From IMG/VR virus record IMGVR_UViG_3300025006_000320: 64,000 nt of DNA. One strand, 5' to 3'. The notes beneath the pieces were generated by a model, which saw nothing but the letters and a program-made list of their open reading frames with translations, was not told the origin of the DNA and did no database searches. Shown here in pieces: positions 1 to 64,000 of the stretch. Each line of letters opens with the position of its first letter. Position 1 is the stretch's first letter. The translations under genes and the position numbers were made by a program. The stretch is from a virus.

Positions 1-626
1 CTCTGATACTCATCAGAAGTAAGAGGATCTGGAATGGGTCTTTCTTTTGCGAGAGGGGTAATACCTGCCATCAGATCGGTTTTCAGGTATCCACTTTTGA
101 AAGCAAAGCTCAGCATCCCGCCAAGGCATGCCATATAGCTATTGACTGTAGGAACGCTTCTTCCCTTTTTGGGTGGATGATTTAGGCCATGTCTGGTCTT
201 CTGCCAGCCGTTCAGTAGCTCCTTCCTGGCACTAAGGATATCTTCAGTGTTCAGGCTGCCGATATACCTGTGCTCACCAATTGTTTCGATAGTGGTTGTG
301 AGGTGGCAATCGTAACGCCTCAACGTCCCGAGGCTAAGCTCCATCTCTTTAAGCCCAAGCCATTTCGATTTCAGTTCAAGTAGTGAGATTTGCTTTCTGA
401 CAGTGCTGAATTTCTCTGCGTTCGATGAATCAGGGAATTGCGAGGCATAATTGAATGTGCCTGTCTTTATCGCAAAGCAGACTGAAGCCCGAAGTTCGCC
501 TGCCATTTTCCTGTTTTTTGGCGTGTCAGGAACGCCGAGATTTTCCCTGACACGCTTCCCCTGATATATGAACCATATGCGTAACGATTCGCCATGAACC
601 TCTACACCTGTTGGGTATGCTGCCAT
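1..626 (-). CDS. int: Tyrosine integrase, 5' part only (cut by the window start; full copy at 45659..46939)
   Basis: Identical to the 5' end of the full integrase ORF. Confidence 0.9.
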   Translation of the reverse strand, partial: MAAYPTGVEVHGESLRIWFIYQGKRVRENLGVPDTPKNRKMAGELRASVCFAIKTGTFNYASQFPDSSNAEKFSTVRKQISLLELKSKWLGLKEMELSLGTLRRYDCHLTTTIETIGEHRYIGSLNTEDILSARKELLNGWQKTRHGLNHPPKKGRSVPTVNSYMACLGGMLSFAFKSGYLKTDLMAGITPLAKERPIPDPLTSDEYQ

Positions 627-658
627 AATCATTCCTCGTTTGATGTGCCAAAGGACAT

Positions 659-907
659 TTAAGCAGATATTCTCCGGCGTTTCGCTGGGCTTTGGTGCTC
701 GATCCAGTGGTTTATCTCATCGCGGTTATACATGATTGGGCTGTTTTGCTTAGGTGCCATATCAGGGGCAACATGGCGATAATGCTTCCCCTCCATCCAG
801 GTAGACCGGCGGGCATGCTGAATCATGTGCTTTGACATGCCGGTTGTCGCAGTTAAAAGTTCCTCTGTGACCCATTTATTCGGTACCAGCTGAATAATGT
901 CGCTCAT
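659..907 (-). CDS. xis: Excisionase (DUF1233-type)
   Basis: 82 aa directly upstream of int; W.EG.HYR..P and IMYNRDEI..W pattern of this Xis family. Confidence 0.8.
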   Translation of the reverse strand: MSDIIQLVPNKWVTEELLTATTGMSKHMIQHARRSTWMEGKHYRHVAPDMAPKQNSPIMYNRDEINHWIEHQSPAKRRRISA

Positions 908-921
908 GGTTTTCTCCAGGC

Positions 922-945
922 AAAAAGAAGCCGCCCGTAGGCGGC
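922..945 (-). terminator. Intrinsic terminator upstream of xis-int
   Basis: Minus strand GCCGCC-TACG-GGCGGC then TTCTTTTT. Confidence 0.75.
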
Positions 946-1015
946 AATAACATCAAGGGATGTGAGGCGGTGCTTTCGCACCCAATAGCCAGCTCATAAC
1001 TGGCTATCAGTTGCG

Positions 1016-1246
1016 TCAGTCGTCTTCGTCTTCGTCCCAGTCCTCGTCGTAATATGGCGAGGCGAGAAGGGGGTTAGTTGCTGAGAGAATCTCTCCGGCG
1101 GCGCCCTGCCGCTGAAGTCGACGAAGTGCTTTGTAAAGCTGAAATGCCTCGGTTCGCTCTTCACCTATATCGAGGGCGCATGCAACCTTGTGCGCCTCGG
1201 TTACCAGAGTTGATAGCTGGTTTCGGATGTCCTGAATGGTGCTCAT
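1016..1246 (-). CDS. Hypothetical phage protein with acidic tail
   Basis: 76 aa, AGGAG SD, ends YYDEDWDEDEDD. Confidence 0.75.
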   Translation of the reverse strand: MSTIQDIRNQLSTLVTEAHKVACALDIGEERTEAFQLYKALRRLQRQGAAGEILSATNPLLASPYYDEDWDEDEDD

Positions 1247-1254
1247 AGTTCTCC

Positions 1255-1494
1255 TTACGCCGCACGCTGGGCGCGCAGATTCTTCAGGTGTTCTGCTGTT
1301 TCAATTTCTTCGACGATCCGCTCGGCCTGTGCTTTGGTCAGCGGCTCGAATTCGTGCTGAAAGCGGCCCATGCTGGCGATGCAGGTGCGACCGTTGCGGA
1401 CGTAGTGGATTACTTCGTGGGTGGAGCGGAGGATTTTGCAGGGCGAGCCGTGGGGATCGGCGTACCAGGTATTAGGCTGGATTATCCTGAACAT
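1255..1494 (-). CDS. Small phage protein, DUF4222-like
   Basis: 79 aa; W.D..G..C.I and GRF..EFEP pattern. Confidence 0.6.
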   Translation of the reverse strand: MFRIIQPNTWYADPHGSPCKILRSTHEVIHYVRNGRTCIASMGRFQHEFEPLTKAQAERIVEEIETAEHLKNLRAQRAA

Positions 1495-1498
1495 TGGT

Positions 1499-1894
1499 TC
1501 ACTCCTGCGGTTCCTGCATCACCTGCACTTTTTTGCTACTCCTGCGCTTTTTCGCGGCTCCTGCATCTGTTTGTTGCTCCTGCAGCATGAGGAAAACTAC
1601 CGCGACCGCACGCAGAGGGTTCCGGTGAGTAGAGGTGATGCCCGATTCGTGTGTTGCCGTCCAAACGGTTTTTCCTGATGGGATGAGGCCGATCCGGCGT
1701 TTCTTCATTTCGGTGAATAGCTCTTCCGCTCGGCGTAGCGGGAAGTAACCAGTATTCTGGACGGTTTTGAACCAGTTCCATGACAGCTGGGCGCCGGTAT
1801 TTTCATGCGGGTGAATAGTGGCGGTGTACTTTGGCTTCAGGAAATATGCGAGCCTGACACTGATTTCACCGTCACTGAGCTTGGTGTAATCCAT
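1499..1894 (-). CDS. ninX: NinX-family protein with C-terminal extension
   Basis: MDY..LSD.EI start and NPLRA..VVFLMLQE motif; TGATG overlap with the upstream gene. Confidence 0.65.
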   Translation of the reverse strand: MDYTKLSDGEISVRLAYFLKPKYTATIHPHENTGAQLSWNWFKTVQNTGYFPLRRAEELFTEMKKRRIGLIPSGKTVWTATHESGITSTHRNPLRAVAVVFLMLQEQQTDAGAAKKRRSSKKVQVMQEPQE

Positions 1895-2109
1895 CAAGCC
1901 CCCCTTTGCTTGCGTATAAGCTCCAGGTCAGCCTGGCAACTGGCGCAGGTCTGGCAGCCGGGAACGGCAGCGCGCCGCGGCTCGGGAATTGGTTCGTCGC
2001 ATTCTTCACAACGCTCAGCTGATACGGCGTTGCGGTTCAGGCGGTGAGCGGAAAGGGCGGCGTTACGCTGAAGCTCTTCAATCTCTGCTGCTGTGTCGAT
2101 GATGTCCAT
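1894..2109 (-). CDS. TraR/DksA C4 zinc-finger protein
   Basis: DIIDTA (DxxDxA) and CEEC...CQTCASC; GGAG SD 8 nt before the ATG at 2109. Confidence 0.9.
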   Translation of the reverse strand: MDIIDTAAEIEELQRNAALSAHRLNRNAVSAERCEECDEPIPEPRRAAVPGCQTCASCQADLELIRKQRGA

Positions 2110-2111
2110 GG

Positions 2112-2204
2112 TCAATGCTCCCGGAACTGTCGGTTAATTCGGTTGAAGGTGAACGCCAGCAATAAAAAAGGAGCCTTAAGCTCCAGGGTGATTTGCGTTT
2201 TCAT
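2112..2204 (-). CDS. 30-aa small protein MKTQITLELKAPFLLLAFTFNRINRQFREH
   Basis: Fills the gap between neighbours; ATGA overlap with the upstream gene. Confidence 0.45.
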   Translation of the reverse strand: MKTQITLELKAPFLLLAFTFNRINRQFREH

Positions 2205-2521
2205 AGTGGGTTTCTTTTGGGTTTGCTTTTCGCAGCTCCAGCAAAAAACAGAGCGTAGACGAGAGCGGAGGCCGCTAATGCCGTATGGTCTGTGACGATG
2301 AGGGCATAAATTGTCATCACGGATAGAGGAATGCTTAGCCACAAATATTTCATTTCCTCAAGCACGAACTCATGGGTGAGGGCTCCGCAGAAAACCCCAA
2401 TCCACGCCAAAACAGAAATAACCAGGTACGAGTAATAGGCAAACTGCTGCGCCTGCTCGTTACCGAAAAGAAGACATCCAATAATGGCAAGGCTAATTGC
2501 CGTTGATAATATTTTGCTCAT
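2201..2521 (-). CDS. Membrane protein, about 4 hydrophobic segments
   Basis: 106 aa, strongly hydrophobic, ATGA overlaps. Confidence 0.7.
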   Translation of the reverse strand: MSKILSTAISLAIIGCLLFGNEQAQQFAYYSYLVISVLAWIGVFCGALTHEFVLEEMKYLWLSIPLSVMTIYALIVTDHTALAASALVYALFFAGAAKSKPKRNPL

Positions 2522-2709
2522 GCTGCACCGCCTTCATTCTTCTCGGCTTCGACCGCCATCTGCTCAAGCCGTCGCGATAACTCGGCGGCCAGCGTCTGGA
2601 ATTCTTCTTCGGTAGCCACCGGGATCGGCACAAAGCGAATCCCGATGTGCGCGAGGTGGTTGGCTATTTCGAGGCTTTTCCTCAAATCAACGGGTGAGGC
2701 TCTGTTCAT
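2518..2709 (-). CDS. DUF1382-like protein
   Basis: ASPVDLR.SLEIA..LA.IGIRFVPIPV.T.EEF..L pattern. Confidence 0.7.
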   Translation of the reverse strand: MNRASPVDLRKSLEIANHLAHIGIRFVPIPVATEEEFQTLAAELSRRLEQMAVEAEKNEGGAA

Positions 2710-3572
2710 GCGACTTTCTCCCCGGGTAATGGTTTCAGACCGTCATTCAACGTGCGCTCAAGGTTGGACAATATTCCTCGCAACCTCTTAATCTCTTCAT
2801 CCTCGGTGAGTCGGCGCGCTGCTTCCCATAGCGTCCTTGTAAGAACATACATAGGGACATTCGGGTCGAGGCCAAGCGCTTTCGCCAGATCTTGCTGAGC
2901 GTCGGTTAACCTTTCCTCCGATTCCTCCCGGCGCTTACGTCGGCGTTGCAACTCCTCTTCACTTTCTTGGCGCAGGTTCTTCAGCCTTTCATCGTTATCC
3001 CTAATATGCTGCTCAAGGCGCTCCTTAGACCGATGTGCTCGACAAACAAGATCGGCGATTTCATTGCCATGTCGCTTCATTAGTTTTTGGTCGCTGAGGT
3101 AGGTATTGATTACGCGGCTTTTTATTTGGGTTCTTTCTGCCTGCCGGGTCATGCCATCCATAAGCAGCTTCATCCAGGCATCGCGAGGAAGGGTATCAAT
3201 CTGGCGCATTGTCGGCCCCTTGAGGGTATGCCATCCAGTTTCCTTCCGGATCATCAAGCCGCAACCATCTGGGATGTCGCTTTTCTTGAGCATGCCTTCA
3301 GGAACAGCAAAAACAACGCCACCTGCGTAGTTGAAGTATTTGGTGTATTTGCCTGCTGTAACGTCAGCCCGGAAATCACTAACGCTAACTTTGACCTCAT
3401 AGACGACAGGGCAGAACTTGCTGTAGCTGTGAGCAATAGAGTAGACATCGGGTCGACACGTACCGGCGGGCCCTAGCTGCATGTCCTCCCAGCAGATGCG
3501 CGCTGTGTTCTGGCGCAAATGCTCTGCAAGGTCATGAGCAAGCTCGTTATGACCCCATTTTTTTGTTGTCAT
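2706..3572 (-). CDS. MmcB-like PD-(D/E)xK nuclease with C-terminal coiled coil
   Basis: RPDV...YEVKVSVSDFRAD...KY..Y...VVFAVP motifs. Confidence 0.65.
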   Translation of the reverse strand: MTTKKWGHNELAHDLAEHLRQNTARICWEDMQLGPAGTCRPDVYSIAHSYSKFCPVVYEVKVSVSDFRADVTAGKYTKYFNYAGGVVFAVPEGMLKKSDIPDGCGLMIRKETGWHTLKGPTMRQIDTLPRDAWMKLLMDGMTRQAERTQIKSRVINTYLSDQKLMKRHGNEIADLVCRAHRSKERLEQHIRDNDERLKNLRQESEEELQRRRKRREESEERLTDAQQDLAKALGLDPNVPMYVLTRTLWEAARRLTEDEEIKRLRGILSNLERTLNDGLKPLPGEKVA

Positions 3573-3787
3573 TGTTCGGCTCCAAACCGCCCGTTAAGGC
3601 GGCCAGTTTTGACGACGAACTCCAGGAGGCTAACTCCCAGAGCTTCAATTTTCTTGTGATGTTTGTTGATGATGGGAGGCACCGTTTCGTTCCAGTTAGG
3701 CTTTGGCTTCTTGCGCATGGCCTGCTGGATTTCCTCGGTGCAGCGGCGGCAGGCTGCGCGAATGGCGTTTTCATTTGCTGGCGTCAT
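3569..3787 (-). CDS. Hypothetical protein
   Basis: 72 aa, ATGA overlaps on both sides. Confidence 0.7.
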   Translation of the reverse strand: MTPANENAIRAACRRCTEEIQQAMRKKPKPNWNETVPPIINKHHKKIEALGVSLLEFVVKTGRLNGRFGAEQ

Positions 3788-4335
3788 GCGGCCTCCCGGC
3801 GGGCGAGAAGTTTCACCCCGAAAGCCATCAGCTCGTCCCGGTCCATAGTTGCGAAGTGGCAGTGTGTACGCGGATACGGTCGCCAGATGATGAGCATCGA
3901 CCCTTTGTTGTTGCCGCTTACCGGCTTACCGGTGACCGGGTTAATAAATGCCAGCCGCCCGGCGGTGATGAGGCGAACCTCGCTAGCTGTCTGGATAGCC
4001 TCTTTGAACCAGCTAACCGAAGTGTCTGCCGGTACCAGCATTACCGTGCCGATCTGATTGGAGCTCTCGGCGGCTGCCTTCTTAACAAACGGTGTAATGT
4101 CGCTGTATGGTGGGTTCAGCCAAACGTAGCCAGGAATGCTCAGGTAATCAGCCCATGGCGTTTCCAGAGTGTTCTGCTCGGCGGTGATGAACTTTCGGCA
4201 CAGCGCGTTATGCGGCGCCGCGGCGGCATCCAGTTGAAAGCAAAACTCAGCATCAAGGGAGGCGAAAAGGGCGGGTGGAGTGCGCCATAGGTCACGCTGA
4301 TCCGCTGGGGTGTTGCTGCCGGTGTAATCGGTCAT
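3784..4335 (-). CDS. dam: Phage DNA N6-adenine methyltransferase
   Basis: DLWRTP, F.LDAAA and WLNPPYS motifs. Confidence 0.9.
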   Translation of the reverse strand: MTDYTGSNTPADQRDLWRTPPALFASLDAEFCFQLDAAAAPHNALCRKFITAEQNTLETPWADYLSIPGYVWLNPPYSDITPFVKKAAAESSNQIGTVMLVPADTSVSWFKEAIQTASEVRLITAGRLAFINPVTGKPVSGNNKGSMLIIWRPYPRTHCHFATMDRDELMAFGVKLLARREAA

Positions 4336-4499
4336 ACATCCTCCCGCTCCGGATCGTTAACATCCCAGCCATTACGCTCAATATTTGTTTTCAGCCGCTT
4401 ATCTCCGACCTCTTCAATGCTGCGGCCGGTAATCTCCGCGACTTCAGCGTTTGAGTGTCGCCACAGCAGCGCAAGCTCTTCGAGTGACCACGCTTTCAT
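4332..4499 (-). CDS. 55-aa hypothetical protein MKAWSLEELALLW... (not in track)
   Basis: Open frame with ATGA overlaps to both neighbours. Confidence 0.7.
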   Translation of the reverse strand: MKAWSLEELALLWRHSNAEVAEITGRSIEEVGDKRLKTNIERNGWDVNDPEREDV

Positions 4500-4924
4500 A
4501 GCACTGACTCCATTTCGTCGATGTAGAGGCCCTGAGCAATCAGGCGTCGACGGCGGGCGGCACGTTCAATGCACTCCTGCCGTCTGCCTTCCTGCGATTG
4601 TTCAATGGCGCGCCGGGTGAACAGCCGCGATTTGCCCTGCGGCGTTACAACCTTCGGCTTCGTTACGAGGTCGAAAGTGCGGTCACAGATACCGTCTTCG
4701 TTGAGCCATTTTTCCGACTCAACGATCTGCGCTATCTGTCCGGTGCCGCGGGTGATGCCGTTGGCCACCCTGTTAAACTCGATGAGCGTTACGCCAAACT
4801 TCTCGGCGATTTCGCTGCCCGTTACCGGGCGGCCGCGCGTCTGAATCATCCAGATAACGCGTTCACGGAGGCCGGAAAATTGCCCGGTTCGCCCGGGCCT
4901 GCGGTAAAAGGGTGTGCGTTTCAT
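4496..4924 (-). CDS. Winged-HTH-like protein
   Basis: RERVIWMI....RPVTGSEIAEKFGV. Confidence 0.6.
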   Translation of the reverse strand: MKRTPFYRRPGRTGQFSGLRERVIWMIQTRGRPVTGSEIAEKFGVTLIEFNRVANGITRGTGQIAQIVESEKWLNEDGICDRTFDLVTKPKVVTPQGKSRLFTRRAIEQSQEGRRQECIERAARRRRLIAQGLYIDEMESVL

Positions 4925-5544
4925 TCGATCTCCAGGATGCGGTGCTTCGTGTCCGCAACAAGTTCGAGGAAGTCTTTTCGGCGCGCCCGAAGCCGGGCTA
5001 TTTCTGATTCACATTCGGCAGCTGTAAGGCGATAGACGATGAGCTGTTTACCGTCCGGGAAGTCTGAGCAGTAGCTGATGAAGTCCACCCAATCCCTGCC
5101 AGAGCAATCAAGGTGACCGATCAGTTGCCATCTGTATGCAGGGTCGAAGGAGCCGCGGGTGAGGGTGGAGTAGTGAGTGGCGGCAATGACCGACTTAATC
5201 TCAACGAGCCCGTCCAGTCCAACGAGTCCGTCGGGGCTGTCACCGTACGTTTCGTGATCAAAGAATCCGCCGTTATCCACATCGACGAAGTTCATCTCTT
5301 CGTACAGCATGCGGGCAATAGGCTCCTGTTCGTGCCCGCGCTCCATGTGCTCATTTGAGAAGCCAAACTCAGACTTGCACCCCTTAATCTGCTCCAGAGC
5401 CAACTGTATAGCGTAACGCTTGGCCGGTTCGCCAAACGCTTTCCCATCGTTAGCCATGATCAGGCCGAAGTTTGAAGCAGTGGCCTTACCCAGGCGAAGA
5501 GCATCCCACTCTTCACCGTTTTGCTCGACGTCGTGCCAGATCAT
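4921..5544 (-). CDS. YqaJ/lambda-exonuclease family protein
   Basis: Q.GEEW..LRLG..TAS, GHEQEP.AR, SPDGLV, EIK motifs. Confidence 0.9.
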   Translation of the reverse strand: MIWHDVEQNGEEWDALRLGKATASNFGLIMANDGKAFGEPAKRYAIQLALEQIKGCKSEFGFSNEHMERGHEQEPIARMLYEEMNFVDVDNGGFFDHETYGDSPDGLVGLDGLVEIKSVIAATHYSTLTRGSFDPAYRWQLIGHLDCSGRDWVDFISYCSDFPDGKQLIVYRLTAAECESEIARLRARRKDFLELVADTKHRILEIE

Positions 5545-6044
5545 GATGAACACTCCTGCTCAAGTTGGCGGCGATATTCTGGAGAAATGTCCATTCTCGC
5601 CAGCACTGCATCAAGGTTGCCATCGCGCTTGAAGGCGGCCTTAGCGTTATTCCATGCCTGCGTTTTTTCCGGTGAAAGCACCGGCTTTGTAACGCGTGCC
5701 GGGCTTAAGCGGAGGCCTTCAACCGATTCCTTTCCGAACCGGACATTTTTATCGACGTAAACAGTGACCTTTACGCCAACCCAATCTTCAAGGAATGGCG
5801 AGCCGGTAATGCTTTTCAGCATCTTGCTGTTCGTGGCATTCAGAATCATCGGCTTGAGCTTTTCGCCAGGGCGCAGCTCGCGCTCTTCAAAATAAGCAGT
5901 GTTAAAAACGTCTTTGGATTTTTTTGTTTTGTCGTTTTCTAACGTTGCCCGGGCGATCGTCAGCACCGTTGGCTCAACGATATCGGCGCTGCTCAGGTAA
6001 GGGGAGTCAAAAGCTTTTCGGTAGTGAGTTTTAGTTTCAGACAT
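5541..6044 (-). CDS. Hypothetical protein in the bet/erf position; candidate ssDNA-binding or annealing protein
   Basis: Directly upstream of the exonuclease; AAGGA SD 8 nt before the ATG at 6044. Confidence 0.5.
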   Translation of the reverse strand: MSETKTHYRKAFDSPYLSSADIVEPTVLTIARATLENDKTKKSKDVFNTAYFEERELRPGEKLKPMILNATNSKMLKSITGSPFLEDWVGVKVTVYVDKNVRFGKESVEGLRLSPARVTKPVLSPEKTQAWNNAKAAFKRDGNLDAVLARMDISPEYRRQLEQECSS

Positions 6045-6055
6045 TTCATGCATCC

Positions 6056-6340
6056 TTAAAACGGGCAGCCGGTACGGTGTTCCCAGTCGTATTCCGCCTG
6101 GGCGTAAGCAACTGCTGAAATGAAATCGTTGTAGGCCTCGCCAGCTTTATCGCTGCGAAGTCCTTCGTATGGGCTGGAGTCAATCGGGATCGTGAAGTGG
6201 AAGAGGCCTGACGGCTCTTTCGGCATCATGTCGATGATTTTCTGCGCCCGGTCGTCGATCCACTTCTCTTTCTCGTCGGTGATCTGCTGCTCAGCCCAGC
6301 GCCGATCTTCGATGCGGTCGTAAGTGAGGTATGCGTTCAT
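6056..6340 (-). CDS. Hypothetical protein (94 aa)
   Basis: GAGG SD before the ATG at 6340. Confidence 0.75.
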   Translation of the reverse strand: MNAYLTYDRIEDRRWAEQQITDEKEKWIDDRAQKIIDMMPKEPSGLFHFTIPIDSSPYEGLRSDKAGEAYNDFISAVAYAQAEYDWEHRTGCPF

Positions 6341-6347
6341 GGTTGCC

Positions 6348-7316
6348 TCAATATTTGATGTGCGCGTCCTGCACTTTGCCGCCAGCAATCGCCAGCAGTG
6401 CTTTCTGCGCGAATTCTTCAGGGATGCCCTGATTAATTAGGTCGGCGATGACGCGACTATTGACAGTGCGGCGGTGCTCCTTGTCTGCGGCGCGGCGCGC
6501 TTCTTCTTCAGCTTTGCGCTGCTCTTCGGCTAGACGGGCGGCTTCTGCCTCTTCCAGGCGGCGGCGCTCGGCGGCAACGGCTTCTTCTTTTTCGCGGCGC
6601 GCACGCGCTTCCGCTTCCTGCTTCTCGCGTGCCGCACGCTGTTCCGCTTCAATGCGCTGGCGCTCCGCCAGTTCAGCGCGGGCTTTCTCTTCGGCTTCAC
6701 GGCGCGCTGCGGCTTCAATCTCCGCTTTGTGCTTCGCTTCGGCATCGCGGCGGGCTTGTTCTGCCGCTTCACGCTTAATACGCTCTTCATGCTCACGTTG
6801 AGCTTGTTCCGCCATGCGGCGCTGCTCTTCGCGGTCACGGTCGAAATCCTTATTCATCAGCAGAGCCATTTCGTGGTCCGCTTCAAACTTGTCCGCCAGC
6901 TCCTGATCGAACTTGATGTTCATTTCCAGAGCTTCGGCGTGCAGCGCGTTCATGGCTTCTTCAGCCTTGATACGTTCCTGCTCGGCTTCCCATTCGGTGA
7001 GTGGGCGGCGGGTCGCATCGCGCAGCTCGTCACAGGCATCAACAAATCGCTTAATTTCGGCCTCAGCCGGACGCACAGCCTCTTTAAGGCGCTTCAGGTA
7101 CTCACGGCCTGGCTTTTCGATTGCCGTCTTGCTGCGGGATACCTGCGCCGCCAGAGAGGCTACTCGGTCACGCCCCTTCTTCGTGGACAGGTCCGGCACT
7201 TCGTTTACTGCCTGGCGGATTTGCTCGAGGTAAGCATCAAGGCCGCCCGCTACGTAAAGTACTGGCGCCTGCTCCGGCTTGATTTCGATGACAGTTAAGT
7301 CCGTTACTTCGCTCAT
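6348..7316 (-). CDS. Long coiled-coil (A/E/R-rich) phage protein
   Basis: 322 aa, AGGAG SD, EAR-rich helical C-terminal half. Confidence 0.8.
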   Translation of the reverse strand: MSEVTDLTVIEIKPEQAPVLYVAGGLDAYLEQIRQAVNEVPDLSTKKGRDRVASLAAQVSRSKTAIEKPGREYLKRLKEAVRPAEAEIKRFVDACDELRDATRRPLTEWEAEQERIKAEEAMNALHAEALEMNIKFDQELADKFEADHEMALLMNKDFDRDREEQRRMAEQAQREHEERIKREAAEQARRDAEAKHKAEIEAAARREAEEKARAELAERQRIEAEQRAAREKQEAEARARREKEEAVAAERRRLEEAEAARLAEEQRKAEEEARRAADKEHRRTVNSRVIADLINQGIPEEFAQKALLAIAGGKVQDAHIKY

Positions 7317-7386
7317 GGTTTCTCCTGAAATTTGGATGTGCAGATCCCGCCCGCTTTTAGCCAGGCCGATCGGTTGAATAGGGTGG

Positions 7387-7833
7387 TTACTTAGAAAGTT
7401 TTGAGTTCCAGGACTCTATGGCAGAAATTGGTGAGTCGAAGGTAACAGGGGCAATCCATCCGCAGCACTTCAATTGGAACTGATTGAGGATGTATGGCTC
7501 AGGACCAATCCTGCAGCCTCGATCCCATTCGAACGCTTTAATTACGGGCTGTCGTTTGCAAAATGGACACTCTGTTGTGTCAGGGAGATTTTCGAAAGAA
7601 ATGTCCGGTAACGATCCATCATCCTCAGCCCATTGAAGTTCGCCTGGCACAACAACCGAATATCCGTCCCAACGGTCAAATTCAGGAGAAAGAACATCTT
7701 CGTAACCAGCGCCACGAAGGCGAAATTTAGCTCGGGCAATAACGACAAGCCCTTTAACTTTTCGGCTACCCATTCGCCACATATAAACACCGGCGGAATC
7801 AGGCTTGCGTTCAGAGTATTTAACCCATTGCAT
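7387..7833 (-). CDS. Protein with C-terminal Lar-like zinc domain
   Basis: CPFCK...KCCGW...AIESWN pattern of the restriction-alleviation Lar family; GGAGG SD. Confidence 0.5.
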   Translation of the reverse strand: MQWVKYSERKPDSAGVYMWRMGSRKVKGLVVIARAKFRLRGAGYEDVLSPEFDRWDGYSVVVPGELQWAEDDGSLPDISFENLPDTTECPFCKRQPVIKAFEWDRGCRIGPEPYILNQFQLKCCGWIAPVTFDSPISAIESWNSKLSK

Positions 7834-7990
7834 GCTCACCTCCGCGCTGATTCGTCTTTGCCCGATGCCACGGATAACCTATGGCAACCTTCATTTCGTC
7901 GTAGGCTGCCATCCACATGGCGCCATCACCGATAAACAGGGCGATGGCTGCTTTACTCTGCGCGGCGCGCAGCAGGTGATGATTGATCAT
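7820..7990 (-). CDS. kil: Lambda-type Kil cell-division inhibitor (56 aa, not in track)
   Basis: MINHHLLRAAQSKAAIALFIGDGAMW resembles lambda Kil (..AIQTKFTIATFIGDEKMF). Confidence 0.75.
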   Translation of the reverse strand: MINHHLLRAAQSKAAIALFIGDGAMWMAAYDEMKVAIGYPWHRAKTNQRGGEHAMG

Positions 7991-8145
7991 GCCTTCACCT
8001 CAACCTGTTCAAGGAGGCCAGCCAGCTTCATGTGCCAGCGGTTCATCGTCAGCTTCTCGCGCGGATTCGATACCGACGTCAGCTGCCACTCGTTATCGTT
8101 GAGCTTTTTGGCGGTGTACTGCTTGCCGTTGTGGGTGACTGTCAT
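7987..8145 (-). CDS. 52-aa hypothetical protein MTVTHNGKQYTAKK... (not in track)
   Basis: GGAGG SD, ATGA overlap with kil. Confidence 0.7.
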   Translation of the reverse strand: MTVTHNGKQYTAKKLNDNEWQLTSVSNPREKLTMNRWHMKLAGLLEQVEVKA

Positions 8146-8399
8146 GATGCCTCCCGGGCGTGGAGCATTGCATCAGCCAGCAGGTAAGCTCTTGATGCTA
8201 TCCCATCAACAGTTTCGAAGTAGGCCCCTTCAGGCTCTCCATCAGCACCTCGCGCAGCAACTATCAGCGCTTTTGCAGCGAAATAATCGCGCAATGTCAT
8301 GCCGCCAGAGCTGACTTCGAAACCATGTAAGTGACCAACTTCGTCGCGCTCCACGATAGAATCGCACGGGAAAGCGCGCCCTCCAGTTTTATTGCTCAT
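8142..8399 (-). CDS. Conserved phage hypothetical protein (GG.AFP...GMTLRDYFAAKA...ADAML)
   Basis: GAGGA SD before the ATG at 8399; widespread motif. Confidence 0.75.
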   Translation of the reverse strand: MSNKTGGRAFPCDSIVERDEVGHLHGFEVSSGGMTLRDYFAAKALIVAARGADGEPEGAYFETVDGIASRAYLLADAMLHAREAS

Positions 8400-8468
8400 A
8401 AATCCTCTTGGCCTTATCGCGGCGAACGGAACGGTTAATACAAGACTTCTGCGCTTGTGCGGCAAAAC

Positions 8469-8494
8469 AAAAAAAGTGGCGGTGGATGGCCGCC
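8469..8494 (-). terminator. Intrinsic terminator in the left operon
   Basis: GGCGG-CCATCCA-CCGCC then a T-tract on the minus strand. Confidence 0.6.
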
Positions 8495-8536
8495 GGTTGT
8501 CATAACTAACCGCACTCATCGAGAACGGTGAGGTAT

Positions 8537-8562
8537 GAAAAAAGCCGCTGGTTAGGCGGCTC
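8537..8562 (-). terminator. Intrinsic terminator in the left operon
   Basis: AGCCGC-CTAACCA-GCGGCT then TTTTT on the minus strand. Confidence 0.7.
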
Positions 8563-8836
8563 TGAGTTTGTTGACGTAATTCATGCATACTGTAGGGCTG
8601 CATGTTCGCCATGTGGTTTTATGCTGCATCCGCTTGCTTGGCGGGTAATAAGCAACAGTCCCTTGCGGTGTACGAAAAATGAGAGTGTTTTCTCCCTCTT
8701 CGAACTCAACTCCATTACGTTGAAAGAAAGCCTTCATCCCTTCATGTGCTGAGTTACGCGCCATCCTGCGCCGCTCTTTAAGTTCTGGCTTCATGTCTCG
8801 CCAAAACTCCCCCATCGTATAATCGTCGTCTGCCAT
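8552..8836 (-). CDS. Hypothetical protein (94 aa)
   Basis: GAGGG SD before the ATG at 8836. Confidence 0.7.
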   Translation of the reverse strand: MADDDYTMGEFWRDMKPELKERRRMARNSAHEGMKAFFQRNGVEFEEGENTLIFRTPQGTVAYYPPSKRMQHKTTWRTCSPTVCMNYVNKLRAA

Positions 8837-8881
8837 AAAACCCTCTGTCGTTACCCGCTGATGCGGGAGAAATGCTTTGGC

Positions 8882-8985
8882 GATTGGATGGCCGGCGCTG
8901 ATCTCCGGCATGTAGATTCGGTTCTGCCGATAAATCCCACACTACTTCCGCTTCGTTGCGCATCAGCCTGCGCATTCATCCAATC
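8882..8985 (-). ncRNA. Multibranched structured RNA, C4/CI/IsrK-like candidate
   Basis: 9-bp closing stem GATTGGATG/CATCCAATC with three internal arms; see finding. Confidence 0.5.
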
Positions 8986-9067
8986 CCAAAACATTCCAGT
9001 TATTGCCGGGGTATTTATCCGCGCCCGGCGCGCGCTTTCCCGCTATTCCCCAACAGCAAGAAATCGC

Positions 9068-9409
9068 TTACTCTTTAATCTCCCCAACAGTAGAAAGGAT
9101 ATATTCATGCAAACCATGCGGACCGTGTGCCCTGACTGCGGAAGTGAGATGTTCAACCAGCCCGATGATTTTGACTTTGAGACAAATTTCACCGGCGTCA
9201 GTTGTGCTGACTGTGGTCGAGAAATCACTAAGGACGATGTTGTCAATCAGGCCACGGACACGGTCAAAAAACAGCTCGACGACATGCTCAGGAATTCCCT
9301 GAAAGGAACTGGCTGGAAGTTCGACTAATTTCAAAAGCTCCCCGAACTGAGTAAGAACCTCACTGGCGTCTACGTTAAGCAGTAGTGGCGCCGTTTTTTT
9401 ATCTGCCAT
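9068..9409 (-). CDS. First gene of the pL operon, hypothetical (113 aa)
   Basis: GAGGGG SD before the ATG at 9409; open across the antisense gene. Confidence 0.55.
   Translation of the reverse strand: MADKKTAPLLLNVDASEVLTQFGELLKLVELPASSFQGIPEHVVELFFDRVRGLIDNIVLSDFSTTVSTTDAGEICLKVKIIGLVEHLTSAVRAHGPHGLHEYILSTVGEIKE
9107..9328 (+). CDS. Small zinc-binding protein (CPDC...CADC), ECs_2282-like
   Basis: AAGGA SD, ATG at 9107, two CxxC pairs. Confidence 0.7.
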   Translation: MQTMRTVCPDCGSEMFNQPDDFDFETNFTGVSCADCGREITKDDVVNQATDTVKKQLDDMLRNSLKGTGWKFD

Positions 9410-9469
9410 ACACACCCCTCTGTTTGTTTACCGTCAGCCCCTCGTAAAGAGCTGCTGGTAAATCGCTTT

Positions 9470-9539
9470 GCCATAATTGCCGCTCTCCCTGAGCCCGCCT
9501 ATGGTCCGACGCATGGTTTACTGTCGCGCCGTTCGACTG
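9470..9539 (-). ncRNA. putL: put-like antiterminator RNA (putL)
   Basis: GUCGAACGGCGCGACAGUAAACCAUGCGUCGG...GGCGGGCUCAGGGAGAGCGGCAAU closely matches HK022 putL as recalled, with compensatory changes; lies just downstream of pL. Confidence 0.8.
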
Positions 9540-9604
9540 ACCGAATCTCCACTTCGCCGCTGGCTAACTTCGCTCAGCTGTCGATGTTTCGTTTCGATGA
9601 GTTG

Positions 9605-9665
9605 ATTATTAACTAATGGTTATTTTCAGTCAATAACCATTGGTTAATTATTTTACCGTTGGTTA
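9605..9665 (-). promoter_or_regulatory. pL (TTGACT-17-AATAAT) with OL operators
   Basis: TAAC-N5-GTTA at 9610-9622 and 9634-9646; TTAC-N5-GTTA at 9653-9665. Confidence 0.8.
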
Positions 9666-9756
9666 TTAAGGTTATGATTTATTGGTTAATTTAGTTCTGT
9701 TATGGATTTGTGCAGTACGTGCTATGCTGCAAAAAACATCAAAAAGGAGTGGTGAG

Positions 9757-9954
9757 ATGGACTTGGATGAAGAAAGAGTGAACATGATGGTTCACGCCAT
9801 GGGGCGGGCGGTCATGGAATTGTCACTGGCTGATTTACCCATGACCCAGCAAAACATCATCGACAAGCTGAAGCAGTACCGGAAGGAAACAGGAAACGTG
9901 ATCGGCAAGGGAGTTAACAGGGATGCTGCGGAGTTGGTGAGGAAGGGGCAATAA
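9757..9954 (+). CDS. Accessory hypothetical protein (65 aa) between OL and cI
   Basis: AAGGAG upstream; candidate extended -10 TGCTATGCT at 9720-9728. Confidence 0.65.
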   Translation: MDLDEERVNMMVHAMGRAVMELSLADLPMTQQNIIDKLKQYRKETGNVIGKGVNRDAAELVRKGQ

Positions 9955-10093
9955 AAAAGCCCGCACGGGCGGGCAGGTAGTGTTGCGATAGTTATTGTTA
10001 TCAGCTTCAGGCTGGATAGTTATCGGCAGAATGGGGGATAGCTTTATGGGTGGGCAATAAAAACCCGGCGCAGTGGCCGGGTTGGGCTATAAA

Positions 10094-10798
10094 TCAGAAT
10101 TTTGAAATGTCGATGTTGTAGATCGCCATCCATGCCTCTGCGGGATAGGAGTTAAGCGGTACTGATTGGTAATGCGGGGTAAGAATTTCAACAGATAAGC
10201 TGTGATAACTGCAGTAGTTTGCCAGCATCTGCCAGCTATATTTTCCAGGAATAACGCTCTTTACATGCGCAATCGTGGCATGCCTAAACCCTTCACCTTT
10301 ACTATGAACGTATTTGTTATGCTGCATGACGTGGTTACCGAAAGAGCCGCGTACAGACTTAAACTGGCCGTCTTTCTTTTCCAGCATCATCTGAGCGCGT
10401 TCTGCCGCTTCCGCCTGATCTGCCAGTTGGCGAAGAGCATCAGCGTATGTTTGTGGCACCATCTTATACCCGCCTGTTTTACGGATGGATGGAAGCACCT
10501 CGGAGGTAACCCACTTTTTAAAATGTTTTGCCTCTACTTTCTGCGATCCCATGACTGCATTATATAGCCCAGATTCATTAATAAGCGTCTGATTTGTATA
10601 GTTTCGTCCATTTTGCAGGGTTTGCTTTCTCTTTTCATCATCATCCAGTCTTTCTGTCATGTTACTGGTTTCAGCATACCCAAGAATATCTGCAACGTCC
10701 TTAGCAACAAACCACACTTCTGAATCATCGTCAGTCATAGTCCTGACGGCATTGCCGTTAAAATCAAATTCATTTAGAGCTACTGGATGACTCATCAT
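10094..10798 (-). CDS. BRO-N domain antirepressor-type protein
   Basis: F.F.G..VR...WFVAKDVA..LGY, INESGLY..V, FKKWVTSEVLPSIRKTG.Y; AGGTG SD. Confidence 0.85.
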   Translation of the reverse strand: MMSHPVALNEFDFNGNAVRTMTDDDSEVWFVAKDVADILGYAETSNMTERLDDDEKRKQTLQNGRNYTNQTLINESGLYNAVMGSQKVEAKHFKKWVTSEVLPSIRKTGGYKMVPQTYADALRQLADQAEAAERAQMMLEKKDGQFKSVRGSFGNHVMQHNKYVHSKGEGFRHATIAHVKSVIPGKYSWQMLANYCSYHSLSVEILTPHYQSVPLNSYPAEAWMAIYNIDISKF

Positions 10799-11048
10799 TT
10801 CACCTAATAAAATTGGCATCCAATGCTTTACAGGGGAAAACGCTTGAGGTAATCTCCCCAATCGAGATCTCAAGAAAACATTCTAGCCGATGTTTTTTCA
10901 GCCCCTGGTAGCGTCAACTATCAGGGGCTTTCCGTTGTTGGCGAGCAGAAAACGATCACACAACAGCGGGATCCTACCCAGGCTAAACAGAAACTTCAAC
11001 AAAATGATCAGCTTATAGCTGATTTTTTTCACACCTGTAATTCCATCC

Positions 11049-11077
11049 AATAAAAAAGGCCGCATCTCTGCGACCCC
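11049..11077 (-). terminator. Terminator downstream of cI
   Basis: GGTCGC-AGAGAT-GCGGCC then TTTTTT on the minus strand. Confidence 0.7.
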
Positions 11078-11112
11078 TCAAGCAACCATTCAAACCAGCC
11101 GCATCTTCGTCT

Positions 11113-11889
11113 TTACAGCAACACCGAGTACCAGAATATGCGACCGATTATCTCAACATCATCAATGTCAGCTTCTTCATCCGGATATGCGTCGCCGTTG
11201 TAGCTGCGAATGATTAGCTTGCCGCCCGGCTTCCGGTATAGCTGCTTAATGCGCTTGAGCTGCCCGCTACCGCCGTCTGCCTGACCAATGGCATACAGCT
11301 TACCGTCAACTATGCGCTTGTTGTTCGTGTCTACGGCTACCGTAGTGCCATCGGGAATGATCGGCTCCATGCTGTCACCTGTGGCCGGGAAGCAGAGAAC
11401 TCCAGAACCGTCGGTGTTTGCCCCTACTCGGCGTAGTGTTGACTTGGAGAACCTGAGCTTAAAACCATTGTGATCTTCGCTGTGTACGCGTCCATCGCCA
11501 CACGCAAATTCAATATCCTTAAGAAACGGCACTTCAACCTCGTCAGCAGGAAGCGGTGTGTTTTTGTCCCAAGCGTCAACAGTTCCCCACTCGGATTCCG
11601 GCGGGATAGAAGATTCCCTGTGCAGTTCAGGCTCAGGATCATTCCTTCCGTATTCCAGCCACTCAGGGCGAACCCCAAGCCAGCGGCTAAGTGCAAGGAT
11701 ATTGGTTTGGTCTGGTATTGCTGATGCGTTAAGCCACTTCCAGATCCCGGGCTCAGATACAGCAATCCCCTGGGACTTCATAGCTTCCCTGATCCTGCCA
11801 GCCTGCCCACGCCCACCCACGCCAGCATCAAGCAATGCAGCGCGAAGTCTCTTCGAAAACTCTTCTTTTAAATCGTCTTTTTTAACCAT
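11113..11889 (-). CDS. cI: CI repressor, HTH plus S24 autopeptidase
   Basis: N-terminal HTH, ACG cleavage-type site, GDSMEP Ser and LKR Lys; divergent from cro. Confidence 0.92.
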   Translation of the reverse strand: MVKKDDLKEEFSKRLRAALLDAGVGGRGQAGRIREAMKSQGIAVSEPGIWKWLNASAIPDQTNILALSRWLGVRPEWLEYGRNDPEPELHRESSIPPESEWGTVDAWDKNTPLPADEVEVPFLKDIEFACGDGRVHSEDHNGFKLRFSKSTLRRVGANTDGSGVLCFPATGDSMEPIIPDGTTVAVDTNNKRIVDGKLYAIGQADGGSGQLKRIKQLYRKPGGKLIIRSYNGDAYPDEEADIDDVEIIGRIFWYSVLL

Positions 11890-11952
11890 GTGTTAATTAT
11901 CAATTAGAGTTGACATAACTGTCAGTTAAGATATAACCTTAACTCGTAGTTA
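11883..11952. promoter_or_regulatory. OR3/OR2/OR1 with pR (TTGACA-16-TATAAC) and pRM (CTGACA-18-GATAAT)
   Basis: TAAC-N5-GTTA at 11883-11895, 11916-11928 and 11940-11952, the same consensus as OL. Confidence 0.85.
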
Positions 11953-11973
11953 ATATAGTTAACGGGAAACACT

Positions 11974-12219
11974 ATGAACCCAATGCAATTTGCAATCGAA
12001 GCTGTAGGCGGACAAACCGCAGCGGCACGCCTATGTGGTCTGTCGAATGTTGCTATTCACAAGTGGGTAAAGAACGCGGCATTGCCTCGCACCGAGTACA
12101 CAGAGAAAACCAACTATTCACAGCTTTTGGCTGACGCATCAAAAGGGCAGTTTACGGCGGAGTGGCTACGTCAAGCCGCAAACCCCGATCGAACTAAACA
12201 TGGATCACATGCCGCCTGA
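11974..12219 (+). CDS. cro: Cro-like repressor
   Basis: AIEAVGGQTAAARLCGLS..AIHKW HTH, divergent from cI. Confidence 0.85.
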   Translation: MNPMQFAIEAVGGQTAAARLCGLSNVAIHKWVKNAALPRTEYTEKTNYSQLLADASKGQFTAEWLRQAANPDRTKHGSHAA

Positions 12220-12246
12220 GGGCGGCCCTAACTAAAAATCACAGGA

Positions 12247-12279
12247 AGTATCGCAAATGGAAACCTTAACGACACGCAA
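12247..12279 (-). promoter_or_regulatory. Candidate CII-dependent pRE
   Basis: TTGC-N6-TTAA, then 13 nt, then GATACT; same geometry as lambda pRE. Confidence 0.45.
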
Positions 12280-12478
12280 CAAAGCGGAGGCACGACGAAT
12301 TGAGAGTTGGGTGCAGCGTCAAATCGCAGATCTGGGTACCGCCCGGATAGCCGAAGTAGCTGGCATCAACAAATCCACAGTCAGCCGGTGGCGGGAGAAC
12401 CTGGTACCGAACATGTCGCTGCTGCTGGCCATCCTGATTTCTAACCGGGATGGAGTGAAGGGAGATTTTGAAGCATGA
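12257..12478 (+). CDS. cII: CII-family activator (short, 73 aa)
   Basis: RN.A.ARRIES....IA..G...IAE.AGI.KS.VSRW, downstream of cro. Confidence 0.8.
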   Translation: METLTTRNKAEARRIESWVQRQIADLGTARIAEVAGINKSTVSRWRENLVPNMSLLLAILISNRDGVKGDFEA

Positions 12479-12560
12479 ACGCAGAAAGGGCGAAAGCCGA
12501 GGTGCTGTAACACCAACGGCTTTCAGGTGGAATTAACTGGATCAATTCACAGGAGCAATT

Positions 12561-13415
12561 ATGGCAAACACTGCCGAAGTAATCAATTTCCCTGTGCCTG
12601 ACGTGGCACCTAAGGAGCCGCGCGTGGCAGATCTTGATGATGGCTATACGCGCATCGCCAATGAACTTCTGGAGGCTGTCATGCTGGCTGGATTGTCTCA
12701 GCATCAGCTGCTGGTCTTCATGGCAGTAATGCGCAAAACATACGGTTTCAACAAAAAGGCAGACTGGGTAAGCAATGATCAGTTATCTGCCCTGACCGGC
12801 ATCCTCCCACACAAATGCTCTGCGGCTAAAAGTGCGTTAGTTAAGCGTGGGGTATTTACCCAAATCGGGCGAACTGTGGGGATTAACAAAGCGGTCAGCG
12901 AATGGGTGAAATTACCCAAATCAGGTAACGAAAATAAAGTTTACCTGAAAGAGGTAAATTTACCAGAATCAGGTAAGAAAAGTTTACCCGAATCAGGTAA
13001 CGACACTTACCCAAATCAGGTAAACACAAAAGACAAACATACAAAAGACAATAAAGACAATATTAATAAACCCCCTAAATCCCCCAAACCGGCTTCGTTC
13101 GATCCGGCTGGTGTTGAGCTTCCTGAATGGCTGTCAGTTTCAGTCTGGAAGTCATGGGTCGATTATCGTCGCGACCTGAAGAAACCGATCAAGTCTCAGC
13201 AGACGGTTACCCAGGCCATCAACCTGCTCGAGCGTTGCAAGTGCAGCGGATATCAGCCTGAAGAAATCATCAACCAGAGCATTGCGAACGGCTGGCAGGG
13301 ATTGTTTGAGCCGAAAGGCATCAAACAGCCAGCCCGCAATCAGACTCGCGTATCCGAGAACTTCGCTGGCAAGGACTATGGACAGACTGAAATTCCGTCA
13401 TGGGCGAGGGACTGA
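12561..13415 (+). CDS. Lambda O-type replication initiator
   Basis: ADLDDGYTRIANELLEA...RKTYGFNKK.DW; contains the iterons. Confidence 0.9.
   Translation: MANTAEVINFPVPDVAPKEPRVADLDDGYTRIANELLEAVMLAGLSQHQLLVFMAVMRKTYGFNKKADWVSNDQLSALTGILPHKCSAAKSALVKRGVFTQIGRTVGINKAVSEWVKLPKSGNENKVYLKEVNLPESGKKSLPESGNDTYPNQVNTKDKHTKDNKDNINKPPKSPKPASFDPAGVELPEWLSVSVWKSWVDYRRDLKKPIKSQQTVTQAINLLERCKCSGYQPEEIINQSIANGWQGLFEPKGIKQPARNQTRVSENFAGKDYGQTEIPSWARD
12912..13070. repeat. Replication origin: five iterons plus an A-rich tract
   Basis: TTACC-N7-GGTAA at 12912, 12941, 12960, 12984 and 13007, followed by A-rich DNA. Confidence 0.9.
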
Positions 13416-13417
13416 GT

Positions 13418-14272
13418 ATGGAACTGCTCGAAAAAATCGACGCTATCGAAAAAATGCTGGAAGTTCTCGGCAGGCCGCCAGAGCAACTCCCTAACTGCGA
13501 GATCGTCTGTGAAACGGTGCTTTGCGAGAAACACGGCGAATACGAACAGCGTAAACGCGTGCTTACCAGCAGTCTGATCAAGCTGCCGTCACCGCCGACT
13601 CGTTGTCCGGGCTGCCTGCGCGATGAGCTGACCTTCCTGTATGACGAGAAAAAGCGTTGGGAAGACCGCACGCGCCAGCAGAACGTCGATCGTCTGCTGC
13701 GCCAGCTCGAAATCCCTGAGCGCTTTGTAACGTGCACGCTGGAAAACTACCAGCCGGTAGGCAAAGAGTCAGAACGCGCGCTGCGGGTTTGCCAGGCGTA
13801 TGCCGCGAAGTGGCCGGAGCGCCTGAAGCAGGGTGGCGGTCTGGTGATGTGCGGAAAGCCGGGTACCGGTAAAAACCATCTCGCCCTGGCGATCGCCCGC
13901 TACGTCATCGAGAACCACCAGAGCCCGGTAATTTTCACCACCGCGCTGAAGATTGCCCGTGAGTTCAAATCAACGTGGTCGAAAACAGCGACGCGCTGCG
14001 AGAACGATGTGATTTCGCACTTCACCACTCCGGACCTGTTGATCATCGATGAGGTAGGCGTCCAGTTCGGCAGCGAAGCCGAGAAGCTGATCATGTTCGA
14101 AATCATCAACACCCGGTACGAGCGGATGAAGCCGACCATCCTGATCAGCAACCAGACCAAAGAAGAACTGGCGGCGTTCGTGAGTGAGCGCGTTATTGAC
14201 CGTATGAGCGACGGTGGCGGGTGCACGCTGTCATTCACCTGGGATTCTTACCGTTCAAAGGGGGCAGCGTGA
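13418..14272 (+). CDS. DnaC/IstB-like helicase loader
   Basis: C..HG...CP.C zinc motif, GKPGTGKNHLA Walker A, LLIIDEVG Walker B, SERV.DRM. Confidence 0.9.
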   Translation: MELLEKIDAIEKMLEVLGRPPEQLPNCEIVCETVLCEKHGEYEQRKRVLTSSLIKLPSPPTRCPGCLRDELTFLYDEKKRWEDRTRQQNVDRLLRQLEIPERFVTCTLENYQPVGKESERALRVCQAYAAKWPERLKQGGGLVMCGKPGTGKNHLALAIARYVIENHQSPVIFTTALKIAREFKSTWSKTATRCENDVISHFTTPDLLIIDEVGVQFGSEAEKLIMFEIINTRYERMKPTILISNQTKEELAAFVSERVIDRMSDGGGCTLSFTWDSYRSKGAA

Positions 14273-14463
14273 AAGCATGCAGCGACGACTATGTCGTTAT
14301 CAACCAGTATTCGAAAGGGGATGCAGCCTGGATAGAGCGCGTTGATACCGATGAAAAGCGAAAAGCACTTTACAAATCGAGTTGGGAAATAGCCGTAATC
14401 TCGCTCGCAATCGTTCGTGAATATGGGATCCGGAGGGTAGGCAATGACCATAACAATCCGTGA
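14269..14463 (+). CDS. Hypothetical protein (64 aa, GTG start)
   Basis: GTGA overlap with the loader gene. Confidence 0.6.
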   Translation: MKACSDDYVVINQYSKGDAAWIERVDTDEKRKALYKSSWEIAVISLAIVREYGIRRVGNDHNNP

Positions 14464-14788
14464 GCAGGTGCTGGCAGCCCTGCGCAACAACCCAGGGCTG
14501 AACAGCGTCAAGCTGGCCGAGCTTATCGGCATGGACACCAAAAAGATATCGGGAACGGTGAGCACGCTGCTGGCCGACGGCCTGATTAGCTGCGAAGGAA
14601 AATACGGCCAGCGCCTTTACAGCCTGACCAGTTACGGCATGCGCTTCGCCCCTGACACGATACCGGGCATGAAGCAGGGCAAGTCGAAGCTAATTCAGCG
14701 GACGGACACAAACGTGATCTGCCAGGAGTGCCGCAACAGCGCGGCGATGAGAAGGGTATTGATGGTTTGGGAGAGGGCAGGGGTATGA
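14444..14788 (+). CDS. Winged-HTH protein
   Basis: IREQVLAAL..NPGL....LAELIG.....ISG.VS.L...G. Confidence 0.75.
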   Translation: MTITIREQVLAALRNNPGLNSVKLAELIGMDTKKISGTVSTLLADGLISCEGKYGQRLYSLTSYGMRFAPDTIPGMKQGKSKLIQRTDTNVICQECRNSAAMRRVLMVWERAGV

Positions 14789-15063
14789 AAATTTTAAAAC
14801 TGAGTCAGCAGGCAACAGTTTCTCGTCCGGTCGATTCGATTATCGGTTGGGAAGAGAAAACAATCTACGAGCCAGTTTTTGTTGTGGCTGAGCATATTGA
14901 GTCGTTTTTGTTTGCTGGAGTAAGCCACATCAAAATGACCTCGGGCGAAAAGATAGTTGTACGAGAAACACCTGAAGAAATTCTCGCGCTGCTTGGCGTC
15001 GGTGTTCAAACGGATAGCCTGAAAACATGGGGTGAAATTGCGCAGAAGGAGGCCGCCCAGTGA
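14785..15063 (+). CDS. Small FlbD-like hypothetical protein
   Basis: V.AEHIES...S.I.M.SG..IVVRETPEEI motif. Confidence 0.55.
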   Translation: MKILKLSQQATVSRPVDSIIGWEEKTIYEPVFVVAEHIESFLFAGVSHIKMTSGEKIVVRETPEEILALLGVGVQTDSLKTWGEIAQKEAAQ

Positions 15064-15620
15064 GCAACATCGACAAACGCGCATTACGTGAAGCGGCTGA
15101 ACGTGCAGGACAAAATGACTGGGAGTACGTCTACACCAGCGACCTCAGCGCCCCAGGGCGGGGATATATCACAGTAGGCGGAGCAGAGGCTATCTACTGT
15201 CTGAATAAAGCCGCAGGGGGAGTGAAACAGTCGGAAAACGTATTGAGATATATCGCTGCAGCTAGCCCGGAAACAATGCTGGCGCTGCTGAATGAGATTG
15301 CTGAACTTGAGCAACGACATTGCGGAACAGCATTGCTTGAGCGAGAAGAAATGCACACCAAAACTCTGGGTAGGATGTTGGATGAGCTGGAAGAGTCCGA
15401 GCGGCTACGCTTTAAGTTCCAGGAAGCTAACTGCGAATTGTGCCAGAAGCTGGAAGCCGCAGAGAAGCGGATTGCTGAGCTGGAGCGTAAAGAACAGCAC
15501 AGTGAACGCCAGTCAGTAATTGATGCGCTGGCTGGTTCTGGTGAGGAATGGAGTGATATCGAAGAATACATGCAGAAGTGGGACGCGGAACGCGCCTCCG
15601 CAGCCGGTAAAGGGGAGTAA
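15060..15620 (+). CDS. Ead/Ea22-like protein
   Basis: MSNIDKRALREAAE and YIAAASP...LALL.E..ELE. Confidence 0.8.
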   Translation: MSNIDKRALREAAERAGQNDWEYVYTSDLSAPGRGYITVGGAEAIYCLNKAAGGVKQSENVLRYIAAASPETMLALLNEIAELEQRHCGTALLEREEMHTKTLGRMLDELEESERLRFKFQEANCELCQKLEAAEKRIAELERKEQHSERQSVIDALAGSGEEWSDIEEYMQKWDAERASAAGKGE

Positions 15621-15622
15621 GC

Positions 15623-15799
15623 ATGAAATACGAAATCCCGGAATCAGAAGATATTGAATGGCAGCAGGATATGCTCCGTGAAATAGACAGCGCCCTTGAT
15701 GTCTTGCGTGATGAACATGAGCACGCAGAGGTAGTGGAGGAAATCATCAATGATATCACCGCGAGAATAGCATCACTCCGCGCGTACTCTGGATACTGA
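15623..15799 (+). CDS. 58-aa acidic hypothetical protein MKYEIPESEDIEW... (not in track)
   Basis: GGAG SD, open frame filling the gap. Confidence 0.7.
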   Translation: MKYEIPESEDIEWQQDMLREIDSALDVLRDEHEHAEVVEEIINDITARIASLRAYSGY

Positions 15800-15809
15800 G
15801 GACTAACCT

Positions 15810-16508
15810 ATGAGCACTATTACCAGAGAATTCACCAAAGAGCAGTTACAGCAAATTATCGAAACTGACCACGTTCAATGCGGTGAGGCTTCGGCGCTGG
15901 CGCGTATCGCGCTGGCATCGCTCGAAGCGGAGCCTGTGGCTTACTCTCTGATATTCAGAAACATGGACGGCGTGCTGAATGATTATGTGAATGCAAATAC
16001 CACATTTTCAACGATAGAAAAGGCACAGGCATACGGGAGAGGAGGTAACTATGTCAGACAGAATGACGGCTCCATGAAATGGGTTTCTGACCCATCGCTA
16101 GACCCGGTTGTTATTCCGCTATTCACCGCCCCGCCAGCGCCGGTATCTGTGCCTGATGAAGACTTGCTTCACATGGCAGCATCTGCGATAGAAGACCTGC
16201 TCAGTAACAAAGACAGGTCAGGTGCCGGGGTATGGGCTGACGTGCCTGCCAGGTTACGCCGCGCCGCCATGCTTCAGGGTGCCGCTGGCAACTCTCCGGT
16301 GATTCCGGATGGTTGGAAACTGGTGCCGGTTGAGCCGACAGAAGACATGATCGTCAATGGGTTTGAGTCAGAGCCAGATGAGAGCTTTAGCGATGAGAAA
16401 GAGTGGGCAACATACGACGCCATGAGCGGATGCCAGCAGGCTGCGCACCGGGCGAAGTTGTGCTGGGCGGCGATGATAGCGGCGTCACCTGCGTACAAAA
16501 AAAGTTAA
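15810..16508 (+). CDS. Eaa/DUF551-associated mosaic phage protein
   Basis: LARIALASLEAEPVA and GNSPVIPDGWKLVPVEPTEDM segments. Confidence 0.7.
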   Translation: MSTITREFTKEQLQQIIETDHVQCGEASALARIALASLEAEPVAYSLIFRNMDGVLNDYVNANTTFSTIEKAQAYGRGGNYVRQNDGSMKWVSDPSLDPVVIPLFTAPPAPVSVPDEDLLHMAASAIEDLLSNKDRSGAGVWADVPARLRRAAMLQGAAGNSPVIPDGWKLVPVEPTEDMIVNGFESEPDESFSDEKEWATYDAMSGCQQAAHRAKLCWAAMIAASPAYKKS

Positions 16509-16526
16509 TCGTCAAGGCTAAAAAAT

Positions 16527-16559
16527 AGGTATGCGGATTACATCACCGCATGCCTTTTT
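16527..16559 (+). terminator. Terminator in the early right operon
   Basis: AGGTATGCGG-N9-CCGCATGCCT then TTTT. Confidence 0.7.
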
Positions 16560-16601
16560 GCGTTGTATATTAGGGTCTCAATACTCATAGGGGATTAAAT
16601 T

Positions 16602-16841
16602 ATGTTCGTTGAAGTTACTGTGACTCACGTTCTAAACAAGGGTGTTGGTTTCTTTCCTCAGAGCCCGGCATATAAGCTCTATGTCAACGGTGACCATATC
16701 GTCAAACTCGCCAAACAAGAAGACGAGGCATGGACTGTTATGACCTTGTCAGATGGTGTTGTATACGCTATTTCAGAAACTCCATATGCAGTAGCTAATA
16801 AACTAAATGGCGGAGAAGACCGGTCAAAAGTGAGTCTTTGA
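16602..16841 (+). CDS. Accessory 79-aa protein, FlbD-like pattern
   Basis: AT-rich flanks, GGGGA SD, YVN.DHIV...T..TLSDG....ISETP. Confidence 0.6.
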   Translation: MFVEVTVTHVLNKGVGFFPQSPAYKLYVNGDHIVKLAKQEDEAWTVMTLSDGVVYAISETPYAVANKLNGGEDRSKVSL

Positions 16842-16927
16842 TTTCTTAAAATCAATCAGCCATAATCATGTCATCGGAGCCTGAACAACTCCGGTGACTT
16901 CTGCGCATTTAAGGGGACTTAAATGCG
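16838..16927 (+). promoter_or_regulatory. Internal promoter and two-hairpin leader of the nin operon
   Basis: TTGATT-17-CATAAT; 10-bp hairpins at 16870-16898 and 16904-16927. Confidence 0.65.
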
Positions 16928-17018
16928 ACCACAATCTGAACTCCTCACCTTGTCACAGATGCTTAACGGCACCTGCGATTTTCTGCATTCTGCGTTACCT
17001 CTCGGAGGTGGCGCATGA
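16923..17018 (+). CDS. YlcH-like 31-aa leader peptide coupled to ninB
   Basis: MRPQSELLTLSQMLNGTCDFLHSALPLGGGA; ATGA overlap; same position as ylcH in DLP12. Confidence 0.55.
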   Translation: MRPQSELLTLSQMLNGTCDFLHSALPLGGGA

Positions 17019-17452
17019 GTATCAAATTCTACCTGCGTGATGAGCAGGTTCGCCGCAACCTCATCGACTACATCAACAAGCAGCCTGTAAACGCAGATTT
17101 CCCGCTCGTGGTGAGTTTTGCCGACCCTAAGCGCACTCTTCCTCAGAATTCACTGTTCCACGCGCTTTGCGGCGATCTGGCAAAGCATCGCATTCAATGG
17201 GCTGGCTCTGCGTGGTCGCTTCCGTCGTGGAAATCAATTTTGGTTTCCGGTCACTCCATTGCCACTGGAGGGCAGGGGAAGGTTATTGCCGGACTTGAGG
17301 GAGAATTGGTGGCCATTCGCGAAAGCACCTCATCGATGGGGATCAAACGGATGAACAGCCTGATTGAGTACACCCAGGCTTTCGCCGTCAGCCAGAACAT
17401 CCAACTTCGCGATGTCCGTTATCGTGGCGATTACTTTGGGAGGCTTGCATGA
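17015..17452 (+). CDS. ninB: NinB/YbcN-family recombination protein
   Basis: KRTLPQNSLFHA, WK..LVSGH...T, GLEGELV.IRESTSSM...RMNSLIEY. Confidence 0.85.
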   Translation: MSIKFYLRDEQVRRNLIDYINKQPVNADFPLVVSFADPKRTLPQNSLFHALCGDLAKHRIQWAGSAWSLPSWKSILVSGHSIATGGQGKVIAGLEGELVAIRESTSSMGIKRMNSLIEYTQAFAVSQNIQLRDVRYRGDYFGRLA

Positions 17453-17619
17453 ATAACCCTCTCGCACGCGTCATCACAAACGAAATCTTCCGCGTCCCGG
17501 CGCGCCGCCAGCGTAAGCCCGCGGTTAAGCCGTCCGACATCCCGACCTTGAAAGGCTACACCGCCCGCCTGGTGGATCAGAAATGGCTGCGTCTCGCGGC
17601 ACGGAGGGCGCATGGCTAA
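17449..17619 (+). CDS. ninE: NinE-family protein (56 aa, not in track)
   Basis: NEIFRVP.RR.RKP...PSDIPTLKGYTARLVDQKWLRLAARR. Confidence 0.8.
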   Translation: MNNPLARVITNEIFRVPARRQRKPAVKPSDIPTLKGYTARLVDQKWLRLAARRAHG

Positions 17620-17902
17620 TTTATGCAAGGCGGCGCGCGGCCGCGAATGTCAGGTGCGGATCCCCGGCGTATGCAATGGCGACCCTGAAACATCTGTCTT
17701 GGCTCATATCCGCCTGGCGGGTCTATGCGGGACAGGAATCAAGCCGCCTGACCTGATTGCCACCATCGCATGCAGCAGTTGCCACGACGAGATTGATCGC
17801 CGCACCCGTCTGGTCGATGCGGAATATGCAAAAGAGTGCGCGCTGGAAGGCATGGCTCGCACGCAGGTCATCTGGCTTAAAGAGGGGCTCGTAAAAGCAT
17901 GA
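17612..17902 (+). CDS. YbcO/DUF1364 HNH-like protein
   Basis: [14 protein letters not shown]...ETSVLAH.R...ACSSCHD.ID. Confidence 0.85.
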
Positions 17903-18261
17903 ATGAATACCGCATTAGCCTCCCATGGCCTCCGAGCAACAACCGCTACTACCGACATAACCGCGGGCGCACGCACATCAGCGCAGAAGGGCAGGCGTAC
18001 CGCGACAGCGTCGCCAAAATCATCAAAGACTCAATGCTGGATATCGGCCTGGCAACGCCAGTGAAAATCCGTATCGAGTGTCACATGCCGGATCGCCGTC
18101 GTCGGGACCTGGACAATCTGCAAAAGGCAGCATTCGACGCGCTGACGAAATCCGGTTTCTGGATCGATGACCAGCAGGTTGATTACTACAGCGTGAAGAG
18201 AATGCCGATCGTCAAAGGCGGCAGGCTTGAACTGACCATCACAGAGCTGGAGGCCGCATGA
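17899..18261 (+). CDS. rusA: RusA Holliday junction resolvase
   Basis: LPWPPS.N.YYR and [13 protein letters not shown]...DAL...DDQQV. Confidence 0.92.
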
Positions 18262-18641
18262 GCACAGAAACCGAAATAGAACTGGGCAAGGTAGTCGCTT
18301 TCCCGTCAAAGAATAAAGACATGCAGGATGGGCTGGTCATTCAGCGAGAAGGCCAAAAGGTCATGTGTCTGCACTCGGCTGTATCGATAAACGGAAAAGA
18401 GCGAACGCTACGCTGCCGGAAATGCGAAACGCTAATCGATCCATTCGACTACCTGATGACGCTCTGCGACCAGGAGTCTCGCTACTGGGAAAACGTTAAG
18501 TATCTTCGCCGCGAGGAAAAACAGCGTCGCCAGAACATCGAGAAGCTCATTCAGATTGAGAAGAACGCCAAGTCCCGCATTCGCCGCGCCGGTGATAAGT
18601 CACCACTTCCTCTCTGGCAGAACGAGAGGGTGGACGAATGA
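18258..18641 (+). CDS. Hypothetical zinc-finger and coiled-coil protein
   Basis: C.H...C..C..IDPFDYL; ATGA overlaps. Confidence 0.7.
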
Positions 18642-18754
18642 CACGTGACCAGATTATCCGGTACCAAGCCGAAAGCGTTAAGCGCGCCAACATGCCGCCA
18701 GTAGCAAAGCACAGCCAGACCAAAACCAACCAGCCACAAAAGGAAGCCGCATGA
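18638..18754 (+). CDS. 38-aa hypothetical protein [14 protein letters not shown]...
   Basis: ATGA overlaps with both neighbours. Confidence 0.6.
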   Translation: MTRDQIIRYQAESVKRANMPPVAKHSQTKTNQPQKEAA

Positions 18755-19440
18755 ACAGTCAGCAACTGGAATACGTACGTCAGCAGCTCATTGTGGCGAC
18801 CGCAGATCTGAGCGGGGCGACGAAAGGGCAGCTGGTAGCTTTCGCCGAGAACGCGCAGTTCACTGCGACGGCGCGCAGCCGGGGCCGAAAGAAAATCACC
18901 GATCCGGTCACCGGCCGCAAAGTTAACCCTGATGGACCGGCGATGAGTGGCAGCCAGTCCCGCGCTAAGGGTTCATCCATCGCGCTGGTTGGCCCGGTTG
19001 AGTTCGTAACCGCATCCTGGCGCCGCGCCGTCCTGTCGCTGGAAGACCACCAGAAGGCATGGCTGCTTTGGAACTACAGCGAGAATATCCGGTTCGAGTA
19101 CCAGGTGGCGATAACCCAGTGGGCGTGGGCAGAGTTCCGGGAGCAGCTCGGCGCGAAGAGGGTGGCCGGCAAGACGATGGAGCGTCTGAAAAAGCTTATC
19201 TGGCTGGCGGCGCAGGACGTCAAAGCGGATCTGGCAGGGCGTGAGACGTACGAATATCAGGCGCTGGCAGAACTGGCTGGCGTTGCGAAATCCACTTGGA
19301 CAGAAACCTATCTGCCTCACTGGATGGCTATGCGTAACAGCTTTAAGCGACTCGATAGCGGTGCGCTTATCTCAGTAACGCGATCACGTTCACAACAAAA
19401 GGCGACAAATTCACACGCAACTCTTGCAAAACCGAACTGA
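18751..19440 (+). CDS. Q: Late antiterminator Q (phage 82 type)
   Basis: Position before the late promoter and lysis genes; LEYVR.QL..A..D.SG.TKGQL and ASWRRA...L motifs. Confidence 0.85.
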   Translation: MNSQQLEYVRQQLIVATADLSGATKGQLVAFAENAQFTATARSRGRKKITDPVTGRKVNPDGPAMSGSQSRAKGSSIALVGPVEFVTASWRRAVLSLEDHQKAWLLWNYSENIRFEYQVAITQWAWAEFREQLGAKRVAGKTMERLKKLIWLAAQDVKADLAGRETYEYQALAELAGVAKSTWTETYLPHWMAMRNSFKRLDSGALISVTRSRSQQKATNSHATLAKPN

Positions 19441-19452
19441 AACGCATATATT
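19424..19452 (+). promoter_or_regulatory. Late promoter pR'
   Basis: TTGCAA-17-TATATT at the end of Q. Confidence 0.75.
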
Positions 19453-19503
19453 TCATGTAAATCTGATATCGTCGCCATAGCTTCGTAGGTCGACAAAAAA
19501 TTA

Positions 19504-19534
19504 ACAGCCTCGCCATCGTGCGGGGCTTTTTTAT
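19504..19534 (+). terminator. tR'
   Basis: AGCCTCGC-CATCGT-GCGGGGCT then a T-tract. Confidence 0.8.
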
Positions 19535-19742
19535 TTGCGGTACGCCGCACACAGAACCCACTGCCTGGGACCCTTCGGCCGACGAGCCGACATTGCCTTA
19601 CCCCCATATTGCCCGCCTGTCGCGGGCTTTTTTATTTCAGGCTCCGGGAACCATCCTCGACATGCCTTCTTGTTAAATCGTCCCGAGGGCCTGACCCCTT
19701 TTAAACACACAGCCCCCGCTTTTAAGCCGGAGGTTAGAGACT

Positions 19743-20084
19743 ATGAAAATGCATAACGATCCCCACTCCTGGACGGAGTTTATCGAACTACTCCACAGCT
19801 GGTGGCGTGGCGAAGCGCCGATGGGTGCCGTATTGCTATCGGTTGCCATGGCCGCATTGAGAATCGCTTACGGCGGTGGCGGCTGGAAGAAAATGCTCCT
19901 TGAGGGGGCAATCTGTGGAGCCCTGACCCTTACCGCTGTGTCAGCTCTTGATTACTTCAACCTCCCACAGTCCCTGTCGATCGCTATCGGTGGAGCGCTC
20001 GGGTTTGTTGGAGTAGAGCAGGTTAAGGTTATGGCTTCCAGGGTGTTTAATTCTCGCTTTGGAGGCGGTGATGCAAACCAGTGA
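19743..20084 (+). CDS. Lambda-family holin with Met-Lys-Met dual start
   Basis: Three hydrophobic segments, ATGAAAATG start, GGAGG SD. Confidence 0.85.
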   Translation: MKMHNDPHSWTEFIELLHSWWRGEAPMGAVLLSVAMAALRIAYGGGGWKKMLLEGAICGALTLTAVSALDYFNLPQSLSIAIGGALGFVGVEQVKVMASRVFNSRFGGGDANQ

Positions 20085-20511
20085 TAAAGGCATTGCCCTG
20101 ATCAAGCAGTTCGAAGGCTGCAAGCTCACCGCGTATCAGGATAGCGTCGGAGTGTGGACGATCGGATACGGATGGACTCAGCCTGTCGACGGGAAACCAA
20201 TCCGCGCCGGGATGACGATTAAGCAGGAAACAGCAGAACGTCTGCTGAAGACCGGACTGGTCAGCTACGAAAGCGACGTGTCCCGCCTGGTTAAGGTGGG
20301 GCTGACTCAAGGGCAGTTCGATGCTCTGGTGTCGTTCACGTATAACCTCGGAGCCCGGTCATTATCAACATCGACTCTTCTGCGCAAACTTAACGCTGGT
20401 GATTACACTGGCGCTGCCGAAGAGTTCCTGCGCTGGAATAAAGCCGGTGGCAAAGTCCTGACTGGGCTAACCCGTCGGCGTGAGGCGGAGCGTGCTCTGT
20501 TCATGTCGTGA
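20071..20511 (+). CDS. Endolysin, T4-like lysozyme (GH24)
   Basis: FEGCKLTAYQDSVGVWTIGYG, QFDALVSFTYNLG, GL.RRR.AE. Confidence 0.92.
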   Translation: MQTSDKGIALIKQFEGCKLTAYQDSVGVWTIGYGWTQPVDGKPIRAGMTIKQETAERLLKTGLVSYESDVSRLVKVGLTQGQFDALVSFTYNLGARSLSTSTLLRKLNAGDYTGAAEEFLRWNKAGGKVLTGLTRRREAERALFMS

Positions 20512-21059
20512 TTACCCTTGCTGATATTAAAGCCTCATGGCGTCTGATACTACTGGTGGCCGTCATTGCGGTAGTATCCGGGCTGTGTATCCTACTGGCA
20601 AACAGCCGATCTGACGTCGCTACGCTGAAAAGTGCAAACGACGTTCTGCGCAGTGACAACACCCTGCAGGGGACGGTTATTGCTGCTCAGGCTTTCAGCT
20701 TCAACCGGTTTAACCAAATGGCCGAAAGCGCCAGCCGACTAAATTCACTGATTGATGCCAGCTCCGATAAAACTGTTATCGAATATCGGGAGATCCTCCG
20801 CCGTGAAAAAACCTGTGATCTGCCTGTTCCTGCTGATGTCGCTGGTGGGCTGCTCAGCTACGCGGACAGTTTACGTGCCAGCGCAATGCACGCCGATTCC
20901 GGGAACGCTGACGCAGCCGGTGATAGCGCCACTACCCCCGGCACGCTGACGTATTGCCAGGCCGTTCTCTGGATCAAGCCACTACTGGCAGCCATTGAAA
21001 AAGCGAATAACCAGCTGGCTGGAATACGTGAAATAGAGAAAACCAGAGCCTCGCAATAG
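20508..21059 (+). CDS. Rz: i-spanin
   Basis: N-terminal TM segment, coiled coil, follows the endolysin. Confidence 0.8.
   Translation: MITLADIKASWRLILLVAVIAVVSGLCILLANSRSDVATLKSANDVLRSDNTLQGTVIAAQAFSFNRFNQMAESASRLNSLIDASSDKTVIEYREILRREKTCDLPVPADVAGGLLSYADSLRASAMHADSGNADAAGDSATTPGTLTYCQAVLWIKPLLAAIEKANNQLAGIREIEKTRASQ
20803..20949 (+). CDS. Rz1: Embedded o-spanin lipoprotein (48 aa, GTG start)
   Basis: +1 frame inside Rz; MKK, hydrophobic core, LVGC lipobox, Pro-rich mature part. Confidence 0.8.
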   Translation: MKKPVICLFLLMSLVGCSATRTVYVPAQCTPIPGTLTQPVIAPLPPAR

Positions 21060-21072
21060 CGGGGCTTTTTTA
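21046..21072 (+). terminator. Terminator after the lysis cassette
   Basis: AGCCTCGC-AATA-GCGGGGCT then a T-tract. Confidence 0.75.
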
Positions 21073-21224
21073 TGCCCGAATTTCACCGCGCACCGCAGCG
21101 CATTCAACCCACGTCGAACCATACCCTTTGAAATGAGCCTTTGAGGAAGTCAGTTAGTGCTGGCGAGCCTCGACGGGCTGATTTCCTATGCGGCAAAGGT
21201 TCATCTCAAAGAAAGGTATACGCT

Positions 21225-21749
21225 ATGAATAATCCGTCAGTTATTCCGGCCTTCGACTTCCGCGAAATGGTTTTGCCATCCAACGGAAAGGTCATCACAA
21301 CGTCCATGAAGATCGCCCGCTATTTCGGCAAGGCGCATAAAAACGTTCTTCGCACTATCAAGCGGCTGGAGTCTGATTGCTCCCCTGACTTTAACCGGCT
21401 CAATTTTGAGCCCGTTGAATACCTCGATAAAAAAGGCGAGATGCGCCTGATGTACAACATCACGAAAGATGGCTGGATGATGCTTGTAATGGGTTTCACT
21501 GGAAAGACGGCGACCGCGATTAAAGAGCAATACATCGCCGCCTTTAACTGGATGGCCGAGCAGCTAAACCGACGCATGGCGATGGGTGAAGAAATGCAAC
21601 ATCGCTACGCCATTAAAGAAACGCGCTCAAAGCTGAAAGGCACGATCGGCAGCCGGTTGATGAACGAGCGGAAGAAAGAGAAGCGCGTTCTGGAGCTCGA
21701 GCATGAGCACATCATGCAGGTACCGCAGCCGGAATTACTTATTGGCTGA
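21225..21749 (+). CDS. Rha-family regulatory protein
   Basis: TTS.KIA.YFGK.HKNVLR.I...C...F...NF...Y...KDGW..LVMGFTG..A..IK..YI.AFN.M. Confidence 0.88.
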   Translation: MNNPSVIPAFDFREMVLPSNGKVITTSMKIARYFGKAHKNVLRTIKRLESDCSPDFNRLNFEPVEYLDKKGEMRLMYNITKDGWMMLVMGFTGKTATAIKEQYIAAFNWMAEQLNRRMAMGEEMQHRYAIKETRSKLKGTIGSRLMNERKKEKRVLELEHEHIMQVPQPELLIG

Positions 21750-21811
21750 TCTCGGCATTACAGAAGCCCTTCACTGAGGGGCTTCGATAATGTCAACGTG
21801 AGGTAAGTATT

Positions 21812-22891
21812 ATGGCAAAACCGGACTGGGGAGCACTGCAAGACCAGTTCCTCGCCGAGCATGCCAAAACAGGTATTTCCCCCAAAGACTGGTGCCAGGC
21901 TCAGGGACTGAATTACGCATCTGCGAAACGCTACATCAAAGTAACGTCGTATGGTGCGAAATCGCAGAAAGAAGCTGCGAAAAAAAATGCGAATTCGCAA
22001 AAGGCAGATCATGCGAAAAGGAGTGTAAAGCCAGAGCCTGAGGCGCAAAAAATAACTGCGTCAGAGTGCTCAACGCCTCCTCCTTCAGCGCCAGATGATT
22101 TCGGGCTTTCCGAACAGCAGATGATATTTGCACAGCACGTCGTTGATGGGAAAGCACGAGTAGATGCATATCGTCTGGCTGGGTACAAATGCGACGGCGA
22201 GAACGCTTACTTTGCTGCCAGTCAGATATACAGAAATATACAGGTTAGGCGCTATATTCACGCCATACGAAATGAGCGCCAAAAACGATACGCTGCAGAA
22301 CTCGATGATGTGATCGGTCAGCTGACTGCAATCATCAACGCGGACCCTAACGAAATAGCTCAGTATCGACGCGTTAACTGCCGGTACTGCTGGGGGAACG
22401 AGCACAAATATCAGTGGCGGGATATTGCCGAGCAACTTGCCGCTGAGCGTAAAGCTGAGGCTGACGGCGCGCATCCTCCGGATACATCGGGAGGTATTGG
22501 GTTTGTCGACAACGGCGACCCAAACCCAGAATGCCCGCGCTGCAACGGTGAAGGCGTGGGAGAACCATTCTTTGCCGATACACGGGATCTGGAAGGGGAT
22601 GCTCGCTATTTGCTGCATGGCGTCAAGCTGAGCAAGTTTGGGATAGAGATTCTTACTGCCGACAAAGATGCTGCCCGTCGCGAACTGGCTAAGTTGCTAA
22701 TCGCAAGGGATGGATCAGGAGGAGGCAATAATAATGACCTGTCACGCAAACTTATCGAGCTTGAAATTCGTAAACGCGCAGCGGAAGCAGAGCGCATAGA
22801 ACAGGAAAATGCCTCTAAGAAAGCACCTGGCAAGCCGGGTGAAAAGCCAACGATAGTTATCAACCTTGTGAATTCACCAGATGCCGAATGA
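21812..22891 (+). CDS. terS: Terminase small subunit with zinc-finger insertion
   Basis: MAKPDW HTH, LSEQQ..FA..V...AY..AGY, CRYCWG...CPRC.GEG; precedes TerL. Confidence 0.8.
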   Translation: MAKPDWGALQDQFLAEHAKTGISPKDWCQAQGLNYASAKRYIKVTSYGAKSQKEAAKKNANSQKADHAKRSVKPEPEAQKITASECSTPPPSAPDDFGLSEQQMIFAQHVVDGKARVDAYRLAGYKCDGENAYFAASQIYRNIQVRRYIHAIRNERQKRYAAELDDVIGQLTAIINADPNEIAQYRRVNCRYCWGNEHKYQWRDIAEQLAAERKAEADGAHPPDTSGGIGFVDNGDPNPECPRCNGEGVGEPFFADTRDLEGDARYLLHGVKLSKFGIEILTADKDAARRELAKLLIARDGSGGGNNNDLSRKLIELEIRKRAAEAERIEQENASKKAPGKPGEKPTIVINLVNSPDAE

Positions 22892-24152
22892 ATACACTAT
22901 TGAGTTTTTGCCTTTCCATGAAGGGCAAAAGAAGATTCATCGGTCAAAGGCTAAGAGGAAGGTAATTCGCGCTGGCCGACGTTTTGGTAAAACCACCATG
23001 CTGGAACAGGCGGGTGGGAACTGGGCGGCTAAGCAGATGCGCGTCGGCTGGTTCGCTCCATCGTATAAAATCCTGCTGCCGTCCTTTAAGGCTATCCGTG
23101 ACCTTTTAAAACCAATCACTACCAGCTCGAGCAAGACAGACTCAATTATTGAGACTATCGGCGGCGGATTGGTTGAGTTCTGGACTCTCGATAACCCAGA
23201 TGCAGGTCGTTCCCGTAAATATCACAAAGTTATCATTGACGAGGGGAGCCTCGTTAAAAAGGGTATGCGTGATATCTGGGAGCAGGCGATAGAGCCAACG
23301 CTACTTGACTATGACGGTGATGCTGTCATGGCTGGCACGCCAAAGGGTGTGGATGATGAGAACTTTTTCTATCAGGCCTGTAACGATAAGGATATGGGTT
23401 GGGAGGAACATCATGCACCAACGGCAGCCAACCCAACCATTAACCCTGAGGCGCTGGCGAGAATCATCGAAGGTCGCCCTCCGATGGTTGTCCAGCAGGA
23501 ATACAACGCCGAGTTCGTAGACTGGCGCGGGCAAAACTTCTTCAAGCTCGACTGGCTTCTGGAGAATGGCGAGCCAGTTGATTATCCATATTCATGCGAC
23601 ACTGTTTATGGGGTTGTCGACTGTGCGCAAAAAGGACAACTGCATAACGATGGATCGGCGTGCATTTGGTTTGCCCTGATCAACGTACCAACGCCCCACC
23701 TCGTGATACTCGACTGGGACATCATCCAGATAGATGGATATTTCCTGAAAGATATAGTTCCTCAGTGGATCGGCAAAGCAAGACAGCTAAGCGAAATATG
23801 CCTTGCGAGAATGGGATGCACCGGTTTGTTTATCGAAGATAAGGCAACTGGCATCACGTTACTTCAACAGGGTTCCAATGAGGGATGGAACGTTCACCCG
23901 ATTGATGGGGATTTAACGTCCCTTCCTAAAGAGTCACGAGCCATCAATATCTCTGGTTATGTTGCATCGGGGAAGGTTCGAATTTCCAAGTATGCATTTG
24001 AAAAAATAACCGAATACAAACAGTCAAAGAAAAATCACCTGTTATTCCAGGTCCTGAAATTCATCATTGGTGAAGAGGACCAGGATGATGATCTTTTCGA
24101 CTGTTTCAACTATGGCGTTGCTATCGGGCTCGGTAACGGCGACGGCTTCTGA
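22881..24152 (+). CDS. terL: Terminase large subunit
   Basis: GRRFGKT Walker A, VIIDE Walker B, acidic nuclease motifs VVDCA and DDLFD. Confidence 0.9.
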   Translation: MPNEYTIEFLPFHEGQKKIHRSKAKRKVIRAGRRFGKTTMLEQAGGNWAAKQMRVGWFAPSYKILLPSFKAIRDLLKPITTSSSKTDSIIETIGGGLVEFWTLDNPDAGRSRKYHKVIIDEGSLVKKGMRDIWEQAIEPTLLDYDGDAVMAGTPKGVDDENFFYQACNDKDMGWEEHHAPTAANPTINPEALARIIEGRPPMVVQQEYNAEFVDWRGQNFFKLDWLLENGEPVDYPYSCDTVYGVVDCAQKGQLHNDGSACIWFALINVPTPHLVILDWDIIQIDGYFLKDIVPQWIGKARQLSEICLARMGCTGLFIEDKATGITLLQQGSNEGWNVHPIDGDLTSLPKESRAINISGYVASGKVRISKYAFEKITEYKQSKKNHLLFQVLKFIIGEEDQDDDLFDCFNYGVAIGLGNGDGF

Positions 24153-24163
24153 CGAGAGAACCA

Positions 24164-25585
24164 ATGAACGAAGACGATTTCGAAATCGGCAGCTGCTCTC
24201 ACTCAGAGTTGATGGCATTGCTGGACAGCGACGACATCCAGCCCGGCTCTACGGCTGGCTATCAGACCTGCAAAACGGTTTACCTCTACCACCCGCTGGG
24301 CGGGAAGATGGTGGATCGCCCGATTAAAATGGCGATGAATGAGCCGCGCACCGTGCATGTTGCCCAGTCGTACGGCCTTGAACAGCGCCTGCGCGACGCG
24401 TTCGAGCGAGAATGGAAAGCGATGGGTGCGAACCAGCACATCGCCAATGCCGCGCGCATCGCCCGAATTTACGGCGTATCAGCGATCGCCATGCTGGTGG
24501 ATAACCAGGAGCCGAATGAATCGCTGGATTACCGCACGCTGTACAAGCACAACGTCAGCTTTAACATCCTGGACCCGCTGAACACCGCCGGCAGTATCGT
24601 GCTGAATCAGGACCCGAACGCCCAGGACTTCCAGAAAGTCGACGGAATCCGGGTTGCTGGCAAGCCGTATCACAAATCGCGCTGTGTCGTCGTGCAGAAC
24701 GAGGACCCGATTTACCTCGCATACAACCCGGCGGCGTTCGGCTTCACGGGGCGCAGCGTGTACCAGCGAGCGCTCTACCCGCTGAAGTCTTTCATCCAGA
24801 CCATGCGCACCGACGATATGGTTGCGGTGAAAGGCGGCCTGCTGGTGACGAAAATTAAGGGTCCAAGCTCCGTCGTCAACAACATGATGCAGAAGCTCAG
24901 CGGCATCAAGCGCATGATGCTGAAGCGCGGGAAGACGGGAGAGGTCCTGCAGATCGGCGAGAGCGACAATATCGAGTCAATCGACCTGAGCAACCTGGAA
25001 AAGCCTCTCGACTCTGCGCGTAAGCACATTCTCGAGAACGTGGCCGCCGCCGCCGACATGCCAGCGATCATCCTCAACTCTGAGACATTCGCCCAGGGCT
25101 TCGGTGAAGGTACTGAAGATGCCCGCGCCGTGGCGGTGTACATCGACAACATCCGCGAGTGGCTGGACCAGCTTTATGCGTTCTTCATCCGCGTGTGCCA
25201 GTACCGCGCCTGGAGTATTGAGTTCTTCCAGTCTCTGCGTGCTGACTTCCCGGAGCTGAAAAACACCTACAGCGTGTATTTCGCGAGTTGGATAAACAAC
25301 TTCGAGTATCGCTGGCCGTCCTCCCTGAAAGAGCCGGAAAGCGAGAAGGTGAAGGTCGACGAGACGCGCTTTAAGGCGATCGTCAGCATGCTGGAAGTGG
25401 TGCTGCCGCAGCTTACTGCTGACCCCGAAAACCGGGCGACTCTGATCGAGTGGGCGTGTGAAAACGCCAACGCCAACGAGAACCTATTCCCTCAGCGGCT
25501 TAATCTCGATTACGACTCGCTGAAGGAAAACCCACCGCCGGAGCCGCCGAAAGCTGAAGAGCCTGGCGGCGGGATGATGCTATGA
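24164..25585 (+). CDS. Portal protein (DUF1073 type)
   Basis: 473 aa after TerL; ARIARIYG.S, AAAADMP..IL...G..G..D...YID pattern. Confidence 0.8.
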   Translation: MNEDDFEIGSCSHSELMALLDSDDIQPGSTAGYQTCKTVYLYHPLGGKMVDRPIKMAMNEPRTVHVAQSYGLEQRLRDAFEREWKAMGANQHIANAARIARIYGVSAIAMLVDNQEPNESLDYRTLYKHNVSFNILDPLNTAGSIVLNQDPNAQDFQKVDGIRVAGKPYHKSRCVVVQNEDPIYLAYNPAAFGFTGRSVYQRALYPLKSFIQTMRTDDMVAVKGGLLVTKIKGPSSVVNNMMQKLSGIKRMMLKRGKTGEVLQIGESDNIESIDLSNLEKPLDSARKHILENVAAAADMPAIILNSETFAQGFGEGTEDARAVAVYIDNIREWLDQLYAFFIRVCQYRAWSIEFFQSLRADFPELKNTYSVYFASWINNFEYRWPSSLKEPESEKVKVDETRFKAIVSMLEVVLPQLTADPENRATLIEWACENANANENLFPQRLNLDYDSLKENPPPEPPKAEEPGGGMML

Positions 25586-26406
25586 ACACTTTCACCAGAA
25601 CAGTGAGAGATGCGGTGAAGTTCTTTCTCCGCAACGGCTACTCGTCCCGGGAAGAGCTGGAACGCTGGCAGGCGATTATCCGCCAGGCCGCCGAAAGCGA
25701 AACAGCCGATGACTACATGGCGATGGTCACCCGCAACCTGACGAAGGCATACGACCTGCAGGTTGGGCGTGCTGGCGCGCTGAAGCGCCACCAGGGCATG
25801 TCCCGGTTCACGCTCAACTACCTTGAGCCGAAGCTGAGGACGGAGCTCGACAGGCGGATCCTCGCCAGCGCCGACCTAATCCAGCTCAACCGCAAAAAAG
25901 CCATCGACACTACACTGTCGCGGTTTAGCGGCTGGGCCAGCAGCATTCCCTCAGCCGACAGCATCGCGCTGACCGGTATTCAGGGAACGATGCGGGAGAC
26001 GGCAGCGCACATTCAGAAGGCCGCCGAGAAGGTCGACTATGAAGTGCGCCGGGTGATGATCGACCAGAACCATAAGCTGATAGCCAACATCGACAACGTG
26101 ATCGCAACCAGCAATAACGCGATTGCAGCGATATGGCACAGCCACTGGCGGCGTCCGGGTTATGACTTCCGCGAGGACCACAAGGAACGCGATCAGCTGT
26201 ATTACCTGATTCGCGGGAACTGGGCGCAAAAAAACGGGTACGTGAAAGCAGGTCCTGCCGGTTACCTGGACGAAATCACTCAGCCAGGCGAAGAGGTTTT
26301 TTGCCAGTGCTACGTGACATACGTCTACAACCTCCGAAGCATTCCTGAATACATGCTGACCCAGAAGGGGCAGAAGTTCATGGAGTCGATGAAGAAAGCA
26401 GCATAG
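25582..26406 (+). CDS. Minor head morphogenesis protein (Mu F / SPP1 gp7-like)
   Basis: After the portal; W.SH...R.DH..R...PGEEVFCQC. Confidence 0.75.
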   Translation: MNTFTRTVRDAVKFFLRNGYSSREELERWQAIIRQAAESETADDYMAMVTRNLTKAYDLQVGRAGALKRHQGMSRFTLNYLEPKLRTELDRRILASADLIQLNRKKAIDTTLSRFSGWASSIPSADSIALTGIQGTMRETAAHIQKAAEKVDYEVRRVMIDQNHKLIANIDNVIATSNNAIAAIWHSHWRRPGYDFREDHKERDQLYYLIRGNWAQKNGYVKAGPAGYLDEITQPGEEVFCQCYVTYVYNLRSIPEYMLTQKGQKFMESMKKAA

Positions 26407-26415
26407 GAGCATTAA

Positions 26416-28035
<1,620 letters not shown>

Positions 28036-28050
28036 CGGGAGCTCTCAAGC

Positions 28051-28911
28051 ATGGCTAATTTATCTCTTAACCCGATGGCAACCACGAACGCGCTGGGTTC
28101 CTTCGGTGTGCAGTCCGACGGTTATATCCAGGGCGTGGCGCTCGATGACCCGGCCAACCGCTTTAATCTGGCGGCGGGCACTGTGGCGGCAACCGAAACC
28201 AAACCTCTGTGGGGCGGCTTGCCGGTTGCTGAGCTTCTGCCTGGCACCAGTTCAAGCCCGCGCGGTTCTTACATCCGTCGCGCTGTGTCTGTTGCCGAGC
28301 TGGAAGGCTTCACTGTCTTCAATCAGGCTCACAACGGCCTGACCACACCTCAGTCTCCGGTTCCGCTGTACGCATCAGGCATGAGCGTTTCTTACTACCG
28401 CCTGGGCTCTAACATGCGCGTTCCGCTGAAGGCATCTGCGCAGGTTGTCGCGCTGGGCACCTCTGGCGCTTCAGTGAAAACTCCGCTGGCCTGGGACTTC
28501 GTGAACAACCAGATCACCACTGCGGCGGCGGCCGGTTTCGCTGGTTCTGATATTGCGACAACTGCTGTGACCTATGCCAATGGCGTGGCGACGGCGACAA
28601 CCGCATCAGCGCACGGCCTTACTGCTGGTCAGTACGTGAAAATCAGCGGCGTTGCCCCTGCGGCGTACAACGGCACTGTGGTAGTGCTGTCTGTTCCGAG
28701 CTCAACGACCTTCACCTACGCCCCGGCAACTGCACCAGGCGGCGCTGCAACCACGCAGGGCACCATCGGCGCAGTTACGCTTTCCGACATCACGCTGCCG
28801 GTAAAAGTGCTCGCCATCGAATCAGGCAACTCCAAGACTGTCAGCTATGACAGCGCGACGGGCTTCCTGACCTGGAATAACACCGACAGCTGCGCGCTGG
28901 TCTTACTTTAA
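28051..28911 (+). CDS. Head decoration/cement-like protein with inserted FCCH-like domain
   Basis: Between scaffold and capsid genes; AHGL..GQYV.ISGV....YNG insert. Confidence 0.6.
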   Translation: MANLSLNPMATTNALGSFGVQSDGYIQGVALDDPANRFNLAAGTVAATETKPLWGGLPVAELLPGTSSSPRGSYIRRAVSVAELEGFTVFNQAHNGLTTPQSPVPLYASGMSVSYYRLGSNMRVPLKASAQVVALGTSGASVKTPLAWDFVNNQITTAAAAGFAGSDIATTAVTYANGVATATTASAHGLTAGQYVKISGVAPAAYNGTVVVLSVPSSTTFTYAPATAPGGAATTQGTIGAVTLSDITLPVKVLAIESGNSKTVSYDSATGFLTWNNTDSCALVLL

Positions 28912-28927
28912 TCGGGAGCTGAATTAA

Positions 28928-29959
28928 ATGGCTGCAATTACCCCCAGCTACACCATCGTCAATCCGTCGTACATCGCGCCGGAGATGATCATTGGTTACC
29001 AGCAGGCGTCAGGTGCGTTTGAAACCATCGCCAGCGGTAACCCGCAAGTCCGTCTCGGCGTAGGCGATCAGTACGTCTACATGCGCCGCCTGGACATTCG
29101 CACCCAGACCACTTCCAGCCAGTCCGGTAACGGTAACCAGCTGCCGAGCGTGGCGCTTGATGCGAAGATGATTTCAACCCCAACCTACCTGTTCCGCTGC
29201 CGTGGTATCTACGATCACCATGATATGGCCGCTGCCGGTAACTGGAACTTTGCACTGCCGGAAGCGCAGCGCCTGGGCATGCGTCAGGGCATTTTCCAGC
29301 AGCTGCGCTCTGCTCTGCTGTACGGCATGAACCCTGCTGGCGGTGAAGGCCTGCTGAACACCGCTGGTGCGACCACCGAGTCCCTGCCTCCGGACAGCAA
29401 CGGCAATACCACTGTGCTGACCTATGACCACGGCCAGATGGCGGTATATCTGCTGGGTCACGTACAGGCCGCACTGACCCGTACCATGCAGCTGGGCCGC
29501 CAGCAGCGCGTCGTTATCCTGGGTCCGCAGCGCGTTCTCGGTGCCATGGAGATTCAGCAGATCGTTCAGCTGACTTCTTACCAGCGTCCTGGTGGTGGTA
29601 CTGACACCGTCGGCGGCACGGTGAAGGAAGTGCTGAAAGGCGCAAACGTCCAGGTTGACTGGGTGTATGACGATACCCTGATCGGCGCTGGCGCTGGCGG
29701 TACCGACGCGGTGGTGATCACCATCCCTGAGGTCGAAGTGCCGATGGTCAACTCTACCGTGAACACCAACGAATTCGCCAAGCTGACCCCGTCTCTTGCC
29801 GCGAACGCGCTGATGTTTACCGACATGGCCGCGCCGCGCGAGATTCCGACGCCGATCGCTGGTGGCGCCATCGATGTTCTGTCCGAAATGCGTTCAACCG
29901 CAGGCTGGGCAGTTCGTCCGGAAGCAATCACCATCCTGTCCATGGCGTACAGCGCCTGA
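28928..29959 (+). CDS. Major capsid protein
   Basis: 343 aa, position, strong codon bias, followed by a terminator. Confidence 0.75.
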   Translation: MAAITPSYTIVNPSYIAPEMIIGYQQASGAFETIASGNPQVRLGVGDQYVYMRRLDIRTQTTSSQSGNGNQLPSVALDAKMISTPTYLFRCRGIYDHHDMAAAGNWNFALPEAQRLGMRQGIFQQLRSALLYGMNPAGGEGLLNTAGATTESLPPDSNGNTTVLTYDHGQMAVYLLGHVQAALTRTMQLGRQQRVVILGPQRVLGAMEIQQIVQLTSYQRPGGGTDTVGGTVKEVLKGANVQVDWVYDDTLIGAGAGGTDAVVITIPEVEVPMVNSTVNTNEFAKLTPSLAANALMFTDMAAPREIPTPIAGGAIDVLSEMRSTAGWAVRPEAITILSMAYSA

Positions 29960-29979
29960 TCCATTCTTTGAAGTGGTTA

Positions 29980-30014
29980 AGCCTCTGCCGGGGAAACTCA
30001 GCAGGGGCTTTTTT
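29980..30014 (+). terminator. Terminator after the capsid gene
   Basis: AGCCTCTGC...GCAGGGGCT then a T-tract. Confidence 0.7.
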
Positions 30015-30027
30015 ACGAGGGTAACCA

Positions 30028-30510
30028 ATGAAACTCTATATCGCTAACACCACCAAGCAGCGCCAGATTTTTGCATATCGCAAACTGGAGACCGGCCGCC
30101 TTATTCAGATCCCGATTAACCACGGAGATCAGATGATGGTGCTGGATGGCTCAACTGAAGAAGTTGACGCAGTGGTGCAGCATCACCAGGTTTACGGTCT
30201 GGTTGACTCGACGAAAATCGACCAGAGCCAGGCGTTTGTCGGATTGTGCTACAGCCTGAACAAGCCTGTATCAGCGTCGGTAATCGAAAAAGCAATCCGT
30301 GATAACGATATTCACCTGACCCGTGGCGCCCACGGCCGCCGCCAGGCATCTGTAGCGGCTCTGGATAGTTCTCTGCGCGAAAGCGGTACCGGCTATTCCG
30401 GCGAAATGGAAGTCAGCGCTGAGCAGGCCAGAGGCCGTGGTGAAAGCGACGAAATTCAGGTCGTTAACGAGACGATTGTTACTCCGAAAGCCGGGAATAA
30501 GAAAAAATGA
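30028..30510 (+). CDS. Hypothetical virion-region protein
   Basis: 160 aa, GAGG SD. Confidence 0.7.
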   Translation: MKLYIANTTKQRQIFAYRKLETGRLIQIPINHGDQMMVLDGSTEEVDAVVQHHQVYGLVDSTKIDQSQAFVGLCYSLNKPVSASVIEKAIRDNDIHLTRGAHGRRQASVAALDSSLRESGTGYSGEMEVSAEQARGRGESDEIQVVNETIVTPKAGNKKK

Positions 30511-30935
30511 GCGTAAATCTGGCTGCATTCATCATATTCGTTCGCACAGATATGGGCGTAACCGCCAGCCAGGTTCCTTATGACTCTCCGTCCTTTGTTG
30601 TTGCGTATAACGCGGCCGTGGAATGGGTGAACCGGGATATTGAACTGGTTATGCCCAATCTGTATGAGGTTGCCGTTTACAATCTTGGCGCATCGTTTCT
30701 GGTCAACTACGGTACTGAGTCGGTATTTGCTGAATTCAGAAAAGAGTATGGCCTGAACAATTTCAAGGCTGGCGTGATTACTGGTGCCGGGGATAACTCA
30801 ACCAGCGCTCAGCGCCTGGTGCCGGACTTCTTCAAAGACCTGTCACTGGCTGACCTGCAGATGCTGCAGGACCCATGGGGCCGACGGTACCTGATGATTG
30901 CCCAGCAGTTCGGCAGTTTGTGGGGTCTGTCATGA
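30507..30935 (+). CDS. Head-tail adaptor, DUF4054-like
   Basis: YNL.A..L and L.Q.PWGRRYL.IA..FG pattern; position. Confidence 0.6.
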   Translation: MSVNLAAFIIFVRTDMGVTASQVPYDSPSFVVAYNAAVEWVNRDIELVMPNLYEVAVYNLGASFLVNYGTESVFAEFRKEYGLNNFKAGVITGAGDNSTSAQRLVPDFFKDLSLADLQMLQDPWGRRYLMIAQQFGSLWGLS

Positions 30936-31369
30936 TCACCTTCCATCTTGGGGTGATTGACGTCCCGTATGAGGACGAGAACACCACGACCGGAGACGTC
31001 GCCGAGTATCTGGAGGAAAAGTACCAGATCATGCAGACGTTTTTCGACAGGTACAGCAACGACATCGCTGATTTGATGGCAAAGGACATGGCGGAACAAC
31101 TGGAAAACTTGATTGCAGGCTTCCCGCCACAGAGTGACCCTTTTCGACAATCAATGTCACAGATCCATGACCTGTTCGTCGGATTCCTCGACAACGCCGA
31201 AATGAACGGATTGCCTGGAGTGCCAACGAAGCGCGCGCTGGAGGGTATTTCGAAGCGATTCAAGAGCGGAAAAGGGCCGAAACCTCGCCCTTCATTCATT
31301 GATACCGGAACCTACCAAGGGGCGATGTGCGCCTGGGTGAGCGGGGTGCTAAATGCCTTCCCTGGATGA
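30932..31369 (+). CDS. Neck/tail completion protein
   Basis: ATGA overlap; C-terminal RPSFIDTG motif. Confidence 0.55.
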   Translation: MITFHLGVIDVPYEDENTTTGDVAEYLEEKYQIMQTFFDRYSNDIADLMAKDMAEQLENLIAGFPPQSDPFRQSMSQIHDLFVGFLDNAEMNGLPGVPTKRALEGISKRFKSGKGPKPRPSFIDTGTYQGAMCAWVSGVLNAFPG

Positions 31370-32294
31370 GTTGCAGCAAACTGCAAAAACCGAGCTTAAC
31401 GCCACGCTGACGCAGGGTCTTGATGACCTGAGTCGCTTTCAGGTGGTCACGTTCACGAAGTATATCCGCAAGGTGCTACCCCTCGATGGCTTCGTCTTCT
31501 GGGTGAAGGCTTCTGTTCTGTCGGACGACCCCAGCAGCGAGCCCGATACGGTGAACGTTAAGGGCTATCTGCACCTGACGACCGAAACCATTCAGGACGA
31601 TGAGCAGCTTTACGACCGGAACGTCGTGACGTTTACCGCGCAGGCGGACATCGACCCGTTCAATGATATCGGATCTAATGTCCTGTATATCGGGGAATTC
31701 TTTGGCCTCCAGTTTTCCTTCTCCCGGCGCACCGGGCTGAACGAACCGGCCAACCTCTACCACTACACAGGGGAGGCAATATTCCCCTACATGCGATCGC
31801 AGATCATCAACTCTGCCGATGATATCGACCTGTCGGATGTTGTGGTTTCGAGCTCATTGCCGGTATGGCTGGCGTTGAGCCAGTACATGCCAATGTTCCC
31901 GGCCATGCTGTCGACGCAGAACCTGTCTCCTCCGTACGCAACGGTGAAGTGCAGCAACACCGCGCCGATTGCCGGGAACTTTTATCTCGATGAGCAGCAG
32001 AACCAGTATCAGCTGGTTTCCGAGGATGTGACGATCTCCATCACTGGCCTGCGCAATGCCGGGGTTGAAGATTTCCTGAGGTACGTACAGCAGTACACGC
32101 TCGGAGATGACGCGGAAATGGGCGTGATGAATATCCCGGTCGTTCAGGACGAGCGCGTCACGCAGAACGAGCTGAACATCATCGCCATGAGAAAAACCAT
32201 TAAGTTCAAAGTCAACTATTACCAGCAGCGCATGCGTAACGTCGCGCGCAGGCTGATCACGTCAGCGATTCCGTCCATTTACCCGGAGAAATAA
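31353..32294 (+). CDS. Neck-region structural protein (313 aa)
   Basis: Directly before the sheath gene. Confidence 0.6.
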   Translation: MPSLDELQQTAKTELNATLTQGLDDLSRFQVVTFTKYIRKVLPLDGFVFWVKASVLSDDPSSEPDTVNVKGYLHLTTETIQDDEQLYDRNVVTFTAQADIDPFNDIGSNVLYIGEFFGLQFSFSRRTGLNEPANLYHYTGEAIFPYMRSQIINSADDIDLSDVVVSSSLPVWLALSQYMPMFPAMLSTQNLSPPYATVKCSNTAPIAGNFYLDEQQNQYQLVSEDVTISITGLRNAGVEDFLRYVQQYTLGDDAEMGVMNIPVVQDERVTQNELNIIAMRKTIKFKVNYYQQRMRNVARRLITSAIPSIYPEK

Positions 32295-32298
32295 ATAA

Positions 32299-33693
32299 AT
32301 GGCAATTGTTAACATTAACGTCTCGGTGACAAACCCACCGAAGCCCTCTCAGCTGCTCAAATCCGGCGCGATGATCTCCATGGGCGGAACAACCCTGGCG
32401 GCAGGTGAGTATCAACTCCTGACGACCAAAGACGATCTGAAGGCGATTACCTCACCGGCTAAAACCATTTCAACGATCACCTGGGCAACCGGCGTCGTTA
32501 CTGTGACCCTCTCGGCAGCGCATGGCTGGAATGTTGGAGACACTATCCCGCTGGTCGTCTCTGGCGTTACTCCAGCAGCGTATAACCGCGCCGTAACCGC
32601 CACTGTGACCACTTCCACCGCCTTCACTTATCCGCTGGTGACTGACCCCGGCACGGCAACAGTTATGGGTACGGTGAAAACCGTAGCGGCAAACGAAATC
32701 ATCGAGATGAATACCACGTTCTGGTCCCAGGGAACTACCCGCGCGGTCTACGTGCTGGAGCTGGGCGACGTGTCTGTTGCTGCTGCTGTTGCTGCACTGG
32801 CCGACTTCATCGATGAGGATATCTCTCTGGGCAACACCTACCAGAAATTCTTCTCGTATCTGGTGCCGCGCGAGTGGGATGGCGAGCCGACGTTTAAAAC
32901 CCTGACTGGCCTGTATACCAGTCCAGCGTCACTGGTGTATTTCTTTGTCACCACCACGATCGCCACCTACCCGGCGTGGGTCGCCACCAAAAACAAATCT
33001 GTGTTTGCGGGAGTGGAGTCAACAAACATCCCAGCAGGCGAGTTTTCCATGGCGTTCCCGTTCCAGTCCTCTCTGGTAAACGACCCTGGCTCGTCAAACA
33101 TGGTACCGCCGATGGCGTACCGATTTGGTTACGGGGTTACAGAGTATCCGGTCGAAGGTAATGGCACGCTGCTTAAACAGCTCCAGGACAACAGCATCAA
33201 CTACGTCGGCACCGCCGCGGAAGGTGGGCTGAGCAACAAAATGCTGGTGGCAGGCCACATGCTGGACGGCAATCCGTTCAACTACTGGTACTCAGTAGCA
33301 TGGACTGCAATCAACCTCGAGCTCGACCTGGCCAACGAAATCATCAACGGGTCAAACACCACTGTTAACCCGCTGTACTACGAGCAGAACGGTATCGACC
33401 GCCTGCAGCGCCGCGCGCTGAAGACGCTGCGCAACGGAATCAGCTACGGCCTGATCCTCGGGCGCGTGATTGGTACCGGCCTGACGCAGCAGGACTTCAA
33501 CACCGAATACGAGAAAGGCACGTATGCCGGTAACGCGGTGATCAACGCCGTGCCGTTCGCGAATTACACCAGCCTGAATCCGTCCGATTACGCCGCTGGA
33601 AAATACGCTGGCCTGAGCGCTGTAATGACGCCGCGCCGCGGCTTCGAATCCATCACGTTTAACGTGAACGTAACCAACTTTGTAGGGGCGTAA
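32299..33693 (+). CDS. Contractile tail sheath (DUF3383 type) with inserted FCCH-like domain
   Basis: 464 aa, Y.VAWTAINLELDL.N.IING...PLYY.Q.GID.L C-terminal pattern, followed by a tube-sized gene. Confidence 0.8.
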   Translation: MAIVNINVSVTNPPKPSQLLKSGAMISMGGTTLAAGEYQLLTTKDDLKAITSPAKTISTITWATGVVTVTLSAAHGWNVGDTIPLVVSGVTPAAYNRAVTATVTTSTAFTYPLVTDPGTATVMGTVKTVAANEIIEMNTTFWSQGTTRAVYVLELGDVSVAAAVAALADFIDEDISLGNTYQKFFSYLVPREWDGEPTFKTLTGLYTSPASLVYFFVTTTIATYPAWVATKNKSVFAGVESTNIPAGEFSMAFPFQSSLVNDPGSSNMVPPMAYRFGYGVTEYPVEGNGTLLKQLQDNSINYVGTAAEGGLSNKMLVAGHMLDGNPFNYWYSVAWTAINLELDLANEIINGSNTTVNPLYYEQNGIDRLQRRALKTLRNGISYGLILGRVIGTGLTQQDFNTEYEKGTYAGNAVINAVPFANYTSLNPSDYAAGKYAGLSAVMTPRRGFESITFNVNVTNFVGA

Positions 33694-33696
33694 AAA

Positions 33697-34134
33697 ATGG
33701 CAAACCCATTAGTACCGCAGGGATTCCTTAATCGTGTGCGCGGCGCAGTGTCGGTAACTGACGTGCCTGCGCTGAACATCACCGCCTCTTATCTTGGCAA
33801 GGATGGAATCAGTATGCGGCCTGACGGCGCGGCTACAGATATCCTCCCGACAATGACCGGCACTGTAGGCAGCCAGGCGCCATATCAGCAGGTGACCGTC
33901 ACCGTCCATCTGCTGCGCACCCAGGGGTTAAGCGACAGCTACAAAAACCGCTTTGCCACCGATACGGCACTGGGCGAGGTGGTGATCACCCCTGACGCGA
34001 ACACGCTCAGCAATTTCACCGTGCTGAACGCTTACCTGGTGAACTTCAACGAGCTGCCTTTTACCGGTATGGATGCCGGGTACGTGGTGACCATCAGCGG
34101 TTATATCCTGGCTAACGACAATATGTGGGTCTGA
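33697..34134 (+). CDS. Tail tube protein
   Basis: 145 aa beta-rich protein after the sheath. Confidence 0.7.
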   Translation: MANPLVPQGFLNRVRGAVSVTDVPALNITASYLGKDGISMRPDGAATDILPTMTGTVGSQAPYQQVTVTVHLLRTQGLSDSYKNRFATDTALGEVVITPDANTLSNFTVLNAYLVNFNELPFTGMDAGYVVTISGYILANDNMWV

Positions 34135-34721
34135 TTGTGAAAATAGACAAAAAGCTCAACCTGGTAACAAACATCACCCGGGAAGACGGGTCAATCGTGT
34201 ACCTGCATGTGACCCCGTTCCCGTATGAGGTGGTGGAAGAGCACTGTCTGCTGCTGGGCAACCTGTTCACCAACTTCATCTCACAGGTCGGCGGCCTGGG
34301 CGCGGCGCGAGTTGCGGCAATGATGCTTCGCAAAAAGCTCAAGCGTGAGCAGGATCTGAGCGCTGAGCAGGGGCAACAGGGGCCGACTATCGTCGACGAG
34401 ATCCAACGCCTTACATCCGTTATCTGGAACGATGGCGGGGCATGGAAAACAACCTCTTTTGATGCCGCCATGAAGCAGGGGATCATTTCTCCAGATGAAT
34501 ACCGCGAAGTCGAAGGCGAGGTGGTTTTTTTTATGGTTTCCTCTGCCATTCAGAAGGCTCAACTGATTGCGCCGACGGTGGGGTCAGTGATCGGTATGTA
34601 CGGTGGGCGACTCGAATCATTGAGCGTTACGGCGTTTCGCGATTCGTTGCAGACGTCGAATCCTCCTGGCGATACCCAGATCCAGAATGCCCAGCAGGAA
34701 ACGTCATATATACCCTCCTAG
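34125..34721 (+). CDS. Tail assembly chaperone (0-frame product; start may be GTG at 34137)
   Basis: Between tube and tape measure genes. Confidence 0.7.
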   Translation: MGLIVKIDKKLNLVTNITREDGSIVYLHVTPFPYEVVEEHCLLLGNLFTNFISQVGGLGAARVAAMMLRKKLKREQDLSAEQGQQGPTIVDEIQRLTSVIWNDGGAWKTTSFDAAMKQGIISPDEYREVEGEVVFFMVSSAIQKAQLIAPTVGSVIGMYGGRLESLSVTAFRDSLQTSNPPGDTQIQNAQQETSYIPS

Positions 34722-34855
34722 ACTGGGCGTCGAATGAGGGATTCTGGCGGGTAATCAGGGAAATCACCGGCGAAGAGTTCGCCAGCCCGGCGCAGTACCG
34801 CCAGCGATACATCATTTCCGCGCTAAAAGACAGGGGTTCCTTCAATGGTGGCTAA
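34526..34855 (+). CDS. -1 frameshift extension of the tail chaperone (gpGT-like), 107 codons past the slip site
   Basis: T TTT TTT at 34526-34532; -1 frame has a stop at 34496-34498, then is open with no ATG/GTG/TTG until TAA at 34853-34855. Confidence 0.75.
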   Translation, partial: FFYGFLCHSEGSTDCADGGVSDRYVRWATRIIERYGVSRFVADVESSWRYPDPECPAGNVIYTLLDWASNEGFWRVIREITGEEFASPAQYRQRYIISALKDRGSFNGG

Positions 34856-36680
34856 GTCTATTGTCGATATTGACGTAAATGACGACAAGTTTGTCTCATT
34901 TATGGATAAGTTTAAAGAATATCAGGCTGCACTTGAGGACCTTCCTGAAGCATGGCGCGGGCTGGCGCATGGCGCCACTGATGCCACCAAAGAGACGGCG
35001 AAAGCGAAAACAGAGGGTGACCTTCTGGCTAAAGCTTTTTCGGAGGGGGCAAGCGCGATTCTGTCGATAAACAGCGGACTTGAGCGGCTTACCGACAGCC
35101 TGGACCGGGCGAATAAAAGTCAGGAAGACTTCAACAAGAAAACCCGCTCATCAAAGGGTTTTTTGAGTGATGCCTCGAAGGACGCGAAATCGCTGGCCGG
35201 GCACATCAGGGATGCAACCACAAGCCTGCTGTCATGGGGTGGCATTGTCGGCCTGTTCACTGGCGTGCTGGGCGTCGGTGGTCTTTTCGGGCTTAACCGC
35301 CTGGCGGCCACAACCGGTTCTCAGAGGTTCACTTCTCTGGGGATCGGGACGAGCATTGGCGCGCTGGATTCGACAGCCATTAACTACCAGAAAGCGCTTG
35401 GCAACCCAACGGGAACGCTGGGCGCTATCCGAGACAGCCAGATGGATCTGTCAAAGCGCTGGACATTCCAGGCTATGGGCATCAACAACCCAGACCAGGA
35501 CCCGGCCAAACTCCTGCCGCAGATGATTCGCAATGCGCGAGACATTTTTGTCAAAAACGGCAGCACCCTGCAGGGTGCCAACGCCTACGGCCTGACGAAC
35601 TTCTTCAGCCTGGATGACCTGAATCGCTTTAAAAATATGAGCGATGAAGAAATCGATGCGATGGAGCGCCGGGCGCAGAAGGATGCGAAGTTACTGCAGA
35701 TCACCGATCAGCAGGCGCGGCAGTGGCAGGATTTCAACGTCCAGTTGGATTACAGCGGGCAGAGCATCCGTAATACGTTTGTGCGCGGGCTCGGTCCGTT
35801 AACCCCGCAGCTTAGCAAGCTTTCTGATGCGCTGGCTGGTGCCATTGATACGGTGCTGCAGTCGCCAGAACTCGGTAAGTGGATTGACGGGCTGGCGGGA
35901 GGCATAGAGCGCTTCGGGAAATACCTCGCATCGCCAGAGTTCACCAAAGATGTTGATGATTTTATGGATGGCCTGCGCAGGCTAGGACAGTCGATAGGTA
36001 GAGTAATTGACCTATTCACTGGTAAAACTAGCGTGAGTGAATTCATGGGTGGAGAGGCGCCTTTGGCCGACGATCCGTCCAAGTCTCCTTCGGAGAACAT
36101 GAACGATAGATACAGGCGATATGAAGCACAGCAAAAATCAAAACCGTATGACCAATATTTCGAAGAGGCGGCAAAAAAATACAACGTTGATCCAAAGTGG
36201 CTGAAGTCCATAGCCGCAGCAGAATCCTCATGGGACCAGAATGCTGTCTCCAGCGCTGGAGCTAAAGGTTTAATGCAGGTTATGCCTTCCAACTTCAGGG
36301 ATGGCGAAAAACCATTTGACCCTCACGACAACATTATGGCAGGAGCGCGAGTTTTCTCATGGGCCATGCAACAGTCTGGCGGTGATTTTGACGAGGCGCT
36401 TCGTTATTACAACGGAGGGGTTCGTCGTGGAAGCGCTGAGAATGTCGCCTACCCTGGGCGAGTAAGAGAGCAATATGAAGCAATGTATGGTTCTCAGAAA
36501 AAACAGGCAATAGAAAACGGCAGCGACAATTCAGAGGTTGCCAAAAACACGAACAAGACTAACCAACTACTGCAACAGATTGTTGACAGAGGGCTTACTG
36601 GGAACGGCTCTGGAATGGTCGTTTACAACAACACTGGCGGTAATGCCGTTGTTTCCAGTTCTCAACTCGGAGTTCGATGA
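34845..36680 (+). CDS. Tape measure protein with lytic transglycosylase domain
   Basis: Helical N-terminal region; SLT motifs AAAESS, GLMQV, YYNGG. Confidence 0.85.
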   Translation: MVAKSIVDIDVNDDKFVSFMDKFKEYQAALEDLPEAWRGLAHGATDATKETAKAKTEGDLLAKAFSEGASAILSINSGLERLTDSLDRANKSQEDFNKKTRSSKGFLSDASKDAKSLAGHIRDATTSLLSWGGIVGLFTGVLGVGGLFGLNRLAATTGSQRFTSLGIGTSIGALDSTAINYQKALGNPTGTLGAIRDSQMDLSKRWTFQAMGINNPDQDPAKLLPQMIRNARDIFVKNGSTLQGANAYGLTNFFSLDDLNRFKNMSDEEIDAMERRAQKDAKLLQITDQQARQWQDFNVQLDYSGQSIRNTFVRGLGPLTPQLSKLSDALAGAIDTVLQSPELGKWIDGLAGGIERFGKYLASPEFTKDVDDFMDGLRRLGQSIGRVIDLFTGKTSVSEFMGGEAPLADDPSKSPSENMNDRYRRYEAQQKSKPYDQYFEEAAKKYNVDPKWLKSIAAAESSWDQNAVSSAGAKGLMQVMPSNFRDGEKPFDPHDNIMAGARVFSWAMQQSGGDFDEALRYYNGGVRRGSAENVAYPGRVREQYEAMYGSQKKQAIENGSDNSEVAKNTNKTNQLLQQIVDRGLTGNGSGMVVYNNTGGNAVVSSSQLGVR

Positions 36681-37408
36681 TAATGGCATTTACTCGCGAG
36701 CTATACCGGCTTGGCTTCGAAATATCCCCGGTTATCCTCTGCAATGGAGTTGCGGAGGCTATCCCCGGCGGTATGCTGCCCATAGTGGCGCTCACCCAAA
36801 GCGCCAGCTTTGTGACCGGGCTGATTGGTGGGGCAATCAACCTTACCGATCTGGATAAATATTTCTGTCACTGGCGGCCTGTTCTGGGCGCGACAATGGT
36901 CGACTATGACATTGCTAAATACCCATTTGCTAACCAGACTGTCGCGGCCAACGCGCTTCTGGCGCAGCCGTTGAGGGTCAGCCTGATGATGGACGCGCCG
37001 GTGAACGAGAATACCGGTGCCATGACCAAACTGGTAACACTGAGCGCGCTGCAGGCAGTGCTTCAGGCGCATGCCAATCTGGGCGGGACTTACATCGTGG
37101 CTACGCCGTCCATCATCTACAACAACTGCATTCTGAAAACTGTTAAGGACAGCTCAACCGGTAATGATCCGCTCCCTCAGCGGTCATGGCTCTGGGATTT
37201 CGAGCAGCCGCTTATTACCACCACTGATGCTGACAGAGCAGTTACCAACTTCCTTAAGAGAATAGATGCCGGGGATCCTAATAAAACACCATCATGGACA
37301 AACACGGCATCAGCTCTTGGCAATACCGCCCTGGGTGGATCGGTAGCAAGTAGTGCGGAGGGCGTAATTGGGCTGATAGGTAAACTCCAGGGGGCGTTCG
37401 GGATATGA
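36677..37408 (+). CDS. Tail tube initiator/baseplate-region protein
   Basis: Position after the tape measure gene. Confidence 0.55.
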   Translation: MIMAFTRELYRLGFEISPVILCNGVAEAIPGGMLPIVALTQSASFVTGLIGGAINLTDLDKYFCHWRPVLGATMVDYDIAKYPFANQTVAANALLAQPLRVSLMMDAPVNENTGAMTKLVTLSALQAVLQAHANLGGTYIVATPSIIYNNCILKTVKDSSTGNDPLPQRSWLWDFEQPLITTTDADRAVTNFLKRIDAGDPNKTPSWTNTASALGNTALGGSVASSAEGVIGLIGKLQGAFGI

Positions 37409-37680
37409 GCACCGTCAATTATCCATTTACTGGAAGAGAGCAGCGTAGCGTGACGTTCTCGCCAATTCTTGACGGGAACGTTTATACCTGTCAGATGAAG
37501 TGGAACATCGCCGCACAGCGTTGGTACCTGCTGATCACTGATAGTTCTGACAACACGGTCATGAATACCGCCGTCGTAGGCTCAACATCTACTGGGGGGA
37601 TAAACCTTTTAAGTGGAGTTTTCTCATCGACGACCATGATCTGGCGCGAAAAGAACGGGCAGATTGAGGTAACGAGCTGA
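37405..37680 (+). CDS. Small baseplate (plug-type) protein
   Basis: F...LDG..Y....WN....RWYL.I.D pattern. Confidence 0.65.
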   Translation: MSTVNYPFTGREQRSVTFSPILDGNVYTCQMKWNIAAQRWYLLITDSSDNTVMNTAVVGSTSTGGINLLSGVFSSTTMIWREKNGQIEVTS

Positions 37681-38702
37681 TGCGTTATTACGAAATAAAC
37701 ATTCTTGATAGCAATGATAAAGTCATCCAGCACTACTCCAGTCATAAAAATGGAGCGTACAACCCAGGCGCCTTGATGGTTGAATTTGACATTCTCAGGT
37801 TCGGAGAGTCTACCCCGCAGGGTGAAACTCACTTAACCATATGGGGGATTGGACCGAGAGACATGCAGCAGGCCAGGCAGAATCTCTATGGTAAAAAAAT
37901 TCAGATTTTTGTTGGCATGTCAAAAGGGCTTCCACTGGCAGGTGCGGTGAATAAAAAGCTAGCTATTGAAGGCTATATCTTTCAGGTGTTCGGCAACTGG
38001 CAGGGCACAGAGCTGCGGCTGGACTTCATCATTGTCGCTGGTCCGGTTAATACCACTGCCCGTGGGCAAATGGTTCCTCTTCAGCTCACCATGCCCTGGT
38101 CAATGGGGCAGAAACTCTCCGTTGCGCTGACACAATGTATCATGACGATGGGCGGCTTTACGCCGAACATAAGCATCAGCGACAGGCTGACGCTGAATTA
38201 CGATCGCCCTATGTTTTGCGGCTCCCTCGCTGAGCTGGCAAAAAACCTCCGGGCGTTTTCGCTGTCCCGCATCAAAGACCCAGGCTATACGGGTGTGGAA
38301 ATTGCCGTGGTGAACGGCAACGAAATCCGGGTGTGGGATAACGATTACGCTAACCATCCAGATCAGGGCTCGAAAACCAGCGCGACGGAAAGGAGTAAAA
38401 ATCCTGTCCAGATAAATTTCAATGACCTGATCGGCCAGCCAACGTGGATTAGCTTTGGCGTTGTCAGCGTCATCTGCGTTATGCGCGCTGACCTGCAGAC
38501 TGGTGACCACATCCTGATGCCAGAAAAGGCCAGGCCGATGATTCAGGCATCCTCTTACTCGCAGTTTCGCGATGACTCAGCCTTTAACGGTGAATTCGTC
38601 GTTCAATCGGTGCGGTTGCTGGGTAACAGCAGGCAGCCTACAGCTGAGGCGTGGATCACAGTTATTGAGGCATACCCGGCGGAGGCGGTTAAGACAAAAT
38701 GA
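37680..38702 (+). CDS. Baseplate hub protein
   Basis: 340 aa, T.LTIWG..., F.VQSVR..GNSR...W.T.IEA; precedes the spike gene. Confidence 0.65.
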   Translation: MRYYEINILDSNDKVIQHYSSHKNGAYNPGALMVEFDILRFGESTPQGETHLTIWGIGPRDMQQARQNLYGKKIQIFVGMSKGLPLAGAVNKKLAIEGYIFQVFGNWQGTELRLDFIIVAGPVNTTARGQMVPLQLTMPWSMGQKLSVALTQCIMTMGGFTPNISISDRLTLNYDRPMFCGSLAELAKNLRAFSLSRIKDPGYTGVEIAVVNGNEIRVWDNDYANHPDQGSKTSATERSKNPVQINFNDLIGQPTWISFGVVSVICVMRADLQTGDHILMPEKARPMIQASSYSQFRDDSAFNGEFVVQSVRLLGNSRQPTAEAWITVIEAYPAEAVKTK

Positions 38703-39415
38703 GCGTTGACCAGAAGCTAAATTTCGGCCGGAACATGAACAGGTTCGCTGAGCAGAAATTCCAGGAGGCGTTCCAGGCTGCCGGGAAGATACTCCCAGCA
38801 AGCATTGTTGAGCAGAAAGGCAACATGGTCACGGTGGCCTTCGAGCTGCATGACACGCCATACGTTTTCCCTAATGTCACGATCCCGCTCTTCGGTCCGC
38901 AGTACATTCGATATCCGATGCAGCCAGGAGATAAAGGGATTGTTATTCCTGCAGACACCTATCTTGGCGGCGTCAGCGGGCAGGGCGGTGGTATCGCCGA
39001 CCTCACCCCTCCCGCCAACCTTAGCGCCCTGGTATACCTGCCGATTAGCAACACCGAATGGGAGGCCGTCGACGGGAACGTTGTCACTATCTACGGGCCT
39101 GAGGGAGTTACCATCCGGGACCAGGGAAGCAACACGACGTTTCTGCTAACGCCTGACAGCGTAACAATCGCTGCCGTGGATCAGTTTAAGGTCACTGTCG
39201 GTAGCACTGTTCTTACCCTTACGCAGGGTATGTGGAGCATCACAGGACAGAGCGGGAAGTTGCAGGACTCTACCGCCAGCACCAGTCCGGCGATTATGCA
39301 CACTGGCTGGGTCGCTCTGGTGGCGTGGCTAAATGCGCATGCTCATACAAACGGAAATGGCGGTGCGAACACTGGCGCGCCAACCACTACTTTCAACGGG
39401 AATATCACGCAATGA
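38699..39415 (+). CDS. Baseplate spike (Gp138/Gp45-like)
   Basis: N-terminal OB-type P.QPGDKG segment, beta-rich tail ending H.H. Confidence 0.7.
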   Translation: MSVDQKLNFGRNMNRFAEQKFQEAFQAAGKILPASIVEQKGNMVTVAFELHDTPYVFPNVTIPLFGPQYIRYPMQPGDKGIVIPADTYLGGVSGQGGGIADLTPPANLSALVYLPISNTEWEAVDGNVVTIYGPEGVTIRDQGSNTTFLLTPDSVTIAAVDQFKVTVGSTVLTLTQGMWSITGQSGKLQDSTASTSPAIMHTGWVALVAWLNAHAHTNGNGGANTGAPTTTFNGNITQ

Positions 39416-39744
39416 GAACCTACGGGAGAAATGCAGAGGGTAAGTGGGTGCTGGTGTTGCCGGATGAAAATGGCTTCAACGACTCCATCTATCTTACGAC
39501 GCTGATCCAGAATCTGAAGCTGGCGCCGCAGGAGTCGCCGTTTTTTGCAAACAACGGCATCCCGTCGCAGAGTTCAGTCATTCAGCAGGTGCTGCCCACC
39601 TATTATGTCGACAGGCTTCAACGGCAATTTAGCCAGTATTTTTCATCCCTGCAGATAGCCCTGGTGAGTGATGACCCTCCCGTATACAACATTTCGGCGA
39701 TAACGAACGCCGGTTCTAAAATTATCACAACGGTGAACGTATGA
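39412..39744 (+). CDS. Baseplate wedge small subunit (110 aa)
   Basis: ATGA overlap at 39412; ESPFFANNGIP pattern. Confidence 0.6.
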   Translation: MRTYGRNAEGKWVLVLPDENGFNDSIYLTTLIQNLKLAPQESPFFANNGIPSQSSVIQQVLPTYYVDRLQRQFSQYFSSLQIALVSDDPPVYNISAITNAGSKIITTVNV

Positions 39745-41159
39745 GTGATTTGTCCGTTAGCTATGATGCGGCCGGGCCAGTTCCGAAAACCTCCGAAGAG
39801 CTGCGCGCCGATCTTGTTTCAAGAGCCACTGAATTATCACCCGGAATCACGACGGACCTGCCTGGCTCACTGATTGAGGATATTGTCAGTACCGACGTCG
39901 GAGCACTGATCATCGCCGACCAGATCCGCGTCGACCTCATAAACTCTGTTGGCCCGCTGAAAGCGAATATGTACATGCTGAACCTCCTGGCGCAGCAGTC
40001 AGGTATCCCACCGCAAAAAACTGAGGGTTCGACAACAGTTCCTGTCGTGTTTGAAGGATCAGTAGGTTTCGTTGTGTCGCAGGGATTTCTGGTCAGCGAC
40101 GGCACTTATACCTACCAGATTGCCGATGCGACAGTGGTCCTGTCCTCAGGTGTCAGCTCGATGGTAACAGCCATTGCAACGAACACCGGTTCGTGGGCCG
40201 TTCCGGTCGGTTCTGTTAACCAGACCCTTACCAGCCTGCCGTCTGACATTACCCTTACTTGCACCAACCCGGTTGCCGGCACACCTGGCGGTGCGCCTGA
40301 AACTAACTCCGAGTTTCGCGAGCGCGTCTGGGAAGCTCAGATGTCGACCGTGCAGGGATATCCTGGTTTTATACGGCAGAAGCTTACAGACCTGAGCAAT
40401 GTTCAGGCCCGACTGGTTTCAGTCGTTCAGAGCGGTAATGCGTGGATTGTGATGTGTGGTGGCGGTGATATCTATGAGATGGCCGGGGCGATTTATAAAT
40501 CAGCTGGCGACATCAGCAGGCTGAAAGGGACCGATTTGAATGTAACCGGGATCACCAATGCAAACCCTGGCGTCGTCACGACAGATATCACCCACGGTTT
40601 CAGCACAGGACAGGTTATAAAAATCGCTGGTGTAACCGGCATGGCTGGCATTAATAACGTGTCACTAACCATCACCGTGTTGAGCCCGCACACCTTCTCT
40701 ATAGGCATCAACACCACTGCCTCGGGTGCGTGGACAGGTGGAGGCATAGTCACGCCTAACCTGAGAAACAACGTTGTCACTATTAACGATTGGCCGGATA
40801 ACTACGTCATCCCGTTCGTCGTTCCGCTGCAGCAACTGGTAACGATTAAATTTGAATGGGCCACGGAAAGCGCCAACTACCTGACTGACGCGACTATAGC
40901 ATCGCTGGTGTCGCAGCCAGTAATCAATTATGTGAACGGGATATTTGCTGGCAATCCGATGAATATCAATAACGTCAAGGATGTATTTCTTCAGGCCATT
41001 AACAGCACGCTTGATATGAGCCTAATCTCGACTTTGAACGTTATTGTTACTGTGAATGGAATTATCACAGGCGTGGACGCCGGAACTAATATCATCAGCG
41101 GTGACCCATACAGTTACTGGTACATTGCCTCAGATGGGGTTATTGTTGACGGGATATAA
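39741..41159 (+). CDS. Baseplate J-like protein with inserted FCCH-like domain
   Basis: G...ET..EFR.R motif; ITNANPGVVT...HGFSTGQ.I.I.GV.GM..IN insert. Confidence 0.8.
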   Translation: MSDLSVSYDAAGPVPKTSEELRADLVSRATELSPGITTDLPGSLIEDIVSTDVGALIIADQIRVDLINSVGPLKANMYMLNLLAQQSGIPPQKTEGSTTVPVVFEGSVGFVVSQGFLVSDGTYTYQIADATVVLSSGVSSMVTAIATNTGSWAVPVGSVNQTLTSLPSDITLTCTNPVAGTPGGAPETNSEFRERVWEAQMSTVQGYPGFIRQKLTDLSNVQARLVSVVQSGNAWIVMCGGGDIYEMAGAIYKSAGDISRLKGTDLNVTGITNANPGVVTTDITHGFSTGQVIKIAGVTGMAGINNVSLTITVLSPHTFSIGINTTASGAWTGGGIVTPNLRNNVVTINDWPDNYVIPFVVPLQQLVTIKFEWATESANYLTDATIASLVSQPVINYVNGIFAGNPMNINNVKDVFLQAINSTLDMSLISTLNVIVTVNGIITGVDAGTNIISGDPYSYWYIASDGVIVDGI

Positions 41160-41160
41160 A

Positions 41161-41865
41161 ATGCTGGAAGATATCATTAAATCATACCTGTATACGCAGT
41201 ATAACGACGATGATGATCTTCAGGCGTTCGTCACTGCGTATAACACCATGGCTCAGGAAATTTATTCATGGATGATTAACGCCAATCTCCCGATCTTTGT
41301 CGGCGGATACAATGCTGGCGACCAGCTAAAATGGATAGCCAGAGGAATTTACGGCGTGAGGCCGCCAGTGCTTATCAGTGGGAAACGAACCGTTTACGGC
41401 CCGTACAATGCTATTCTGTTTAACCAACTGCCATTTAATGGTCGGAAGGTGGTAAATCAGTCTGAGCAGGTTGTTGTCTCCGATGATCTATTCAAGCGCA
41501 TCATGACATGGAACTTCTACAAGGGTGATGGGTATTACTTCACTATCCCATGGCTGAAGCGCCGAATCATGCGATTCCTGGCTGGCATCGATGGCGTAGA
41601 CGTTATTAACGATCAACGGTGGAGTATATCTGTTCTCTTCTCAGGTTCGGGAGCAAGTATCTCGATCATAAAAGGGTACAGAAAGCTCACTGATACCTCG
41701 ATGTTTAATAGCTTTGCTTTCAACTCTCGAACCTACAATCAGAAGAAAAGCCTGCTTATAAAGAGCGATGATTACGAATATGCATCCCTCTTCAAGCAGG
41801 CCTTTGATAGTGGGTTGCTCCATATGCCATTTTATCAGCCGGTTAGCGTGACTATCATTGGGTGA
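41161..41865 (+). CDS. Baseplate wedge protein (DUF2612-like)
   Basis: QLKWIA.GIYG and DDLFKRIM.W...GDG motifs after the J-like gene. Confidence 0.65.
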   Translation: MLEDIIKSYLYTQYNDDDDLQAFVTAYNTMAQEIYSWMINANLPIFVGGYNAGDQLKWIARGIYGVRPPVLISGKRTVYGPYNAILFNQLPFNGRKVVNQSEQVVVSDDLFKRIMTWNFYKGDGYYFTIPWLKRRIMRFLAGIDGVDVINDQRWSISVLFSGSGASISIIKGYRKLTDTSMFNSFAFNSRTYNQKKSLLIKSDDYEYASLFKQAFDSGLLHMPFYQPVSVTIIG

Positions 41866-41868
41866 GCG

Positions 41869-42279
41869 CTATTCGCCATCTGATAGATTATAACCAGCGT
41901 CAATCATTTTGATAAAAACTGGCTTAAACCATGAGTAATCTACCTGTGATATTCCAGATTTTGTGTATATTTGTTCCAGTAGGTAGTCAGAGTATGTTTT
42001 TCTTTCAATGCCGTCATTTGATGCTCTAAATGCCAATATACATGCATTTGAAAACATTTTTATTTGACTCATTTTTGTTGTTGGGCTAATAAGATCATAA
42101 TCTTGAAAGTGTTTTTTTCTTGCTTCATTAATTGATTTTACATAGACTTTCTCGTAATTTCCTTGTTCAATTCCAGCTATTTTTGTGCAATCTCTTTGTA
42201 TGGTTTGTTCTGTGGAAGAGATTGCCTCACTGGATGTTGAAACAAAAAACATAAAAGCTATAATCGATAAAAATTTCAT
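41869..42279 (-). CDS. AT-rich accessory protein with Sec signal peptide
   Basis: MKFLSIIAFMFFVSTSSEA signal, two Cys, downstream of mnt. Confidence 0.75.
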   Translation of the reverse strand: MKFLSIIAFMFFVSTSSEAISSTEQTIQRDCTKIAGIEQGNYEKVYVKSINEARKKHFQDYDLISPTTKMSQIKMFSNACILAFRASNDGIERKTYSDYLLEQIYTKSGISQVDYSWFKPVFIKMIDAGYNLSDGE

Positions 42280-42325
42280 ATTTCATCCGTAATTTATGGT
42301 TAAATATATTTAAGGTGGGTTTTTG

Positions 42326-42658
42326 CTATTTGTATTTATTCTTCAAAAACTCAACGTGGTCTTTCAGGATGTTAATGTGCTCGTTGAGACTGTTTATAGT
42401 GTTTTCCATGTGAGATATGGTCTCTTTTTGGGTCTCAATAATTTCATCCTTCATGCTCAGTAAGTATTGATAATGGTCTGACGTTTCTTTCGAGCGATTG
42501 CTTTCACCTTCATCAAGTTTTGAAAATGAACTTTCGAGTATTTGAACGATTTCAGCGTTCGTCGAACGTCCATTTTCCTTTGCTTGGGTTTGGATTTTTT
42601 CCTTTAAATCTTCAGGGATCCTCACCCCAAGTGGGGCTATCAAGCTGGCACCTTTCAT
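42326..42658 (-). CDS. mnt: Mnt-like Arc-family repressor with coiled-coil tail
   Basis: PLGVRIPEDLKEKI...AKENGRSTNAEIVQIL.SSF; divergent from arc. Confidence 0.8.
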   Translation of the reverse strand: MKGASLIAPLGVRIPEDLKEKIQTQAKENGRSTNAEIVQILESSFSKLDEGESNRSKETSDHYQYLLSMKDEIIETQKETISHMENTINSLNEHINILKDHVEFLKNKYK

Positions 42659-42680
42659 GCTACATCCTCAGAATCAACAA

Positions 42681-42752
42681 TCTACATAATGTAGTCGAAA
42701 AATGTTTGACAGGATAGACACATACTGCAATTATAAATCTACATAATGTAGT
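42681..42752. promoter_or_regulatory. Pant-like promoter flanked by two identical operators
   Basis: CTACATAATGTAG palindrome at 42682-42694 and 42739-42751; TTGACA at 42706. Confidence 0.75.
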
Positions 42753-42771
42753 TTTTAAGTAGGAGAATGAT

Positions 42772-42933
42772 ATGCACAATGCAAGAAACATCCCACCAAC
42801 AGGCATTCGGTTCCCTGATGCACTGAAGGAAATCCTGAAGAAAGCAGCAAAAGAAGAGGGGCGCTCGGTAAACAGTGAGGTGATTAAACGTATAGAAAGG
42901 AGCTTGAAAGAAGATGGATTTATTAAGGCATAG
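42772..42933 (+). CDS. arc: Arc-like repressor (53 aa, not in track)
   Basis: MHNARNIPPTGIRFPDALKEILKKAAKEEGRSVNSEVIKRIERSL; AGGAG SD. Confidence 0.88.
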   Translation: MHNARNIPPTGIRFPDALKEILKKAAKEEGRSVNSEVIKRIERSLKEDGFIKA

Positions 42934-42934
42934 A

Positions 42935-43002
42935 AACGAAGAAGCCCCAACCGCAGCAACAGTCAGGGCTTCAAATTTGTCAGTAACTACCAAGGAACTA
43001 AC
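42935..43002 (-). ncRNA. sar: sar-like antisense RNA over the ant translation start
   Basis: Minus-strand TTGATA-17-TATACT at 43037-43009; terminal hairpin GAAGCCC...GGGGCTTC; intergenic sequence resembles P22 arc-ant as recalled. Confidence 0.7.
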
Positions 43003-43005
43003 GAT

Positions 43006-43944
43006 ATGAGTATAGCAACCGCAGTCTCTACTATCAACGTGCCTTTCCACGGTGCTGATCTGTATGTTGTAAGTGTTGATAATGAGGCGTATACCCCGAT
43101 GCGCCCAATTATTGATGGTATGGGATTAACCTATCAAGGTCAGGCCGATAAACTGAAGTCACGGTTTGCTAAAGGGGTCAGGGAAATCATGATCCCTACG
43201 AAAGGGGGCGAACAAACCATGCTTTGCCTTGCGTTACGCAAACTGAATGGCTGGCTCCAAACTGTAAGCCCCAACAAAGTACGACCTGAAATCCGCGATA
43301 ACGTCATTCGCTATCAGGAAGAGTGCGACGATGTGCTTTACGAATACTGGACAAAAGGGTCGGCGGTAAACCCACGGAAGAAAACTACCGTGAATGAGCG
43401 TACTCCGTTACGTGACGCTGTAAATATGCTGGTGGGGAGAAAGGGGTTGCGCTACGACGATGCATACAACATCGTTCATCAGCGGTTTAACGTTGAAAGT
43501 ATTGATGAGCTCGATCTTGAGCAAATCACAATGGCAGTTGAGTACGTTCACCGCATGGCTTTGGAGGGGGAGTTCCTTGGTAAGCAACTGGAGCTGCCAA
43601 TGCCAAAACTGGACATAAATATTCCTCTCCAGTGGTGGATTGACAACAATCCGGTGGTTCGTAGTGGCAACCTGTCATTCGGAAAGTCAATGTGTGCACC
43701 TGCCCTGGACGTCACTATGCCTATGCTCTGTGGCGACAATTCAACATCGTCTGCCATTCGCTTGATCAATATTCTTGAGGCGGCAGGGTTTGACGTATCA
43801 GCGCCTAAGGCTGAAATCGTAGCAATGAGAAGTCATCTGGCAAATATTGAATATGGCATGAAAGCCATTGCTGATGCTTGCCGGCGGGCAGGAAACAAAA
43901 CTATCTCCTTCCGCGGCGCTAAAGCAGAATTCGTAATTAACTAA
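43006..43944 (+). CDS. ant: P22 Ant-type antirepressor
   Basis: VPFHG..LY..., LRKLNGWL..V.PNKV...YQEECDDVLY.YW.KG and RTPLRDAVN.L domains. Confidence 0.88.
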   Translation: MSIATAVSTINVPFHGADLYVVSVDNEAYTPMRPIIDGMGLTYQGQADKLKSRFAKGVREIMIPTKGGEQTMLCLALRKLNGWLQTVSPNKVRPEIRDNVIRYQEECDDVLYEYWTKGSAVNPRKKTTVNERTPLRDAVNMLVGRKGLRYDDAYNIVHQRFNVESIDELDLEQITMAVEYVHRMALEGEFLGKQLELPMPKLDINIPLQWWIDNNPVVRSGNLSFGKSMCAPALDVTMPMLCGDNSTSSAIRLINILEAAGFDVSAPKAEIVAMRSHLANIEYGMKAIADACRRAGNKTISFRGAKAEFVIN

Positions 43945-43956
43945 AAATCGTTAACC

Positions 43957-43980
43957 AAACCCGCTTCGGCGGGTTTTTTA
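43957..43980 (+). terminator. Terminator after ant
   Basis: AACCCGC-TTCG-GCGGGTT then TTTT. Confidence 0.85.
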
Positions 43981-44002
43981 TTGCCCGAATCCCGGAGGAT
44001 AA

Positions 44003-44824
44003 ATGGCACTTCAACTTTTGGCTGCTAACAATGCTCAAAGCGTTCTGGCAGCTGGCATTAGCGCCTCAGCAACATCGTTGACACTGAATACTGGTACGGG
44101 TGCTCTTTTCCCATCTCCGGTATCTGGAACAAGCTTTTTTAAGTTGACGCTGGTTGATGCTGCGACAGGTCAGCTCAGTGAGATTGTCCACGTAACAGCA
44201 AAGTCAGGTGATGTGCTTACGATCGCTCGCGGCCAGGAGGGAACCTCCGCTCGAGCATGGTCAGCTAACGACATTGCTGCAAATATGCTTACTGCGGGCA
44301 CAATACTGTTACTTGCCCAACTGGAGAGCCCATCATTTACAGGTACGCCAGCTGGACCTACAGCCGCCCCAGGGACAAACACAACCCAGTTTGCCACAAC
44401 GGCATTTATTCAGGCGGCGTTAGCAGCGTTAAGTCTTGGCACAGCTTCAACTAAAAACGTTGGCACAGGAAGTGGACAAATACCTGACATGTCCAGCTTT
44501 GTATCATCTAAGACATCCACCACAATAGTCTTGAATCTTCCTGGTGGTTACAAGCTTATGTGTGGCCAGCAATTAGCACCTACAGATGCGCAAGGCAACG
44601 TGTTCCTGACGCTCCCGGACACATTCCCCACCGGATTTATATATGCGGAAGCCCATCAAAGCAAAATATCATACGCAGGAGACAGCGACCCATACATCTT
44701 TTCATCTTATCCATCTGCTACAGCCCCCGTTAGTAAGGCTAGCTTTGCAGTCCGCAACACCAAATCGGGGATAGCTCTTGCGAATAGTTCTATTGTATGT
44801 ATGTATTTTGTATTGGGGTATTAA
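44003..44824 (+). CDS. Short tail fibre protein
   Basis: SP.FTG.P..PTA.PGTNTTQ.ATTAF repeat, LGTA.TKNVGT..GQIPDM linker, gp53-like end. Confidence 0.8.
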   Translation: MALQLLAANNAQSVLAAGISASATSLTLNTGTGALFPSPVSGTSFFKLTLVDAATGQLSEIVHVTAKSGDVLTIARGQEGTSARAWSANDIAANMLTAGTILLLAQLESPSFTGTPAGPTAAPGTNTTQFATTAFIQAALAALSLGTASTKNVGTGSGQIPDMSSFVSSKTSTTIVLNLPGGYKLMCGQQLAPTDAQGNVFLTLPDTFPTGFIYAEAHQSKISYAGDSDPYIFSSYPSATAPVSKASFAVRNTKSGIALANSSIVCMYFVLGY

Positions 44825-44827
44825 TTA

Positions 44828-45220
44828 ATGAAAATATATTACAGCCCGTCACTTAATGGATTTCTGCTCGAGCGGACTGCGGAGCAGTATGCCGGGGACG
44901 ATCTGGTTGAGATTTCACAGGCTACATACGACGAATTTATTGCTGGCCGTACTGATAAATTAATGGATGCGGGTCCTTCTGGTCCTGTATGGAAAGATAT
45001 CCCCGCCCCCACAGGGGCAGAGCTGGCGGCGCAGGCCGCTGCAAAAAAAACGGCTCTGCTGGCGGAGGCGGACCGGGTTATTGCACCCATGAAGGATGCG
45101 CTGGACGGCGGCTACATTGATGATGCTGACAAACCCAGACTCACTGCATGGCAGAAATACCGCTATGCACTGACGAAAGTTGACCCGACTAAGCCAGTGT
45201 GGCCTGAAAATCCACTATAA
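44828..45220 (+). CDS. Tail fibre assembly chaperone (Tfa-like)
   Basis: L..W..YRYAL.KVD...PVWP..P C-terminus. Confidence 0.8.
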   Translation: MKIYYSPSLNGFLLERTAEQYAGDDLVEISQATYDEFIAGRTDKLMDAGPSGPVWKDIPAPTGAELAAQAAAKKTALLAEADRVIAPMKDALDGGYIDDADKPRLTAWQKYRYALTKVDPTKPVWPENPL

Positions 45221-45294
45221 GAACCTTTTTTATAACCATCAAAAATCTGGTGATGCTTCGCCGTTTCTCCTGTTTTCATAACAGGAGAAATCCC

Positions 45295-45453
45295 ATGATT
45301 TACGGTTATGCCCGAGTATCAACAAACCACCAGGATACCGAATTGCAACGTCTGGCTCTCGAATCTGCTGGCTGCGAACAAATTTTTGGGGAACATACTG
45401 CTGGCGTATTTGTTATCGAGTTGCCCTGCAGGGCTGATGTGGTCTGGCGTTGA
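45295..45453 (+). pseudogene. Truncated serine recombinase (Pin/Hin-like invertase remnant)
   Basis: MIYGYARVSTNHQDTELQRLAL..AGCEQIF, then unrelated sequence and a stop after 52 aa. Confidence 0.85.
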
Positions 45454-45459
45454 CTAGAA

Positions 45460-45700
45460 TTATGCGTGGGGCATGGATGGGGCATAAAGTTACCGCGAAA
45501 CGACGTTAGTTCATTGCACATGACAAATCGTATCGCGGCAACATAGCTGAAGTTACCGCACATCAATCCAACATCAAGCCACTTCGTTAAAAGACTTAAT
45601 AGTCTCCAGATGAATCATGATTGAAGTGATATTAATATGTTAAATCAGATAGTTAAGGTTATGCGGTTTTTCTATGGGGCATCGGTGGGGCATTTTGAGT
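45460..45700. promoter_or_regulatory. attP region
   Basis: Paired TGGGGCAT-N3-TGGGGCAT arm-type repeats at both ends, IHF consensus at 45643-45655, adjacent to the int 3' end. Confidence 0.65.
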
Positions 45701-46939
45701 AAATGATGCGTTCAAAATGCCCACCTGGTCATGGTTATTCTCGGTCATCCATTTACCGTAAACCGTGAATAGCATTTGCGCTGACGAATGGCCCATCTGG
45801 TGCGCAACGAAATTTGGGTTCGCTCCGGCGACCAGTGCCCAGCACGCATATGTGTTCCTGGTTTCATAAGACCGTCTTTGTCGGACGCCTGCACGACGCA
45901 GGGCAGTGCGCCAGGCTGAATTAATGGATCCGGGGACGTAGCACATCGTCTTCTTACCGTTCATTGAAGTAATGGACGGCGAGAATATAAAGGTGCATTC
46001 ATCGGTTCTCTTTTTTTTGTATTCCCGTAGGCTGACGCTTACCTTGTGGGATGCCATCATTCTGGTCAGTGGCATTTGCGCCTTGAGTGCATCAATTGCT
46101 GGCTGGGTCAGCTGTATTGTTCGAATCCCGGCGTTGGTTTTTGGCAGGGTGAAGTTTCCCTTCAGGGAATAGTTCCGTGACACTGTAACAGTCCAGTTGA
46201 CAGTATCCACATCCTCCCAGGATAACGCGCTTAGTTCGCCATGCCTGACGCCTGTATTTACCGCAAAGATAACCATATTCTGAAACTGTAGCGTTGGGCA
46301 GGCCGCAACCACTCTCTGATACTCATCAGAAGTAAGAGGATCTGGAATGGGTCTTTCTTTTGCGAGAGGGGTAATACCTGCCATCAGATCGGTTTTCAGG
46401 TATCCACTTTTGAAAGCAAAGCTCAGCATCCCGCCAAGGCATGCCATATAGCTATTGACTGTAGGAACGCTTCTTCCCTTTTTGGGTGGATGATTTAGGC
46501 CATGTCTGGTCTTCTGCCAGCCGTTCAGTAGCTCCTTCCTGGCACTAAGGATATCTTCAGTGTTCAGGCTGCCGATATACCTGTGCTCACCAATTGTTTC
46601 GATAGTGGTTGTGAGGTGGCAATCGTAACGCCTCAACGTCCCGAGGCTAAGCTCCATCTCTTTAAGCCCAAGCCATTTCGATTTCAGTTCAAGTAGTGAG
46701 ATTTGCTTTCTGACAGTGCTGAATTTCTCTGCGTTCGATGAATCAGGGAATTGCGAGGCATAATTGAATGTGCCTGTCTTTATCGCAAAGCAGACTGAAG
46801 CCCGAAGTTCGCCTGCCATTTTCCTGTTTTTTGGCGTGTCAGGAACGCCGAGATTTTCCCTGACACGCTTCCCCTGATATATGAACCATATGCGTAACGA
46901 TTCGCCATGAACCTCTACACCTGTTGGGTATGCTGCCAT
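45659..46939 (-). CDS. int: Tyrosine integrase with N-terminal arm-binding domain
   Basis: TGVRHGEL (R), PKT (K), YETR, MGH, VYG (Y); GAGGA SD favours the ATG at 46939 over 46945. Confidence 0.93.
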   Translation of the reverse strand: MAAYPTGVEVHGESLRIWFIYQGKRVRENLGVPDTPKNRKMAGELRASVCFAIKTGTFNYASQFPDSSNAEKFSTVRKQISLLELKSKWLGLKEMELSLGTLRRYDCHLTTTIETIGEHRYIGSLNTEDILSARKELLNGWQKTRHGLNHPPKKGRSVPTVNSYMACLGGMLSFAFKSGYLKTDLMAGITPLAKERPIPDPLTSDEYQRVVAACPTLQFQNMVIFAVNTGVRHGELSALSWEDVDTVNWTVTVSRNYSLKGNFTLPKTNAGIRTIQLTQPAIDALKAQMPLTRMMASHKVSVSLREYKKKRTDECTFIFSPSITSMNGKKTMCYVPGSINSAWRTALRRAGVRQRRSYETRNTYACWALVAGANPNFVAHQMGHSSAQMLFTVYGKWMTENNHDQVGILNASFTQNAPPMPHRKTA

Positions 46940-46971
46940 AATCATTCCTCGTTTGATGTGCCAAAGGACAT

Positions 46972-47220
46972 TTAAGCAGATATTCTCCGGCGTTTCGCTG
47001 GGCTTTGGTGCTCGATCCAGTGGTTTATCTCATCGCGGTTATACATGATTGGGCTGTTTTGCTTAGGTGCCATATCAGGGGCAACATGGCGATAATGCTT
47101 CCCCTCCATCCAGGTAGACCGGCGGGCATGCTGAATCATGTGCTTTGACATGCCGGTTGTCGCAGTTAAAAGTTCCTCTGTGACCCATTTATTCGGTACC
47201 AGCTGAATAATGTCGCTCAT
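46972..47220 (-). CDS. xis: Excisionase (copy 2)
   Basis: Copy of 659..907. Confidence 0.8.
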   Translation of the reverse strand: MSDIIQLVPNKWVTEELLTATTGMSKHMIQHARRSTWMEGKHYRHVAPDMAPKQNSPIMYNRDEINHWIEHQSPAKRRRISA

Positions 47221-47328
47221 GGTTTTCTCCAGGCAAAAAGAAGCCGCCCGTAGGCGGCAATAACATCAAGGGATGTGAGGCGGTGCTTTCGCACCCAATA
47301 GCCAGCTCATAACTGGCTATCAGTTGCG

Positions 47329-47559
47329 TCAGTCGTCTTCGTCTTCGTCCCAGTCCTCGTCGTAATATGGCGAGGCGAGAAGGGGGTTAGTTGCTGAGAG
47401 AATCTCTCCGGCGGCGCCCTGCCGCTGAAGTCGACGAAGTGCTTTGTAAAGCTGAAATGCCTCGGTTCGCTCTTCACCTATATCGAGGGCGCATGCAACC
47501 TTGTGCGCCTCGGTTACCAGAGTTGATAGCTGGTTTCGGATGTCCTGAATGGTGCTCAT
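47329..47559 (-). CDS. Hypothetical protein (copy 2)
   Basis: Copy of 1016..1246. Confidence 0.75.
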   Translation of the reverse strand: MSTIQDIRNQLSTLVTEAHKVACALDIGEERTEAFQLYKALRRLQRQGAAGEILSATNPLLASPYYDEDWDEDEDD

Positions 47560-47567
47560 AGTTCTCC

Positions 47568-47807
47568 TTACGCCGCACGCTGGGCGCGCAGATTCTTCAG
47601 GTGTTCTGCTGTTTCAATTTCTTCGACGATCCGCTCGGCCTGTGCTTTGGTCAGCGGCTCGAATTCGTGCTGAAAGCGGCCCATGCTGGCGATGCAGGTG
47701 CGACCGTTGCGGACGTAGTGGATTACTTCGTGGGTGGAGCGGAGGATTTTGCAGGGCGAGCCGTGGGGATCGGCGTACCAGGTATTAGGCTGGATTATCC
47801 TGAACAT
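47568..47807 (-). CDS. DUF4222-like protein (copy 2)
   Basis: Copy of 1255..1494. Confidence 0.6.
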   Translation of the reverse strand: MFRIIQPNTWYADPHGSPCKILRSTHEVIHYVRNGRTCIASMGRFQHEFEPLTKAQAERIVEEIETAEHLKNLRAQRAA

Positions 47808-47811
47808 TGGT

Positions 47812-48207
47812 TCACTCCTGCGGTTCCTGCATCACCTGCACTTTTTTGCTACTCCTGCGCTTTTTCGCGGCTCCTGCATCTGTTTGTTGCTCCTGCAGCA
47901 TGAGGAAAACTACCGCGACCGCACGCAGAGGGTTCCGGTGAGTAGAGGTGATGCCCGATTCGTGTGTTGCCGTCCAAACGGTTTTTCCTGATGGGATGAG
48001 GCCGATCCGGCGTTTCTTCATTTCGGTGAATAGCTCTTCCGCTCGGCGTAGCGGGAAGTAACCAGTATTCTGGACGGTTTTGAACCAGTTCCATGACAGC
48101 TGGGCGCCGGTATTTTCATGCGGGTGAATAGTGGCGGTGTACTTTGGCTTCAGGAAATATGCGAGCCTGACACTGATTTCACCGTCACTGAGCTTGGTGT
48201 AATCCAT
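47812..48207 (-). CDS. ninX: NinX-family protein (copy 2)
   Basis: Copy of 1499..1894. Confidence 0.65.
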   Translation of the reverse strand: MDYTKLSDGEISVRLAYFLKPKYTATIHPHENTGAQLSWNWFKTVQNTGYFPLRRAEELFTEMKKRRIGLIPSGKTVWTATHESGITSTHRNPLRAVAVVFLMLQEQQTDAGAAKKRRSSKKVQVMQEPQE

Positions 48208-48422
48208 CAAGCCCCCCTTTGCTTGCGTATAAGCTCCAGGTCAGCCTGGCAACTGGCGCAGGTCTGGCAGCCGGGAACGGCAGCGCGCCGCGGCTCGGGA
48301 ATTGGTTCGTCGCATTCTTCACAACGCTCAGCTGATACGGCGTTGCGGTTCAGGCGGTGAGCGGAAAGGGCGGCGTTACGCTGAAGCTCTTCAATCTCTG
48401 CTGCTGTGTCGATGATGTCCAT
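48207..48422 (-). CDS. TraR/DksA zinc-finger protein (copy 2)
   Basis: Copy of 1894..2109. Confidence 0.9.
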   Translation of the reverse strand: MDIIDTAAEIEELQRNAALSAHRLNRNAVSAERCEECDEPIPEPRRAAVPGCQTCASCQADLELIRKQRGA

Positions 48423-48513
48423 GGTCAATGCTCCCGGAACTGTCGGTTAATTCGGTTGAAGGTGAACGCCAGCAATAAAAAAGGAGCCTTAAGCTCCAGG
48501 GTGATTTGCGTTT

Positions 48514-48834
48514 TCATAGTGGGTTTCTTTTGGGTTTGCTTTTCGCAGCTCCAGCAAAAAACAGAGCGTAGACGAGAGCGGAGGCCGCTAATGCCGTATG
48601 GTCTGTGACGATGAGGGCATAAATTGTCATCACGGATAGAGGAATGCTTAGCCACAAATATTTCATTTCCTCAAGCACGAACTCATGGGTGAGGGCTCCG
48701 CAGAAAACCCCAATCCACGCCAAAACAGAAATAACCAGGTACGAGTAATAGGCAAACTGCTGCGCCTGCTCGTTACCGAAAAGAAGACATCCAATAATGG
48801 CAAGGCTAATTGCCGTTGATAATATTTTGCTCAT
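48514..48834 (-). CDS. Membrane protein (copy 2)
   Basis: Copy of 2201..2521. Confidence 0.7.
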   Translation of the reverse strand: MSKILSTAISLAIIGCLLFGNEQAQQFAYYSYLVISVLAWIGVFCGALTHEFVLEEMKYLWLSIPLSVMTIYALIVTDHTALAASALVYALFFAGAAKSKPKRNPL

Positions 48835-49022
48835 GCTGCACCGCCTTCATTCTTCTCGGCTTCGACCGCCATCTGCTCAAGCCGTCGCGATAACTCGGCG
48901 GCCAGCGTCTGGAATTCTTCTTCGGTAGCCACCGGGATCGGCACAAAGCGAATCCCGATGTGCGCGAGGTGGTTGGCTATTTCGAGGCTTTTCCTCAAAT
49001 CAACGGGTGAGGCTCTGTTCAT
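48831..49022 (-). CDS. DUF1382-like protein (copy 2)
   Basis: Copy of 2518..2709. Confidence 0.7.
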   Translation of the reverse strand: MNRASPVDLRKSLEIANHLAHIGIRFVPIPVATEEEFQTLAAELSRRLEQMAVEAEKNEGGAA

Positions 49023-49885
49023 GCGACTTTCTCCCCGGGTAATGGTTTCAGACCGTCATTCAACGTGCGCTCAAGGTTGGACAATATTCCTCGCAACCTC
49101 TTAATCTCTTCATCCTCGGTGAGTCGGCGCGCTGCTTCCCATAGCGTCCTTGTAAGAACATACATAGGGACATTCGGGTCGAGGCCAAGCGCTTTCGCCA
49201 GATCTTGCTGAGCGTCGGTTAACCTTTCCTCCGATTCCTCCCGGCGCTTACGTCGGCGTTGCAACTCCTCTTCACTTTCTTGGCGCAGGTTCTTCAGCCT
49301 TTCATCGTTATCCCTAATATGCTGCTCAAGGCGCTCCTTAGACCGATGTGCTCGACAAACAAGATCGGCGATTTCATTGCCATGTCGCTTCATTAGTTTT
49401 TGGTCGCTGAGGTAGGTATTGATTACGCGGCTTTTTATTTGGGTTCTTTCTGCCTGCCGGGTCATGCCATCCATAAGCAGCTTCATCCAGGCATCGCGAG
49501 GAAGGGTATCAATCTGGCGCATTGTCGGCCCCTTGAGGGTATGCCATCCAGTTTCCTTCCGGATCATCAAGCCGCAACCATCTGGGATGTCGCTTTTCTT
49601 GAGCATGCCTTCAGGAACAGCAAAAACAACGCCACCTGCGTAGTTGAAGTATTTGGTGTATTTGCCTGCTGTAACGTCAGCCCGGAAATCACTAACGCTA
49701 ACTTTGACCTCATAGACGACAGGGCAGAACTTGCTGTAGCTGTGAGCAATAGAGTAGACATCGGGTCGACACGTACCGGCGGGCCCTAGCTGCATGTCCT
49801 CCCAGCAGATGCGCGCTGTGTTCTGGCGCAAATGCTCTGCAAGGTCATGAGCAAGCTCGTTATGACCCCATTTTTTTGTTGTCAT
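49019..49885 (-). CDS. MmcB-like nuclease (copy 2)
   Basis: Copy of 2706..3572. Confidence 0.65.
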   Translation of the reverse strand: MTTKKWGHNELAHDLAEHLRQNTARICWEDMQLGPAGTCRPDVYSIAHSYSKFCPVVYEVKVSVSDFRADVTAGKYTKYFNYAGGVVFAVPEGMLKKSDIPDGCGLMIRKETGWHTLKGPTMRQIDTLPRDAWMKLLMDGMTRQAERTQIKSRVINTYLSDQKLMKRHGNEIADLVCRAHRSKERLEQHIRDNDERLKNLRQESEEELQRRRKRREESEERLTDAQQDLAKALGLDPNVPMYVLTRTLWEAARRLTEDEEIKRLRGILSNLERTLNDGLKPLPGEKVA

Positions 49886-50100
49886 TGTTCGGCTCCAAAC
49901 CGCCCGTTAAGGCGGCCAGTTTTGACGACGAACTCCAGGAGGCTAACTCCCAGAGCTTCAATTTTCTTGTGATGTTTGTTGATGATGGGAGGCACCGTTT
50001 CGTTCCAGTTAGGCTTTGGCTTCTTGCGCATGGCCTGCTGGATTTCCTCGGTGCAGCGGCGGCAGGCTGCGCGAATGGCGTTTTCATTTGCTGGCGTCAT
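49882..50100 (-). CDS. Hypothetical protein (copy 2)
   Basis: Copy of 3569..3787. Confidence 0.7.
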   Translation of the reverse strand: MTPANENAIRAACRRCTEEIQQAMRKKPKPNWNETVPPIINKHHKKIEALGVSLLEFVVKTGRLNGRFGAEQ

Positions 50101-50648
50101 GCGGCCTCCCGGCGGGCGAGAAGTTTCACCCCGAAAGCCATCAGCTCGTCCCGGTCCATAGTTGCGAAGTGGCAGTGTGTACGCGGATACGGTCGCCAGA
50201 TGATGAGCATCGACCCTTTGTTGTTGCCGCTTACCGGCTTACCGGTGACCGGGTTAATAAATGCCAGCCGCCCGGCGGTGATGAGGCGAACCTCGCTAGC
50301 TGTCTGGATAGCCTCTTTGAACCAGCTAACCGAAGTGTCTGCCGGTACCAGCATTACCGTGCCGATCTGATTGGAGCTCTCGGCGGCTGCCTTCTTAACA
50401 AACGGTGTAATGTCGCTGTATGGTGGGTTCAGCCAAACGTAGCCAGGAATGCTCAGGTAATCAGCCCATGGCGTTTCCAGAGTGTTCTGCTCGGCGGTGA
50501 TGAACTTTCGGCACAGCGCGTTATGCGGCGCCGCGGCGGCATCCAGTTGAAAGCAAAACTCAGCATCAAGGGAGGCGAAAAGGGCGGGTGGAGTGCGCCA
50601 TAGGTCACGCTGATCCGCTGGGGTGTTGCTGCCGGTGTAATCGGTCAT
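50097..50648 (-). CDS. dam: DNA adenine methyltransferase (copy 2)
   Basis: Copy of 3784..4335. Confidence 0.9.
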   Translation of the reverse strand: MTDYTGSNTPADQRDLWRTPPALFASLDAEFCFQLDAAAAPHNALCRKFITAEQNTLETPWADYLSIPGYVWLNPPYSDITPFVKKAAAESSNQIGTVMLVPADTSVSWFKEAIQTASEVRLITAGRLAFINPVTGKPVSGNNKGSMLIIWRPYPRTHCHFATMDRDELMAFGVKLLARREAA

Positions 50649-50812
50649 ACATCCTCCCGCTCCGGATCGTTAACATCCCAGCCATTACGCTCAATATTTG
50701 TTTTCAGCCGCTTATCTCCGACCTCTTCAATGCTGCGGCCGGTAATCTCCGCGACTTCAGCGTTTGAGTGTCGCCACAGCAGCGCAAGCTCTTCGAGTGA
50801 CCACGCTTTCAT
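50645..50812 (-). CDS. 55-aa hypothetical protein (copy 2)
   Basis: Copy of 4332..4499. Confidence 0.7.
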   Translation of the reverse strand: MKAWSLEELALLWRHSNAEVAEITGRSIEEVGDKRLKTNIERNGWDVNDPEREDV

Positions 50813-51237
50813 AGCACTGACTCCATTTCGTCGATGTAGAGGCCCTGAGCAATCAGGCGTCGACGGCGGGCGGCACGTTCAATGCACTCCTGCCGTCTGC
50901 CTTCCTGCGATTGTTCAATGGCGCGCCGGGTGAACAGCCGCGATTTGCCCTGCGGCGTTACAACCTTCGGCTTCGTTACGAGGTCGAAAGTGCGGTCACA
51001 GATACCGTCTTCGTTGAGCCATTTTTCCGACTCAACGATCTGCGCTATCTGTCCGGTGCCGCGGGTGATGCCGTTGGCCACCCTGTTAAACTCGATGAGC
51101 GTTACGCCAAACTTCTCGGCGATTTCGCTGCCCGTTACCGGGCGGCCGCGCGTCTGAATCATCCAGATAACGCGTTCACGGAGGCCGGAAAATTGCCCGG
51201 TTCGCCCGGGCCTGCGGTAAAAGGGTGTGCGTTTCAT
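50809..51237 (-). CDS. Winged-HTH-like protein (copy 2)
   Basis: Copy of 4496..4924. Confidence 0.6.
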   Translation of the reverse strand: MKRTPFYRRPGRTGQFSGLRERVIWMIQTRGRPVTGSEIAEKFGVTLIEFNRVANGITRGTGQIAQIVESEKWLNEDGICDRTFDLVTKPKVVTPQGKSRLFTRRAIEQSQEGRRQECIERAARRRRLIAQGLYIDEMESVL

Positions 51238-51857
51238 TCGATCTCCAGGATGCGGTGCTTCGTGTCCGCAACAAGTTCGAGGAAGTCTTTTCGGCGCGCC
51301 CGAAGCCGGGCTATTTCTGATTCACATTCGGCAGCTGTAAGGCGATAGACGATGAGCTGTTTACCGTCCGGGAAGTCTGAGCAGTAGCTGATGAAGTCCA
51401 CCCAATCCCTGCCAGAGCAATCAAGGTGACCGATCAGTTGCCATCTGTATGCAGGGTCGAAGGAGCCGCGGGTGAGGGTGGAGTAGTGAGTGGCGGCAAT
51501 GACCGACTTAATCTCAACGAGCCCGTCCAGTCCAACGAGTCCGTCGGGGCTGTCACCGTACGTTTCGTGATCAAAGAATCCGCCGTTATCCACATCGACG
51601 AAGTTCATCTCTTCGTACAGCATGCGGGCAATAGGCTCCTGTTCGTGCCCGCGCTCCATGTGCTCATTTGAGAAGCCAAACTCAGACTTGCACCCCTTAA
51701 TCTGCTCCAGAGCCAACTGTATAGCGTAACGCTTGGCCGGTTCGCCAAACGCTTTCCCATCGTTAGCCATGATCAGGCCGAAGTTTGAAGCAGTGGCCTT
51801 ACCCAGGCGAAGAGCATCCCACTCTTCACCGTTTTGCTCGACGTCGTGCCAGATCAT
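51234..51857 (-). CDS. YqaJ/lambda exonuclease (copy 2)
   Basis: Copy of 4921..5544. Confidence 0.9.
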   Translation of the reverse strand: MIWHDVEQNGEEWDALRLGKATASNFGLIMANDGKAFGEPAKRYAIQLALEQIKGCKSEFGFSNEHMERGHEQEPIARMLYEEMNFVDVDNGGFFDHETYGDSPDGLVGLDGLVEIKSVIAATHYSTLTRGSFDPAYRWQLIGHLDCSGRDWVDFISYCSDFPDGKQLIVYRLTAAECESEIARLRARRKDFLELVADTKHRILEIE

Positions 51858-52357
51858 GATGAACACTCCTGCTCAAGTTGGCGGCGATATTCTGGAGAAA
51901 TGTCCATTCTCGCCAGCACTGCATCAAGGTTGCCATCGCGCTTGAAGGCGGCCTTAGCGTTATTCCATGCCTGCGTTTTTTCCGGTGAAAGCACCGGCTT
52001 TGTAACGCGTGCCGGGCTTAAGCGGAGGCCTTCAACCGATTCCTTTCCGAACCGGACATTTTTATCGACGTAAACAGTGACCTTTACGCCAACCCAATCT
52101 TCAAGGAATGGCGAGCCGGTAATGCTTTTCAGCATCTTGCTGTTCGTGGCATTCAGAATCATCGGCTTGAGCTTTTCGCCAGGGCGCAGCTCGCGCTCTT
52201 CAAAATAAGCAGTGTTAAAAACGTCTTTGGATTTTTTTGTTTTGTCGTTTTCTAACGTTGCCCGGGCGATCGTCAGCACCGTTGGCTCAACGATATCGGC
52301 GCTGCTCAGGTAAGGGGAGTCAAAAGCTTTTCGGTAGTGAGTTTTAGTTTCAGACAT
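51854..52357 (-). CDS. Candidate annealing or ssDNA-binding protein (copy 2)
   Basis: Copy of 5541..6044. Confidence 0.5.
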   Translation of the reverse strand: MSETKTHYRKAFDSPYLSSADIVEPTVLTIARATLENDKTKKSKDVFNTAYFEERELRPGEKLKPMILNATNSKMLKSITGSPFLEDWVGVKVTVYVDKNVRFGKESVEGLRLSPARVTKPVLSPEKTQAWNNAKAAFKRDGNLDAVLARMDISPEYRRQLEQECSS

Positions 52358-52368
52358 TTCATGCATCC

Positions 52369-52653
52369 TTAAAACGGGCAGCCGGTACGGTGTTCCCAGT
52401 CGTATTCCGCCTGGGCGTAAGCAACTGCTGAAATGAAATCGTTGTAGGCCTCGCCAGCTTTATCGCTGCGAAGTCCTTCGTATGGGCTGGAGTCAATCGG
52501 GATCGTGAAGTGGAAGAGGCCTGACGGCTCTTTCGGCATCATGTCGATGATTTTCTGCGCCCGGTCGTCGATCCACTTCTCTTTCTCGTCGGTGATCTGC
52601 TGCTCAGCCCAGCGCCGATCTTCGATGCGGTCGTAAGTGAGGTATGCGTTCAT
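52369..52653 (-). CDS. Hypothetical protein (copy 2)
   Basis: Copy of 6056..6340. Confidence 0.75.
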   Translation of the reverse strand: MNAYLTYDRIEDRRWAEQQITDEKEKWIDDRAQKIIDMMPKEPSGLFHFTIPIDSSPYEGLRSDKAGEAYNDFISAVAYAQAEYDWEHRTGCPF

Positions 52654-52660
52654 GGTTGCC

Positions 52661-53629
52661 TCAATATTTGATGTGCGCGTCCTGCACTTTGCCGCCAGCA
52701 ATCGCCAGCAGTGCTTTCTGCGCGAATTCTTCAGGGATGCCCTGATTAATTAGGTCGGCGATGACGCGACTATTGACAGTGCGGCGGTGCTCCTTGTCTG
52801 CGGCGCGGCGCGCTTCTTCTTCAGCTTTGCGCTGCTCTTCGGCTAGACGGGCGGCTTCTGCCTCTTCCAGGCGGCGGCGCTCGGCGGCAACGGCTTCTTC
52901 TTTTTCGCGGCGCGCACGCGCTTCCGCTTCCTGCTTCTCGCGTGCCGCACGCTGTTCCGCTTCAATGCGCTGGCGCTCCGCCAGTTCAGCGCGGGCTTTC
53001 TCTTCGGCTTCACGGCGCGCTGCGGCTTCAATCTCCGCTTTGTGCTTCGCTTCGGCATCGCGGCGGGCTTGTTCTGCCGCTTCACGCTTAATACGCTCTT
53101 CATGCTCACGTTGAGCTTGTTCCGCCATGCGGCGCTGCTCTTCGCGGTCACGGTCGAAATCCTTATTCATCAGCAGAGCCATTTCGTGGTCCGCTTCAAA
53201 CTTGTCCGCCAGCTCCTGATCGAACTTGATGTTCATTTCCAGAGCTTCGGCGTGCAGCGCGTTCATGGCTTCTTCAGCCTTGATACGTTCCTGCTCGGCT
53301 TCCCATTCGGTGAGTGGGCGGCGGGTCGCATCGCGCAGCTCGTCACAGGCATCAACAAATCGCTTAATTTCGGCCTCAGCCGGACGCACAGCCTCTTTAA
53401 GGCGCTTCAGGTACTCACGGCCTGGCTTTTCGATTGCCGTCTTGCTGCGGGATACCTGCGCCGCCAGAGAGGCTACTCGGTCACGCCCCTTCTTCGTGGA
53501 CAGGTCCGGCACTTCGTTTACTGCCTGGCGGATTTGCTCGAGGTAAGCATCAAGGCCGCCCGCTACGTAAAGTACTGGCGCCTGCTCCGGCTTGATTTCG
53601 ATGACAGTTAAGTCCGTTACTTCGCTCAT
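52661..53629 (-). CDS. Coiled-coil protein (copy 2)
   Basis: Copy of 6348..7316. Confidence 0.8.
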   Translation of the reverse strand: MSEVTDLTVIEIKPEQAPVLYVAGGLDAYLEQIRQAVNEVPDLSTKKGRDRVASLAAQVSRSKTAIEKPGREYLKRLKEAVRPAEAEIKRFVDACDELRDATRRPLTEWEAEQERIKAEEAMNALHAEALEMNIKFDQELADKFEADHEMALLMNKDFDRDREEQRRMAEQAQREHEERIKREAAEQARRDAEAKHKAEIEAAARREAEEKARAELAERQRIEAEQRAAREKQEAEARARREKEEAVAAERRRLEEAEAARLAEEQRKAEEEARRAADKEHRRTVNSRVIADLINQGIPEEFAQKALLAIAGGKVQDAHIKY

Positions 53630-53699
53630 GGTTTCTCCTGAAATTTGGATGTGCAGATCCCGCCCGCTTTTAGCCAGGCCGATCGGTTGAATAGGGTGG

Positions 53700-54146
53700 T
53701 TACTTAGAAAGTTTTGAGTTCCAGGACTCTATGGCAGAAATTGGTGAGTCGAAGGTAACAGGGGCAATCCATCCGCAGCACTTCAATTGGAACTGATTGA
53801 GGATGTATGGCTCAGGACCAATCCTGCAGCCTCGATCCCATTCGAACGCTTTAATTACGGGCTGTCGTTTGCAAAATGGACACTCTGTTGTGTCAGGGAG
53901 ATTTTCGAAAGAAATGTCCGGTAACGATCCATCATCCTCAGCCCATTGAAGTTCGCCTGGCACAACAACCGAATATCCGTCCCAACGGTCAAATTCAGGA
54001 GAAAGAACATCTTCGTAACCAGCGCCACGAAGGCGAAATTTAGCTCGGGCAATAACGACAAGCCCTTTAACTTTTCGGCTACCCATTCGCCACATATAAA
54101 CACCGGCGGAATCAGGCTTGCGTTCAGAGTATTTAACCCATTGCAT
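53700..54146 (-). CDS. Lar-like protein (copy 2)
   Basis: Copy of 7387..7833. Confidence 0.5.
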   Translation of the reverse strand: MQWVKYSERKPDSAGVYMWRMGSRKVKGLVVIARAKFRLRGAGYEDVLSPEFDRWDGYSVVVPGELQWAEDDGSLPDISFENLPDTTECPFCKRQPVIKAFEWDRGCRIGPEPYILNQFQLKCCGWIAPVTFDSPISAIESWNSKLSK

Positions 54147-54303
54147 GCTCACCTCCGCGCTGATTCGTCTTTGCCCGATGCCACGGATAACCTATGGCAA
54201 CCTTCATTTCGTCGTAGGCTGCCATCCACATGGCGCCATCACCGATAAACAGGGCGATGGCTGCTTTACTCTGCGCGGCGCGCAGCAGGTGATGATTGAT
54301 CAT
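54133..54303 (-). CDS. kil: Kil (copy 2)
   Basis: Copy of 7820..7990. Confidence 0.75.
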   Translation of the reverse strand: MINHHLLRAAQSKAAIALFIGDGAMWMAAYDEMKVAIGYPWHRAKTNQRGGEHAMG

Positions 54304-54458
54304 GCCTTCACCTCAACCTGTTCAAGGAGGCCAGCCAGCTTCATGTGCCAGCGGTTCATCGTCAGCTTCTCGCGCGGATTCGATACCGACGTCAGCTGCC
54401 ACTCGTTATCGTTGAGCTTTTTGGCGGTGTACTGCTTGCCGTTGTGGGTGACTGTCAT
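54300..54458 (-). CDS. 52-aa hypothetical protein (copy 2)
   Basis: Copy of 7987..8145. Confidence 0.7.
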   Translation of the reverse strand: MTVTHNGKQYTAKKLNDNEWQLTSVSNPREKLTMNRWHMKLAGLLEQVEVKA

Positions 54459-54712
54459 GATGCCTCCCGGGCGTGGAGCATTGCATCAGCCAGCAGGTAA
54501 GCTCTTGATGCTATCCCATCAACAGTTTCGAAGTAGGCCCCTTCAGGCTCTCCATCAGCACCTCGCGCAGCAACTATCAGCGCTTTTGCAGCGAAATAAT
54601 CGCGCAATGTCATGCCGCCAGAGCTGACTTCGAAACCATGTAAGTGACCAACTTCGTCGCGCTCCACGATAGAATCGCACGGGAAAGCGCGCCCTCCAGT
54701 TTTATTGCTCAT
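54455..54712 (-). CDS. Conserved hypothetical protein (copy 2)
   Basis: Copy of 8142..8399. Confidence 0.75.
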   Translation of the reverse strand: MSNKTGGRAFPCDSIVERDEVGHLHGFEVSSGGMTLRDYFAAKALIVAARGADGEPEGAYFETVDGIASRAYLLADAMLHAREAS

Positions 54713-54864
54713 AAATCCTCTTGGCCTTATCGCGGCGAACGGAACGGTTAATACAAGACTTCTGCGCTTGTGCGGCAAAACAAAAAAAGTGGCGGTGGAT
54801 GGCCGCCGGTTGTCATAACTAACCGCACTCATCGAGAACGGTGAGGTATGAAAAAAGCCGCTGG

Positions 54865-55149
54865 TTAGGCGGCTCTGAGTTTGTTGACGTAATTCATGCA
54901 TACTGTAGGGCTGCATGTTCGCCATGTGGTTTTATGCTGCATCCGCTTGCTTGGCGGGTAATAAGCAACAGTCCCTTGCGGTGTACGAAAAATGAGAGTG
55001 TTTTCTCCCTCTTCGAACTCAACTCCATTACGTTGAAAGAAAGCCTTCATCCCTTCATGTGCTGAGTTACGCGCCATCCTGCGCCGCTCTTTAAGTTCTG
55101 GCTTCATGTCTCGCCAAAACTCCCCCATCGTATAATCGTCGTCTGCCAT
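54865..55149 (-). CDS. Hypothetical protein (copy 2)
   Basis: Copy of 8552..8836. Confidence 0.7.
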   Translation of the reverse strand: MADDDYTMGEFWRDMKPELKERRRMARNSAHEGMKAFFQRNGVEFEEGENTLIFRTPQGTVAYYPPSKRMQHKTTWRTCSPTVCMNYVNKLRAA

Positions 55150-55194
55150 AAAACCCTCTGTCGTTACCCGCTGATGCGGGAGAAATGCTTTGGC

Positions 55195-55298
55195 GATTGG
55201 ATGGCCGGCGCTGATCTCCGGCATGTAGATTCGGTTCTGCCGATAAATCCCACACTACTTCCGCTTCGTTGCGCATCAGCCTGCGCATTCATCCAATC
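55195..55298 (-). ncRNA. C4/CI-like structured RNA candidate (copy 2)
   Basis: Copy of 8882..8985. Confidence 0.5.
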
Positions 55299-55380
55299 CC
55301 AAAACATTCCAGTTATTGCCGGGGTATTTATCCGCGCCCGGCGCGCGCTTTCCCGCTATTCCCCAACAGCAAGAAATCGC

Positions 55381-55722
55381 TTACTCTTTAATCTCCCCAA
55401 CAGTAGAAAGGATATATTCATGCAAACCATGCGGACCGTGTGCCCTGACTGCGGAAGTGAGATGTTCAACCAGCCCGATGATTTTGACTTTGAGACAAAT
55501 TTCACCGGCGTCAGTTGTGCTGACTGTGGTCGAGAAATCACTAAGGACGATGTTGTCAATCAGGCCACGGACACGGTCAAAAAACAGCTCGACGACATGC
55601 TCAGGAATTCCCTGAAAGGAACTGGCTGGAAGTTCGACTAATTTCAAAAGCTCCCCGAACTGAGTAAGAACCTCACTGGCGTCTACGTTAAGCAGTAGTG
55701 GCGCCGTTTTTTTATCTGCCAT
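55381..55722 (-). CDS. First pL gene (copy 2)
   Basis: Copy of 9068..9409. Confidence 0.55.
   Translation of the reverse strand: MADKKTAPLLLNVDASEVLTQFGELLKLVELPASSFQGIPEHVVELFFDRVRGLIDNIVLSDFSTTVSTTDAGEICLKVKIIGLVEHLTSAVRAHGPHGLHEYILSTVGEIKE
55420..55641 (+). CDS. Small zinc-binding protein (copy 2)
   Basis: Copy of 9107..9328. Confidence 0.7.
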   Translation: MQTMRTVCPDCGSEMFNQPDDFDFETNFTGVSCADCGREITKDDVVNQATDTVKKQLDDMLRNSLKGTGWKFD

Positions 55723-55782
55723 ACACACCCCTCTGTTTGTTTACCGTCAGCCCCTCGTAAAGAGCTGCTGGTAAATCGCTTT

Positions 55783-55852
55783 GCCATAATTGCCGCTCTC
55801 CCTGAGCCCGCCTATGGTCCGACGCATGGTTTACTGTCGCGCCGTTCGACTG
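55783..55852 (-). ncRNA. putL: put-like antiterminator RNA (copy 2)
   Basis: Copy of 9470..9539. Confidence 0.8.
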
Positions 55853-56069
55853 ACCGAATCTCCACTTCGCCGCTGGCTAACTTCGCTCAGCTGTCGATGT
55901 TTCGTTTCGATGAGTTGATTATTAACTAATGGTTATTTTCAGTCAATAACCATTGGTTAATTATTTTACCGTTGGTTATTAAGGTTATGATTTATTGGTT
56001 AATTTAGTTCTGTTATGGATTTGTGCAGTACGTGCTATGCTGCAAAAAACATCAAAAAGGAGTGGTGAG

Positions 56070-56267
56070 ATGGACTTGGATGAAGAAAGAGTGAACATGA
56101 TGGTTCACGCCATGGGGCGGGCGGTCATGGAATTGTCACTGGCTGATTTACCCATGACCCAGCAAAACATCATCGACAAGCTGAAGCAGTACCGGAAGGA
56201 AACAGGAAACGTGATCGGCAAGGGAGTTAACAGGGATGCTGCGGAGTTGGTGAGGAAGGGGCAATAA
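56070..56267 (+). CDS. Accessory hypothetical protein (copy 2)
   Basis: Copy of 9757..9954. Confidence 0.65.
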   Translation: MDLDEERVNMMVHAMGRAVMELSLADLPMTQQNIIDKLKQYRKETGNVIGKGVNRDAAELVRKGQ

Positions 56268-56406
56268 AAAAGCCCGCACGGGCGGGCAGGTAGTGTTGCG
56301 ATAGTTATTGTTATCAGCTTCAGGCTGGATAGTTATCGGCAGAATGGGGGATAGCTTTATGGGTGGGCAATAAAAACCCGGCGCAGTGGCCGGGTTGGGC
56401 TATAAA

Positions 56407-57111
56407 TCAGAATTTTGAAATGTCGATGTTGTAGATCGCCATCCATGCCTCTGCGGGATAGGAGTTAAGCGGTACTGATTGGTAATGCGGGGTAAGAATT
56501 TCAACAGATAAGCTGTGATAACTGCAGTAGTTTGCCAGCATCTGCCAGCTATATTTTCCAGGAATAACGCTCTTTACATGCGCAATCGTGGCATGCCTAA
56601 ACCCTTCACCTTTACTATGAACGTATTTGTTATGCTGCATGACGTGGTTACCGAAAGAGCCGCGTACAGACTTAAACTGGCCGTCTTTCTTTTCCAGCAT
56701 CATCTGAGCGCGTTCTGCCGCTTCCGCCTGATCTGCCAGTTGGCGAAGAGCATCAGCGTATGTTTGTGGCACCATCTTATACCCGCCTGTTTTACGGATG
56801 GATGGAAGCACCTCGGAGGTAACCCACTTTTTAAAATGTTTTGCCTCTACTTTCTGCGATCCCATGACTGCATTATATAGCCCAGATTCATTAATAAGCG
56901 TCTGATTTGTATAGTTTCGTCCATTTTGCAGGGTTTGCTTTCTCTTTTCATCATCATCCAGTCTTTCTGTCATGTTACTGGTTTCAGCATACCCAAGAAT
57001 ATCTGCAACGTCCTTAGCAACAAACCACACTTCTGAATCATCGTCAGTCATAGTCCTGACGGCATTGCCGTTAAAATCAAATTCATTTAGAGCTACTGGA
57101 TGACTCATCAT
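56407..57111 (-). CDS. BRO-N antirepressor-type protein (copy 2)
   Basis: Copy of 10094..10798. Confidence 0.85.
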   Translation of the reverse strand: MMSHPVALNEFDFNGNAVRTMTDDDSEVWFVAKDVADILGYAETSNMTERLDDDEKRKQTLQNGRNYTNQTLINESGLYNAVMGSQKVEAKHFKKWVTSEVLPSIRKTGGYKMVPQTYADALRQLADQAEAAERAQMMLEKKDGQFKSVRGSFGNHVMQHNKYVHSKGEGFRHATIAHVKSVIPGKYSWQMLANYCSYHSLSVEILTPHYQSVPLNSYPAEAWMAIYNIDISKF

Positions 57112-57425
57112 TTCACCTAATAAAATTGGCATCCAATGCTTTACAGGGGAAAACGCTTGAGGTAATCTCCCCAATCGAGATCTCAAGAAAACATTCTAGC
57201 CGATGTTTTTTCAGCCCCTGGTAGCGTCAACTATCAGGGGCTTTCCGTTGTTGGCGAGCAGAAAACGATCACACAACAGCGGGATCCTACCCAGGCTAAA
57301 CAGAAACTTCAACAAAATGATCAGCTTATAGCTGATTTTTTTCACACCTGTAATTCCATCCAATAAAAAAGGCCGCATCTCTGCGACCCCTCAAGCAACC
57401 ATTCAAACCAGCCGCATCTTCGTCT

Positions 57426-58202
57426 TTACAGCAACACCGAGTACCAGAATATGCGACCGATTATCTCAACATCATCAATGTCAGCTTCTTCATCCGGATA
57501 TGCGTCGCCGTTGTAGCTGCGAATGATTAGCTTGCCGCCCGGCTTCCGGTATAGCTGCTTAATGCGCTTGAGCTGCCCGCTACCGCCGTCTGCCTGACCA
57601 ATGGCATACAGCTTACCGTCAACTATGCGCTTGTTGTTCGTGTCTACGGCTACCGTAGTGCCATCGGGAATGATCGGCTCCATGCTGTCACCTGTGGCCG
57701 GGAAGCAGAGAACTCCAGAACCGTCGGTGTTTGCCCCTACTCGGCGTAGTGTTGACTTGGAGAACCTGAGCTTAAAACCATTGTGATCTTCGCTGTGTAC
57801 GCGTCCATCGCCACACGCAAATTCAATATCCTTAAGAAACGGCACTTCAACCTCGTCAGCAGGAAGCGGTGTGTTTTTGTCCCAAGCGTCAACAGTTCCC
57901 CACTCGGATTCCGGCGGGATAGAAGATTCCCTGTGCAGTTCAGGCTCAGGATCATTCCTTCCGTATTCCAGCCACTCAGGGCGAACCCCAAGCCAGCGGC
58001 TAAGTGCAAGGATATTGGTTTGGTCTGGTATTGCTGATGCGTTAAGCCACTTCCAGATCCCGGGCTCAGATACAGCAATCCCCTGGGACTTCATAGCTTC
58101 CCTGATCCTGCCAGCCTGCCCACGCCCACCCACGCCAGCATCAAGCAATGCAGCGCGAAGTCTCTTCGAAAACTCTTCTTTTAAATCGTCTTTTTTAACC
58201 AT
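57426..58202 (-). CDS. cI: CI repressor (copy 2)
   Basis: Copy of 11113..11889. Confidence 0.92.
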   Translation of the reverse strand: MVKKDDLKEEFSKRLRAALLDAGVGGRGQAGRIREAMKSQGIAVSEPGIWKWLNASAIPDQTNILALSRWLGVRPEWLEYGRNDPEPELHRESSIPPESEWGTVDAWDKNTPLPADEVEVPFLKDIEFACGDGRVHSEDHNGFKLRFSKSTLRRVGANTDGSGVLCFPATGDSMEPIIPDGTTVAVDTNNKRIVDGKLYAIGQADGGSGQLKRIKQLYRKPGGKLIIRSYNGDAYPDEEADIDDVEIIGRIFWYSVLL

Positions 58203-58286
58203 GTGTTAATTATCAATTAGAGTTGACATAACTGTCAGTTAAGATATAACCTTAACTCGTAGTTAATATAGTTAACGGGAAACACT

Positions 58287-58532
58287 ATGAACCCAATGCA
58301 ATTTGCAATCGAAGCTGTAGGCGGACAAACCGCAGCGGCACGCCTATGTGGTCTGTCGAATGTTGCTATTCACAAGTGGGTAAAGAACGCGGCATTGCCT
58401 CGCACCGAGTACACAGAGAAAACCAACTATTCACAGCTTTTGGCTGACGCATCAAAAGGGCAGTTTACGGCGGAGTGGCTACGTCAAGCCGCAAACCCCG
58501 ATCGAACTAAACATGGATCACATGCCGCCTGA
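58287..58532 (+). CDS. cro: Cro (copy 2)
   Basis: Copy of 11974..12219. Confidence 0.85.
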   Translation: MNPMQFAIEAVGGQTAAARLCGLSNVAIHKWVKNAALPRTEYTEKTNYSQLLADASKGQFTAEWLRQAANPDRTKHGSHAA

Positions 58533-58569
58533 GGGCGGCCCTAACTAAAAATCACAGGAAGTATCGCAA

Positions 58570-58791
58570 ATGGAAACCTTAACGACACGCAACAAAGCGG
58601 AGGCACGACGAATTGAGAGTTGGGTGCAGCGTCAAATCGCAGATCTGGGTACCGCCCGGATAGCCGAAGTAGCTGGCATCAACAAATCCACAGTCAGCCG
58701 GTGGCGGGAGAACCTGGTACCGAACATGTCGCTGCTGCTGGCCATCCTGATTTCTAACCGGGATGGAGTGAAGGGAGATTTTGAAGCATGA
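58570..58791 (+). CDS. cII: CII (copy 2)
   Basis: Copy of 12257..12478. Confidence 0.8.
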   Translation: METLTTRNKAEARRIESWVQRQIADLGTARIAEVAGINKSTVSRWRENLVPNMSLLLAILISNRDGVKGDFEA

Positions 58792-58873
58792 ACGCAGAAA
58801 GGGCGAAAGCCGAGGTGCTGTAACACCAACGGCTTTCAGGTGGAATTAACTGGATCAATTCACAGGAGCAATT

Positions 58874-59728
58874 ATGGCAAACACTGCCGAAGTAATCAAT
58901 TTCCCTGTGCCTGACGTGGCACCTAAGGAGCCGCGCGTGGCAGATCTTGATGATGGCTATACGCGCATCGCCAATGAACTTCTGGAGGCTGTCATGCTGG
59001 CTGGATTGTCTCAGCATCAGCTGCTGGTCTTCATGGCAGTAATGCGCAAAACATACGGTTTCAACAAAAAGGCAGACTGGGTAAGCAATGATCAGTTATC
59101 TGCCCTGACCGGCATCCTCCCACACAAATGCTCTGCGGCTAAAAGTGCGTTAGTTAAGCGTGGGGTATTTACCCAAATCGGGCGAACTGTGGGGATTAAC
59201 AAAGCGGTCAGCGAATGGGTGAAATTACCCAAATCAGGTAACGAAAATAAAGTTTACCTGAAAGAGGTAAATTTACCAGAATCAGGTAAGAAAAGTTTAC
59301 CCGAATCAGGTAACGACACTTACCCAAATCAGGTAAACACAAAAGACAAACATACAAAAGACAATAAAGACAATATTAATAAACCCCCTAAATCCCCCAA
59401 ACCGGCTTCGTTCGATCCGGCTGGTGTTGAGCTTCCTGAATGGCTGTCAGTTTCAGTCTGGAAGTCATGGGTCGATTATCGTCGCGACCTGAAGAAACCG
59501 ATCAAGTCTCAGCAGACGGTTACCCAGGCCATCAACCTGCTCGAGCGTTGCAAGTGCAGCGGATATCAGCCTGAAGAAATCATCAACCAGAGCATTGCGA
59601 ACGGCTGGCAGGGATTGTTTGAGCCGAAAGGCATCAAACAGCCAGCCCGCAATCAGACTCGCGTATCCGAGAACTTCGCTGGCAAGGACTATGGACAGAC
59701 TGAAATTCCGTCATGGGCGAGGGACTGA
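58874..59728 (+). CDS. O-type initiator (copy 2; iterons at 59225..59336)
   Basis: Copy of 12561..13415. Confidence 0.9.
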   Translation: MANTAEVINFPVPDVAPKEPRVADLDDGYTRIANELLEAVMLAGLSQHQLLVFMAVMRKTYGFNKKADWVSNDQLSALTGILPHKCSAAKSALVKRGVFTQIGRTVGINKAVSEWVKLPKSGNENKVYLKEVNLPESGKKSLPESGNDTYPNQVNTKDKHTKDNKDNINKPPKSPKPASFDPAGVELPEWLSVSVWKSWVDYRRDLKKPIKSQQTVTQAINLLERCKCSGYQPEEIINQSIANGWQGLFEPKGIKQPARNQTRVSENFAGKDYGQTEIPSWARD

Positions 59729-59730
59729 GT

Positions 59731-60585
59731 ATGGAACTGCTCGAAAAAATCGACGCTATCGAAAAAATGCTGGAAGTTCTCGGCAGGCCGCCAGAGCAAC
59801 TCCCTAACTGCGAGATCGTCTGTGAAACGGTGCTTTGCGAGAAACACGGCGAATACGAACAGCGTAAACGCGTGCTTACCAGCAGTCTGATCAAGCTGCC
59901 GTCACCGCCGACTCGTTGTCCGGGCTGCCTGCGCGATGAGCTGACCTTCCTGTATGACGAGAAAAAGCGTTGGGAAGACCGCACGCGCCAGCAGAACGTC
60001 GATCGTCTGCTGCGCCAGCTCGAAATCCCTGAGCGCTTTGTAACGTGCACGCTGGAAAACTACCAGCCGGTAGGCAAAGAGTCAGAACGCGCGCTGCGGG
60101 TTTGCCAGGCGTATGCCGCGAAGTGGCCGGAGCGCCTGAAGCAGGGTGGCGGTCTGGTGATGTGCGGAAAGCCGGGTACCGGTAAAAACCATCTCGCCCT
60201 GGCGATCGCCCGCTACGTCATCGAGAACCACCAGAGCCCGGTAATTTTCACCACCGCGCTGAAGATTGCCCGTGAGTTCAAATCAACGTGGTCGAAAACA
60301 GCGACGCGCTGCGAGAACGATGTGATTTCGCACTTCACCACTCCGGACCTGTTGATCATCGATGAGGTAGGCGTCCAGTTCGGCAGCGAAGCCGAGAAGC
60401 TGATCATGTTCGAAATCATCAACACCCGGTACGAGCGGATGAAGCCGACCATCCTGATCAGCAACCAGACCAAAGAAGAACTGGCGGCGTTCGTGAGTGA
60501 GCGCGTTATTGACCGTATGAGCGACGGTGGCGGGTGCACGCTGTCATTCACCTGGGATTCTTACCGTTCAAAGGGGGCAGCGTGA
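59731..60585 (+). CDS. DnaC/IstB-like loader (copy 2)
   Basis: Copy of 13418..14272. Confidence 0.9.
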   Translation: MELLEKIDAIEKMLEVLGRPPEQLPNCEIVCETVLCEKHGEYEQRKRVLTSSLIKLPSPPTRCPGCLRDELTFLYDEKKRWEDRTRQQNVDRLLRQLEIPERFVTCTLENYQPVGKESERALRVCQAYAAKWPERLKQGGGLVMCGKPGTGKNHLALAIARYVIENHQSPVIFTTALKIAREFKSTWSKTATRCENDVISHFTTPDLLIIDEVGVQFGSEAEKLIMFEIINTRYERMKPTILISNQTKEELAAFVSERVIDRMSDGGGCTLSFTWDSYRSKGAA

Positions 60586-60776
60586 AAGCATGCAGCGACG
60601 ACTATGTCGTTATCAACCAGTATTCGAAAGGGGATGCAGCCTGGATAGAGCGCGTTGATACCGATGAAAAGCGAAAAGCACTTTACAAATCGAGTTGGGA
60701 AATAGCCGTAATCTCGCTCGCAATCGTTCGTGAATATGGGATCCGGAGGGTAGGCAATGACCATAACAATCCGTGA
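60582..60776 (+). CDS. Hypothetical protein (copy 2)
   Basis: Copy of 14269..14463. Confidence 0.6.
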   Translation: MKACSDDYVVINQYSKGDAAWIERVDTDEKRKALYKSSWEIAVISLAIVREYGIRRVGNDHNNP

Positions 60777-61101
60777 GCAGGTGCTGGCAGCCCTGCGCAA
60801 CAACCCAGGGCTGAACAGCGTCAAGCTGGCCGAGCTTATCGGCATGGACACCAAAAAGATATCGGGAACGGTGAGCACGCTGCTGGCCGACGGCCTGATT
60901 AGCTGCGAAGGAAAATACGGCCAGCGCCTTTACAGCCTGACCAGTTACGGCATGCGCTTCGCCCCTGACACGATACCGGGCATGAAGCAGGGCAAGTCGA
61001 AGCTAATTCAGCGGACGGACACAAACGTGATCTGCCAGGAGTGCCGCAACAGCGCGGCGATGAGAAGGGTATTGATGGTTTGGGAGAGGGCAGGGGTATG
61101 A
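60757..61101 (+). CDS. Winged-HTH protein (copy 2)
   Basis: Copy of 14444..14788. Confidence 0.75.
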   Translation: MTITIREQVLAALRNNPGLNSVKLAELIGMDTKKISGTVSTLLADGLISCEGKYGQRLYSLTSYGMRFAPDTIPGMKQGKSKLIQRTDTNVICQECRNSAAMRRVLMVWERAGV

Positions 61102-61376
61102 AAATTTTAAAACTGAGTCAGCAGGCAACAGTTTCTCGTCCGGTCGATTCGATTATCGGTTGGGAAGAGAAAACAATCTACGAGCCAGTTTTTGTTGTGG
61201 CTGAGCATATTGAGTCGTTTTTGTTTGCTGGAGTAAGCCACATCAAAATGACCTCGGGCGAAAAGATAGTTGTACGAGAAACACCTGAAGAAATTCTCGC
61301 GCTGCTTGGCGTCGGTGTTCAAACGGATAGCCTGAAAACATGGGGTGAAATTGCGCAGAAGGAGGCCGCCCAGTGA
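61098..61376 (+). CDS. FlbD-like hypothetical protein (copy 2)
   Basis: Copy of 14785..15063. Confidence 0.55.
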   Translation: MKILKLSQQATVSRPVDSIIGWEEKTIYEPVFVVAEHIESFLFAGVSHIKMTSGEKIVVRETPEEILALLGVGVQTDSLKTWGEIAQKEAAQ

Positions 61377-61933
61377 GCAACATCGACAAACGCGCATTAC
61401 GTGAAGCGGCTGAACGTGCAGGACAAAATGACTGGGAGTACGTCTACACCAGCGACCTCAGCGCCCCAGGGCGGGGATATATCACAGTAGGCGGAGCAGA
61501 GGCTATCTACTGTCTGAATAAAGCCGCAGGGGGAGTGAAACAGTCGGAAAACGTATTGAGATATATCGCTGCAGCTAGCCCGGAAACAATGCTGGCGCTG
61601 CTGAATGAGATTGCTGAACTTGAGCAACGACATTGCGGAACAGCATTGCTTGAGCGAGAAGAAATGCACACCAAAACTCTGGGTAGGATGTTGGATGAGC
61701 TGGAAGAGTCCGAGCGGCTACGCTTTAAGTTCCAGGAAGCTAACTGCGAATTGTGCCAGAAGCTGGAAGCCGCAGAGAAGCGGATTGCTGAGCTGGAGCG
61801 TAAAGAACAGCACAGTGAACGCCAGTCAGTAATTGATGCGCTGGCTGGTTCTGGTGAGGAATGGAGTGATATCGAAGAATACATGCAGAAGTGGGACGCG
61901 GAACGCGCCTCCGCAGCCGGTAAAGGGGAGTAA
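61373..61933 (+). CDS. Ead/Ea22-like protein (copy 2)
   Basis: Copy of 15060..15620. Confidence 0.8.
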   Translation: MSNIDKRALREAAERAGQNDWEYVYTSDLSAPGRGYITVGGAEAIYCLNKAAGGVKQSENVLRYIAAASPETMLALLNEIAELEQRHCGTALLEREEMHTKTLGRMLDELEESERLRFKFQEANCELCQKLEAAEKRIAELERKEQHSERQSVIDALAGSGEEWSDIEEYMQKWDAERASAAGKGE

Positions 61934-61935
61934 GC

Positions 61936-62112
61936 ATGAAATACGAAATCCCGGAATCAGAAGATATTGAATGGCAGCAGGATATGCTCCGTGAAATAGA
62001 CAGCGCCCTTGATGTCTTGCGTGATGAACATGAGCACGCAGAGGTAGTGGAGGAAATCATCAATGATATCACCGCGAGAATAGCATCACTCCGCGCGTAC
62101 TCTGGATACTGA
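61936..62112 (+). CDS. 58-aa hypothetical protein (copy 2)
   Basis: Copy of 15623..15799. Confidence 0.7.
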   Translation: MKYEIPESEDIEWQQDMLREIDSALDVLRDEHEHAEVVEEIINDITARIASLRAYSGY

Positions 62113-62122
62113 GGACTAACCT

Positions 62123-62821
62123 ATGAGCACTATTACCAGAGAATTCACCAAAGAGCAGTTACAGCAAATTATCGAAACTGACCACGTTCAATGCGGTGAG
62201 GCTTCGGCGCTGGCGCGTATCGCGCTGGCATCGCTCGAAGCGGAGCCTGTGGCTTACTCTCTGATATTCAGAAACATGGACGGCGTGCTGAATGATTATG
62301 TGAATGCAAATACCACATTTTCAACGATAGAAAAGGCACAGGCATACGGGAGAGGAGGTAACTATGTCAGACAGAATGACGGCTCCATGAAATGGGTTTC
62401 TGACCCATCGCTAGACCCGGTTGTTATTCCGCTATTCACCGCCCCGCCAGCGCCGGTATCTGTGCCTGATGAAGACTTGCTTCACATGGCAGCATCTGCG
62501 ATAGAAGACCTGCTCAGTAACAAAGACAGGTCAGGTGCCGGGGTATGGGCTGACGTGCCTGCCAGGTTACGCCGCGCCGCCATGCTTCAGGGTGCCGCTG
62601 GCAACTCTCCGGTGATTCCGGATGGTTGGAAACTGGTGCCGGTTGAGCCGACAGAAGACATGATCGTCAATGGGTTTGAGTCAGAGCCAGATGAGAGCTT
62701 TAGCGATGAGAAAGAGTGGGCAACATACGACGCCATGAGCGGATGCCAGCAGGCTGCGCACCGGGCGAAGTTGTGCTGGGCGGCGATGATAGCGGCGTCA
62801 CCTGCGTACAAAAAAAGTTAA
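62123..62821 (+). CDS. Eaa-like protein (copy 2)
   Basis: Copy of 15810..16508. Confidence 0.7.
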   Translation: MSTITREFTKEQLQQIIETDHVQCGEASALARIALASLEAEPVAYSLIFRNMDGVLNDYVNANTTFSTIEKAQAYGRGGNYVRQNDGSMKWVSDPSLDPVVIPLFTAPPAPVSVPDEDLLHMAASAIEDLLSNKDRSGAGVWADVPARLRRAAMLQGAAGNSPVIPDGWKLVPVEPTEDMIVNGFESEPDESFSDEKEWATYDAMSGCQQAAHRAKLCWAAMIAASPAYKKS

Positions 62822-62914
62822 TCGTCAAGGCTAAAAAATAGGTATGCGGATTACATCACCGCATGCCTTTTTGCGTTGTATATTAGGGTCTCAATACTCA
62901 TAGGGGATTAAATT

Positions 62915-63154
62915 ATGTTCGTTGAAGTTACTGTGACTCACGTTCTAAACAAGGGTGTTGGTTTCTTTCCTCAGAGCCCGGCATATAAGCTCTATGTCAA
63001 CGGTGACCATATCGTCAAACTCGCCAAACAAGAAGACGAGGCATGGACTGTTATGACCTTGTCAGATGGTGTTGTATACGCTATTTCAGAAACTCCATAT
63101 GCAGTAGCTAATAAACTAAATGGCGGAGAAGACCGGTCAAAAGTGAGTCTTTGA
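62915..63154 (+). CDS. Accessory 79-aa protein (copy 2)
   Basis: Copy of 16602..16841. Confidence 0.6.
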   Translation: MFVEVTVTHVLNKGVGFFPQSPAYKLYVNGDHIVKLAKQEDEAWTVMTLSDGVVYAISETPYAVANKLNGGEDRSKVSL

Positions 63155-63235
63155 TTTCTTAAAATCAATCAGCCATAATCATGTCATCGGAGCCTGAACA
63201 ACTCCGGTGACTTCTGCGCATTTAAGGGGACTTAA

Positions 63236-63331
63236 ATGCGACCACAATCTGAACTCCTCACCTTGTCACAGATGCTTAACGGCACCTGCGATTTTCTGCA
63301 TTCTGCGTTACCTCTCGGAGGTGGCGCATGA
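63236..63331 (+). CDS. YlcH-like leader peptide (copy 2)
   Basis: Copy of 16923..17018. Confidence 0.55.
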   Translation: MRPQSELLTLSQMLNGTCDFLHSALPLGGGA

Positions 63332-63765
63332 GTATCAAATTCTACCTGCGTGATGAGCAGGTTCGCCGCAACCTCATCGACTACATCAACAAGCAGCCTG
63401 TAAACGCAGATTTCCCGCTCGTGGTGAGTTTTGCCGACCCTAAGCGCACTCTTCCTCAGAATTCACTGTTCCACGCGCTTTGCGGCGATCTGGCAAAGCA
63501 TCGCATTCAATGGGCTGGCTCTGCGTGGTCGCTTCCGTCGTGGAAATCAATTTTGGTTTCCGGTCACTCCATTGCCACTGGAGGGCAGGGGAAGGTTATT
63601 GCCGGACTTGAGGGAGAATTGGTGGCCATTCGCGAAAGCACCTCATCGATGGGGATCAAACGGATGAACAGCCTGATTGAGTACACCCAGGCTTTCGCCG
63701 TCAGCCAGAACATCCAACTTCGCGATGTCCGTTATCGTGGCGATTACTTTGGGAGGCTTGCATGA
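63328..63765 (+). CDS. ninB: NinB/YbcN (copy 2)
   Basis: Copy of 17015..17452. Confidence 0.85.
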   Translation: MSIKFYLRDEQVRRNLIDYINKQPVNADFPLVVSFADPKRTLPQNSLFHALCGDLAKHRIQWAGSAWSLPSWKSILVSGHSIATGGQGKVIAGLEGELVAIRESTSSMGIKRMNSLIEYTQAFAVSQNIQLRDVRYRGDYFGRLA

Positions 63766-63932
63766 ATAACCCTCTCGCACGCGTCATCACAAACGAAATC
63801 TTCCGCGTCCCGGCGCGCCGCCAGCGTAAGCCCGCGGTTAAGCCGTCCGACATCCCGACCTTGAAAGGCTACACCGCCCGCCTGGTGGATCAGAAATGGC
63901 TGCGTCTCGCGGCACGGAGGGCGCATGGCTAA
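63762..63932 (+). CDS. ninE: NinE (copy 2)
   Basis: Copy of 17449..17619. Confidence 0.8.
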   Translation: MNNPLARVITNEIFRVPARRQRKPAVKPSDIPTLKGYTARLVDQKWLRLAARRAHG

Positions 63933-64000
63933 TTTATGCAAGGCGGCGCGCGGCCGCGAATGTCAGGTGCGGATCCCCGGCGTATGCAATGGCGACCCTG
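63925..64000 (+). CDS. YbcO/DUF1364, 5' part (cut by the window end)
   Basis: Copy of the start of 17612..17902. Confidence 0.8.
   Translation, partial: MANLCKAARGRECQVRIPGVCNGDP

Follow-up and report, generated by a model that had tools for sequence, protein, structure and literature searches.

The analyzed stretch of DNA (the window; 64,000 nucleotides) is a 46.3-kb (46,313-bp) HK639/phi80-like phage genome wrapped on itself, with positions 1 to 17687 identical to positions 46314 to 64000, so that the cloverleaf element described here appears twice. On the minus strand, the early leftward promoter pL is followed in order by a putL-like antiterminator RNA, the element, and the SD of a gene starting at 8836 (Table 1). 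Positions of pL and the putL-like RNA were transferred by alignment from the annotation of phage HK639, to which the window is 96.8% identical over positions 9616 to 8988. The promoter, which had 10 of 12 matches in a promoter scan, maps onto the HK639 feature annotated as “putative pL.” Because pL lies upstream and a scan of the window found no terminator-like site between pL and the element, the pL transcript includes the element, about 600 nt downstream of where transcription starts.

The neighboring genes match a lambdoid left operon, including a cI-like S24 repressor (11113 to 11889), a Bro-N protein, and Kil (7820 to 7990). In this phage the cassette lies about 400 nt past putL, no nut site adjoins it, and the next gene is not N. 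That gene, which encodes 94 amino acids, had no protein family match, and family searches with it, the small open reading frame (ORF) running through the element, and a 112-amino-acid upstream ORF returned no match except one weak PHROG hit. The possibility that the element is itself an HK022-type put antiterminator RNA, which consists of two stem-loops just downstream of the promoter, was considered and rejected, as the putL-like RNA is a separate element.

Table 1. Positions of the pL leader features in the window and of the second appearance of the element
Feature	Position	Strand	Description
pL promoter	9605..9633	−	−35 TTGACT, 17-nt spacer, −10 AATAAT; within an AT-rich operator-like palindrome
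putL-like antiterminator RNA	9406..9531	−	Maps onto HK639 misc_feature “putL-like antiterminator RNA”
Whole element	8869..8997	−	
Outer stem, 5' strand	8986..8997	−	GGAAUGUUUUGG; pairs with 8880-8869 in the MFE fold
Inner (“acceptor-like”) stem, 5' strand	8977..8985	−	GAUUGGAUG; pairs with 8890-8882
Arm 1	8958..8973	−	5-bp stem GCGCA/UGCGC, loop GGCUGA (8968-8963)
Middle hypervariable arm	8910..8957	−	GUAG.../...CUAC, with inner UCGG-CAGAA-CCGA hairpin
Arm 3	8891..8909	−	5-bp stem GCCGG/CCGGC, loop AGAUCAGCG; abuts the inner stem without a linker
Inner stem 3' strand, bulge, and outer stem 3' strand	8869..8890	−	Inner strand 8890-8882, bulged G 8881, outer strand CCAAAGCAUUUC 8880-8869 (MFE fold)
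Hairpin CCCGC-AUCA-GCGGG	8854..8867	−	Belongs to a leader/RBS module common to phi80 N and HK639 gene 44
SD and start codon	8834..8845	−	GAGGG 8845-8841, ATG 8836-8834; first gene after the cassette, 94 aa
Second appearance of the element	55182..55310	−	Covariance model, 141.7 bits at both places

Fold of the pL leader element

An earlier reading made from the letters alone (the sequence-only reading) had described a cloverleaf on the minus strand at 8836 to 8985, and its stem, three arms, hairpin, SD, and ATG are all present as described. The closing stem had been read as GATTGGATG (8985 to 8977) pairing with CATCCAATC (8890 to 8882). These 9 bp exist but are only part of the helix, since 12 further outer pairs past the bulged G bring the complete closing helix to 21 bp (8997 to 8977 with 8890 to 8869). 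Inside it, the DNA letters TGCGCA-GGCTGA-TGCGCA at 8974 to 8957 make up arm 1, and GCCGG-AGATCAGCG-CCGGC at 8909 to 8891 makes up arm 3. The hairpin downstream of the helix carries CGCATCAGC at 8865 to 8857.

Folding of 171 nt (8830 to 9000) gave a minimum free energy of −65.1 kcal/mol, compared to a shuffle mean of −50.5 kcal/mol (z score of −3.9), and none of 200 shuffles was as good; the 104-nt core alone had a z score of −2.8. In the same region, the SD is predicted to be 93 to 96% unpaired at four of its five bases and 36% unpaired at the last. A 42-codon ORF does run through the element as had been noted (8979 to 8851, stopping 14 nt before the 8836 gene), and a program-made list gives the same ORF from an earlier ATG, as 47 amino acids (8851 to 8994). 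No peptide is conserved, since the ORFs crossing the element in relatives have different frames, lengths, and sequences.

Relatives, covariation, and loop complementarity

Related tRNA-shaped RNA structures in the pL transcripts of lambda-like phages make up a large family, not annotated so far, of which the element is a member. A 16-mer scan of IMG/VR recovered 85 complete copies, 65 of them distinct, and the relatives analyzed were 65 distinct sequences from IMG/VR phages, phage records, and Escherichia coli prophages, of which 58 formed the canonical set used for loop and middle-arm counts. By BLAST, the cloverleaf type of the window was present in 156 of 5,426 complete E. coli genomes, as well as in Erwinia, Edwardsiella, Klebsiella, and Escherichia phages, including Stx2c-converting phages. 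When genome contigs were scanned with the 16-mer, most matches were due to chance, and real loci were found only in Pseudocitrobacter and Pantoea. Neither Rfam nor genome annotation includes the cassette, and nothing meaningful came out of Rfam scans covering the window region and the leaders of lambda, P22, phi80, HK639, and loci L085, L006, and L088.

Every one of the 85 loci read has an SD and start codon downstream on the same strand, at a distance from the outer stem of about 10 to 20 nt in most loci and about 60 nt in a few, and the orientation relative to pL and the downstream gene was fixed in all 85 extracted loci. Two unusual arrangements were seen: one partial copy on the opposite strand in L014, and two cassettes in tandem in L088, the second of which is tRNA-like. 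In annotated loci, the repressor region is on one side of the element and the first pL gene on the other; the annotation names this gene N in Erwinia phage 59, Edwardsiella phage GF-2, and an E. coli prophage. Many of the first downstream genes, judged by eye, have an arginine-rich N-like start. In N-type phages, boxA- and boxB-like nutL sequences end 5 to 12 nt before the outer stem, and an upstream copy of CCAAAG could pair with CUUUGG as an alternative hairpin. Phages phi80 and HK639 have the same flanks as the window (outer stem strands, hairpin, and SD region) around different interiors. In phi80, this leader-stem architecture precedes N together with a 45-nt block, as positions 8840 to 8884 of the window are 100% identical to the stretch just upstream of phi80 N.

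Covariation was evaluated in a MAFFT alignment (A4) of the 65 sequences, with the structure taken from the window row, and by register-anchored counts; A4 replaced a covariance-model alignment (A3) in which arm 1 was mis-paired in relatives with long middle arms. Paired cells made up 95.9% of A4 compared to 88.6% in column shuffles, with 0 of 500 shuffles reaching as high, and in a control in which the 3' partner was slid by 1 to 3 columns, only 27 to 40% were paired. Changes on both sides occurred at 18 pairs. Seven of the 12 outer stem pairs covary, with A-U, U-A, and G-C swaps in roughly equal numbers at three positions, as do four of the five pairs in the arm 1 stem. The inner stem is uninformative in the 65-sequence set because the search pattern fixed its 5' strand; sister cassettes in lambda, P22, phi80, HK639, L088 (copy 2), and L014 (copy 2) have different yet paired inner stems. 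Frequent G-U pairs, such as the 47 at outer pair 2, are confined to the pL-sense strand. The bulge is A in 42 of 65 sequences and G in 23, and the bases following it are CCA in 53 and CCU in 12. Judged from these alignments, the covariation that the sequence-only reading had named as a check supports the fold, and its description of a structured cloverleaf on the pL transcript agrees with an element that is stably folded, conserved, covarying, and noncoding.

The loops of arms 1 and 3 are nearly invariant in the canonical set. Arm 1 has the loop GGCUGA in 56 of 58 sequences, and the arm 3 loop has UCAGC, UCAGU, or UUAGC in 56 of 58, with ACAGC in the other two (L093 and L047). Within these loops, GCUGA of arm 1 (8967 to 8963 in the window, the proposed kissing sequence) and UCAGC of arm 3 (8901 to 8897) are perfectly complementary. 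One relative, L125, combines ACUGA with UCAGU, a compensatory double change, and the remaining loop 3 changes are compatible with G-U pairing. Scans of IMG/VR for arm 1 loop variants returned nearly all chance matches and one real variant, L175 (GCUUA), which is uncompensated. Two invariant loops, one compensatory pair, and G-U-compatible changes, set against the uncompensated L175, make a loop-loop (kissing) contact between arms 1 and 3 likely but not proven. The subfamily of L025 and L115 has another arm 3 loop (UUCC or UCCU) and an upstream GGGAA loop that, by eye, could play an equal role.

The middle arm is hypervariable. Among the 58 canonical relatives it falls into 21 unrelated sequence classes of 33 to 152 nt, and one class was found with up to five different outer stems. 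In L120, a complete HNH/AP2 endonuclease gene replaces the middle arm between remnants of arms 1 and 3, and in L085 the middle arm contains a T-arm-like piece. This variable arm (21 classes and one HNH gene) and the tRNA-like topology with its bulged purine and CCA are the new points about this leader.

The element was also considered as a tRNA, and this was rejected. ARAGORN found 0 tRNA genes in the window, and the tRNA-clan models of Rfam had no match on the element and reached only 10 to 12 bits on the variants that most resemble tRNA. On 28 relatives, ARAGORN called only the HK639 cassette, two other calls being ordinary tRNA-Arg genes elsewhere. The HK639 interior is a tRNA-like sequence with the T-loop GGUUCGAAUCC in the same outer stem; ARAGORN alone calls it, as tRNA-Ile, and the Rfam tRNA models disagree. 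The second L088 cassette has a canonical T arm and ACCA and a weak match to a tmRNA model.

Processing of the pL leader and alternative explanations

The lambda N leader, from nutL to the N ribosome binding site, takes the same form, with the stem base CUUUGG/CCAAAG, a bulged A, and a branched interior (z score of −4.0); its stem is formed by GCUUUGGGGUGUGUG with CACACACC-A-CCAAAGC. Natural exchanges link this structure to the family. In E. coli strain 98224 (L006) and ten IMG/VR loci, lambda boxB/nutL, the stem base, and the N gene surround a window-type cloverleaf, which in L006 sits exactly at the lambda N-leader stem position in place of the lambda interior. A covariance model (R1) built from nine family members scored 141.7 bits against the window element (E value of 6.3e-37), 29.8 bits against the phi80 leader (E value of 2e-5), and 17.6 bits against the full-length lambda leader, 477 to 609 of L007 (E value of 0.06), the last being a weak match mainly to the shared stem base. 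As in a lambda-type leader, the element lies between an antitermination site and the first ribosome binding site (in relatives, between nutL and N), and a long-range helix of about two turns (21 bp with one bulge) closes a branched interior.

The lambda N-leader structure is a documented RNase III substrate. RNase III regulation of lambda N mRNA is reportedly the subject, going by its title, of Wilson et al. 2002 (EMBO J 21:4154), and RNase III is said to cut near +88 and +197 of the lambda pL transcript (Steege 1987, Kameyama 1991), positions that presumably face each other in the folded leader stem. Control of lambda N mRNA by RNase III is established and is mentioned in PMC8708148. The leader of P22 gene 24 folds into the same stem-bulge-stem three-arm architecture, and a 2026 RNA-seq study found that it gives rise to P22B, an abundant RNA of 96 nt that terminates with the 3' strand of the outer stem (CCAAAGCCAUUUC), 16 nt upstream of gene 24 (PMC13397905). 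The accumulation of P22B means that a discrete RNA does arise from this leader position in a relative.

The element is probably an RNase III-processed leader cassette of the pL operon in a put-antitermination lambdoid phage. The L006 chimera, with lambda nutL/N flanks and a cloverleaf at the lambda stem site, makes this the best-supported reading, with the cassette homologous in position and frame to the RNase III site of the lambda N leader. The transcript from pL passes the putL-like RNA and then about 340 nt of ORF or antisense sequence before folding into the 21-bp long-range helix (12-bp outer stem, bulged purine, and 9-bp inner stem), which closes a three-arm tRNA-shaped junction with probable pairing between the loops of arms 1 and 3, GCUGA with UCAGC. 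The analysis establishes this fold and its covariation, the family, its position, the modular exchange with the lambda structure, and the lack of a conserved ORF. From lambda and P22, we infer that RNase III would cut both strands of the long helix, and that a stable cloverleaf RNA of about 105 to 125 nt would be released and accumulate. Such cutting would separate the upstream leader from the downstream message. This message would retain a short hairpin at its 5' end, and its ribosome binding site would be open, which would set the translation and stability of the first gene.

A discrete RNA is probably cut from the element, in line with that part of the sequence-only reading and by analogy with these relatives, although the reported ends of P22B do not lie at a mid-stem RNase III cut, which counts against the processing reading. 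Because put antitermination needs no transcript tether (PMC9378689), a cut downstream of putL would be compatible with putL function. The lambda logic, in which N-mediated translational repression is relieved, would not apply unchanged to a cassette with no adjoining nut site, about 400 nt past putL, and before a non-N gene.

Other explanations differ mainly in what the structure is for. The cloverleaf itself could be the product, a small RNA shaped like tRNA that would carry cargo in its hypervariable arm and act in trans, e.g., as a decoy for tRNA-directed host defenses or as a regulator. Its release would involve RNase III, RNase P, or both, with the 3' end trimmed back to the encoded CCA. 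This proposal overlaps with the leader-cassette explanation on processing and differs on purpose, and we regard it as unlikely. The 2-nt linker, the arm 3 stem abutting the inner stem, the complementary D- and T-like loops, and the purine with CCA in 53 of 65 sequences all point toward it, as do the ARAGORN-called HK639 sequence with its T-loop in the same outer stem, the T arm, ACCA, and weak tmRNA match of the second L088 cassette, the T-arm-like piece of L085, the shuffling of 21 middle-arm classes among outer stems, and the abundance of P22B (PMC13397905). Against this stand the absence of an ARAGORN tRNA in the window, the silence of Rfam tRNA-clan models on the element and their 10 to 12 bits on the variants that most resemble tRNA, a CCA that is base-paired and is CCU in 12 of 65 sequences, the lack of a known target or partner for the cloverleaf RNA, and the chance that the middle arm is merely unconstrained. 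Rather more doubtful is the proposal that the conserved stem and arms 1 and 3 are a scaffold shaped like tRNA that serves, in the first transcript the phage makes, as an “RNA expression cassette” from which RNase III would excise and stabilize middle-arm cargo RNAs that act in trans early. The cargo would range from small hairpins through tRNA-like modules to a homing-endonuclease gene, possibly serving as decoys against host tRNA-targeting or RNA-sensing defenses, and a trans role of the released RNAs would explain the arms-race-like cargo diversity. An uncleaved block in cis, which would insulate the first ribosome binding site, protect the mRNA, or hinder Rho loading without nuclease processing, is a distinctly improbable account. 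It fits the very stable helix directly before the ribosome binding site in all loci, the unpaired SD, and the alternative CCAAAG/CUUUGG hairpin that could form in N-type phages, but it leaves the invariant loops and tRNA-like junction unexplained, the homologous lambda structure is cut by RNase III, and a processed RNA is seen in P22.

The sequence-only reading had placed the element with C4- and IsrK-type RNAs, in which arm 1 (GCUGAUGCG) would pair with the hairpin before the ribosome binding site (CGCAUCAGC) and gate the kil/recombination genes; this we consider very improbable. Its starting observation, an exact 9-nt complement, is real, was found post hoc, and is reached by 1.3 to 1.9% of dinucleotide shuffles, and pairing in trans would be energetically neutral (−17.9 kcal/mol for the duplex compared to −17.7 kcal/mol for the two hairpins to be opened). 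However, the 9-bp pairing comes at a cost of about 20 kcal/mol when it is imposed in cis, and the SD is about 95% unpaired regardless of pairing between arm 1 and the hairpin. Of the 85 loci, 76 have arm 1, 11 have the hairpin, and 66 have arm 1 but no hairpin, and the hairpin accompanies unrelated interiors without GCUGAUGCG in phi80, HK639, L115, and the second L088 cassette. The ATCAGC that had also been pointed out in the arm 3 loop is present, and it gives arm 1 a better partner than the hairpin, conserved and inside the element. The hairpin GCAUCAGCG resembles the arm 3 loop AGAUCAGCG, which accounts for its match to arm 1 with no function required. In cmscan searches of 7000 to 12500 at an E value of ≤10, no C4, c4-a1b1, or IsrK model (RF01695, RF03163, and RF01394) matched the element; weak IsrK matches of 15.7 and 16.4 bits (gathering score of 50) were located away from it, and the sole match in 8836 to 9000 was an 18-nt rydB-like hairpin. 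The element does not look like the proposed antisense switch, and nothing in the analysis favors the “second immunity layer” that had been suggested along with it. Scarcely credible are a protein-coding role for the small 42/47-codon ORF and a role at the DNA level, as an inverted-repeat recombination joint or a mobile cassette. The ORF at 8851..8994 exists, interiors are swapped precisely at the CUUUGG/CCAAAG stem base, which may serve as a mosaic recombination joint, and one copy contains an HNH gene. Yet the ORF varies in frame, length, and sequence among relatives and has its ATG inside the 21-bp helix, selection at the RNA level is indicated by compensatory changes and by G-U pairs confined to one strand, and orientation is fixed in 85 loci, with only the single partial L014 copy on the other strand.

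Comparison with lambda, P22, rRNA, and tRNA-like structures

The RNase III site of the lambda N leader is usually regarded as the peculiarity of one phage. Our analysis suggests that it represents a single allele of a modular RNA cassette that is widespread among the lambdoid phages of enterobacteria. N-type and put-type antitermination phages alike carry the cassette, in which covariation backs the tRNA-like junction, two loops probably make a tertiary contact, and the cargo arm is freely exchangeable. The family provides testable material on the processing of early phage transcripts and on functions that excised RNAs may have of their own, and it would allow better annotation of a region where most records have either a gap or spurious small ORFs.

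Compared to tRNA and the tRNA-like domain of tmRNA, the element has an acceptor-like stem, a 2-nt linker, a D-like arm, an insert that replaces the anticodon arm, and a T-like 5-bp arm stacked on the acceptor, followed by a purine and CCA; the bulge and CCA thereby mimic the tRNA discriminator base and CCA. Unlike in tRNA, the acceptor-like stem has 9 bp, the 9-nt arm 3 loop lacks the T-loop consensus, the proposed loop-loop contact consists of 5 Watson-Crick pairs, and the CCA is base-paired. P1/P7 C4 (with its a1/b1 targets), P4 CI, and Gifsy-1 IsrK are likewise phage RNAs processed from an operon transcript, but no covariance model of this class matches the element, and among relatives the proposed target site does not co-occur with the RNA.

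In the rRNA operon leader, the boxA antiterminator is followed by an RNase III stem that brackets the 16S rRNA, and there, too, a nut-like site lies just before the 5' strand of a long RNase III helix around a structured RNA. It has been proposed that Nus factors, by tethering boxA RNA, help the two strands meet (PMC4807359). The enclosed cargo is 100 to 230 nt in the phage family compared to 1.5 kb in the rRNA operon, and the likeness is an analogy only, with no sequence relation.

P22B is closer, as it comes from the leader of gene 24, the N analogue, and its 3' end is the 3' strand of the outer stem; its interior sequence is different, and its reported 5' end lies inside the structure. The nearest counterpart is the lambda N leader. 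Its interior is unrelated to that of the family, which has two invariant complementary loops and a hypervariable arm, and the window element follows a put RNA and an ORF instead of nutL and precedes a non-N gene. The two nevertheless occupy the same place on the pL transcript, with a long-range helix, a bulged purine in the 3' strand, a branched interior, the CUUUGG/CCAAAG base, and an end only a few nucleotides before the SD, and in L006 their interiors have been exchanged naturally.

Window layout and the pL leader

Positions 1-17687 and 46314-64000 of the window are identical because a 46,313-bp phage genome has been wrapped around, and all features within both stretches are therefore present twice. 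The palindrome over pL, the early leftward promoter, is presumably the operator region; its Rfam match to mir-889 was rejected as spurious. Downstream lies a nested antisense pair of reading frames (see the table). The plus-strand gene encodes a 73-amino-acid CxxC...CxxC protein that matches the NCBIfam family ECs_2282_CxxC with 83 bits against a cutoff of 37, and the minus-strand open reading frame (112 to 115 amino acids), annotated as HK639_45, has its own Shine-Dalgarno sequence and only a weak PHROG match. If the plus-strand member alone is the real gene of this pair, the pL leader would be an untranslated stretch of about 750 nt. The GC-rich hairpin that follows is kept in HK639, L075, L088, and L120.

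Features in the window and in related phage loci
Feature	Locus	Position (strand)	Remark
AT-rich perfect palindrome, 17 bp	Window	9608-9648	Overlaps pL
Nested antisense pair of reading frames	Window	9107-9328 (+) within 9068-9415 (-)	
GC-rich hairpin GCGCGCC...GGCGCG, no U-run	Window	9019-9035 (-)	Between upstream open reading frame and cassette
tRNA-like sequence, 70 nt	L001 (HK639)	4040-4109 (-)	Inside same outer stem as window cassette
Two tandem leader cassettes	L088	4140-4296 (-) and 4421-4551 (-)	Outer stem common to both
Second, partial cassette copy	L014	4587-4712 (-)	Strand opposite to L014 main copy
HNH_3 plus AP2 endonuclease gene, 150 amino acids, own Shine-Dalgarno sequence	L120	2058-2507 (-)	At cassette's variable position

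Variation in and around the cassette

The outer stem of the cassette, the cloverleaf in the pL leader, pairs CUUUGG with CCAAAG at its base. N-type relatives, such as L005, lambda (L007), and P22 (L188), carry a CCAAAG-like copy 5 to 10 nt 5' of CUUUGG, which can form a small local hairpin competing with the long-range outer stem and may represent a cotranscriptional folding intermediate; the window has no CCAAAG-like copy upstream of its outer stem. What remains around the endonuclease gene of L120 is one half each of arm 1 (its 5' half) and arm 3 (its 3' half), along with both stem strands. The partial copy in L014 has arms 1 and 3 as in the main cassette and a different inner stem (UGUGGUG/CACCACA), and a tRNA-Arg (UCU) gene lies about 180 nt from it (4895-4970).

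tRNA-like sister cassettes

In L088, the first of the tandem cassettes is of a type identical to that in the window, and the second is tRNA-like, with a D-arm-like AGCUC...GAGCU, a T arm (GCUGG-UUCGACU-CCAGC), and ACCA; the tmRNA model matches it weakly (10 bits, E value of 0.05). The HK639 sequence combines an acceptor of 7 bp with ACCA and the T-loop GGUUCGAAUCC. According to ARAGORN, it is a tRNA-Ile (GAU) whose D arm is reduced; in Rfam it scores only 12 bits, against tRNA-Sec.

Follow-up and report, generated by a model that had tools for sequence, protein, structure and literature searches.

How is the early-left operon of a temperate phage transcribed past intrinsic terminators when the phage has no N gene? 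The question is raised by a 64,000-nucleotide stretch of viral DNA (hereafter the window), in which a preliminary description, made from the letters alone, had placed a put-like antiterminator RNA and a boxA behind the predicted pL promoter. The window consists of a circular phage genome of 46,313 bp, written out beyond one full turn: its last 17,687 bases repeat the first with zero mismatches. Positions 46314-64000 thus duplicate 1-17687 exactly, and each early-region feature is present twice. Since the window wraps a circular genome, the put element at 9445-9600 reappears at 55758-55913 (+46,313).

The phage has a lambdoid control region (Table 1) and encodes an integrase gene. Its virion module includes sheath, baseplate hub and wedge genes, in agreement with the myovirus setting proposed earlier, and is about 80% identical to that of the Klebsiella phages RothC, RothD and Chronis. 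The contractile tail has no bearing on early transcription. The early-left region is a mosaic, whose pieces are about 90-93% identical to phi80, HK639, CobraSix and the Enterobacter phages ENT1 and BHUENT6.

Table 1. Features of the early region and its control elements (positions counted from the first letter of the window).
Feature	Position	Strand	Description	Basis
CI-like repressor	11889-11113		accompanied by Cro and CII-like genes; lambdoid control region	
Q-like gene	18751-19440		lambdoid control region	
pL promoter and operators	9605-9667	-	position as pL annotated in HK639 and phi80	promoter scan
5' leader	9540-9598	-	about 59 nt; own fold domain closed by AUCGAA/UUCGGU	alignment and fold
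put antiterminator RNA core	9469-9538	-		HK639 identity, covariance model, critical residues, covariation
Helix A	9538-9534 with 9526-9522	-		
Stem I, cryo-EM-based pairs	9531-9527 with 9511-9507	-		
Lower stem II	9504-9500 with 9475-9471	-		
Upper stem II	9494-9491 with 9485-9482	-		
Third hairpin	9427-9462	-	8 bp, 2-nt internal loop, 6 bp, UACG tetraloop at 9446-9443	folds
First pL gene	9068-9409	-	113 aa; HK639_45 homolog, at the place of lambda N, not N-like	
Structured cassette	8862-9003	-	closing stem of about 21 bp (GGAAUGUUUUGG... with ...CCAAAGCAUUUC), three inner arms	fold
Tandem intrinsic terminators	8469-8563	-	after the second pL gene	sequence, folds
Strong terminator-like site	2164-2184	-	far downstream, at the end of the leftward operon	scan, fold

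Identity and fold of the element

A 241-base query was compared by blastn with 50,697 phage records. Over 200 nt it shares 97% identity with the pL leader of HK639, whose GenBank record annotates the matching stretch as 'putative pL' and 'putL-like antiterminator RNA', and only three differences separate the two phages across the 82-nt put core. The identity to putL of HK022, HK75 and O276 is 78%. In the alignment to HK022 putL the critical residues are kept, and the HK022 sequence given in the preliminary description agrees with the real record. HK022 putL and putR go back to King et al. 1996 and Banik-Maiti et al. 1997, and HK639 was reportedly characterised by King et al. 2011 (J Bacteriol 193:5784), whose GenBank annotation is the one quoted above. 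Hwang et al. 2022 cite King et al. (PMC9378689).

Rfam holds no put family, and a search of it at gathering thresholds returned isrJ only. A permissive Rfam search of 9300-9750 gave weak matches far below gathering scores, most of them from microRNA models that hit the operator palindrome. Scanning IMG/VR and the phage records with a pattern yielded 33 distinct put cores; the scan of viral contigs also gave many GC-rich chance matches, and only hits with the AAACCAUGCGUCGG core were retained. For the put core pattern, 0 matches were expected (100 shuffles). The set used below comprises 32 sequences, namely the 33 cores minus L047 and L057, in which stem II is replaced or truncated, plus the window's own. 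A covariance model of these 32 variants scores the site at 91.9 bits (E 2e-21), partly by construction because the window's own sequence is one of the model rows, and the next-best site in the genome at 12.6 bits. HK022 putR, which was left out of model building and serves as an outside control, is recovered at 41 bits. Searches of whole records with the model gave two put copies in HK022, one in HK639 and one in CobraSix. In the present genome no putR was found anywhere with the model, filters off, and there is a single put as in HK639.

The put-like RNA of the preliminary description is thus borne out by the identities to HK639 and HK022 and by the covariance model. The element very probably is an HK639-class put (polymerase-utilization) RNA that antiterminates in cis and replaces the nutL-plus-N device of phi80-like phages. 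As an identification, put is already known: the element is HK639 putL in a different phage chassis. In RNA-library contigs from four runs, the leader, put and first gene of relatives are covered, in a form that cannot show starts, ends or read-through, and the contig cover ends at 9599-9615, where the relative's sequence diverges.

Positions in the window were assigned HK022 numbers following the cryo-EM structure (PMC9378689). Residues A9, U28, G35, G45 and A64, the GCGGG block (43-47) and the CGGCAA interface strand (59-64) are all identical to HK022. Mutation of any of these inactivates HK022 putL; the put-minus mutation destroys the GCGGG block, and the interface with polymerase is centred on the CGGCAA strand (PMC9378689). 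Both stems drawn in the preliminary description are recovered on the minus strand: stem I pairs CGGCGCG (9531-9525) with UGCGUCG (9513-9507), and stem II pairs CCAUA with UAUGG below a top formed by GCUC, the loop AGGGA and GAGC. Helix A (3-7 with 15-19), a duplex that is essential and part of a triplex according to the cryo-EM work (PMC9378689), forms four of its five pairs. The A5-U17 pair is flipped to U-A, which is compensatory and corresponds to the change 'GAC to GUC with GUC to GAC' pointed out earlier. The A3-U19 pair is an A-A mismatch, as it is in 19 of the 32 variants (window included). In upper stem II U48-A58 is changed to C-G and in lower stem II all pairs are replaced relative to HK022; these changes are also compensatory, as had been claimed.

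The same picture emerges from the natural variants. Over the 32 sequences, the pairs of the cryo-EM structure, pseudoknot included, form in 93.5% of cells, compared with 21-51% when the partners are slid, and ten pairs are changed on both sides. The covariation score was reached in none of 500 shuffles. It should be noted that the invariance of stem I is partly by construction, being required by the search pattern. The plain thermodynamic (MFE) fold of the put segment is no stabler than that of shuffles (z -0.3), as expected for an RNA that folds with a pseudoknot and gains stability from the polymerase. Natural variation therefore strongly supports the cryo-EM fold by covariation, the pseudoknotted helix A included.

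Promoter, leader and genes of the pL operon

The promoter scan gives pL, on the minus strand, a -35 TTGACT at 9633-9628, a 17-nt spacer and a -10 AATAAT at 9610-9605. Operator palindromes of the TAACCAnnGGTTAA type lie across it at three places (9607-9622, 9634-9647 and 9655-9667), and pR, in the interval separating the repressor gene from cro, has three more of this type (11883-11952). The transcript from pL is predicted to start near 9598. With the first put helix at 9538, the put RNA lies about 60 nt past the predicted start, as first described.

The intervening 5' leader is identical to the phi80 pL leader over its first 46 nt, as aligned with phi80 and HK639. Relatives have a short hairpin with the same closing stem, in which an A-U pair is exchanged for G-C in a compensatory manner (CGAAAC/GUUUCG versus CGAGAC/GUCUCG). 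The same long leader occurs in about half of the distinct upstream contexts recovered, and also in HK639 and dozens of viral contigs; because it is this widespread among the contexts, it is a common feature of the HK639 class and not specific to this phage. The suggestion that an extra 5' leader together with a boxA marks a variant is therefore not upheld: the leader, the bulge-less stem II and the downstream hairpin are already found in the annotated, published HK639 element and in many viral contigs. Homology between this phage, HK639 and phi80 begins close to the pL transcript start (about 9599; compared with L001 and L129). The upstream operators and repressors differ, so that a sharp recombination boundary separates the immunity module from the leader. 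In HK022 putL, a -10-like AACCAU at +23 to +28 is proposed to cause a sigma-dependent pause (PMC9378689). In this phage, where the 59-nt 5' domain comes first, AACCAU would lie near +85.

The phage has no N gene. The 113-aa product of the first pL gene, to which no family could be assigned, is not Arg-rich and contains no arginine in its first 35 residues, tblastn with phi80 N gave no match in this phage, and neither PHROGs nor Pfam assigned an N-like family to any early-left ORF; these results agree with the earlier report that an Arg-rich, N-like ORF is missing. One Arg-rich ORF of 142 aa (4924-4496) was considered as N and rejected: its place is 4.5 kb downstream, on the far side of the terminators, and its only match, to an HTH, is weak. 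Inside the first pL gene, in antisense orientation, runs a 73-aa CxxC zinc-ribbon-like ORF (9107-9328, +), whose Pfam zinc-ribbon matches are all below threshold.

In the window the first pL gene is followed by the structured cassette, which folds at -56 kcal/mol (z -3.9) and in which ARAGORN found no tRNA. Its long duplex could be a target of RNase III. In CobraSix-type relatives the cassette stands directly 3' of put, with variable inner arms.

Intrinsic terminators are present downstream. Both members of the tandem pair are strong: the first (8563-8538) has an 8-bp stem and U6, the second (8494-8469) has the stem GGCGG/CCGCC and U7, and they fold at -11.6 and -9.0 kcal/mol, respectively. 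The second has a homolog among the terminators annotated in HK639, while the first takes the place of the other terminator annotated there. Together with the site at 2184-2164, they account for the three or more terminators counted previously, and the remaining candidates from the scan are weak and lie within genes. A mechanically called 156-aa ORF (8142-8612, -) includes both tandem terminators; since its PHROG match spans only residues 65-155, the ATG at 8399 is the probable start of the real gene.

The rightward operon also holds a strong intrinsic terminator, at 16529-16565 (+), with a 10-bp stem and U5, upstream of the nin/Q region; the HK639 class nevertheless has a single put. The Rfam isrJ match (66.8 bits, 19456-19529, +) begins 16 nt past the Q-like gene, and a strong terminator closes it. 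A pR' leader RNA comparable to lambda 6S would be encoded at this place, so that members of the 'isrJ sRNA' family may be late-leader transcripts of prophages.

The third hairpin, the boxA-like octamer and the stem II bulge

The third hairpin folds at about -19 kcal/mol and, having no U-tract, is not a terminator. Its tip, UU-UNCG-AG, is conserved, and the layout of 8 bp, internal loop and 6-7 bp recurs in other phages in three versions that differ in sequence (with GGCAUUUA or CGCUUUUG where the octamer discussed below stands); a fourth, in a different register, is also a hairpin. The versions were compared by single folds and a loop-anchored pair table; RNAalifold mis-aligned two sequences. 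Many put elements of the same class are without this hairpin, and put there runs straight into the structured cassette that the window has at 9003-8862, behind the first gene. Because these elements join the cassette directly, the hairpin and the gene at 9409-9068 together look like an insert.

The octamer GCTCTTTA / GCUCUUUA at 9452-9445, which the preliminary description had read as a boxA, consists of the last six bases of the 5' arm of this hairpin and the first two bases of its loop. One may wonder whether put is here combined with a functional boxA, NusB and NusE (S10) being recruited at GCUCUUUA and reinforcing or extending antitermination as in rrn or lambda nut. The octamer matches the rrn boxA core consensus at 8/8 positions, it lies on the transcript strand 17 nt past the last put pair (G 9471), and a given octamer would be expected within 150 nt about 0.002-0.008 times, as estimated from counts. 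Yet the same octamer is also found at four other places in the genome, and thus arises elsewhere in it. Moreover, boxA is bound as single-stranded RNA (PMC3177189, PMC2800207), whereas, with the whole leader folded as an ensemble, the unpaired probability along the octamer is 0, 0, 0, 0, 0.04, 0.36, 1 and 1, that is, its first five bases are paired at 0.96-1.0 and the sixth at 0.64. Nor are the letters conserved: relatives with the hairpin show GGCAUUUA, CGCUUUUG and GCUCCUGU at this place, and the final A of the octamer (9445) is a G in HK639, where the UGCG loop is still UNCG, and in three RNA-library relatives. A G at this last position fits the free N of a UNCG loop. For comparison, the annotated nutL boxA of phi80 is UGCUUUUUA. 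Neither boxB nor N is present, the whole hairpin is dispensed with in many elements of the class, and putRNA alone performs both anti-pausing and antitermination according to the abstract of Hwang et al. (PMC9378689). The boxA-like sequence noticed earlier is thus there, but the role ascribed to it does not follow, because relatives keep the shape of the hairpin and not its sequence; we consider a functional boxA very unlikely. The hairpin could instead belong to a three-part device typical of the HK639 class, made of the 5' hairpin domain, the bulge-less put core and the 3' UU-UNCG-AG hairpin, or it could transiently expose boxA. If true, the flanking hairpins would fold or insulate put far from the promoter, where an HK022-type sigma-dependent pause may be less available. 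This proposal, too, is at odds with the lack of the 3' hairpin in many otherwise identical put elements, and it seems unlikely to us.

A different doubt comes from stem II. Deletion of U68, an unpaired wedge in HK022 putL, abolishes antitermination and spares anti-pausing in vitro (PMC9378689). This wedge is missing in the window, where U68 (9473) pairs with A39 inside CCAUA/UAUGG, as in HK639, and stem II is thus fully paired at this position. The element might then be a put relative that, lacking the bulge, only suppresses pausing, or stabilises or insulates the mRNA 5' end, with no terminator read-through. However, the bulge-less form is unchanged in HK639 and in many independent viral contigs with differing operators and downstream genes, it is found in phages that have no N, with tandem terminators directly downstream, and it is called an antiterminator by the GenBank annotators of HK639, who are the authors of the 2011 paper. 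In addition, other natural put variants shift the bulge by one position or drop it, so that its exact place is not constant in the family. The paired stem II is therefore best treated as a class difference and not a defect, since HK639 has the paired form and variants move the bulge, and we regard a put RNA restricted to pausing or to the mRNA 5' end as very unlikely. The U68 bulge, important as it is in HK022, is not a constant of the put family.

Proposed antitermination and comparison with known phages

We therefore return to the reading of the element as a cis-acting put antiterminator, which by homology to HK022 putL would act as follows. Once the repressor is lost, pL would fire near 9598, and the first 59 nt of the transcript would fold into the 5' hairpin domain. 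The next 70 nt (9538-9469) would fold during synthesis into the V-shaped put, with its helix A, stem I and stem II. The put RNA would then remain on its own polymerase, holding on to both the zinc-binding domain of beta-prime and the flap tip of beta, and the polymerase would be held in a non-swivelled, pause-resistant state in which formation of terminator hairpins in the exit channel is hindered. The tandem terminators would be the first barriers for the put-modified polymerase, which would pass 8563-8469 and the later terminators with neither a phage protein nor a Nus factor. Read-through would then reach the recombination (exonuclease), methylase and integration genes. Both the binding to polymerase and the terminator read-through are what we infer for this RNA. 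Such a put would explain how early-left genes are expressed past terminators in an N-less temperate phage, and we propose to annotate the element as putL. The known put mechanism is unchanged by these findings.

The closest known system is HK639 (HM208537, feature 34187-34312). It shares with this phage the pL leader, the put core, the CCAUA/UAUGG stem II, the UNCG hairpin and the first gene, and it likewise has one put, no putR, no N and a common downstream terminator. The two differ in their operators and repressor, with homology starting at the transcript start, in the tetraloop (UGCG in HK639, UACG here) and in the virion module, the contractile tail of this phage being about 80% like that of Klebsiella phages RothC and Chronis. 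HK022 putL and putR (PDB 7XUE, PMC9378689) belong to the same family, with the same fold, critical residues and position behind pL, and need no N protein. HK022 putL begins about 8 nt past the transcript start, whereas here the 59-nt 5' hairpin domain precedes put; the lower stem II pairs are all changed here, the U68 bulge is missing and A5-U17 is flipped to U-A. HK022 also has a second copy, putR, and the Nun gene, and this phage has neither.

The comparison with phi80 is one of position. The two pL transcripts agree completely over their first 46 nt and the genes of the left operon are largely homologous (about 90%), but from 15 nt before boxA phi80 has nutL (boxA and boxB) and N, whereas this phage has put and an unrelated gene. 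Because the homology to phi80 ends 15 nt before the nutL boxA, the put module occupies precisely the site of nutL and N. The nutL/N of phi80 and put are thus positional analogs, the one a protein acting with Nus factors and the other, as known for put, an RNA acting alone.
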